Shown one piece after another: positions 1-36,687 of a stretch of DNA of 36,687 bases. Both the position numbers and the translations under genes were made by a program. The notes under the pieces were generated by a model. It searched no databases, was not told where the DNA came from, and saw nothing but the letters and a program-made list of their open reading frames with translations. Within the stretch, counting starts at the first letter, position 1. The number at the start of each line of letters is the position of its first letter. The DNA is from a bacterium (GTDB lineage Bacteria > UBA10199 > 2-02-FULL-44-16 > DYJF01). The DNA lies in NCBI GenBank assembly GCA_041739675.1, contig JBGSNL010000011.1, positions 1 through 36,687 of the forward strand, given 5' to 3'.

Positions 1-79
1 GCTTTATCATAACAATTGATGCGAACGCCTCCGTCCGCCCACAAACCCCACTGCCCCTACGCCGACGCGTTTTGGCACA

Positions 80-337
80 GCTTCAGGGATATTCTGTTCC
101 TGTGACATGGGGTGTCCCCTGCGTGAGGACATGCCCGAAAGACGAGCCGGCAATCGCCATGCTGGCTGATATCTCATCGCCGGCTCGCCAGATAATAATA
201 CGGAGGAGATGCTACTTCTGGATGGGTCTGGCTGAGACTCATCGATGACGCGCCAGCGTGAGCGTTGCCGGCGAAGGCGAAGGGCCAAGGCCTCACGCAG
301 GGGAAACCCCATGTCACAAATTCAGAGCCCCGAAAGC
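80..337 (+). other. Long rod-like imperfect hairpin (candidate ncRNA or palindromic miniature element)
   Basis: 101-128 pairs with 291-318 (27/28 bp). Nested helices: 146-153/265-272, 158-166/252-260, 174-179/243-248, 187-193/226-232, 201-206/215-220. Non-Watson-Crick pairs in the inner helices are G-U on the + strand. Family unknown. Confidence 0.6.
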
Positions 338-422
338 CGACGAGTTTTGCATCTAAAAAATCGTTGCTAGCCATGGCGAAACGGGCTAGATGGCAGGCAA
401 GGGGGATGGAAAGGGCATTCGC

Positions 423-1040
423 ATGAAGACACGGGTCTTGGCGGTTGTGTTCTTTGCGGCAGTTTTATCGTTTGTGCTTGCTGGGCGCTCCTTCGCATGC
501 GGCCATGACGGTTTCTTTGTAGGCGGCGGTTATCAGCAGCTTTTCATGTTCACCACCGAGCATCAACTGGCAGGGCCTCTCGCCGTGAGTTCGGAGAAGA
601 TTACGTTCGGTCCGGGTTACGGCGCGCACCTTCTTATCGGATACGATTTCCCGGGCTCAAGATGGGGCATTCAGGTGGTGCCGGAATATTCGAACTTGAA
701 TCTCAATCACTCCGAGCGCGTGAACTATTTCGGAACCGCTGTAGAAGGAATACTTCATATCATTGCATGGGAGAACGGGCTCGACTTCAATCTCGTGGGC
801 GGTGTGGGTTACAGCCAGCTATTTGAAGGTCCCAGAACGAACAACACTGGCGCGGCGGGGATCAACATCGGCGTCGGTCCGGCCATCAACTGGTTTTTCC
901 ACCGCGGCGAAAAAGTGAGAAGCTCGTTGTATGCGCAAGTGCCGGTGCGCGCGGTGATATTTTTTGGGAACAATCTCTCAAAGAATCAGACAACTGTGCT
1001 CGCCGTCCCGATCCGCATCGGCGTGTCACTGGGATTTTAA
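423..1040 (+). CDS. Outer-membrane beta-barrel protein (OmpA/OmpW-like small barrel)
   Basis: N-terminal signal peptide (MKTRVLAVVFFAAVLSFVLA), amphipathic Gly/aromatic strands, C-terminal Phe (IGVSLGF). The start at 423 is preferred over 390. Confidence 0.7.
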   Translation: MKTRVLAVVFFAAVLSFVLAGRSFACGHDGFFVGGGYQQLFMFTTEHQLAGPLAVSSEKITFGPGYGAHLLIGYDFPGSRWGIQVVPEYSNLNLNHSERVNYFGTAVEGILHIIAWENGLDFNLVGGVGYSQLFEGPRTNNTGAAGINIGVGPAINWFFHRGEKVRSSLYAQVPVRAVIFFGNNLSKNQTTVLAVPIRIGVSLGF

Positions 1041-1043
1041 AAT

Positions 1044-1556
1044 ATGAAGGTTAAAAAACTTTTCTCGGAAGGGCAGATCTCGGAGGTCGTAGGTTCTCTG
1101 GCAAAAAAAATCGCCGGAGATTATAAAGATAAGAATCTGCTCGTCATAGGTTGTCTCACCGGAAGCTTCGTCTTCATGGCCGATCTTGTGCGAAAGTTGG
1201 GCATCCCGCTTGAATGCGATTTCATGAAAGTTTCAAGTTATGAAGACAGAATGAGCTCCGGCGAGCTGAGACTCCTTCTGGATGCGACCCTTCCTGTCAA
1301 GGGAAGGCATGTTGTTATTGTCGAAGACATTGTCGATACGGGCCAGTCGCTCTCCTTCATCATCAACAGATTGCGCTCTATGAACCCGGCATCTCTCGAA
1401 TCGTGCGTGCTTCTCTACAAGGAATCACCGCGCATGACAATTCGCAAAGAGTCCATCAAATATCTGGGCCTCACCGTTCAAGATGTTTTTATAGTCGGTT
1501 ACGGGATCGACTGCGCCCAGAAACACCGCGAGCTGCCGTACATTGGATGTGTTTAG
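1044..1556 (+). CDS. hpt: Hypoxanthine phosphoribosyltransferase
   Basis: PRPP-binding motif VVIVEDIVDTGQSL, DFMKVSSY, FIVGYGID...RELPYI; 170 aa. Confidence 0.92.
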   Translation: MKVKKLFSEGQISEVVGSLAKKIAGDYKDKNLLVIGCLTGSFVFMADLVRKLGIPLECDFMKVSSYEDRMSSGELRLLLDATLPVKGRHVVIVEDIVDTGQSLSFIINRLRSMNPASLESCVLLYKESPRMTIRKESIKYLGLTVQDVFIVGYGIDCAQKHRELPYIGCV

Positions 1557-1676
1557 TCATTGCGAGCGGATCATTTCGTAGCCCAACTAAAGCGGGGTCT
1601 TGGCGCCCCACTTTAAGCCCATTCAGGCCGTTATTTGCATATATATAATGATACGGCCGCAATAATTCATCAATAA

Positions 1677-1718
1677 TATCAATATATTGCCATAACGAGA
1701 TTATGGCACATTTATTGC
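1677..1718 (+). promoter_or_regulatory. Sigma-54 promoter with upstream IHF-like site
   Basis: TGGCAC-N5-TTGC at 1704-1718 with exact -24/-12 spacing. TATCAATATATTG at 1677-1689 matches WATCAANNNNTTR. GGAGG RBS precedes ATG 1752. Confidence 0.8.
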
Positions 1719-1751
1719 TCTTTTCATGGCCGAACCTTACGGGAGGCCTGC

Positions 1752-3380
1752 ATGTACAAATATTTGATCGTCATCTGTTCAGTTCTGGTTCTTGCCGGTT
1801 GCGCAGGCGGGTCGTCCGTTCCGGCCGATCAGGAAATCGAGAATCCGTCCGTCGACGGTTCCCTTCTCGGAGGTGGAAGCGATGTTGATGATGGAGATGA
1901 TATAATCGACGCGGGATCCTCGGGCGGTTCATCCACGACTTATACCTCCACCGACGATGAGGATGACGCCGAGCTCGTGGTCAAAGTGTTGAAGAGAAAA
2001 TACGAGACGTCGCTTTTTGGCGCAATCGACATCAATCTCAGGGTGAAAGGCGGATCGGGTAACTACACTTGGGTTGCCGATTGGCTGCCGCCCGGACTTT
2101 CATTTCAGGATCAGGCCGGAAAAAATATCCATATAAAGGGGCAAGTAGGTGCAATAGGAACATTTTCAGGAATAGTGAAAGTTTGTGATGCCGAAACACC
2201 TACAAACTGCGGCGAAAAAGACGGATTTGAAATCGAGGTCAAAGATAATAGAAAAGATGTTTCGGAAACGCAGATTGCATTTCTTGGATGCCAACCCTTT
2301 GAGATTGTTCAGGTCGGAAATCCTGCCAACCCTTTGAAAGAAGACAGACCCAATGCATATGAGCCGCACAGGCCGAGCGCCGATCCGTTCACGGCGACGT
2401 TTGAAGCCAAAGGCGGAACCGGCCCGTTCAAATGGACATTCTCGGCCAGGACTGAGGAAGGGTCCGGAGCTATGGCAGTAGGGGCGGAATTCGTAAGCGC
2501 ATGGAACCCGACGCCGTCGTCTGATACGCGCCAACTGGTTGTCAGCAGCACGCTCGATAGATCCATTTTCACATGTGAAGATGAGGATGGGAATCCTGTA
2601 TTCTCGCCGGACGGGGCCGTGAAGTGCGAGGGCACAAAAAAATACACGGAAGAAATAACGGTGAAGGTAGAGGATCTCTCGTGTCTGGGTTTTGGGTCGG
2701 CGGAAAAGAAATACAATTTCGATCTTACTCCCACCGACAGGATGACAATGAAGAAATTGAAGATGGCAATCAAGGTGAATTTGGGTGACACGTGCGAAAC
2801 ATGCTCTTGCGAAGGCCCGCAGTGGATCAGACTTAGATTGTATGACAGCACCGAAAAATTTCCTCTCATATCTGCGGATTTCCAAAAAGAAAATTATAAT
2901 TATGGTTACGGATGGGGCGACGGTTGTCATATAGTGAAACTTCCACAGGAATATGACTCTACCTCCATTGAAGACGGGTGGCGTCCCAGATCATGGTCGT
3001 ATGATAAAATGGGAAGCCTCATCGAAGACGGGGCAGAAGACCTCGATGCGACAGAGGGCAGAATCTTTGAGTTGCATGCACACGATACAAACGGAGACGG
3101 TGCATGGATGGACGTCAATCTGGAGTGGGCGGTGATCTTCAACGATTTTTGGTATCTTGTGACTCCGGGAACGAATCTGGAAGTTCAGGACGACGAAGAA
3201 GTCGCAAGGCTTCTTGATCTCTCGAAAATTCCGGGTGGAGATTATCTGAACTGGCATAAATGTTCCGAGATCAATCAGGATCCCAACAGAGCGTGGCTCG
3301 TCGAAAGAGGCGTATGCAATTTAAGACCGATGGGTCAGTCGGAGTATGCCGGCATGGATCAATCCTGTGAGTCACACTAA
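1752..3380 (+). CDS. Cys-rich surface lipoprotein with putative Ig-like (He_PIG-type) domains
   Basis: Lipobox VLAGC; acidic Ser/Gly/Asp linker; Ig-like motifs GGSGNYTW..LPPGL and AKGGTGPFKW. Paralog of 3594-5486. Confidence 0.7.
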   Translation: MYKYLIVICSVLVLAGCAGGSSVPADQEIENPSVDGSLLGGGSDVDDGDDIIDAGSSGGSSTTYTSTDDEDDAELVVKVLKRKYETSLFGAIDINLRVKGGSGNYTWVADWLPPGLSFQDQAGKNIHIKGQVGAIGTFSGIVKVCDAETPTNCGEKDGFEIEVKDNRKDVSETQIAFLGCQPFEIVQVGNPANPLKEDRPNAYEPHRPSADPFTATFEAKGGTGPFKWTFSARTEEGSGAMAVGAEFVSAWNPTPSSDTRQLVVSSTLDRSIFTCEDEDGNPVFSPDGAVKCEGTKKYTEEITVKVEDLSCLGFGSAEKKYNFDLTPTDRMTMKKLKMAIKVNLGDTCETCSCEGPQWIRLRLYDSTEKFPLISADFQKENYNYGYGWGDGCHIVKLPQEYDSTSIEDGWRPRSWSYDKMGSLIEDGAEDLDATEGRIFELHAHDTNGDGAWMDVNLEWAVIFNDFWYLVTPGTNLEVQDDEEVARLLDLSKIPGGDYLNWHKCSEINQDPNRAWLVERGVCNLRPMGQSEYAGMDQSCESH

Positions 3381-3400
3381 AATATTATCCTGAACCGATT

Positions 3401-3432
3401 GCCCGCCTTGGGAGACCAGGGCGGGCTTTTTT
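3401..3432 (+). terminator. Rho-independent terminator
   Basis: GCCCGCCTTGG-GAGA-CCAGGGCGGGC followed by a T-run, 20 nt after the stop codon. Confidence 0.85.
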
Positions 3433-3516
3433 ATCTGGGGTTTCAAGTCACCATATAAGCCTCAATTATTCTTTTAAAGCGCTCTTCTTCACGGCTAAAA
3501 CCAATAATCTTAATAA

Positions 3517-3558
3517 TATCCATATGTTGAAAAGAAGCCTGTTTGGTACGCTTATTGC
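3517..3558 (+). promoter_or_regulatory. Sigma-54 promoter with upstream IHF-like site
   Basis: TGGTAC-N5-TTGC at 3544-3558. TATCCATATGTTG at 3517-3529 is one mismatch from the IHF consensus. GGAGG RBS precedes ATG 3594. Confidence 0.75.
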
Positions 3559-3593
3559 TTATAATCTATGTGAATCTTTATATTGGAGGTTTC

Positions 3594-5486
3594 ATGTATA
3601 AGCATCTGGTTATCCTTTTTTCGCTCGTGGCGCTCATTGGTTGCGCCGGCGGCGGGGCGGATATTAAACAGGACCCCGATCTGAGCAAGGATTGCACCAT
3701 TTTGGGCAACTGCGATGACGTTCCCGACACGACGGATACCGACACGGACGACGACGTGGACACGGACGCGGACGGCGACGGTTCGGACACAGTCAGGGCC
3801 GTGAAGATCACGAGGGGCGCACGTGACGGCGAGACCAAAGATTTCGTTCTATATGAAGATAGCGACCTGACATTCAGAGCGAGCTACGGTTCCGAAAGCT
3901 ATGTCTGGGAAATCACGAATCTCCCCGAAGGCCTGACGGCGATCGATCTGGACAAAAAGGTAGCCAAGATCGAAGGCAGGTTTACAAATTTTGACGAAAA
4001 AATAGTTAGCGTAAAGGTTTGCGATGCGGAAGATGCTGCCAACTGCGACGCTCGAAGCTTCAAGATCGTGGTGAAGGATAACATCTCTATAACCGCCCGC
4101 TTTCGATCTTCAGAAATTCATATGATAGGAGGAGGCCTTGTTTCAAGGGCCGATTTGGTCTCCGAAAGTGTGAAGGTTCTTCCGCCGTTTCCCTCCGATC
4201 CATGCAGCTATTTGAGAATCGAAGTGAAGGGTCATATGGGAGGCTATGCGCTGGAGACGTCCGATGAGGATGTAAAATTTGCAGAGCTACCCGCAGACGT
4301 CGGGACATGCGAAAGTCTTGTCAGGAAACATTTACCTGCTTTTGCCGGTTCATCGTCATCCACAATGCCTGTCATCAGCAAGACCTACTATTTGTATGTC
4401 GAGCCCGTCGCTTACGGTACTACCCACAGGAACGTCACCGTGACCGTGAAAGACTCCGCGGGAAACGAAGACAAGATAAAGTTCAGCTCGATTGTATTCG
4501 AGCAGGATCCCTGCTCGACACCACCTGTGATAACGCAGGTTTTCGATCCGGATCACGCAATGTTGGTTGAGGACGGCGACCGTGGCTTCAACGAACGCGA
4601 GCCGAACCATCTGAACACGTTCAAATTCCAGGCGTCGGGCGGTAAAGGGCCATATATATGGTCAGTCAACGGAAAAAAGATAGGCGACGCGTTGTCCGAA
4701 GACTTTGATTACCAGATGTCAGTCGAAACTGGCGATACGTTCGTGGTTTCGACATCGTTTGAGAACCTTGGCCAGATACTGTGCTATACCTATGGCAGCG
4801 ACCGCCCGACCACTTTGGCGTATCCATCTGAGAAAGCTTGCACTGGCGGAAGACTATATTCGCAATCCATGGCAATTGACGTTCAGGACTCCTGCCTTAC
4901 CGCGCAGCATGCGTCAAAGTCGTACAGCTTTCCTTTAAGGCCGTCAGCCAGTCAGTTTCTCTCAGGCTCCAAGATAAACATGGATGTAACTTTCGGCGAT
5001 ACCTGCGGGGACTCGGGATGGTGCGAATATAATGATTGGGGCGGATACATATATATCCAGGTGAGATTCTTTAATAAGGACAACAGGGTCATTGCACAGT
5101 TCGAGCAGGATCCTGTGGACGGTGGACATCACAGTTGGACACTTAATCCAGGCGCTACGGCCGGCTATGGGGATGTACCCGTAACGGAAATAGTCAGAGC
5201 AGAGTTTCACGGCCATGATACAAATATGGACTGCCAATCTCTCGACACAACGCTCCATTCGTTGGCCATCTGGGACAAAGACTCGTATCTTTTGTGGGAC
5301 ACGGTGCATGATCCATATTGGGAAACGAGTGGTGACGACAACTGGGAGAACATTTTCACCGCAGCTAATTTCACTGAAATCAGCAGGGCCACGGATAGAC
5401 ACGTTGAATGGAAAAAGTGCGATGATATCGCCGCCGATCCAAAGTTGGAAGTTCTGAGAGATTCCGGTGCCTGCGACATTGACTAA
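3594..5486 (+). CDS. Cys-rich surface lipoprotein with putative Ig-like domains (paralog of upstream gene)
   Basis: MYKHLVILFSLVALIGC lipobox after GGAGG; Asp-Thr repeat linker; motifs YVW..LPEGL, ASGGKGPYIW, GDTC and FHGHDTN are shared with 1752-3380. Confidence 0.7.
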   Translation: MYKHLVILFSLVALIGCAGGGADIKQDPDLSKDCTILGNCDDVPDTTDTDTDDDVDTDADGDGSDTVRAVKITRGARDGETKDFVLYEDSDLTFRASYGSESYVWEITNLPEGLTAIDLDKKVAKIEGRFTNFDEKIVSVKVCDAEDAANCDARSFKIVVKDNISITARFRSSEIHMIGGGLVSRADLVSESVKVLPPFPSDPCSYLRIEVKGHMGGYALETSDEDVKFAELPADVGTCESLVRKHLPAFAGSSSSTMPVISKTYYLYVEPVAYGTTHRNVTVTVKDSAGNEDKIKFSSIVFEQDPCSTPPVITQVFDPDHAMLVEDGDRGFNEREPNHLNTFKFQASGGKGPYIWSVNGKKIGDALSEDFDYQMSVETGDTFVVSTSFENLGQILCYTYGSDRPTTLAYPSEKACTGGRLYSQSMAIDVQDSCLTAQHASKSYSFPLRPSASQFLSGSKINMDVTFGDTCGDSGWCEYNDWGGYIYIQVRFFNKDNRVIAQFEQDPVDGGHHSWTLNPGATAGYGDVPVTEIVRAEFHGHDTNMDCQSLDTTLHSLAIWDKDSYLLWDTVHDPYWETSGDDNWENIFTAANFTEISRATDRHVEWKKCDDIAADPKLEVLRDSGACDID

Positions 5487-5506
5487 GAGAGCGGGTTTCA
5501 TGATAG

Positions 5507-5537
5507 GGCCCTCCGGAAATCCGGAGGGCCTTTTTTT
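5507..5537 (+). terminator. Rho-independent terminator
   Basis: GGCCCTCCGGA-AA-TCCGGAGGGCC followed by T7. Confidence 0.9.
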
Positions 5538-5543
5538 GGCAAG

Positions 5544-5572
5544 TTGACATAGGGCCTTCAAAAGGCTAATTT
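5544..5572 (+). promoter_or_regulatory. Sigma-70-type promoter
   Basis: TTGACA (5544-5549), 17-nt spacer, TAATTT (5567-5572); 9 nt before ATG 5582. Confidence 0.6.
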
Positions 5573-5581
5573 GGCGTCGAT

Positions 5582-6436
5582 ATGAAAAAAATCGCCGCCT
5601 TTTTTTTGTTTGTTTTCACAATTTTAGCGGGCACGTCGTTTGCCTTCCAGACGTCGGGTTTCACGAATCCGTACGGCGTTGTTGTCGATCAGAAAACCGG
5701 CCTCATCTATGTCGGAAACGTTAACGGCGGTGTAGACGACAAAGACGACAACGGTTTCATCTCGCGCCTCAAAACAGACGGGACAATCGATCTGATCAAA
5801 TTCATAGACGGTGCGTCGCCGGACATCATGCTGCATGCTCCGAAGGGGATGGCGATTCTGGGCAACTTTCTTTACGTTTGCGATCTGGACGCACTTCACA
5901 CGTACGACCTCACGACCGGCAAACAACTCTTTGACGTGAACTTTGGGACTCTTCCGCATCAGAGTTTTTACGCTATCACTATCGGGCCCGACGGCGCGCT
6001 CTATCTTGCCGATGCAGGCATGAACGTGATTTACCGAATCGACGTGGCCAAACAGCATGAGGTCACGGCGTTCGCCGCCGGCGAAGATTTTGGCTCGCCT
6101 CATGGAATGGCGTGGTATCCAGCACGGCAGGTCTTTGTCGTTTCCGGAAACGCGTCAGGCCAGATCACGGCCTACGACAGATCGGGAAAGCGCCAGCAGA
6201 CGCCGGGGATCTTTGTTAAAACCCTTGAAGGCATGGACGTAGACGACACCGGAAATCTTTACGTCGCGAGCCGCGATTTGGGTTCCGTCTATCGCATGTC
6301 GCCGACGTTTGCTATCAACGGATATCAGGTGGGCCTGCAATCTCCCGTCGGTGTGGGTTTGAACCGCGCAACGAAAGAGATGATCGTCACTTCATTTTCA
6401 GGAAATACCGTTCAGTCATATCCGACAGTCAAATGA
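5582..6436 (+). CDS. Secreted beta-propeller protein (SMP-30/gluconolactonase/NHL-like)
   Basis: Signal peptide; repeated blades (PYGVVVD, PKGMAI, GPDGALYLAD, PHGMAW, EGMDVDDTGNLYVA). Confidence 0.75.
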   Translation: MKKIAAFFLFVFTILAGTSFAFQTSGFTNPYGVVVDQKTGLIYVGNVNGGVDDKDDNGFISRLKTDGTIDLIKFIDGASPDIMLHAPKGMAILGNFLYVCDLDALHTYDLTTGKQLFDVNFGTLPHQSFYAITIGPDGALYLADAGMNVIYRIDVAKQHEVTAFAAGEDFGSPHGMAWYPARQVFVVSGNASGQITAYDRSGKRQQTPGIFVKTLEGMDVDDTGNLYVASRDLGSVYRMSPTFAINGYQVGLQSPVGVGLNRATKEMIVTSFSGNTVQSYPTVK

Positions 6437-6900
6437 TTCCCCGCGAAGTTCATATAAAATGGATGCAAGAGGCGATCTGCGAGGCGGGCAAGGCGGCCGG
6501 CAAGGATGAGGTGCCTGTCGGGGCCGTGGCCGTAATCGGCGGCAGGATAGTTGCGCGCGCCCACAACATCCGCGAGAAAACGCACAATCCGCTCGGCCAC
6601 GCGGAGCTCTTGCTTCTTGAAAAGCTCGCAAAAAAACAGAAATCGTGGCGGTTGACCGATTGCACGATCTATGCCACATGCGAGCCGTGCCTCATGTGCG
6701 CCGGCGCGCTTTTGCAGGCGCGAGTGCCGACAGTGGTTTACGGCTGCAAAGATCCGAAGGCGGGCGCCTGCGGCTCGTTATACAACGTGATGCAGGACGA
6801 GAGATTGAATCATCGCATAAAAGTGGTAAGCGGAGTTCTTGAAGAAGAGTGCGCAAAGCTTCTCTCGGAATTTTTCCGCCATAAGAGGAGAAAAAAATGA
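6433..6900 (+). CDS. tadA: tRNA adenosine(34) deaminase
   Basis: EVPVGAV, HAE, TCEPCLMC zinc motif, DPKAGA, LNH, FF followed by a basic C-terminus. Confidence 0.92.
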   Translation: MIPREVHIKWMQEAICEAGKAAGKDEVPVGAVAVIGGRIVARAHNIREKTHNPLGHAELLLLEKLAKKQKSWRLTDCTIYATCEPCLMCAGALLQARVPTVVYGCKDPKAGACGSLYNVMQDERLNHRIKVVSGVLEEECAKLLSEFFRHKRRKK

Positions 6901-8987
6901 AAGAGTTTTTTTATCCTAAGACAATCGCCGTGATCGGCGTTTCCGAATCGCCCGACAACATGGGCAGAAACATCGTCGCCAATCTCATCGAGTTCAACTA
7001 CGACGGCATCATCTACGAAGTGGGATACAAGGGCGGCACGCTCTTCGGCAGAAGGATCTACCGCTCCGTTTCCGACATACCCGATCAGATAGATCTCGCG
7101 GTGATACTGACACCGGCGAAGACCGTTCCCGATATACTCAAAGAGTGCGGCGGGAAGGGCGTCAGGTGCGTCATCATCGAATCGGCCGGCTTCAGGGAGT
7201 TCGGCCCCGACGGCAAAAAGACGGAAGACGAACTTTTAAAAGTCGCGCGTCAATACGACATAAAATTCATCGGCCCCAACTGCATAGGCGTGATGAATCT
7301 CCACAACGGCCTGGCGCTCTCCTTCACCAGCTTCAAAAACGTCTTTCGCAAGGGTGGCATTTCGCTTGTGACGCAGAGCGGTGGCGTGGGTATCAGTTAC
7401 TTAAATGTTTTGGCGAGCGAAAATCTGGGAATCGCGAAGTTTGCAAGCATAGGCAACAAACTTGTCATCAACGAAAACGATCTGCTCTCTTATTTCATAG
7501 ACGATCCGGAGACGGAGATCGTCTGCCTTTATCTTGAAGGGATAAGCGACGGCCGCCGCCTGATGGAGATAGCAAGAAAATCTTCAAAACCTATCCTGCT
7601 GCACAAATCGAATATAGGAAAAGAGGCGAAGGCGATCGCAAAGTCCCACACGGCCTCTCTTTCAAGCGACGACGCGGTGGTTTCCGCGGCGCTGAAACAG
7701 GCCGGCATCGCGCGTTTCAAGGATCACGAAACGCTCGTCAATTATCTGAAGATACTGCCGCTGCCCCGCCTCACGGGAAACAGGCTCGCGATTCTGTCGC
7801 GTTCGGGCGGCCATGCGGTGATCGCCGCCGATGCGTGCGAAGAGGCCGGCTTCACGCTGGCGCCTTTCGACGCCGCGTTCATCAAAGATGTGGAGCAGCA
7901 TTTCCGCGCGCACGTCATCTCTCTCACGAACCCCCTGGATCTGGGCGATCTCTTCGATTACGAACTCTACATAAGAATTGTGGAACAGACGATTACGCAG
8001 CCTAATGTCGACGGACTCGTCTTTCTGCACACGTATTTTTCCGCAACGGAGGGGGAGGCCTCGCGCGCCCTTTTCGCCGAGCTTGAAAAGATATCCTATA
8101 CGTACAAAAAGCCTATCGCGATATGCGTCGCCACCGACGAGGAAGAGCTCTATCGTCTGAGGCAGAAACTCCCGCAGCCGGTCTTCACATCGCCCTCTGA
8201 TGCGATCTACGCGCTGGCGCTTGCGCGCGATTTCCGCCACGAGATGCGCCCTGCTCCGGCTAATATGTCGAAGATTTCCGTCGAGAAGGATAAGGCTGAA
8301 AAAATCATCAATGCGTGTGTGAAAGACGGGCGCAGCCCGCTTCTGGGCGAGGCGCTCGATATCCTTTCCGCCTATGGCATTCCGGTCGTCAAAAGCGTTC
8401 TTGTCGAAAAAGAAGACGAGGCTGCAGAAGAGGCCAAAAAACTCGGCTACCCCGTTGCGATGAAAATTGTCTCCCCCACCATTTCTCACAAGACCGATCT
8501 GGGGGGTGTGCAACTCAACATAAGAAACGAGGATGCGCTCCGGCAGTCGTTTTCAGAAATGATGGCGAATATCAAGAAGCGCGTGCCGGGCGCCGCGATC
8601 GAAGGGGTCATTGTGCAGCCCATGATCTCCGGCGGCCGCGAACTCATCATCGGCGCCAAGAGGGACCCGAATTTCGGCCCGACCGTCATGGTTGGGTTGG
8701 GCGGTATCTTCGTCGAGATTTTTCGCGACACCGCGCTTCGCGTCGTTCCCTTCGACGAAAAAGAGACCGATCAGATGTTCGCGGAACTCAGAGGTTATCC
8801 TATTCTCACGGGTGCGCGCGGCGAAAAAGGCTACGATCTCGCCAAGGCCAAGGATGTTGTTGCCCGGCTGAGCCTTCTCATCAGCAATTTTCCGCAGATA
8901 TCCGAGGTGGATCTAAATCCCTTCCGAGTGCTTCCGGAGGGGGAGGGCGGTTTTTGTCTCGACGCGCGAATGGTTTTTTCCAAGTAA
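6897..8987 (+). CDS. Acetate/acyl-CoA ligase (NDP-forming), fused alpha/beta
   Basis: CoA-binding N-terminus (IAVIGVS), GPNCIG, QSGG, phospho-His SHTASL, NPLDL, ATP-grasp C-terminus (HKTDLGGV, DPNFGP, DLNP). Confidence 0.88.
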   Translation: MKEFFYPKTIAVIGVSESPDNMGRNIVANLIEFNYDGIIYEVGYKGGTLFGRRIYRSVSDIPDQIDLAVILTPAKTVPDILKECGGKGVRCVIIESAGFREFGPDGKKTEDELLKVARQYDIKFIGPNCIGVMNLHNGLALSFTSFKNVFRKGGISLVTQSGGVGISYLNVLASENLGIAKFASIGNKLVINENDLLSYFIDDPETEIVCLYLEGISDGRRLMEIARKSSKPILLHKSNIGKEAKAIAKSHTASLSSDDAVVSAALKQAGIARFKDHETLVNYLKILPLPRLTGNRLAILSRSGGHAVIAADACEEAGFTLAPFDAAFIKDVEQHFRAHVISLTNPLDLGDLFDYELYIRIVEQTITQPNVDGLVFLHTYFSATEGEASRALFAELEKISYTYKKPIAICVATDEEELYRLRQKLPQPVFTSPSDAIYALALARDFRHEMRPAPANMSKISVEKDKAEKIINACVKDGRSPLLGEALDILSAYGIPVVKSVLVEKEDEAAEEAKKLGYPVAMKIVSPTISHKTDLGGVQLNIRNEDALRQSFSEMMANIKKRVPGAAIEGVIVQPMISGGRELIIGAKRDPNFGPTVMVGLGGIFVEIFRDTALRVVPFDEKETDQMFAELRGYPILTGARGEKGYDLAKAKDVVARLSLLISNFPQISEVDLNPFRVLPEGEGGFCLDARMVFSK

Positions 8988-9057
8988 TTTCAAAGACTTA
9001 AAACCTAGCAACTTTTTTGAAAAACCTGCGATAAAAGTGCCGAAAGGGTGTCTTAAG

Positions 9058-10260
9058 ATGGCTTATTACAGCCTCAGGCATGCAGACGAAACTGCGCACG
9101 CGGTTCAAACCTACCTCAGCGGTCAGTCGCGTTTGAGCGAGCCGCCAAGGGACTATGTCATTAAATTGGCTCAGAAGTATGAAGAGGTGTGCCGCGATAA
9201 CATAGGAGCGCAATCGGGTACGGACGGCCACGTAATGATTGGAGATCGAGAGGCCGAGAGCAGACTGGTGCGGACCCTGCAATCGTTTCTGCCGTTTCAA
9301 TTTTTCATGTCCTCCGATGCGCTCGCCTCGTCATTCGGTTCCCATCTGAACGGCGGCGAAAAATGTCCGGACGGCACGCCGGCCAACACGGCATATATCA
9401 ATGCCCGGATGGGGTCGATTCTGATCCCTGGATATCAGCATGAACTCGATATCCTCACTTTTGCCGTTTCTTCACGCACGACCTCGGACAGCGCAGAAGA
9501 ACGCACTAATGTCGAATGGGGAGATATTTTTGATGAGATGGTGAAAGAGGAGGGACTTTCATCTCAAAATCTCAATTCCGATCCGCAACTTCTAAAAAAT
9601 GTGAAAGAGATCATGGAAAAAGTGGTCGCCGGACTGAATGGACGAATATTCACGGGCGAGGAACTGTTGACGTATCAGCTGCTTCTCAATGTGATCCAGG
9701 ATCACGCGCGGCAGCGCACCGGCTACAAACTCTTGAGCCTGATCGAGATGAAAAACGGCGGGCCCGTCTTGCCGGTAGGCCTGAAGGATCTGATCTATGC
9801 GGCGGACGGCGCAGAGGTCCCGCCTTTACTCGAATCGATATTCAAGATGATCTCTGCAATAGACGACGTTCCCGGCGATCTTGTAAGGACGCTTTTAAAA
9901 AGAAGTTCGGTGCAACCTTTGGGCGCGGCGCGCCGATTCATTATAGAAAAGGCGACCGCACTTCTTGCGGAATCAAAAATCGAGCTTGCCGAGAAGCTCG
10001 GCAGATTGCTGGACGATCCCACGGAGCTTCAGTACATGGATGCGGCCCGGAGCGGGCCGGAATATTGGAAACAACTCATTGTTCGAAAGAAGGCATCCGG
10101 CGGCGGCGCGGGCGGCCAGTATCCATACCGTTATATGCATTGGCCACGGTATGCCGGATCCGCATGGCGGCGATTCAACGCCTGGCCTAACATTACGCGG
10201 CAGCATCCGGTGTGGATGTCGGGAGCGCGGACCATGAGGGGTGTTTTTACAGCATGGTAG
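9058..10260 (+). CDS. Hypothetical helical protein (paralog of 10277-12007)
   Basis: Long ORF with no recognisable family; shares several motifs with the next gene. An alternative GTG start lies at 9037. Confidence 0.7.
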   Translation: MAYYSLRHADETAHAVQTYLSGQSRLSEPPRDYVIKLAQKYEEVCRDNIGAQSGTDGHVMIGDREAESRLVRTLQSFLPFQFFMSSDALASSFGSHLNGGEKCPDGTPANTAYINARMGSILIPGYQHELDILTFAVSSRTTSDSAEERTNVEWGDIFDEMVKEEGLSSQNLNSDPQLLKNVKEIMEKVVAGLNGRIFTGEELLTYQLLLNVIQDHARQRTGYKLLSLIEMKNGGPVLPVGLKDLIYAADGAEVPPLLESIFKMISAIDDVPGDLVRTLLKRSSVQPLGAARRFIIEKATALLAESKIELAEKLGRLLDDPTELQYMDAARSGPEYWKQLIVRKKASGGGAGGQYPYRYMHWPRYAGSAWRRFNAWPNITRQHPVWMSGARTMRGVFTAW

Positions 10261-10276
10261 AGGGTGAATAAAAGAT

Positions 10277-12007
10277 ATGCCGGCATACGATTCGATCAAC
10301 AATCTTCTTGCCTCTTTGCAGATACCTCATACTGCGACGCAGGTTCATGACATAGACACAAGGCTTCTGGGCAAATACGAGATGATTTGCCAGGAGAGCA
10401 TAAGCACCGTTGACGGCGCCAATGATCGCTATACAGGAACGGTCGACAGGTTTCTTACGAAGGAAAGCAGCTTGCTTCAAAATGCAAGATGGGTGGGTAC
10501 GGATCTCATCGTCGATCTTTTCGCGAACTCCCTCAACGGTGGAAAGGGCTGCCCGCCAGGATCTCCGCCAGAAGTGAGGTCGTCGCTCAGACACGATTTC
10601 AGCAGCCTGGGCCTCGTCATGGAATTTCAGTCCCGAATGGGCGCGGCCAGACATTCGGATGTCGCTCTAGCGCAATATTATCATATATCGTCCGTGCAGG
10701 CTCACAGTGTCGCGAAAAAGCTCGATGACGGTTTTTTTGTGAGCAGAAATGAAATTGAAGCGCTGAAAATCATAAGAGACCTCTCTTACGATACTCATCG
10801 GTCATCTGTGGGTTCGCGGCTTATGAACATGATCTCATGGGGCGATCTTGGGCAGCCTCTTTATCCCGCGGGATTCGGCGAACTGGTCGTGGGAGTGAGA
10901 GAGCATATCGGAGACATCGGGGACTGGAGGTATTTTCTGAAATTCATTCTCGGAAAACTCTCCAGAGGCACGGAAATCGAGGCGGTCGACTGGCAATGGG
11001 AGACCGCCGTCATCGTGAAGGTGAACGAAACCGTGACCGGAACGAAGGATGAGAAAACAATTCAAAAGACGCCGTTAATCAGGTCGCTTGTAGCGTTGCT
11101 CGACGCCGGCCTGCATAAACTGACGGCGGAGTTTCTCCGGATGATCGATGCCTGGGAATGGGACGCCGATCCTACAATCAACGTCCTTCTTCACATCGCA
11201 GCCTCGCAACCTCTTGATGCGGTACGGAAAGAGCTTGTTGGAACGGCCATTGGCATGATTGACGGAGACTCCTTTTTCGAGGGAGGGGAATTTCGGCTTC
11301 CGAGCAGAATAGCGGCTTTTCTTGTATATCCGCAAGTTAGCGAGGAGATCGAAGTGGGGCTTTCCAGGTTTTTGACGAAGGTGCTGGAAGATTCGAAAAA
11401 AGGCGACTTTCTGGGCGAAGATCAGGGGATCGATCTTGCGCTTGCGTTTGTTGAATCGCTGAGAAAATTGTACGCATCGCTCGCGGTTCATAACGTGCCC
11501 CACGAATGGAAGAATCTTGTATCCGAGTCGATCGCTTTCCGTCTTCTGGAAAATGCGCTCGGACGGGAGCTGAACAGGGCCTCGATAGGGCTTTTCCGCA
11601 TGGCTCTTGAAAAAGCCTCCGGGCTCTATTGGGACGAGATGGGAGATGCTGAACAGTATATAGCTCCGCTCATCGATCCGCTTGAAAGAGAATTTCTGGA
11701 TGCGACGACACTTGAGTGGGAAGATTATCTGGACGATTACAATAGACGGCACCGGAAGGGCGGAGGCGGCACAGGCGGATTGGGCGGCACGGTTAGCGGG
11801 ATGGTAGATCCGGAAGACACGGGAGAAATTAGCGGAGGCCTATTCTCGGCTCACTATTCCGCGCAATTGTATTATCAAAATCCCCGTGTGAACTCCAGGC
11901 AACGGACGCAAACTTTAAGGCAGCGCTCCCGCTCTCCGTCGATTGTGAACAGCATGAGAATTTTTTATGGAGTTCCCGCCAACGCCCGGAATGTTCTTTT
12001 CCACTGA
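10277..12007 (+). CDS. Hypothetical helical protein (paralog of 9058-10260)
   Basis: 576-aa ORF with LNGG..CP.G.P, QPL.A.R and DP.E....DA motifs and a Gly-rich linker before a basic tail. Confidence 0.7.
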   Translation: MPAYDSINNLLASLQIPHTATQVHDIDTRLLGKYEMICQESISTVDGANDRYTGTVDRFLTKESSLLQNARWVGTDLIVDLFANSLNGGKGCPPGSPPEVRSSLRHDFSSLGLVMEFQSRMGAARHSDVALAQYYHISSVQAHSVAKKLDDGFFVSRNEIEALKIIRDLSYDTHRSSVGSRLMNMISWGDLGQPLYPAGFGELVVGVREHIGDIGDWRYFLKFILGKLSRGTEIEAVDWQWETAVIVKVNETVTGTKDEKTIQKTPLIRSLVALLDAGLHKLTAEFLRMIDAWEWDADPTINVLLHIAASQPLDAVRKELVGTAIGMIDGDSFFEGGEFRLPSRIAAFLVYPQVSEEIEVGLSRFLTKVLEDSKKGDFLGEDQGIDLALAFVESLRKLYASLAVHNVPHEWKNLVSESIAFRLLENALGRELNRASIGLFRMALEKASGLYWDEMGDAEQYIAPLIDPLEREFLDATTLEWEDYLDDYNRRHRKGGGGTGGLGGTVSGMVDPEDTGEISGGLFSAHYSAQLYYQNPRVNSRQRTQTLRQRSRSPSIVNSMRIFYGVPANARNVLFH

Positions 12008-12033
12008 CGACTACCAAAAAGTACCCATGAAAT

Positions 12034-12059
12034 AAAAAAAGACCCTTTTGGGTCTTTTT
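12034..12059. terminator. Bidirectional intrinsic terminator
   Basis: AAAAAGACCC-TTTT-GGGTCTTTTT lies between convergent transcription units. Confidence 0.75.
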
Positions 12060-12063
12060 CTTT

Positions 12064-12290
12064 TGGCGGAGAGGGCGGGATTGCTCGCGCACTCAATGCA
12101 AGCAGGACCTGGCGGGATTCTCCGCGCTCGCGCGCGGAGCGTCGTAAGGAAAGTGCCTTGCCACCACCCTTCGACTCACTCCGCTCGCTCAGGGCGGTGC
12201 CGGCTCGGCACATATCACAGATGCGGAGCTCGGCTTCGCCTCACTCCGCTTGCGTCGTCGAACCCGCGCGGGTTCTCAGCCACCACGTCA
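12064..12290 (-). repeat. tRNA-linked repeat: copy of the tRNA-Ser(GGA) 3' end split in the T-loop by a 176-bp structured insert
   Basis: 12064-12082 is identical to 12328-12346 and 12258-12268 is identical to 12346-12356. The intervening sequence carries several GC-rich hairpins. Confidence 0.8.
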
Positions 12291-12291
12291 T

Positions 12292-12322
12292 AAAAAGAAA
12301 AGGGGTCATGAAGACCCCCTTT
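12292..12322 (-). terminator. Rho-independent terminator after tRNA-Ser(GGA)
   Basis: Minus strand reads GGGGTC-TTCAT-GACCCC-TTTTCTTTTT. Confidence 0.75.
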
Positions 12323-12326
12323 ATTT

Positions 12327-12417
<91 letters not shown>

Positions 12418-12541
12418 AAAACGCCGATTTGGGCGCAATACTTAGCCATAAGTGACCTCAATGTCGAGGGCGAAATTGAGCGAATATTTTCGTTGCTGGC
12501 CGCCTCCAAAAGAATATATAAAGCCATACTTTGTGGAAATC

Positions 12542-12630
12542 GGAGAGGTGGCTGAGCGGCCGAAAGCGGCAGACTCGAAATCTGTTGTCCGCCTTTTGGT
12601 GGACCGTGGGTTCGAATCCCACCCTCTCCG
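12542..12630 (+). tRNA. tRNA-Ser (anticodon CGA), CCA not encoded
   Basis: GGAGAGG...CCTCTCC-G acceptor, GCAGA-CTCGAAA-TCTGT anticodon arm, long variable arm, GGTTCGAATCC; followed by CAT-ATG. Confidence 0.95.
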
Positions 12631-12633
12631 CAT

Positions 12634-14268
12634 ATGAGCTACCAAGTAATCGCCAGGAAATACAGGCCCCAGCGTTTTGATGAGGTCGTGGGACAGGAGC
12701 ACATCACCAAGACCTTGAAAAACGCCATCGATTCCAAGCGCGTCCATCATGCGTATCTGTTCACCGGCGCGCGCGGTATAGGTAAGACCACGGTTGCGCG
12801 AATTTTGGCCAAGGCGCTCAATTGCGAGAAGGGGCCGGTGGCTGAGCCCTGCGGAAAGTGCCCGGCGTGCATGGAAATCACATCCGGCTCGTCGCTCGAC
12901 GTTCAGGAAATCGACGGCGCGTCCAACACTGGCGTGGACGACGTCCGCGAGATCAGGGACCGCACGAAATACATGCCGGCGGGCGGACGCTACAAAATAT
13001 ATATAATAGATGAAGTCCACATGCTCTCCACGGCGGCGTTCAACGCGCTTTTGAAGACGCTTGAGGAGCCGCCGCCGCACGTCATCTTCATCTTTGCGAC
13101 CACCGAATCGCATAAGATCCCCGCAACTATTCTTTCGCGCTGCCAGCGCTACGATTTCAGGCGGATCCCGGTTTCAAAGATTTCAGAAACGCTTTCGAAG
13201 ATCGCCGCCGACGAAGGGATCACGATAGACAATGAATCGCTTTCGCTCATCGCCCACGAGGCGACGGGCTCCATGCGCGACGCCCAGTCGCTTCTGGATC
13301 AGGCGATAGCTTTTTCGGGAAATAAAGTGGGCACGGCGGAGATCAAGGCGATGTTGGGTTTTCTGGACCGCAAGATGCTCTTCGATCTTCTTGAAGCGGT
13401 CTTTGCAAAGGACACGAAAAAAGCCCTTTCGCTTTTGGGTGAAGTCTTTGAAATGGGCGCGGATCTTTCCAGATTCGCTATGGATTTTCTTGCGTGTCTG
13501 CGTCATGTCATGGTGATCAAAGAATGCGGGTTCGAGAAAAATCTTTTGGATCTGCCGCAGGATGAGGCCGACATTTTGAACCGTCTCGCTTCAGGGGCCG
13601 AATCGACGGAGATCAATCAGATGTTTCAGATCTGGTATCAGGCGGCGGACGGTATTTCAAAGTCGCCGTTTCCCAAGATGCTTCTGGAGGTCCTTCTCAT
13701 GAGGCTTGCGCGCGTGGAACCGGTGAGGCCCATTGCGGAGCTGATTGAGGAGATCGAAGCTCTGGCCAAGGGGTGCGAGTCACGAGATCAGAAGCCAGAA
13801 GTCAGAAGTCAGAATACAGAAGCCAGAAGCCAGAAGCCGGAAGAAGGCGCGAATTGGGACGGCTTCATGAAATGGCTCACGGTGAACCGGCCGCAGATCG
13901 CTTCGATATTCCAGCACGGAACCCTGGGTGCTCTCTCAAACGACGTTGTTGAAGTCAATTTTGATAGCCCGTTTTACGCTGACATGCTTCTTGAGGCGGA
14001 CAGAAAAACGCAGATCGAAGAGCTCATGAAGACATTTTTCAAGAAGAAGATGCGGCTCGATGTCAGAAAAGTGGAAGCCGTGAAGGCGGCCAATGACAAG
14101 GCGCCGGGGAAAGAGGCGCTGCCCGCCCAATCGGCCGGCAAGGCGGCCGTGCAGGAGAGAAAGAAGGCCCTGACAAAAGAGGCGCTTGAAACGGAGATCG
14201 TGAAAGAGGCGGCGGAGATATTAAACGCCAGAATCCACGACGTTCGCGTCGGCGAAGACGAAAAATAA
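12634..14268 (+). CDS. dnaX: DNA polymerase III subunit gamma/tau
   Basis: [13 protein letters not shown], Walker A GARGIGKT, zinc module (C..PCGKCPAC), EIDGASN, DEVH, SRC. Confidence 0.97.
13789..13844 (+). repeat. Imperfect 7-bp tandem repeat (CAGAAGY) inside dnaX
   Basis: CAGAAGC CAGAAGT CAGAAGT CAGAATA CAGAAGC CAGAAGC CAGAAGC CGGAAGA. Confidence 0.9.
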
Positions 14269-14858
14269 TGAGCGTTACGATAAATAATCTGATTCGCGAG
14301 CTTTCAAAACTTCCGGGTGTCGGCGAAAAGACGGCGACAAGGCTCGCTTTTTTCATCCTGAAACAGCCTCCCCAATATGCGAAAGAACTCGCGAAGGCGC
14401 TCCTTGATCTGAAGGAAAACGTGAAGCTCTGCTCGGTCTGCCTGAATCTCACCGACAGGGACCCGTGCGAGATTTGCAGCGACCCCAACCGCGACGGCTC
14501 GACCATCTGCGTGGTGGAGGATCCGTCGGATGTGCTCGCGGTCGAGAAGATACGCCAGTACCGCGGGAAATATCACATACTCCACGGGACGATAAGCCCG
14601 CTCGACGGTGTCGGCCCCGACGATATAAAAATCAGGGAACTTTTGAAGCGCATCAAGAATTCCAAAATAAAAGAAGTGATCGTCGCCACGAACGCAAGTG
14701 TGGAAGGGGAGACGACAGCGCTTTATCTTTCCAAAATATTGAAGCCGTTGGGAGTCGCGCTCACAAGGCTTGCGTCCGGGATCCCCATCGGGAGCGATCT
14801 TGAATACATAGACGCGTCCACTTTGAGCCGCGCGTTTGAAGCGAGGAGACAGCTATGA
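14268..14858 (+). CDS. recR: Recombination mediator RecR
   Basis: [13 protein letters not shown] HhH motif, C4 zinc finger CSVC..PCEIC, Toprim domain ([28 protein letters not shown]). Confidence 0.97.
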
Positions 14859-15343
14859 ATCTTGATTTCATCTACAAGAGAAGAAGTATTAGAAAGTTCA
14901 AATCAGATCCCGTTTCCGATGAGCTCATCACGGAGCTCATGAAGGCCGCGATGGCGGCCCCTTCCGGGAGAAACCACCAGCCGTGGGAATTCATAGTCAT
15001 CAAGAATGAGCAGAAGAGAATTGAAATAACAAAACATCATGCGAACGCGCAGATGGCGAAAGATTCGCCCGTGGTTATCGCAGTCCTTGGGAAAAAAGAC
15101 GAGAAGTGGCACATCCACGATTGCGCTGCCGCCACGGAGAATATTCTCCTCGCTGCGGCGAATCTTGGGCTGGGCGCGGTCTGGTGCGGAATGGACGAAG
15201 AAAGACAGCCCGGGATCAAAAAACTTTTGAATGTCCCGGACGGCTACTGGGTCTTCAGCCTCATACCGCTCGGATATCCCAACGAGCAGCCGGCGCCGAG
15301 ATCGAATTTCAAGCCGGAAAAAGTTCATTACGACAAGTTCTGA
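14855..15343 (+). CDS. Nitroreductase family protein
   Basis: [33 protein letters not shown]. Confidence 0.9.
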
Positions 15344-15344
15344 T

Positions 15345-16886
15345 ATGAAACTTCTTCTCATAGTTCCGCAGAAGAACAAGCGCGAGCGGGAGTTTTTCGA
15401 TTTCCGCTTCACCGCATCGTTCATAGGGATGCGCCGGGGTTTCTGGGGAGTTCCTCTGGCCATTCCGACCGTTGCCGCTCTCACTCCCCCAGATGTCGAT
15501 ATCAAAATAGTCGATGAAAACGTGGAGCCCGTGCCGTACGACTTCGACGCCGATCTTGTGGGCATAACGGTGATGACGCTTCAGGCGGCAAGTGCCTACA
15601 GGATCGCCGACGAATTCAGAAGGCGCGGCAAGAAAGTTATCCTGGGCGGCGTTCATGTCTCCATGCTCCCCGACGAGGCTTCGCTCCACGCCGATGCGGT
15701 TTTCATAGGCGAAGCGGAGCTGCGCTGGCAGGAGGTCATTGAGGACCTGAAAAGGGGAGAGCTCAAACAATTTTATCGCCCTTTGTCTGATGCGCCGCGG
15801 CCGGATATGGCGACGTCACCTGTTCCCCGCCGGGATCTTCTGAAGAACGACGCGTATGTCGCAAATCTCATGCAGACGTCGCGCGGTTGCCCCTTCGACT
15901 GCGATTTCTGCTCGGTTCAGGATTTTCTGGGCTCCAAGATGCGCTACAAAACTGCCGCGCAGGTGAAAGATGAAATAAAAAATATCTACAATGTTGCCGT
16001 TCACGACAATTACGTGAAGCAGCTTTTCATAACCGACGACAATCTTGTCGGTAATCGCGCCCGCATCCGCGAACTTTTGACCGAAGCGCTGATCCCCATG
16101 AATCGCGAGCATAATATCCGCGGCTGGACATGCCAGTGCTCGGTCAATGTCGCGAACGACGAGGAGATTCTGGCGCTGATGAGGGCCGCCGGCTGTCAGC
16201 ACATCTTCATCGGTTTTGAAACGGTTTCGAAGCGAAACCTCGTTCACCTAGGAAAAAACATCAACAAGGCGGCGAACTACAGTGAGGCGATAAAAAAGAT
16301 CAGAGCTCATGGGATAGACGTCATAGCGTCCTTCATCCTTGGAAACGACGGCGACGACACGTCATCTTTCAAAGAGCTCATTGATTTCATCGACGACAAC
16401 GCACTTCTCGATAACCTCATCAATATTCTGGTCCCGTTCCCCGGCACGAAACTCTTCAGACGCTTTGAGGCGGAAGGGCGCATTCTACACTATGACTGGA
16501 GCAAATACGATCTTGGACACGTCGTCTTCAGACCCAAGCTCATGACCCCGCGCGATCTGGAAGAGGGCTACGTTTTTGTGCACGAAGAAGTATATAAACT
16601 TGGAAGACTGCACAAGAAGCTCAGGCACCACATCTGGAAGCCGGGCAAAAATTCCCTTTCAACAAAGTTCAGGCTGAAATTCACGGCGCGAATGCTTTCA
16701 TATTTGTCGCTCACGGACTGGGACAGGACGTCGTTCATCTTCCGCACGATTCCCGATATCTTCAACTCCAATCTCGACATGCAGGTCTCGAACATCGTGA
16801 ACTGCATGGACCATCAGGATTTTGCAAGGCGCTTGAGAAAGCAGCGCGGCCTTCGCGCGAAGGAGCTCAAGAACCATTGGGCCTGA
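15345..16886 (+). CDS. B12-binding domain radical SAM protein
   Basis: Cobalamin-binding N-terminus (DLVGIT, VILGGVH, IGEAE), SRGCPFDCDFC, DDN, GFE, PFPGT. ATG at 15345 follows the upstream stop. Confidence 0.9.
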   Translation: MKLLLIVPQKNKREREFFDFRFTASFIGMRRGFWGVPLAIPTVAALTPPDVDIKIVDENVEPVPYDFDADLVGITVMTLQAASAYRIADEFRRRGKKVILGGVHVSMLPDEASLHADAVFIGEAELRWQEVIEDLKRGELKQFYRPLSDAPRPDMATSPVPRRDLLKNDAYVANLMQTSRGCPFDCDFCSVQDFLGSKMRYKTAAQVKDEIKNIYNVAVHDNYVKQLFITDDNLVGNRARIRELLTEALIPMNREHNIRGWTCQCSVNVANDEEILALMRAAGCQHIFIGFETVSKRNLVHLGKNINKAANYSEAIKKIRAHGIDVIASFILGNDGDDTSSFKELIDFIDDNALLDNLINILVPFPGTKLFRRFEAEGRILHYDWSKYDLGHVVFRPKLMTPRDLEEGYVFVHEEVYKLGRLHKKLRHHIWKPGKNSLSTKFRLKFTARMLSYLSLTDWDRTSFIFRTIPDIFNSNLDMQVSNIVNCMDHQDFARRLRKQRGLRAKELKNHWA

Positions 16887-17676
16887 AAAGCTCCGCCTTG
16901 AAGAGATGTATTTGCCCCTCGTTTTTTCGCTTTGTCTTTGTAAGAAGCTGGCCCAGCTCGTAATGGCATTCGGCAAACGTTGGTTTCAATTCAAGCGCGG
17001 CCTCGTAAGTCCTGATCGCCTCATCGGTTCTTCCCTCCTCTTCCATGACCTTGGCCATCACGAAACGCGCATCCGCAGACTGGGGATTTAAGCGGATGAT
17101 CTCGGCGATTTTTTTCTTTCTCTTGTGTATATTCTCTTCGCTGTTCAGCCTCATTAGGCCCTTTTCGGCAAGGACCTCCTCTATTATCTGTTTCAACTCG
17201 GGCTCGTCAGTATCGGCAGGTCCGGACTCGCTTTCAAGAGAGAGCATGACCTTCGCCGCGGAAAAGGCGCGCGCATGATCGGGGTTGAGCGAGATGAATT
17301 CGTCAAAATGTTTGAGCGCGCCTTTTTTGTCGCCGGTTTTGAAAGCAAGTATCATCGCAAGATTGTAATGGGCCTTGCTGTTGTTTTCATCATATTTCAA
17401 AAGCGTTTCGTAATCTTCGACGGCTTTATTGTAATGCTCAAGCTTCTGGTAGGCCAGCGCGCGCAGATATCTCGCCTCGCTGTTTTTGGGATCCATCTCG
17501 ATGAGCATTGTGAGGTCCGTAACGGCCTTCGGAGCGCTCCCGTGCAGAACGGAGGAACGGTTCTGGGCGATGTCATCGTCGAAGATATTTTTAAATTTGC
17601 CGCCGCCGGTGGTGGCACAACCCGAGACGGCAACGGCCGCAAAAATAAAACACAACGTTGTTCGTTTCAAAAACAT
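16867..17676 (-). CDS. TPR-repeat lipoprotein
   Basis: Lipobox VSGC; several TPR units (DPKNSEARYLRALAY, AHYNLA, AECHYELG). Confidence 0.85.
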   Translation of the reverse strand: MFLKRTTLCFIFAAVAVSGCATTGGGKFKNIFDDDIAQNRSSVLHGSAPKAVTDLTMLIEMDPKNSEARYLRALAYQKLEHYNKAVEDYETLLKYDENNSKAHYNLAMILAFKTGDKKGALKHFDEFISLNPDHARAFSAAKVMLSLESESGPADTDEPELKQIIEEVLAEKGLMRLNSEENIHKRKKKIAEIIRLNPQSADARFVMAKVMEEEGRTDEAIRTYEAALELKPTFAECHYELGQLLTKTKRKNEGQIHLFKAELFRPNGS

Positions 17677-17686
17677 TTCGGATCCC

Positions 17687-18700
17687 TTATTCCATCAAGG
17701 TGTAGCCTGTTTCATATGACTCCGCCGGAACACTCTCGCGCATTCTGGACTCTGCAAAGCGGACGATGTCGCCGACCTTTGGTTTGAACGCGCCCATTAT
17801 TTTCGCCTTCGTGTATTTCCTGTCCACGTAAACGGCCTCGGCCGAGCCCAGATCGCTCTCGACCAGACCTATCACCTGATTTGTCTCCGGATCTGTTAAA
17901 ACTTTTTTGACTGAACTTAGGCGGAACCTGTCGCCCTGAGCTATGGCATCCGCGCTTCCGGCATTGAAATAGACGATTCCGCCGTCCACTTCTATTACGC
18001 GGCCGAGCCATGTGTATTCTTCTGTCTGCTTGTCGATCACGCTCAAGATGAAGCCCACCGCATCTTCGATCGTGTTGCGCGTGGCCTTACCCAGAGGCGT
18101 CTTGTGAAACGCGTCGCCGCCGAACTCCATCACCTTGTAGTCGAATTTCACGCCGCCCGCTTTCTCCCAAGCCCTCCCTTGTGAATAATGCGAATGGAGA
18201 ATTTCGCCGGTTCTTGTATCGACGACGCGCATGTCGATACCTACCTGCGCGGCGTTGATCTCGCCGCCGAACTTCACTCCGAAGAGTTTCGCGCCCATGC
18301 CAGCGCCGATCTGGCGCTCCTCGAATTCGGTGACCTCTCCCACTATCATATAGTCCACGCCCAGAAGATGACCGGCCGGCATTCTCGTCATGGGTGTCAG
18401 AAGTCTTGATTCACCAAGCTCCTGTTCGATCAGGACCTTTGACAGGATCGCGCGTTCGACCACCACGACCCGCTCGGTTTTTATGAGCGCCGTCACGAGC
18501 TGGGCCGCGAGCCCGCCACCGATGTTCCATCCGCCGTAAACGGAGGCGAAGCGGTCAGTCGTTCCGAAGTTTGCCACCGCCACGCGCATCTTGGGGCCCT
18601 GCTTTGAAAGATTGCTAAGAGGCCCCTCCGCGAAAACATTTCCGGACCAGACAAGCGCTGCGATTACCGCAATCAATATGTGTGTCGCAAAATATCTCAT
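17687..18700 (-). CDS. CsgG/HfaB-family protein with FlgT-like C-terminal domain
   Basis: RVAVANF, LVTAL....VVVER..L..V..EQEL, GVDYMIVGEVTEF, DMRVVDTRTGEI. C-terminal GRVIEVDG..VYFNAG....GDRF...DPET. Sec signal peptide without a lipobox Cys. Confidence 0.85.
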   Translation of the reverse strand: MRYFATHILIAVIAALVWSGNVFAEGPLSNLSKQGPKMRVAVANFGTTDRFASVYGGWNIGGGLAAQLVTALIKTERVVVVERAILSKVLIEQELGESRLLTPMTRMPAGHLLGVDYMIVGEVTEFEERQIGAGMGAKLFGVKFGGEINAAQVGIDMRVVDTRTGEILHSHYSQGRAWEKAGGVKFDYKVMEFGGDAFHKTPLGKATRNTIEDAVGFILSVIDKQTEEYTWLGRVIEVDGGIVYFNAGSADAIAQGDRFRLSSVKKVLTDPETNQVIGLVESDLGSAEAVYVDRKYTKAKIMGAFKPKVGDIVRFAESRMRESVPAESYETGYTLME

Positions 18701-18704
18701 TTTC

Positions 18705-19067
18705 TTAGAGGCAGCCTCTGTCTCTGCCTTCTCTCACGATGTTCACGTTGACGTCGGAATTTATCGTCCCGTTATTGCTGTTGGCGTTGACCTCGCCGTG
18801 TCCCGCGTTGACCGTGACGTTCCCGTTGTTCTGATTTCCCGAACCCATCCCCACGTCGCCTATGCGCTGTCTCACCTGCTGCACCGGCGAACAGTGCGGC
18901 TCTTCGGGCGAGCTCCTGAAGACCTGCGCCCGAAGGACTATCGTCTCTTCGTCCTGCTGTTTGATTCGCATCCGGTGAAGGTTATCAAGGATGACCGATT
19001 CGTCGTCGGCGGACGCATAGCCCGCGAGCGAGAATACAATTATAATGATGAAGACAAGTCTTCTCAT
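18705..19067 (-). CDS. Small secreted Asn/Gly/Val-rich protein (putative minor fibre subunit)
   Basis: Signal peptide ending ASA; C-terminal GNQNNGNVTVNAGHGEVNANSNNGTINSDVNVNIV; ATGA overlap with the upstream gene. Confidence 0.7.
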   Translation of the reverse strand: MRRLVFIIIIVFSLAGYASADDESVILDNLHRMRIKQQDEETIVLRAQVFRSSPEEPHCSPVQQVRQRIGDVGMGSGNQNNGNVTVNAGHGEVNANSNNGTINSDVNVNIVREGRDRGCL

Positions 19068-19411
19068 TTGCTCATATCTCCAAGGATGATGGTCGAATTG
19101 ATAGACGCGTCGATCGTATTGTTGTTCGAGTTCGAATCCGTTCTGATATCGACCCTCTCATGGCCGATTCTCACGTTCATGTCGCCGGCGACACCGTTTT
19201 TCATGTCACCGATTGTGGGGCTTCTCTCCCTGATCGTCGTATTGTTGTATGCCGGACCCAGAAGCGATCTGTTGTCAAAGGATACCGAAGAAGCCTTGGG
19301 CATCTGCGCCGTGCAATCCTTGAGACAGATCGCGTCGGAGAGCGTCGGCGAAAAAAAGAGAAGGGAAGAGAGAATGATCTGTGCCACTTTCATCTGAATT
19401 TGCCTTAACAT
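19064..19411 (-). CDS. Small secreted Asn/Ser-rich protein (putative minor subunit or nucleator)
   Basis: GGAGG RBS before ATG 19411; signal peptide ending SDA; N-terminal CxxxC; C-terminus homologous to both neighbours. Confidence 0.7.
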   Translation of the reverse strand: MLRQIQMKVAQIILSSLLFFSPTLSDAICLKDCTAQMPKASSVSFDNRSLLGPAYNNTTIRERSPTIGDMKNGVAGDMNVRIGHERVDIRTDSNSNNNTIDASINSTIILGDMSK

Positions 19412-19436
19412 TTGAACCTCCCTCAAAAATTTCAAC

Positions 19437-19467
19437 CCCCGGGCGGTAAGGGGGGCACCGCCCGGGG
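19437..19467 (-). promoter_or_regulatory. Intercistronic GC-rich stem-loop
   Basis: CCCCGGGCGGT / ACCGCCCGGGG perfect 11-bp stem just after the first gene of the operon; no immediate U-tract. Confidence 0.65.
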
Positions 19468-19478
19468 ATCGAGATTGA

Positions 19479-19970
19479 CTACTTTGCCAGTGTGTCGCCC
19501 AGAGTTGTGATGTTGACCGATGATGTGTCGATCGTGTTTGAGCTTCCGGTGACGCCGCTCCTGAAATCGGTTCCGCTGTAGAGCTGGTTGAAGTCGCCCA
19601 TCACGGAGTTTCTGACCTCTCCGCCGACGGTCGTGCCCCGGTTGTAGCTTCCGTTGACCGAGTTGTTCGACTTGTCGGCGTAATCATTCATGCTGTCCAA
19701 AAGGTTATGGCTGTTTGCCACAGAGTGATCGTCGTTGAAGCTGCCCGAAGCGTGGACCGATTCATCCTTCCTGTTGTCATAGCGCTGGTTGTACGCATTT
19801 GTATATGTGTTGCGCATGTATGTGCCGCGTTCGCCGACGTTCGTGCTGCTGTCATTATGGCTGTTCGTGTTCACGTTTGCCGTCGTGTCGATGAGCCACG
19901 CATCGGAAGTTGCGACCGACCCCAGGATCACTGCGCACACCGCCATTGCTACGAATAAAGACCTATTCAT
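19479..19970 (-). CDS. Secreted Asn/Ser/Asp-rich repeat protein (putative major amyloid-like subunit)
   Basis: GGAGG RBS; signal peptide ending SDA; seven [NGD]-[SAD]-[HYFM]-N motifs; no Pro or Cys in the mature part. Confidence 0.7.
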   Translation of the reverse strand: MNRSLFVAMAVCAVILGSVATSDAWLIDTTANVNTNSHNDSSTNVGERGTYMRNTYTNAYNQRYDNRKDESVHASGSFNDDHSVANSHNLLDSMNDYADKSNNSVNGSYNRGTTVGGEVRNSVMGDFNQLYSGTDFRSGVTGSSNTIDTSSVNITTLGDTLAK

Positions 19971-20050
19971 ATCATCCTCCTTGCCTGCCTACGTTTTGGT
20001 GGCGGGCTTGTTATTTTTTGTTTACGTCAGCTGACTGCGCTGACTTCTTA

Positions 20051-20067
20051 AGCAAGGGCTGTGCCAG
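20051..20067 (-). promoter_or_regulatory. Sigma-54 promoter
   Basis: Minus strand CTGGCAC-AGCCC-TTGCT, a full -24/-12 consensus about 80 nt upstream of ATG 19970. Confidence 0.85.
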
Positions 20068-20125
20068 ATTGTGCTTTTTGTTTTGAGGTTTTTAACGAAA
20101 ATAATAAGGGGGCAGCGAAAACAGC

Positions 20126-20162
20126 TGCATGATTTTCGTGCACACTGCACGGTTTTGATGCA
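20126..20162. promoter_or_regulatory. Tandem 17-bp TGCA-N9-TGCA sites (putative NtrC-family enhancer)
   Basis: TGCATGATTTTCGTGCA (20126-20142) and TGCACGGTTTTGATGCA (20146-20162), 60-95 bp upstream of the -24 box. Confidence 0.6.
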
Positions 20163-20166
20163 ACCG

Positions 20167-22002
20167 CTATTCCACGGTGACGCTCTTTGCGAGATTCCTG
20201 GGCTGGTCGATCGACTTGCCGCGAAGCTCAGCCAGATGGTAGGCAAACAGCTGAAGCGGGACGGCCATGAGGATGGGCGTCAAGAACCACGTGGTCCTTG
20301 GTATATAGATGACATGATCGGCCAGTTGCCCGATTTTCTTGTCGCCTGCTGTGGCAAGCGCAATGACGGTTGCGTGTCTTGCCCTCACCTCTTCGATGTT
20401 GGATATCGTCTTCTGATAAGTTCTAGGATCGTCCGGGGCCAGAACGACAACTGGTGTACCGCGGTCTATCAAGGCAATGGGTCCGTGCTTCATCTCGCCT
20501 GCGGGGAAGCCTTCCGCCCACTGATAGGAAATCTCCTTGAGCTTCAATGCGCCCTCAAGGGCGATTGGGTAGTTGGCGCCTCTCCCCAGAAACAGGAACC
20601 CTTCGCTCCGCCTGAAATGTCTTGCGATCTCTTTTATCTCATCTGACCGTTTGAGAATCGACTGAACCTGTCGCGGGAGCTCAAGGAGTTTTTCCGAGAT
20701 GATCTTGAAGTCTCTTTTCGAAATTTTGCCGTGGAGCTTTGCCCAGTACAGGCCCAGAAAACAAAGGACGGTGAGCTGCGTCGTGAATGCCTTCGTGGAC
20801 GCGACACCGATCTCCAGCCCCGCGCGCGTGAGGATCGATGCGTCCGCCTCGCGCACGATGGAGCTTCCCATGATGTTGGAGATCGCAAGCACCGGCGAGC
20901 CGTTCTTCTTTGCCATTTTTACAGCGGCCAGCGTGTCCGCAGTTTCGCCCGATTGGGATATCGCGACCGTGAGTCCGTTGGGATCAGTGAAATAATTTCT
21001 GTAGCGGTATTCGGACGCTGTGTCGACCACAACGGGGAGAGAACACATATCGCCAAGGAGATACTCTCCGGCCAGCGCCGCGTGATAGGACGTGCCGCAT
21101 GCGACTATCGTTATCTGCCTCAAGTGCTCAAAGACCTTTTTCAATTTGTCTTCGGCGCCGTCAAGCGAGATCCTCGCCTCCGCCGGAAAGATGCGGCCCC
21201 TCAAGGTGTCGCGGATGGCATGGGGCTGCTCGAAAATCTCCTTGAGCATGAAGTGCTTGAAGCCGGCCTTTTCGGCGGCTGTGGCCGACCATTCAATAGT
21301 TTCGGGGCGCCTGTCCCTTTTTTCGCCGGAGAGATCTATTATCTCATAATCTTCCCGTGTGACGGCCGCGACGTCGCCGTCGCGCAAAGAGACGATATGG
21401 CGCGTGTGGGATAAAAGCGCCGGAATATCGGACGCGATAAAGTGCTCACTCTCACCGCATCCGATGAGAAGGGGGCTTCCCTGCCTTGCGACGAAGAGCC
21501 TGTCCGGCGTGAGCCGGCACAAAACGATTACCGCGTAGGAGCCGGTGACATCTTTGAGGGCGCTTCGAATCGCATGAAAAGGTTTTTTTCCGTGATTTAT
21601 CTCCATCTGGATCAGATGGGCCAGAATTTCAGTGTCGGTTTCGGATTTGAGGCGCCTGCCAGCTTTCAAAACGCGGCGCCGGAGCTCCATGTAGTTTTCG
21701 ACGATGCCGTTGTGGACGAGCGCGATATCCTCGGTGAGATGCGGGTGCGCGTTCTCCTCGCTGGGCCTTCCGTGGGTTGCCCAGCGCGTGTGGCCGATCC
21801 CCAGAGTTCCTTTCAGGGGTTTTTTCTTCAGCAGGCGTTCAAGATTGGCGAGATTTCCGACGGCGCGCCTCAGGCGTATGTGCCTTCCGTCCCAGACCGC
21901 GATGCCGGCCGAATCGTAACCCCGGTACTCAAGGCATCTGAGCCCGGAAACCACTATGGGCTGAGCCTGTTTGGGTCCTATGTATCCCGTGATCCCGCAC
22001 AT
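20167..22002 (-). CDS. glmS: Glutamine--fructose-6-phosphate aminotransferase (isomerizing)
   Basis: MCGI N-terminus, [29 protein letters not shown]-terminal [11 protein letters not shown]. Confidence 0.98.
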
Positions 22003-22010
22003 AAAAAACC

Positions 22011-23372
22011 TCAGCTGTCCAAGCCGCGCTTGCCGAACCTGGACAATATCAAAGGGACCGTCTTAAAAAGGATCGCCACATCCTTCGCGAGCGACCAGTT
22101 ATCAATATATTTTAAATCAAGTTCCATCGCGGTGCTGAACGCAACTTTGCCGGGATAGAGGATCTGACGGTAACAGGTGAGCCCCGGTCTCATCGAGAGC
22201 CTGCGCCTCTGCCAGCCGTGGGCGTAAAGCGCGACTTCAGAGGGGATATGGGGTCTCGGGCCAACGAAACTCATCTCGCCTTTCAAAATGTTTATGAGTT
22301 GGGGGAGCTCGTCGAGCCCCGATTTGCGGAGAAATCTTCCAATGCGTGTTACGCGTCCATCATCAGTCATCGATCGAAACTTATAGAGATTGAAGGGCTT
22401 GCCCCTCAGACCCATTCTTTGCTGAACCAGGAAGGCGGGACCGTGCGAGTCCATTTTGATGGCCGCATACACGATGACAAACAGCGGAGACAAGACGATC
22501 AGGAAAGCTGCGGCAAAAATGTGGTCTAGAAAATACTTGATGACCATCTGCCATGAGAGCGCCGGAGCGGTCCTGAACACCAGGAATGGGATGTCGCCGA
22601 TCTCCTCCATTTCAAGGCGCGAAAGGGTCAGCTCAAAAAAATCGGCGGCGAGCCACGTTTCGACGCCCTCCTCTTCGCATATGAACATCGCCTCTTCGAC
22701 GTCGGAAAGGGATTTGCGGTCGACAAGGAATATCACCTGATCGATGGCGTGATTATGAAGGATGTTTTTGATTTCGGAAAGCGTTCCAAGCGCCGCCTGG
22801 TCCGCACTCTCGCTCATCGCGCCGAGCCCGATGACCCCTATCACGTTCAAGCCGAGATCCGCATGCTTCCTTGTGAGATCTATCATATTGGACGCGGCTG
22901 CATTGTCGCCCACCAGCACGATGTTTCTTATGTGTCTGCCACGGGATTTGAGATAGGCATCGTAAATTCTGAACGCAAGATTCTTGGCGGTCAAAAGTGC
23001 GAAATTCACCAAAGCAAAACCCACGATCAGGATACGGCTGATCTCCGCCAATTGGAAGATATAGCTGACCGCAATCAGAAGGAGCATCGCTTCAATAGAG
23101 CTCCTGAAGATGATATTCACGTCGCTCGTGAACCTGCGCTCGGCAGAAGAATACAGGCCGTTCAGATTTGTGAGAAGCGGCCATAAGAGACATGCTATCA
23201 CAAATATTGTGGCATAGTATTCGAACTTGGCAAGAGGACCCAGGTGTCTGAAATATTCCGCCGCGGCCAGATTGTTTCTGAGCTGATAGGCAAAAACGAA
23301 AGAGAAAGCGGTGATAATGGCGTCTGCCAGATTGTTGAGTCTCTTGAATATGTGGTGCTGCCGTTTGAACAC
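22011..23372 (-). CDS. Priming polyprenyl-phosphate sugar phosphotransferase (WcaJ/WbaP type)
   Basis: Four N-terminal TM helices, Rossmann-like middle domain, catalytic KFRSM...GRFLRKSGLDELPQLINILKGEMSFVGPRP. The GTG start at 23372 is preferred (alternative 23405). Confidence 0.9.
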   Translation of the reverse strand: MFKRQHHIFKRLNNLADAIITAFSFVFAYQLRNNLAAAEYFRHLGPLAKFEYYATIFVIACLLWPLLTNLNGLYSSAERRFTSDVNIIFRSSIEAMLLLIAVSYIFQLAEISRILIVGFALVNFALLTAKNLAFRIYDAYLKSRGRHIRNIVLVGDNAAASNMIDLTRKHADLGLNVIGVIGLGAMSESADQAALGTLSEIKNILHNHAIDQVIFLVDRKSLSDVEEAMFICEEEGVETWLAADFFELTLSRLEMEEIGDIPFLVFRTAPALSWQMVIKYFLDHIFAAAFLIVLSPLFVIVYAAIKMDSHGPAFLVQQRMGLRGKPFNLYKFRSMTDDGRVTRIGRFLRKSGLDELPQLINILKGEMSFVGPRPHIPSEVALYAHGWQRRRLSMRPGLTCYRQILYPGKVAFSTAMELDLKYIDNWSLAKDVAILFKTVPLILSRFGKRGLDS

Positions 23373-23449
23373 GAAAATCCCCCGTGGAGAACTTGTTAAT
23401 ATCATGACAGGCGCCGGTGAGACAAGGGTATTTGCCCGCCTCTATATCC

Positions 23450-23479
23450 TTGCCTCGGCCTCACATAATACCTTATAAT
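23450..23479 (+). promoter_or_regulatory. Sigma-70-type promoter
   Basis: TTGCCT, 18-nt spacer, TATAAT; 14 nt before ATG 23494. Confidence 0.5.
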
Positions 23480-23493
23480 CCACGATCATTTTA

Positions 23494-24663
23494 ATGAAGA
23501 TCGCACTGATAAATCTTATTAGCAAGACAGCCGACAGGCCTGCCCGCTGGTGGCAACTCTTCGGGCGAACGATTCGGGAGCCGCTGGGTACCGATTCCGA
23601 AGTCAATTTCCTGAAACTGGCGGATGCGATTGCGAGGCGGGGGCACGAGTGCCATGTCTATATATCCGATGCGTATAGGCCCAGGCAGAGCATTTATCAA
23701 AACGATCTGCTCAAGATTCATTATCTCAGGACGATTTTGCGCTTCCTGTTTCCGCCCGCTTATTACCCTCTTGTCGCCGGTTTGGCCGGCGAGCTGAAGA
23801 ACGGCCGTTTCGATATTATTCAATCGTCGGATTTGATGCAGCCCGCAACGATTGTCGCCGCGTTGACGGCGAAGCGGATTTTTGTCTGGCAGGAGCAGGA
23901 TCGATATTCTTCCCGTTTTTGGCTTCGCTTTCTCCAGCGGTTCTATCTTGTCACGTTGGGCCGCCAGCTCGCGCGCCGGATAACCTTTATTCCGAGGAGC
24001 TCGGCTGCAAAGTCATTTCTCGAAAAGTCGGGCTGCAAAAATATTCTCGATGTCATCCCGACGGGTGTCGATACGCGCAAGATTTTTCATCCCTTGAACC
24101 TTGATGAGGAGTACTTGCTTGTCGTGAGCCGTCTCGCCGCTGACAAGGGATTTGATTTCCTTCTGGACGCAATGAGAATGGTCGTCCAAGAGATGCCGCA
24201 TGTGAAATTGGTTGTCGTGGGAGACGGCCCTGATCGCCGGCGTGTTGAGAAAAGAATCGGCGAGCTGAACCTCGGGCGGAACGTCACAATCAGAGCGCCG
24301 GTCCCGCAAGCCGAGCTTAATGTTCTGTACAACCGCTCGTTGTTTACTCTTATACCCACCGAAGGCGGGCTTTTTCCATTTGTGGCGCTGGAAAGCATGG
24401 CTGCGGGAAAGCCTGTTATATCGCGTTTTGCCAGGGCGCTGAGAGACGTTATCGTAAACGGCAAAACAGGTTTCATAGTGGACAGCCCGGCCGAGATGGC
24501 CCAGCGCATAATTTTTCTTGCGGAAAATGAACCTGAACGCAAGAGGATGGGGGCGGAGGCGCTGAGCCTGGCCGGTAATTTTGACATCGAAACAGTTGCA
24601 GGAAAATTTTCAAACGTTTTTGCTTCGAAAGCTCAGGAACGGGCCGTTGGAGAGAGGTCTTAA
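23494..24663 (+). CDS. Glycosyltransferase family 4
   Basis: IPTGVD, SRL..DKG, VVGDGP, LESMAAGKPVI, NGKTGF. Confidence 0.9.
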   Translation: MKIALINLISKTADRPARWWQLFGRTIREPLGTDSEVNFLKLADAIARRGHECHVYISDAYRPRQSIYQNDLLKIHYLRTILRFLFPPAYYPLVAGLAGELKNGRFDIIQSSDLMQPATIVAALTAKRIFVWQEQDRYSSRFWLRFLQRFYLVTLGRQLARRITFIPRSSAAKSFLEKSGCKNILDVIPTGVDTRKIFHPLNLDEEYLLVVSRLAADKGFDFLLDAMRMVVQEMPHVKLVVVGDGPDRRRVEKRIGELNLGRNVTIRAPVPQAELNVLYNRSLFTLIPTEGGLFPFVALESMAAGKPVISRFARALRDVIVNGKTGFIVDSPAEMAQRIIFLAENEPERKRMGAEALSLAGNFDIETVAGKFSNVFASKAQERAVGERS

Positions 24664-26223
24664 ATGGCTGCAATTTTTATGGAGGAAAGCTTCAGAGTGA
24701 TTGCCGTGATGTTATATGTCACGCTCTTTTTGATAACGGGCGTGACCATAGCCTACAATCCGGATGTCGCTTTTTTTCTGACGGGGCTCCTCATCTTTTT
24801 ACTCTTCTTCTTTCACACAAAGTTTGCGGTATTCGGCTACGCGGCTTATCTCGCCTTTGAAGAAACAATATTACAATATATTCCAAGCTCATTTTACCTT
24901 TTTCTCAAATATTCAGGGGATATGATGCTTGTTTTGCTGGCTTTATCCGTTTTTGCAAAACTTGCGACCAGAAGGTATAGCTTGTCCGCTATCAGGAGGA
25001 GTCCGATCAATTTGCCGTTGCTAATCTTTATCATTGTCGCCATCGCATCCATTTTGATAAATGAAATGCCCCCTTACATAGCGTTTGTCGGAATGCGCCA
25101 ACTTTTGAGATTTGTCGTGCTCTATTATCTGGTGATGATTATCAGTTCATCGGAGTGGGATGAAAAAACGGTCAGATCGCTGATGCACTTGATGATTGTC
25201 GTCGTGATAATCCAGGCCTGTCTTGGATATGTCCAGTTGGTTATGGGCCCCGGATCGAAGTTCAATTACTTTTTGGCTCCCGGAAGGCCTTATTACTTCG
25301 AGAGTGAAAAAATTGCAATTTCGACGGGTCTAAGCTGGGCCGAAATGAAGGGTCTTTACGGGACCATGCTCGTCAGAAATACGTATGCAGTATTCATGGC
25401 GTTTTTTGCATTGATGTTTCTGGGTATGTCTCAAGTCGGGAGCGACGAAAGGCGCAAGTCATACCTCAAGCTCTTTCTCTTCATCGCTCCATGCGTGTTA
25501 TTGTCTTATTCAAGGCAGGCGACCTACGGTCTCTTTCTGGGGATGTTCACGATGGCTTATATAAGGAAAAATAAGAAGCTGGCCGTGGCGTTGATCCTTG
25601 CCGTACTGGCTTTTACCCTTTACGTGAGCCAGTTTCGAATCGAGGAGGGAGCGCTTAATGAAAACGCGCCGTTGATCGATAAGATGGCGTCTCCTTTTCA
25701 GGCCCAGTACTTGAGATGGAGTTCGAAGCTCGATAGATTATATGTGTTGACTCACTTTGGCCCTAAGGTCCTGGGAAGCAAATATGTTTTGATTGGCACC
25801 GGTCCCGCCTCTTTCGGTTCCGCCATTGGAGATACGCTCAAATATTACGACGGCTATGAAAAATACGGCATTCCCCTCATAGGTCCGAAAATGTCCTTTG
25901 CGATTTCAGATACGGGATTTTTCGCCCTGCTGGGGCAGTTTGGAATCTTCGGCACGCTTTCTTTAATTTGGATTTTTTTAAGCCTCTTTCATACTGTTTT
26001 GAAAAGATATCAAAAAATTGACGACATCGGTTTTAAAGGGTTTGCCTTGGGTACATTGGGGATCATACCCACACTTCTTTTCTCGAATGTCGGTTACATA
26101 AACTTGGATCTTCGTCAGATTTCCTTCTACTTCTGGTTATTGTCGGCGGTCACACTGACTTATTGGGGTAGAGAGACCGAGGCAAAGCTTGAGGCAGCCG
26201 GCTTCATTGGAGAAACGCGATGA
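24664..26223 (+). CDS. O-antigen ligase/polymerase (Wzy/WaaL) family membrane protein
   Basis: About 12 TM segments, LSYSR motif, large periplasmic loop with IGTGPASF, GQFGIFG. Confidence 0.75.
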   Translation: MAAIFMEESFRVIAVMLYVTLFLITGVTIAYNPDVAFFLTGLLIFLLFFFHTKFAVFGYAAYLAFEETILQYIPSSFYLFLKYSGDMMLVLLALSVFAKLATRRYSLSAIRRSPINLPLLIFIIVAIASILINEMPPYIAFVGMRQLLRFVVLYYLVMIISSSEWDEKTVRSLMHLMIVVVIIQACLGYVQLVMGPGSKFNYFLAPGRPYYFESEKIAISTGLSWAEMKGLYGTMLVRNTYAVFMAFFALMFLGMSQVGSDERRKSYLKLFLFIAPCVLLSYSRQATYGLFLGMFTMAYIRKNKKLAVALILAVLAFTLYVSQFRIEEGALNENAPLIDKMASPFQAQYLRWSSKLDRLYVLTHFGPKVLGSKYVLIGTGPASFGSAIGDTLKYYDGYEKYGIPLIGPKMSFAISDTGFFALLGQFGIFGTLSLIWIFLSLFHTVLKRYQKIDDIGFKGFALGTLGIIPTLLFSNVGYINLDLRQISFYFWLLSAVTLTYWGRETEAKLEAAGFIGETR

Positions 26224-27221
26224 AAAATCCAAAATACGCCGTCATCGCGGTTACATACAGGTGCAACGGCCGATGCGTGATGTGCAATATATGGAAGGCC
26301 ACTGACCATGTCGAGGCCGATGCAGAAATCTACGGTCGTCTTCCGCAATCCTTGAAGACCATCAACGTGACCGGCGGAGAGCCGTTTTTAAGACTGGACC
26401 TTCCGAAGATCATTTCTATTATTAGCAGGAGATGCAAAAATCCGCGAATCGTAATTTCGACCAACGGACTCTTGCCCAGGCTCATTGAAGAAAAACTGGG
26501 AGAGATTGCCCGTATCCATCCGCGCATCGGCGTGCGAATCTCGGTGGACGGAATAGGAGAGATCCACGACGTCATTAGGGGCGTCAGCGGTTCGTTTGAC
26601 CGCGCGATGGAATCGGTGGACATCTGTAAAAAAATCGGCGTTTCCGATTTGGGTCTCGGTTTCACGGTACTGGAAAACAATGTGGGCCAGCTGAAAAGCA
26701 TCTTCGATCTCACAAAAAAGCTGGGCATCCAGCTTGCCGTATCCATAGCGCAAAACTCGGAAGTTTATTTCCGCGTGGACAACCTTGCGCCCATATCCCA
26801 GAGGCAAATTCTGAAAGACGGGCTGGAGGCAATCGTTTCCGACCAACTGAAGCGTTTCAATATCAAGGAGTGGTTCCGCGCGTATTTTTTAAGCGGCTTG
26901 TACCAGTTCAGTGCCGGCAAGAGCCCGCTTCTCAAATGCACGGCCGCCTCCGATTTTTTCTTCATGGACCCGAAGGGTGACGTCTATATTTGCCCCATTC
27001 TTGACCGGAAACTTGGAAACCTTGCCCAAACATCGTTTGAGGAAATCTGGGGGTCAGGGCCGGCAATAGCGGCCAGAGGCTTTGCGGCGGCCTGTTCGAG
27101 GCGATGTTGGATGGCGTGCACCGCGGCGCCTTTTATAAAATGCAACATGTCTGAGGCGCTCGCGTTTATAATGAAGAATAAGTTAAGGGCCCATCTGGGA
27201 AAGGAAATTATCATAGAATGA
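26220..27221 (+). CDS. Radical SAM/SPASM (twitch) domain protein
   Basis: TYRCNGRCVMC, TGGEPFLR, STNG, SVDG, C-terminal C..DPKGDVYIC..GNL..C..CW..C. Confidence 0.9.
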   Translation: MKNPKYAVIAVTYRCNGRCVMCNIWKATDHVEADAEIYGRLPQSLKTINVTGGEPFLRLDLPKIISIISRRCKNPRIVISTNGLLPRLIEEKLGEIARIHPRIGVRISVDGIGEIHDVIRGVSGSFDRAMESVDICKKIGVSDLGLGFTVLENNVGQLKSIFDLTKKLGIQLAVSIAQNSEVYFRVDNLAPISQRQILKDGLEAIVSDQLKRFNIKEWFRAYFLSGLYQFSAGKSPLLKCTAASDFFFMDPKGDVYICPILDRKLGNLAQTSFEEIWGSGPAIAARGFAAACSRRCWMACTAAPFIKCNMSEALAFIMKNKLRAHLGKEIIIE

Positions 27222-28453
27222 GAAATATCAAAGCGCTTCTGGCCAATAACTATTTTTATATTCGCGGCGGATCGGAGAGATATCTGTTCTGTCTCATGAA
27301 CCTTCTGACGGAAAAGGGGCATGAAGTCGTTCCGTTTTCGACGGCCAATTCCGCCAACCTTTACTCGCCGTATGCCGGATTCTTCGCGGATCCCTTTGAA
27401 CCTGAAAAGATAAAAACGATCTCGATTTCGAAGAAATTGAAAATTGCCGGAAGAATTTTGTATTCCACAGAGGCCAAAAAGAGAATCAAAAGACTCATGG
27501 ATAAAACGGCGCCGGATATCGCCCATTGCCATAATATTTACGGGGCATTGTCGCCTTCGATCCTCGGTGCTTTCAAACAGAAAGGCTTGCCCGTTATTTT
27601 GACGGTTCATGACGTAAAGCTCCTTTGCCCGAATCACAGGATGTTCATAAAACACGCGATCTGCGAGCGATGCAAACCCAACAGATTTTACGAGTGCGCT
27701 ATAAATAAGTGCATAGCGGATTCGTGGGCCGCGTCTTTTCTGGGCGCACTCGAGCAATACCTGCACCGGATATCCGGCATTTATAGAAGGAACATTGATT
27801 TTTTCATAACGCCCAGCGAATTTTTCAGGACGAAATTGATGGAATACGGTTTTCCTCCAGACAGGATCGCAACGATTCCCAATTTTCTGGCTGCAAAAGA
27901 CTATGAGCCGAAATACGAGAGAGGGCGCTATGCGATTTTCTTCGGCCGCCTCGAAGAAACAAAAGGTGCCGATATTTTGATCGATGCGGCAAAACAGTTG
28001 AAAGGGGCGCTCGATTTTATGATTGTCGGAAGCGGCCCGCTTCAAACGGAACTTGAAAAAAAGATCGCCGGCGAAAAAGTATCAAATGTCAGAATGACGG
28101 GACAAAAAAGCGGAAAGGAATTGATCGATTTGATAAGGGATGCGGCGTTCACGGTGGTCCCTTCGCGGTGGTGCGAAAACAATCCCTACGCTATTTTCGA
28201 GTCATATGCCTGCGGAAAGGCGGTCGTGGGTTCGAATACAGGCGGGATTCCCGAGCTGATTGAGGACAATGTGACGGGGCTTCTTTTTCGCCCCGGTGAT
28301 TCCGGCGACTTGGTGGCGAAGATCAAAATGCTTGCGAGTGATCCGGCTCTGGCCGTGGAAATGGGGCGCAGGGCGCGGCAAAAGGTTGTCGATGATTACG
28401 GTCCGGAAAAACATTACGACAGGATAATGGCCGTTTACAGAAGGTTCCTATGA
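27218..28453 (+). CDS. Glycosyltransferase family 4
   Basis: RGGSERY, FGRLEETKG, PSRWCENNPYAIFESYACGK; contains a Cys-rich insert. Confidence 0.9.
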   Translation: MRNIKALLANNYFYIRGGSERYLFCLMNLLTEKGHEVVPFSTANSANLYSPYAGFFADPFEPEKIKTISISKKLKIAGRILYSTEAKKRIKRLMDKTAPDIAHCHNIYGALSPSILGAFKQKGLPVILTVHDVKLLCPNHRMFIKHAICERCKPNRFYECAINKCIADSWAASFLGALEQYLHRISGIYRRNIDFFITPSEFFRTKLMEYGFPPDRIATIPNFLAAKDYEPKYERGRYAIFFGRLEETKGADILIDAAKQLKGALDFMIVGSGPLQTELEKKIAGEKVSNVRMTGQKSGKELIDLIRDAAFTVVPSRWCENNPYAIFESYACGKAVVGSNTGGIPELIEDNVTGLLFRPGDSGDLVAKIKMLASDPALAVEMGRRARQKVVDDYGPEKHYDRIMAVYRRFL

Positions 28454-29541
28454 AAATTGCAATTATCGGTCCGCGGGGAGTCGGTTATCCTGCGGGCATC
28501 GATCATTATGTCACTGAACTTGCCCGGCGTCTTGCGGACAAAGGCCATGAGATAACCGTTTTCTGCCAATCGGGATACGGCAGAAAGAACGAAGATTATC
28601 CGAGCATTCGTCAGGTAATGATCCCGACGATCAAAAACAAGTACTTGGGAACGCCGGTCTATGCCTTTGCGGCCACGATGTATGCTGCCACGCATAAATT
28701 CGACATCATCCATTACCACGGCCTGGGTTCGGCTGTGTATTCTATTATTCCGCGCATCTTGGGAAAAAAGACGGTTGTCACGGTCCACGCGCTCGATTGG
28801 GAGGGCAGGAAGTGGGGATTTTTTTCAAGAAAGACGCTGCAGTTTGCAGCTTGGGCCGCAGCAAAATTTCCGCATCGGACCACGGTGGTTTCCAGGACGG
28901 TTCAGGAATATTTTCAAAAACACTATCGTTGCGATGCGCTCTACGTTCCGAACGGAGCGGAGATGTTGCCAGCCAGGGCGCCGGATCTCATAAAAAAATA
29001 CGGTTTGGGGAAAGAAAACTATATTCTCTTTCTGGGACGATTGGCGCCGGGCAAGGGATGTGAATATTTGATCGATGCGTATAACGGCCTCGGAACGGAT
29101 CTGAGACTTGTGATCGCCGGCGACGCCATCCATGAACATGATTATGTAAGATGGTTGAAGGGTCTGGCGGGCAAAAACGTAATTTTTAGTGGATGGGTGC
29201 AAGGACGGTTGAAAGAGGAGCTTCTTTCAAATGCGTATTTATTCGTTCAACCGTCCGAACTTGAAGGAATGTCCGGAGTTCTCCTTGAAGCGATGGGTTA
29301 CGGCCGATGCGTGATTGCAAGCGACATTGCGCAGAACATTGAGGTCCTGGGGGATGCCGGCCTGTTTTTCAGAAACAAGGACAAGAAGGACTTGAGGCGT
29401 TCGATCGAAGCGGCGATTCCTCAAAAGGAGCTTATAGGGTTGCTGGGCGAAAAAGCCAGGCAACGTGTGCTTGGCAATTTCGAATGGGACAAAATATCCG
29501 ATAAATGGGAAGATCTTTATTTGTACGTCAAGCCGAAATAA
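28450..29541 (+). CDS. Glycosyltransferase family 4
   Basis: MKIAIIGPRG, FLGRLAPGKG, PSELEGMSGVLLEAMGYG, ASDI. Confidence 0.9.
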   Translation: MKIAIIGPRGVGYPAGIDHYVTELARRLADKGHEITVFCQSGYGRKNEDYPSIRQVMIPTIKNKYLGTPVYAFAATMYAATHKFDIIHYHGLGSAVYSIIPRILGKKTVVTVHALDWEGRKWGFFSRKTLQFAAWAAAKFPHRTTVVSRTVQEYFQKHYRCDALYVPNGAEMLPARAPDLIKKYGLGKENYILFLGRLAPGKGCEYLIDAYNGLGTDLRLVIAGDAIHEHDYVRWLKGLAGKNVIFSGWVQGRLKEELLSNAYLFVQPSELEGMSGVLLEAMGYGRCVIASDIAQNIEVLGDAGLFFRNKDKKDLRRSIEAAIPQKELIGLLGEKARQRVLGNFEWDKISDKWEDLYLYVKPK

Positions 29542-30239
29542 ATATTTTTTACAAAAAAGGAAATGCTCTTCAAAAGATTTGAATGCATGCCTTTCTTTTT
29601 GTTGAGCTCGATAAATTCTCCCGGAATCTCCGTAATCACAATCTTTCTTTTCAGAAAAGATGAAATCAGAAAAAAGTTGCAGAATTCGGCTTGCGCCTTG
29701 CCCCTGACTTGGAGCGCTTTTTCGACAGTGGCCCTGTCGAAGAGTAGGTTCCCCGACGTCGGATCCTTAACGGTCTTCCCGTATTTGAACTTCAACAAAC
29801 GCCGGAAGATGAACTTGCCGACCCTTCTGGCGAACCCCATCTTGTAGCCGGTGCCGTTGATAAAGCGGGAAGATATTATCAGGTTTGGTCTCTTTTCTAT
29901 CCACTCGGAAACCATTTTTTCTATGTTTCCCGCGCGGTGCTGCCCGTCTCCGTCATGAAGGACCAGGATGTCATAATCGTTTTTCAACATGTAGGCGTAT
30001 ATTTGAAAAAGGTTTTTGCAATATCCGAGATGTTCCTTGTTCCTGACGATTTCGATCTGAGGATATTTTTCCGCCAGGGCCGCCGTTGCATCCGTTGAAA
30101 AGTCGTCAAAGAGGACAAAATCGATGGTCCAATTTTTCCGGACCTCCTCCGTTTGATTCAGGAGATCTCTTATCGTGTCATCGATGTATTTCTCTTCGTT
30201 TACGGCTGGAATGCCGACCAGAATCTTCAACTTATTCAT
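29517..30239 (-). CDS. Glycosyltransferase family 2 (DPM1/GtrB-like)
   Basis: IPAVNEE, DDFSTDAT, DGDGQH, SRF, DPTSG. Confidence 0.85.
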   Translation of the reverse strand: MNKLKILVGIPAVNEEKYIDDTIRDLLNQTEEVRKNWTIDFVLFDDFSTDATAALAEKYPQIEIVRNKEHLGYCKNLFQIYAYMLKNDYDILVLHDGDGQHRAGNIEKMVSEWIEKRPNLIISSRFINGTGYKMGFARRVGKFIFRRLLKFKYGKTVKDPTSGNLLFDRATVEKALQVRGKAQAEFCNFFLISSFLKRKIVITEIPGEFIELNKKKGMHSNLLKSISFFVKNIYFGLTYK

Positions 30240-30343
30240 ATTGCTTTTCTCTGAAATAATAGTAAATTCCGATAGTTATAAGATACACAAAAGGGGATTT
30301 CTTTACAAGTTTTTATATCCCTTCGCCCGCGCGGACGGCAATT

Positions 30344-31876
30344 ATGTCTTCTCTAATAAAAAATAGATACTGGGTCCTGGCCGCTGTCCTCACGGTGTTC
30401 TACATATTGACCGGGTTTTTCTATTACCAGTACATTGCTACGCACGATTACTGGGCCTACTCCGCGAGCATAAAAGAATTGTCGCGTCACATGGCTTCTC
30501 CGTCCCACCCTTTCATATCAGCTCACGTGCCCTGCTTCTGGTTCTCTCCGTATGTATTTTTACTGGCACTCTTTCAAAAACTCGGCGGCATCGATATATT
30601 TGTCGTCCTCAATTCGGCGGGAATTGCAAACCTTGTGATTTTGATATTGGGCCTTTATTTTTTCATCAAGGAGTATTTCTCTGACGGCAAATTTGCTTTT
30701 CCGGTTTTATTGACGATGCTGTTCTTCTGGGGGCGCGGCTGGACCTGGAGCGGTTTCTTTGACCTGGATATATTGAGGAACACGTTGCCTTATCCGTATG
30801 TGCTTTGTTTCGGGCTTTCTCTTTTTTGTTTTTTTTCCGCAATGAAATATCTAAAAAACGGACGTGCCATCCATTTGGTTTTTATTGTTCTGGCCAGTTG
30901 TTTTATCCTGCTTACCCACATAATTACGAGCTCCTTTTGCTATCTCAGTCTGGCGCTGTTTGCGATCGACCGAAGAGACGCAACGTCTGGCAGGAGGGCC
31001 CTGATATTGGCCACGATACCGGCGTCGCTTCTGCTTGCCGCATTGTGGCCGTATTATCCTTTTTATAAGGCAATATTGTTGTCGGGTTCGCTCAAATCGA
31101 TATTTTCGCCGGATTCCCATGAACAATTGATATCCAGTCTCGGCCCCATACTGGTTGCGATCCCGGTTATCGCTTATTATCTGGTGCGGAAAAAATATCT
31201 TTTCATGATTGCGTGGTTTCTGGTGTGCGCGGCCGTGTATCTCGTCTCTTTTTTGACAAACGATCCCATAACGCAGCGCTATCTATTTTACGCGGCGTTC
31301 CTGATGGCGATATTCATATCGCTTGCGGTCAGGGATTCGTATCGTTGCCTCAATTCGGATAAATCGCTGTTTCCCCGGATCGTCGTCTGCACGTATGTGT
31401 TTCTCCTTATCGCCGGAATCGCATATCAGGGAACCAAGGTTGCGCGCGGCTACAAAGGATATGTGTCCCTTGCGAAGCTTTTGCATAACGATCCCGGCGT
31501 GGCCGACAATATCAACGGTGAGTTTCTGCAAAAATATTCTTTTTTGAAAAATATTGTGAAAGATGGCGACGTTGTAATGAGCGATACTGTCACGTCATGG
31601 ATCACGCCCTCTTTTTCGGGGAAGACGGTTTCGATCTGGCCCCATTACGATCCGTTCGTTACAGACGGCGCGCAAAGATACGCCGAAACGGTAGCGTTTT
31701 TTGAAGAGGGCGCAGGTTCAGTGTCAAGGCGCGTGCTGCTTTATAAGTACGGTGTTTCCTATATCCTGATTGATCATGAGCTCGTCGCCGGGGCCGTGTC
31801 CCGCGCACTCGGTGATCTCGGTCGCGCGGTCTATGAGGACGCCGGTTTCACTTTGATAAAGGTGGGACCAAGATGA
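30344..31876 (+). CDS. Polytopic membrane protein, probable GT-C-fold glycosyltransferase
   Basis: First TM followed by a loop with HDYW, about 11 TM helices, and a soluble C-terminal domain (VVMSD...KYGVSYILID). Confidence 0.55.
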   Translation: MSSLIKNRYWVLAAVLTVFYILTGFFYYQYIATHDYWAYSASIKELSRHMASPSHPFISAHVPCFWFSPYVFLLALFQKLGGIDIFVVLNSAGIANLVILILGLYFFIKEYFSDGKFAFPVLLTMLFFWGRGWTWSGFFDLDILRNTLPYPYVLCFGLSLFCFFSAMKYLKNGRAIHLVFIVLASCFILLTHIITSSFCYLSLALFAIDRRDATSGRRALILATIPASLLLAALWPYYPFYKAILLSGSLKSIFSPDSHEQLISSLGPILVAIPVIAYYLVRKKYLFMIAWFLVCAAVYLVSFLTNDPITQRYLFYAAFLMAIFISLAVRDSYRCLNSDKSLFPRIVVCTYVFLLIAGIAYQGTKVARGYKGYVSLAKLLHNDPGVADNINGEFLQKYSFLKNIVKDGDVVMSDTVTSWITPSFSGKTVSIWPHYDPFVTDGAQRYAETVAFFEEGAGSVSRRVLLYKYGVSYILIDHELVAGAVSRALGDLGRAVYEDAGFTLIKVGPR

Positions 31877-32658
31877 AGCAAGAAAGGCTCACGACAAGGC
31901 AGGACTGGGACGAGTATCTGAACAAGGTCGAATTGCCCGCGGAAATAAAAAAGGAAGGAAAAAATCTTTTCCTCAACGAAATTCTCAACGTATTCGACAG
32001 ATATCTTTCAAGAAATGAAAAGCTCTCGATCCTCGAAATAGGAGGCGCGCCGGGCCAATATCTCGTCTACATGGCGAGAAACTTCGGCTATAAGATACAT
32101 GCTTTGGATTATTCGGCGTACGGATGTGAGAGAACAAAAAAGAATTTTGAGCTTCTGGGCCTCGACGGCGCTGTTTATCAGAGGGATCTATTTTCCGACC
32201 TCTCGGATTTGCCGCGCTTTGACATTGTCTATTCTCTGGGGTTCATGGAACATTTTGAAGACTTGGAAAAAGTCATTGAGAAGCATCTGGAGTTATTGAA
32301 GCCGGGCGGCATTCTCCTGATCGGAACGCCCAATTTTCTGGGTGTAAATCGCATGATGTTTAAAAGACTTGCCCCGGAAATATTGGCCAAACATAATCTC
32401 GCCTCCATGGACGTGAATAACTGGCTGAAGTTCGAGAACAAATTCCGTCTGAGGCCGGTTTTCAAAGGTTACGTGGGCGGATTCGAACCCGGTATTTACT
32501 GGTTTGAGAACAAAACGTTTATAAATAAAGTGATGTATTATTTTATAATGAGGTTTAAATTGGTGATTACCGACGTGTTTAAATTCTTGAGGAAATATAA
32601 TTCCAGATATTGGAGCGGATACGCAATCGGAATTTATGAAAAAGCGGCCGGAGAATGA
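31873..32658 (+). CDS. Class I SAM-dependent methyltransferase
   Basis: ILEIGGAPG, ALDYS, FDIVYSLGFMEHF, LKPGG. Confidence 0.88.
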   Translation: MKQERLTTRQDWDEYLNKVELPAEIKKEGKNLFLNEILNVFDRYLSRNEKLSILEIGGAPGQYLVYMARNFGYKIHALDYSAYGCERTKKNFELLGLDGAVYQRDLFSDLSDLPRFDIVYSLGFMEHFEDLEKVIEKHLELLKPGGILLIGTPNFLGVNRMMFKRLAPEILAKHNLASMDVNNWLKFENKFRLRPVFKGYVGGFEPGIYWFENKTFINKVMYYFIMRFKLVITDVFKFLRKYNSRYWSGYAIGIYEKAAGE

Positions 32659-33730
32659 CAAGAACCCGCGCGTGGCGATGCTCTGGTACGCCGGGTACCA
32701 AAAACAGCCGATGGGCGCGGAGCTGATGGGCGAACATTTGAAGCGCGCTTTCCCGGATGCGCTGATGGTTACGGTTGCCGACGCGCCTCTGGGTTTTTTG
32801 AAAAATCTCAAGTTCAGGTGGTTCAGGCTGGATGATATCCTAAGGGCCGTAGCGGCGGGAAGATATTTTTCAAAAGTTATAAAGAGGGAGAAGATCGACG
32901 TCGCGGTCGTTCAGGGGATGACGGGGCTCTATCTCACTTTTTTCAGACCGAAAATTCCCGTCATTCACGTCCTCAACATGTCGTCATTCGCGCTGCATCG
33001 CTCCGGCGCCGTCCCGGGTTGGAAAAATAATGTGTCCGGATATTTCTGGGCGTTGCTTGAAAAGATGAGCGGCTGGCGAAAAGACAGCCGGGTGACCGTA
33101 GGAGAGGACGTCAGGAAAGCGATGGGCGGCGGTTACGACGTGATACCTCTGGCGGTGGACACGGATATTTTTCGCCCGGGGGAGAAGGTTCAGCAGCGTG
33201 CCGAACTGGGGCTCGACGCGCACAGGATGACCGCCTTATTTGTCGGAAGGTTCGAATATGCGAAGGGCTACGATATAGTTCTTGAAGTCGCTCAAGCATT
33301 TCCGGAAATAACATTTGTGCTCGTATCTCCGAGACCGGCCGAAACTGCCGGCAAAAACATCATAGTGCGTTCCCGTCTCATGCAAGAAGAGATCGCCAAG
33401 TACTATCGCGCGGCCGATTTCCTGCTCTGCCCGTCACGCTTCGAGGCGGGTCTGGGCTACACGATCCTGGAAGCGATGGCGTCGAATTTGCCGCTGGTCG
33501 TCAACGGAAAGATCCTCGGCGGTATGCCCAAGGGCGCAGATATCGGCGTCATTGTGGACGGCGGCGATGCAAGCGCGTACACGAAAGCGATCAGAAAATT
33601 TACGGGCGCGCCGTTCGCCGTCAATTCAAAAGAAACGGTCCGGCAATATTTTTCACTTGAGCAGTTCGAAAGAAGATGGCGTCAGCTGGTTTTGCAGTTG
33701 GCGGGCAAAAAACAGGAAGCGATAAAATGA
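32636..33730 (+). CDS. Glycosyltransferase family 4
   Basis: VDTDIFRP, FVGRFEYAKG, PSRFEAGLGYTILEAMASNLP; the start is uncertain. Confidence 0.88.
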   Translation: MKKRPENDKNPRVAMLWYAGYQKQPMGAELMGEHLKRAFPDALMVTVADAPLGFLKNLKFRWFRLDDILRAVAAGRYFSKVIKREKIDVAVVQGMTGLYLTFFRPKIPVIHVLNMSSFALHRSGAVPGWKNNVSGYFWALLEKMSGWRKDSRVTVGEDVRKAMGGGYDVIPLAVDTDIFRPGEKVQQRAELGLDAHRMTALFVGRFEYAKGYDIVLEVAQAFPEITFVLVSPRPAETAGKNIIVRSRLMQEEIAKYYRAADFLLCPSRFEAGLGYTILEAMASNLPLVVNGKILGGMPKGADIGVIVDGGDASAYTKAIRKFTGAPFAVNSKETVRQYFSLEQFERRWRQLVLQLAGKKQEAIK

Positions 33731-35157
33731 GCGTGATCACACAGTTCATAAGAAATACGGCATATCAATCGTTCAACGATTTTTTCCTGAGGATAATTGC
33801 GGCCGTAACGGGAATCGTAATCATCCGGTTCCTGCCTAAGGATGAATACGGCCTGTTGGCGTTGATCATGGCAATCGTGGGTATGGCTAATTTGCTGTCA
33901 AACCTTGGCTACCCCACAATGATCGTGAAGAGCATATCCCAACATTACGCGGCCGATCAGGCCAAGGCCGCTTCGTACTATCGTTTCACGCTAAAGGTTT
34001 ATGGGGCGATCACGCTGCTTTTTGCAGCATCGCTTTACCTTCTGGCCCCTGTTATCTCTAAGGCATACGGCATTTATTATGCGGCGAATTTTATTAAACT
34101 GTCGGCCGCTCTTTTTCTGCTTTTGTCGATGTTTTCATTTTATAATTGGACGTTCATCGGTTTGAATCAGATAAAAACTTTTTTTCTCAAGGTGTGCATT
34201 CCCAAGGAAGTTCTCACGCTGATCCTCATAGTTGTTTTTCTCTATTTGGGCGTGGGCATCCCCGGTGTGATATTTGCTCAGATATTGGGGGCCGTTGCGG
34301 CCGTGATATTGGCGGTTCTCGTTGTCCGCTCGAGACTCAAGGGGAACGCGGAAATCGACAAAAAATGGATTGTTCACGGCGCGCTTGAGGTGGCGCCCGC
34401 AAATCTTGCATATGCGACCACGGTTTACATGGACATAATAATTATAGGCGCGATTTTGGGGACAAGTCTTTTGGCATCGTACAGGGTTTGCCTTGCGGCG
34501 GTGCAAATAGCGGTGGGACTCTTTCCGATCGGCGCCTTCATCATGCCCACCTTCCACCAAATGGGACGTGACGAGGCAAAGGTTTTGCTGGGCGATATAT
34601 TGAAACTCACTTTCATATTGGCGCTTCCCGCGATGCTGCTTATTGCCGCTTTTTCAAAGGAGATCATAATCGTCCTTTTCGGAAAAAAATACATCGATGC
34701 CTATGTCCTGTTGTCGCTCTTTTCTTTCCTCCTTCTCGGGCAGTTTGTGGAGAGCATCGTACTTAATACGATGACCTATCTGGAAAGATTCAAGTCGCTG
34801 TCGAAAATATGGGCGCTGATGGCCCTATTTAATGCCGCCCTGTTGATAGTGTTCACAAAGTTCGTTGGTTTGACAGGCGCGGTCATAGCAACGATTATTT
34901 TGCATTATACGCTTGCCGTGTTGATGTGCCGCGATGTGAGCCGCAACGGAATGGATATCAAGTTCAAACCGCTGCTCGAGATATTGATCCTCGGAAGTCC
35001 GCTCCTGATAAATATCATCGGCATCGGCCGCCTCGATTTGGGATACAGGACGATTTTATTTGTGTCCACCTGTGCGGTTTATGTTCTGCTTCTCAGGGTC
35101 AGGGGTGTTTTCCGGGATCTTGAGCTGCTCAAAGAAGTGCGGAGTAAATTGCGCTAA
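33727..35157 (+). CDS. Polysaccharide flippase (Wzx, MOP superfamily)
   Basis: About 14 TM segments; RFL..EYG, DIIIIGAILG, LFGKKY motifs; ATG at 33727 overlaps the upstream stop. Confidence 0.85.
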   Translation: MSVITQFIRNTAYQSFNDFFLRIIAAVTGIVIIRFLPKDEYGLLALIMAIVGMANLLSNLGYPTMIVKSISQHYAADQAKAASYYRFTLKVYGAITLLFAASLYLLAPVISKAYGIYYAANFIKLSAALFLLLSMFSFYNWTFIGLNQIKTFFLKVCIPKEVLTLILIVVFLYLGVGIPGVIFAQILGAVAAVILAVLVVRSRLKGNAEIDKKWIVHGALEVAPANLAYATTVYMDIIIIGAILGTSLLASYRVCLAAVQIAVGLFPIGAFIMPTFHQMGRDEAKVLLGDILKLTFILALPAMLLIAAFSKEIIIVLFGKKYIDAYVLLSLFSFLLLGQFVESIVLNTMTYLERFKSLSKIWALMALFNAALLIVFTKFVGLTGAVIATIILHYTLAVLMCRDVSRNGMDIKFKPLLEILILGSPLLINIIGIGRLDLGYRTILFVSTCAVYVLLLRVRGVFRDLELLKEVRSKLR

Positions 35158-36229
35158 GCCTGTCGCAGTAGATTCTATAATCGTATTTTTGCTCGATCAG
35201 TGCGCGTGCCTCCAATCCCATTTTGCGCCGAAGGGAAATATTTTCGAGCAGGCCGTTGATCAAATCCGCAAATTTTTCAATCTCGTCTTCCAGTAAAATG
35301 TTTTTACCGTTTTCCACATCCAATCCCTCCGCGCCTTTTGTCGTCGACACGACGGGCTTTCCTGTTGCCATGTATTCGAGGATCTTCAAACGGCTGCCGG
35401 AGCCGTAGCGCAGGGGTGCAATGCAGACCTTTGCAGAACCTACGTGCGGCCTCACATCATCAACCCTCCCCAGAAACTTCACGTTAGGCGGAACCCCTAT
35501 ATTTGTCAGACCTTCGCCGAGAATATGAAATTCCGCTTTCACCCTAGGAGCGATTTTTTCGCAGATCAATTTGACCGCATCTATATTTGGAAAATAGACC
35601 AGCGAACCCATGAAAAGGACAATATCATTTGCGCTTTCCCGCACCTCGTATCTTTGGGTGTCGAGACAGTTGGGTATGTAGCTCATCCTCTTTTTGAGAT
35701 CGGGAAGCTCCTTCAGAATTTCCTCGCCGTCGTTTTCCGAGCAGACAATAACGTGAGACGATTTTCTCAGGGCTTCGAGCTCATATTTTTTGGCGCGGGA
35801 GACGAGCCATTTTATGAGCGGCTTCTTGACAGGAAGGCGCGAAATTGTCGGCCCCTGCTGCATATTGTATTCTTCAAGCTTCCACCACACATTGTGCTCG
35901 TCCAGAATGATCGGCGTGTCAGAAAATTGCCGTGCAAGACCGTAAAGCGCCGGGGATTCGATCTGAACGATGTCGGGTTTTTCTTCGATTACAATTTTTT
36001 CGAAATCGGTGCGATAATAACTCAGAAGGCGCGAAAGTTTCGAGCCTACTCCTTCGGGAAACGGCTGATGATAAAATCTCACATCGGGGATGTTCGGGCC
36101 ATGGGCGTCATATGTCGAAAGGACGGACACTGCGGCAATTTTTGACGCCATCTGCGCAAGACTGTGCACCCGGAGCGAAAAACCGCCGCCTGAAGGATTG
36201 CACCCGCTTGTGACTATGAGCACTTTCAT
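35129..36229 (-). CDS. Glycosyltransferase family 4
   Basis: DEHNV, FMGSLVYFPN, PLRYGSGSRLKILEYMATGKPVVST..GAEGL. Confidence 0.9.
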   Translation of the reverse strand: MKVLIVTSGCNPSGGGFSLRVHSLAQMASKIAAVSVLSTYDAHGPNIPDVRFYHQPFPEGVGSKLSRLLSYYRTDFEKIVIEEKPDIVQIESPALYGLARQFSDTPIILDEHNVWWKLEEYNMQQGPTISRLPVKKPLIKWLVSRAKKYELEALRKSSHVIVCSENDGEEILKELPDLKKRMSYIPNCLDTQRYEVRESANDIVLFMGSLVYFPNIDAVKLICEKIAPRVKAEFHILGEGLTNIGVPPNVKFLGRVDDVRPHVGSAKVCIAPLRYGSGSRLKILEYMATGKPVVSTTKGAEGLDVENGKNILLEDEIEKFADLINGLLENISLRRKMGLEARALIEQKYDYRIYCDRLSAIYSALL

Positions 36230-36687
36230 GGCCCTTTTTTCCTCAGGGTGAAGATCAAAAACGTGTACTCCAAATCAAATTCCTTCCATCTGACGACTCT
36301 GTCCTGGCATTCAAGATCGATTGCGCCGGTCGGCTCCAGGCCAAATTCTTTCGCAATGTTCAACATCTCTTCCACTTCGCTCTTGGAGAATATGTGAACG
36401 GGGACTCCATATGCCATGCGGCCCTTCGAATCAATCGGATAAGTATAGTAATCGACCGACGTTATGAGTATTGCCCCCGTTTTCAAGATGCGAGCCATCT
36501 CCTTGAAGTATGCGCGCGCATTCACTCCGTGCTCGATGACGCTAAGACATGTGATTGCATCGAAGCTGTCGCTGCCGAACAGCGTTCCGGTGATGTCACG
36601 CCGTTCGTAAGATATGGGGCCGCGCTTCAAGGGTTTATTGAAAATCAGATTGATGCCCGTCAGGTTCTTGTAGCCGTAAAGAAAGAG
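36226..36687 (-). CDS. Class I SAM-dependent methyltransferase (5'-truncated by the window edge)
   Basis: The frame stays open to position 36687; SFDAITCLSVIEH...EMARILKTG. Confidence 0.8.
   Translation of the reverse strand, partial: LFLYGYKNLTGINLIFNKPLKRGPISYERRDITGTLFGSDSFDAITCLSVIEHGVNARAYFKEMARILKTGAILITSVDYYTYPIDSKGRMAYGVPVHIFSKSEVEEMLNIAKEFGLEPTGAIDLECQDRVVRWKEFDLEYTFLIFTLRKKGP

Follow-up and report, generated by a model that had tools for sequence, protein, structure and literature searches.

A conserved five-gene operon with a non-lipidated CsgG-family protein and candidate fibre subunits

The window analysed here, a whole stretch of 36,687 nucleotides (contig JBGSNL010000011.1), carries a compact operon of five genes, designated A, B, C, G and T, which is genuine and conserved. 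With about even chances of being right, the best explanation is that it encodes an undescribed CsgG-type system, distinct from curli, Hfa and Fap, whose cargo would be beta-rich fibre subunits of its own; from their sequences we infer that A, B and C may form the fibre. To our knowledge, the cargo of CsgG-family pores is known only for curli and the Caulobacter Hfa anchor, and most genes with a CsgG domain are unexplained. Since the clade of G has its own candidate cargo, adaptor and anchor, the question of what a non-curli CsgG pore exports becomes directly testable. If the explanation is true, the fibre, new and self-assembling, and the pore, CsgG-type and non-lipidated by nature, would be of interest for biomaterials and nanopore work. 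A literature search covering non-subscription papers without their supplements found no description of the operon.

Operon layout and regulatory elements

All five open reading frames lie on the minus strand in the order that the initial annotation had given: A (19479-19970, 163 aa), B (19064-19411, 115 aa), C (18705-19067, 120 aa), G (17687-18700, 337 aa) and T (16867-17676, 269 aa). Signal peptides, called by eye from the sequence and alignments, are present on A, B and C. The genes are separated by 67 nt (A-B), 4 nt (C-G) and 10 nt (G-T), and B and C overlap by 4 nt. The start of B is taken as the ATG behind the GAGGGAGG site, whereas the list of open reading frames gives a TTG at 19435. 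Upstream of the operon lie glmS, a sugar transferase gene and a glycosyltransferase cluster. The initial annotation had overlooked the absence of cysteine from G, the extra C-terminal domain of G, the paralogy of A, B and C, and a 17-bp hairpin.

The motif behind the proposed sigma-54 promoter of the operon is indeed present. The -24/-12 motif TGGCAC-N5-TTGCT (20051-20066, minus strand, about 80 nt upstream of A) is the exact consensus, with 2 matches in the window against 0.01 expected, and rpoN was found in the genome. A scan for sigma-70 sites gave eight weak ones, none of them upstream of A. Among related loci, a strict sigma-54 motif occurs at most 200 nt upstream in 19 of 35, as against 0.4% of 6,564 random windows, and is absent in 16.

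The hairpin (19432-19472, minus strand), GC-rich and followed by a T-rich tail, lies between A and B and has a predicted energy of -33.9 kcal/mol (z -5.7). Of the 27 related loci with a gap behind the first small gene, 24 have a strong hairpin there (z at most -2.5), compared with 1/27 in the coding control; the gap is missing in 8 of 35 loci. The hairpin is likely a partial terminator or mRNA stabiliser favouring A, as would be expected behind the gene of a major subunit, and together with the tandem gene copies described below it suggests bulk production of the small proteins. At one homologous locus, L163, contigs from RNA libraries cover the operon, with no differences over 3,759 nt for X1 and X3 and in pieces for X5, X9 and X10; the pieces listed end at 4510-4550, beside a sigma-54 motif at 4549-4563, and contig depth is higher over the tandem small genes than over G and T. 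Such contigs cannot show transcription, its starts or a ranking of genes, and the pattern is a weak hint which has been kept out of the evidence. The shares of X6-X8 were mostly conserved domains from other organisms.

Conservation of the operon

The reading of the initial annotation withstood the chief test set against it: the small genes accompany the CsgG-like gene elsewhere, and in a fixed order. The order A-B-C-G is kept in all 12 close loci, with T next after G in 11 of the 11 that have sequence there, although these conservation counts come from related genomes and not from independent samples. Of 61 related genomes, 12 possess a close G, and gene C is present in exactly these 12. In a wider set, which overlaps the former, C stands in the G locus, preceding G, in 42 of 43 close G clusters against 2 of 57 distant ones, and T lies downstream of G in 30/30 close loci with enough sequence. 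C is the most constant neighbour of G, and the 30 C-linked G rows fall on one side of a branch with SH-aLRT 100 in a quick tree. None of A, B and C was found near eight distant CsgG-like genes. Distant relatives of G adjoin quite different large secreted proteins.

The five-gene order is common to two bacterial groups, which include the manganese-oxidising Manganitrophaceae. Eight of the nine genomes examined from the Ca. Manganitrophus family contain C, and a member of the clade is found in record P0242, whose source names it Ca. Manganitrophus sp. SB1. Enrichment cultures of Ca. Manganitrophus form manganese-oxide nodules, according to the main text of the report (PMC9040806), in which the words 'CsgG', 'curli' and 'amyloid' do not occur.

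Some lineages depart from the plain arrangement. For example, Nitrospirota loci carry two to three tandem near-identical small genes, and locus L022 has a second A-like gene. In other cases the operon is joined by FHA, Ser/Thr kinase, trypsin-TPR, hairpin-less CsgG-domain or TPR-CsgG-FlgT_C genes. The FHA, kinase, trypsin-TPR and hairpin-less CsgG-domain genes are not explained by a fibre and hence count against that reading; the kinase and FHA genes are absent from the operon of the window itself.

Small secreted proteins

A, B and C are paralogues with a common C-terminal module of about 50 residues rich in Asn, Gly, Val and Ile (hhalign 96.7% and 94.2%, the latter for C against B). A profile of the B module scores at least 10 bits on 6 of 13 A and 36 of 81 C sequences, and on no shuffled or reversed sequence. 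The module may resemble triple beta-helices. All three proteins had been expected to be rich in Asn, Ser, Asp and Gly, which is true of A (N 13.5%, S 13.5%, T 10%, D 9%, G 8%), whereas B and C are less biased. The middle of A is variable and low in proline, made of N, S, D, T and R with short imperfect repeats (NSHN, DNR, DSYN) that may resemble those of Asp/Ser/Asn-rich secreted proteins of other bacteria. Across the aligned A family, N, S, G, D and T make up 57% and proline 0.6%, over lengths of 141-231 aa, and short repeats occur; mature A has cysteine in none of 13.

In B, a CxxxC motif directly follows the signal-peptide cleavage site, and CxxxC or CxxxxC is present in 51 of 52 aligned rows. 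C has a charged, conserved N-terminal half and two invariant cysteines flanking the common module; E41, C59, G100 and C119 are invariant in 81 rows. The cysteine pairs are invariant in B, C and the Nitrospirota copies alike. The Nitrospirota tandem proteins match B only over the signal peptide and CxxxC and none of 29 scores on the B-module profile, so that a common fibre fold with them is unsupported.

The initial view that the small proteins lie outside described families was sustained, with no Pfam or NCBIfam match for A, B or C and no PHROG match for A. ESM Atlas searches with A and B returned only unnamed clusters, below 0.9, and neither the B nor the C profile matched a PDB sequence below E 0.09. 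A search of 1.84 billion representatives with B gave 49 matches, two of which (P0232 and P0234) are long unrelated repeat proteins, rejected as compositional matches. Single-sequence searching of genome contigs yielded nothing, whereas alignment-based searching did find homologues. As had been claimed, the curlin repeat is missing, the QxGxxN motif occurring twice or more in 0 of 175 small proteins. A presumed Fap pattern (G-x4-N-x3-G-x6-N) matches 4 of 81 C sequences and is missing from A, B and the Nitrospirota copies. Nor did any conserved catalytic motif stand out.

AlphaFold2 gave the B monomer (52 sequences) a pLDDT of 61, a pTM of 0.23 and no beta strands, so the model predicts no self-contained beta-solenoid; this low-confidence model had no Foldseek match, and its best VIA Z was 2.3. 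The suggested division into one major and two minor subunits fits in part: A as the likely major subunit agrees with the hairpin that follows it and with the first gene being duplicated in tandem in relatives, and B is likely a minor subunit or nucleator, but C is more likely an adaptor coupled to the pore than simply a second minor subunit.

The CsgG-family protein and its lipoprotein partner

The assignment of G to the CsgG family was confirmed by 113 bits on Pfam CsgG (PF03783). Its CsgG-family domain spans residues 33-226 and is followed by a small FlgT-C/TsaP-C-like beta-barrel (231-316). Residues 63-219 align with E. coli CsgG across both hairpins (hhalign 96.9%); both amphipathic barrel hairpins remain close to those of CsgG in length, and their hydrophobicity alternates across 100 homologues. 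G scores only 35 bits on the NCBIfam CsgG equivalog, against a cut-off of 505. Having no cysteine at all, G is not a lipoprotein; a lipobox-like string occurs in 7 of 93 homologues, and no cysteine column is conserved. Its best structural match is FlgT, a protein of the flagellar basal-body rings (3w1e), over model residues 31-319 rather than CsgG (Foldseek E 5e-15; VIA Z 14.8, rmsd 8.7, 243 aligned), the tail matches TsaP (E 2e-8), and the FlgT_M and FlgT_C folds are present while the N-terminal domain of FlgT is absent. Three G chains modelled together with C, without folded controls, scored 0.29 against a mark of 0.32, which counts neither for nor against a complex. Judged from its sequence, G is likely an outer-membrane pore.

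T was rightly described as a TPR lipoprotein, with TPRs and a lipobox at Cys20; a lipobox-like cysteine is present in 41 of 41 homologues of a redundant set. It is likely a pilotin-like anchor or an assembly factor for G.

Proposed mechanism and alternatives

A sigma-54 activator would switch the operon on, and the A-B hairpin would make A the abundant product. Sec would carry all five proteins across the inner membrane, where T, the only lipoprotein of the operon, may bring or hold the non-lipidated G at the outer membrane in a pilotin-like manner. G would oligomerise to form a beta-barrel, its FlgT-C-like domain adding a further ring in the periplasm, and the pore would export A, B and probably C, which would stack into a surface fibre with no sequence relation to curli, Fap or Hfa subunits. 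C, translationally coupled to G, would stay at the pore and seed assembly through the common module, in the role of CsgF or CsgB, with B as nucleator or cap. A would elongate the fibre, to which its middle, variable in length, would contribute cross-beta rungs or a polar surface, and the cysteine pairs of B and C may form stabilising disulfides. Against this reading stand the strand-free B model, the absence of a regular curlin-like repeat, the Nitrospirota proteins without the common module, the FlgT match of G, the unspecific Pfam CsgG model, an Acinetobacter CsgG cluster with no known amyloid, and the related loci that lack the sigma-54 motif or the hairpin gap. A bolder proposal, which we consider doubtful, is that the operon adds a third class to the functional amyloids secreted by Gram-negative bacteria, curli and Fap being the other two, with disulfide-capped non-curlin subunits folding only on stacking and a CsgG-FlgT hybrid pore that carries no lipid and is positioned by a TPR pilotin; the system, near-universal in Manganitrophaceae, could be the protein scaffold for their manganese-oxide nodules.

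The FlgT architecture of the middle and C-terminal parts of G, found with both Foldseek and VIA, and the TsaP match of its tail would also suit a periplasmic FlgT/TsaP-like support ring of another machine (pilus, secretin or kinase-linked signalling complex), of which A, B and C would be periplasmic partners that are never exported. The absence of a lipid anchor from G and the FHA, Ser/Thr kinase and TPR-CsgG-FlgT_C genes of some lineages speak for this ring, which is nevertheless unlikely: searches of the 94.6% complete genome for FlgH and flagellin came back empty (controls positive), G retains both transmembrane-type hairpins at close to CsgG length and with alternating polarity, and a non-exhaustive inspection of neighbours recognised no pilus or secretin gene. 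Less probable again is the export of A, B and C as a short anchor that tethers polysaccharide or a surface layer, like HfaA/D/E, without long fibres. The CsgG family has one other characterised homologue, HfaB, which exports amyloid-like anchors of several unrelated kinds as far as the accessible text of its reports goes, and the polysaccharide genes upstream in the window would agree; but these genes matched no fetched locus except for glmS in the closest relatives (flanks of about 5-7 kb), the HfaA and HfaD models (NF037934, NF037936) had no match in the genome although the Caulobacter control was positive, the HfaB model gives G 27 bits against a cut-off of 300, and the hairpin and tandem copies suggest bulk production. 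Nothing points specifically to the holdfast anchor that the initial annotation had in mind.

The invariant cysteine pairs of B, C and the Nitrospirota copies could instead belong to soluble disulfide-bonded signals or effectors exported by G, which linked kinase and FHA proteins might sense, for instance, or which might be directed against prey. Extended operons with kinase, protease and FHA genes, and the large secreted proteins beside distant G relatives, lend this some support. It is the least probable alternative, being opposed by the cysteine-free, low-complexity and length-variable body of mature A, by the lack of a recognised catalytic motif and by the plain operon of the window, which has neither kinase nor FHA gene.

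Comparison with known systems

Like Pseudomonas FapA-F, the operon combines in a single unit secreted paralogues rich in Asn, both major and minor, with variable length in the major one. Fap subunits contain three repeats of about 39 residues. The pore of the operon is CsgG-type and not FapF; its five products match neither FapF nor FapD, no Pfam or NCBIfam Fap family was matched, and the operon has no C39 peptidase, a domain with no hit over the cut-off in the genome. An Acinetobacter-type cluster likewise has a CsgG homologue without curlin and with lipoprotein partners, described as csgG with two lipoproteins and no known amyloid in the accessible part of its report (10.1101/2021.05.19.444899), but its partners are others and it lacks small secreted Asn-rich genes.

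The H-ring protein FlgT of Vibrio and the C-terminal domain of TsaP share with G a non-lipidated CsgG-like middle and the same small beta-barrel, whereas G keeps amphipathic hairpins of CsgG length and is encoded with secreted low-complexity proteins. The HfaA/HfaB/HfaD/HfaE system of Caulobacter also encodes a CsgG homologue with small secreted non-curlin proteins. It differs in that HfaB is a lipoprotein, as far as its accessible descriptions state, and the operon has neither an HfaA or HfaD match nor a conserved polysaccharide linkage in the loci compared.

Curli differs in its curlin repeat, in CsgE and CsgF, and in CsgG being a lipoprotein, whereas G is non-lipidated with an extra FlgT-C-like domain and the operon has a TPR lipoprotein partner, cysteine pairs and a sigma-54 motif. 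The claim that CsgE and CsgF are missing was upheld in the 94.6% complete genome, and the C profile gave a probability below 1% against E. coli CsgF and CsgE. The small proteins have no similarity to CsgA or CsgB, and PF07012 (curlin) was not found in the genome or in five Manganitrophaceae-family genomes (E. coli control positive). The accessible text of one survey gives the curlin motif as X6QXGX2NX10 and shows the Pfam CsgG model to be unspecific, 171 of 601 matches being curli (PMC3521004). The operon nonetheless resembles curli in a CsgG-family domain with both barrel hairpins and in small secreted paralogues rich in Asn, Gly and Ser, of which one varies in length and one is fixed, without a partner enzyme; the length variation of the A family resembles that of CsgA, CsgB being fixed, in the same survey text (PMC3521004). 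Two CsgG-family systems with small secreted partners have been characterised, and each exports amyloid-like proteins, according to the accessible portions of their reports (PMC12822426, PMC6707917, 10.1101/2022.07.20.500906).

Organization of the operon

The minus-strand operon comprises five ORFs, located as the initial annotation had placed them, which encode the small predicted-secreted proteins A (19479-19970), B (19064-19411) and C (18705-19067), the CsgG-family protein G (17687-18700) and the TPR lipoprotein T (16867-17676). B and C overlap by 4 nt, another 4 nt separate the end of C from G, and the A-B gap is occupied by a hairpin of 17 bp whose tail is T-rich (-33.9 kcal/mol, z -5.7). 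A hairpin 3' of the first small gene is found in 24 of 27 loci having a gap, while 8 loci have no gap. The operon is preceded by an exact sigma-54 motif (20051-20066, minus strand; 0.01 expected per window), which is among 19 exact matches in the whole 1.9 Mb genome; the same genome encodes RpoN. Across loci, 19/35 have a strict motif no more than 200 nt from the first small gene, against 0.4% of random windows. Gene content, order and motifs are read directly from the DNA.

A second exact sigma-54 motif (1704-1719, plus strand) lies upstream of ORFs 1752-3380 and 3543-5486 (542 and 647 aa), which are lipoprotein-like with acidic linkers and lack Pfam matches. Two neighbouring plus-strand ORFs, 9037-10260 (407 aa) and 10277-12007 (576 aa), are loosely alike by eye, and the latter has no Pfam match.

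Conservation of the gene order

G was matched at all in 19 of 61 related genomes and closely in 11, and a twelfth has a contig that ends in a closely matching fragment. Comparison of 20 regions (12 close and 8 distant CsgG-like loci) bore out the conserved gene order that the initial annotation had proposed to check: A, B and C precede G, in order, at 12/12 close loci and T follows at all 11 with sequence there, whereas A, B and C are all missing from the eight distant loci. A profile of C matches 16 of 93 genomes of the window's phylum, and among the first 61 the C-positive set is exactly the 12 with close G.

Searching with the G alignment recovered 45 loci from genomes and 79 from metagenomes (the latter from the best 80 of 133), which partially overlap the earlier contigs and clustered at 97% into 108 groups. 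With the close/distant line drawn at 48% G identity after the data were seen, C is present in 42 of 43 groups whose G is at least 48% identical and has 400 nt of upstream sequence, versus 2/57 more distant groups (G identity 47% in both); the sole close group without C, L079, is a short contig-end match. T follows G in 30/30 close versus 1/35 distant groups. In a quick tree of 53 clustered loci with E. coli CsgG and the window added, a single branch (SH-aLRT 100) has on one side the 30 G rows linked to C. These divide into a Nitrospirota group and a group containing the window, near which depositors labelled the records as Deltaproteobacteria, Bdellovibrio or Pseudomonadota MAGs. C occurs in 8/9 genomes of the Ca. 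Manganitrophus (L047) family, 17/37 of its order and 0/300 others sampled from its phylum. As kin are not independent, these counts indicate a conserved unit and not many separate origins.

Two genomes carry two divergent operon copies each (G055, with L022 and L023; G120, with L166 and L167), and L022 contains an additional A-like gene (5231-5947). In L168 (2932-4242) G is divided over two ORFs and T is shortened, reflecting a decayed operon or an assembly error. Loci L095-L097 and L019 hold about 0.6-1.5 kb of extra sequence between C and G.

Among distant G relatives, a different secreted-looking gene of ~180-250 aa precedes G in L062, L066, L139, L145, L146, L156 and L157 (none of three tested has a Pfam match), and very large secreted-looking ORFs of about 950-1,990 aa adjoin it in L073, L076, L078, L135, L136, L146 and L157; the large ORFs may represent further classes of cargo for this pore family. 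In Phycisphaeraceae (L067, L071, L074, L075, L080), two secreted-looking ORFs of 450-740 aa, rich in N, D, G and T, lie downstream of the distant G.

The small proteins

No credible Pfam, NCBIfam or PHROG match was obtained for A, B or C, nor do they resemble E. coli CsgA, CsgB, CsgE or CsgF. Models of HfaA, HfaD, curlin, CsgE and CsgF likewise found nothing in the genome while the controls rang; the initial annotation had seen no curlin repeat in the small proteins and had not recognised them as HfaA. A, B and C are paralogues: they share a C-terminal module of ~50 residues in which short segments of alternating Val/Ile are interrupted by Gly-Asp, Gly-His and Asn-Asn turns, whose likeness exceeds composition effects. 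B has CxxxC directly after the signal peptide (51/52) and belongs to a small family (49 matches among 1.84 billion representatives); C has an invariant pair of cysteines, and its charged N-terminal half is conserved. Mature A lacks cysteine, and its middle varies in length and contains short repeats, NSHN and DNR among them (self-identity is in excess at lags 4, 6, 12 and 18, the z-scores being inflated by related sequences).

Where A and B would stand, Nitrospirota loci have two or three tandem genes for nearly identical CxxxC proteins, and hairpins mostly come after these genes. The proteins resemble B at the N-terminus only (0/29 score on the module). The operon there is extended by trypsin-TPR, kinase and TPR-CsgG-FlgT_C genes; in L047 the continuation (7052-12960) encodes a TPR-trypsin lipoprotein, Ser/Thr kinase-PEGA, AhpC-TPR-CsgG-FlgT_C and CsgG-TPR. 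These additions, and the FHA genes that L022, L041 and L051 have between G and T, are unexplained by the mechanism proposed below.

The candidate pore and its lipoprotein

Pfam CsgG matches G with 113 bits (residues 33-226), far under the equivalog cut-offs of CsgG and HfaB. The G profile aligns to E. coli CsgG through both barrel hairpins, hairpin 1 of the window's protein without net gap and its hairpin 2 about five residues shorter, and alternate hairpin positions are hydrophobic throughout 100 homologues. Unlike CsgG and HfaB, G contains no cysteine, and its family has no conserved lipobox. T has a lipobox-like cysteine in 41/41 homologues (a redundant set), and since G has none, T may act in a pilotin-like manner.

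Proposed mechanism and alternatives

By analogy with curli and Hfa, from which export, binding and polymerisation would carry over, G would be a CsgG-type pore exporting A, B and perhaps C for assembly on the surface, which is the most likely of the readings, at about even chances. A would be the bulk subunit, B a nucleator or cap, C an adaptor coupled to the pore and T a membrane anchor. That G is the export pore for the small proteins is itself likely. The AlphaFold model of G (pLDDT 76.5, hairpin tips less certain) has a C-terminal beta-barrel at 231-316, and its best overall structural match is FlgT, with CsgG next; the C-terminal tail also matches TsaP. These matches would suit a periplasmic FlgT/TsaP-like ring, which we consider improbable beside the CsgG-like barrel hairpins; a flagellar role is unlikely, as neither FlgH nor flagellin was found in the genome.

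Fibre formation by the small proteins is plausible and, if G exports them, long fibres are a reasonably good prospect. A self-contained beta-solenoid gains no support from the AlphaFold monomer of B (zero strands, pTM 0.23), which would fit a chain folding only upon oligomerising and equally a failed prediction. A short holdfast-like anchor, in keeping with the Hfa analogy and set beside a genome where HfaA and HfaD models are silent, is slightly less probable than the periplasmic ring. Soluble signals or effectors are the least probable reading.

Comparison with known systems

The operon would work like curli/type VIII secretion and like Hfa, but departs from both in its subunits, accessory genes and lipidation. 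No description of it was found in the main texts of the freely accessible literature searched. The operon is real and conserved, a previously undescribed form of CsgG-type secretion whose candidate cargo is novel.
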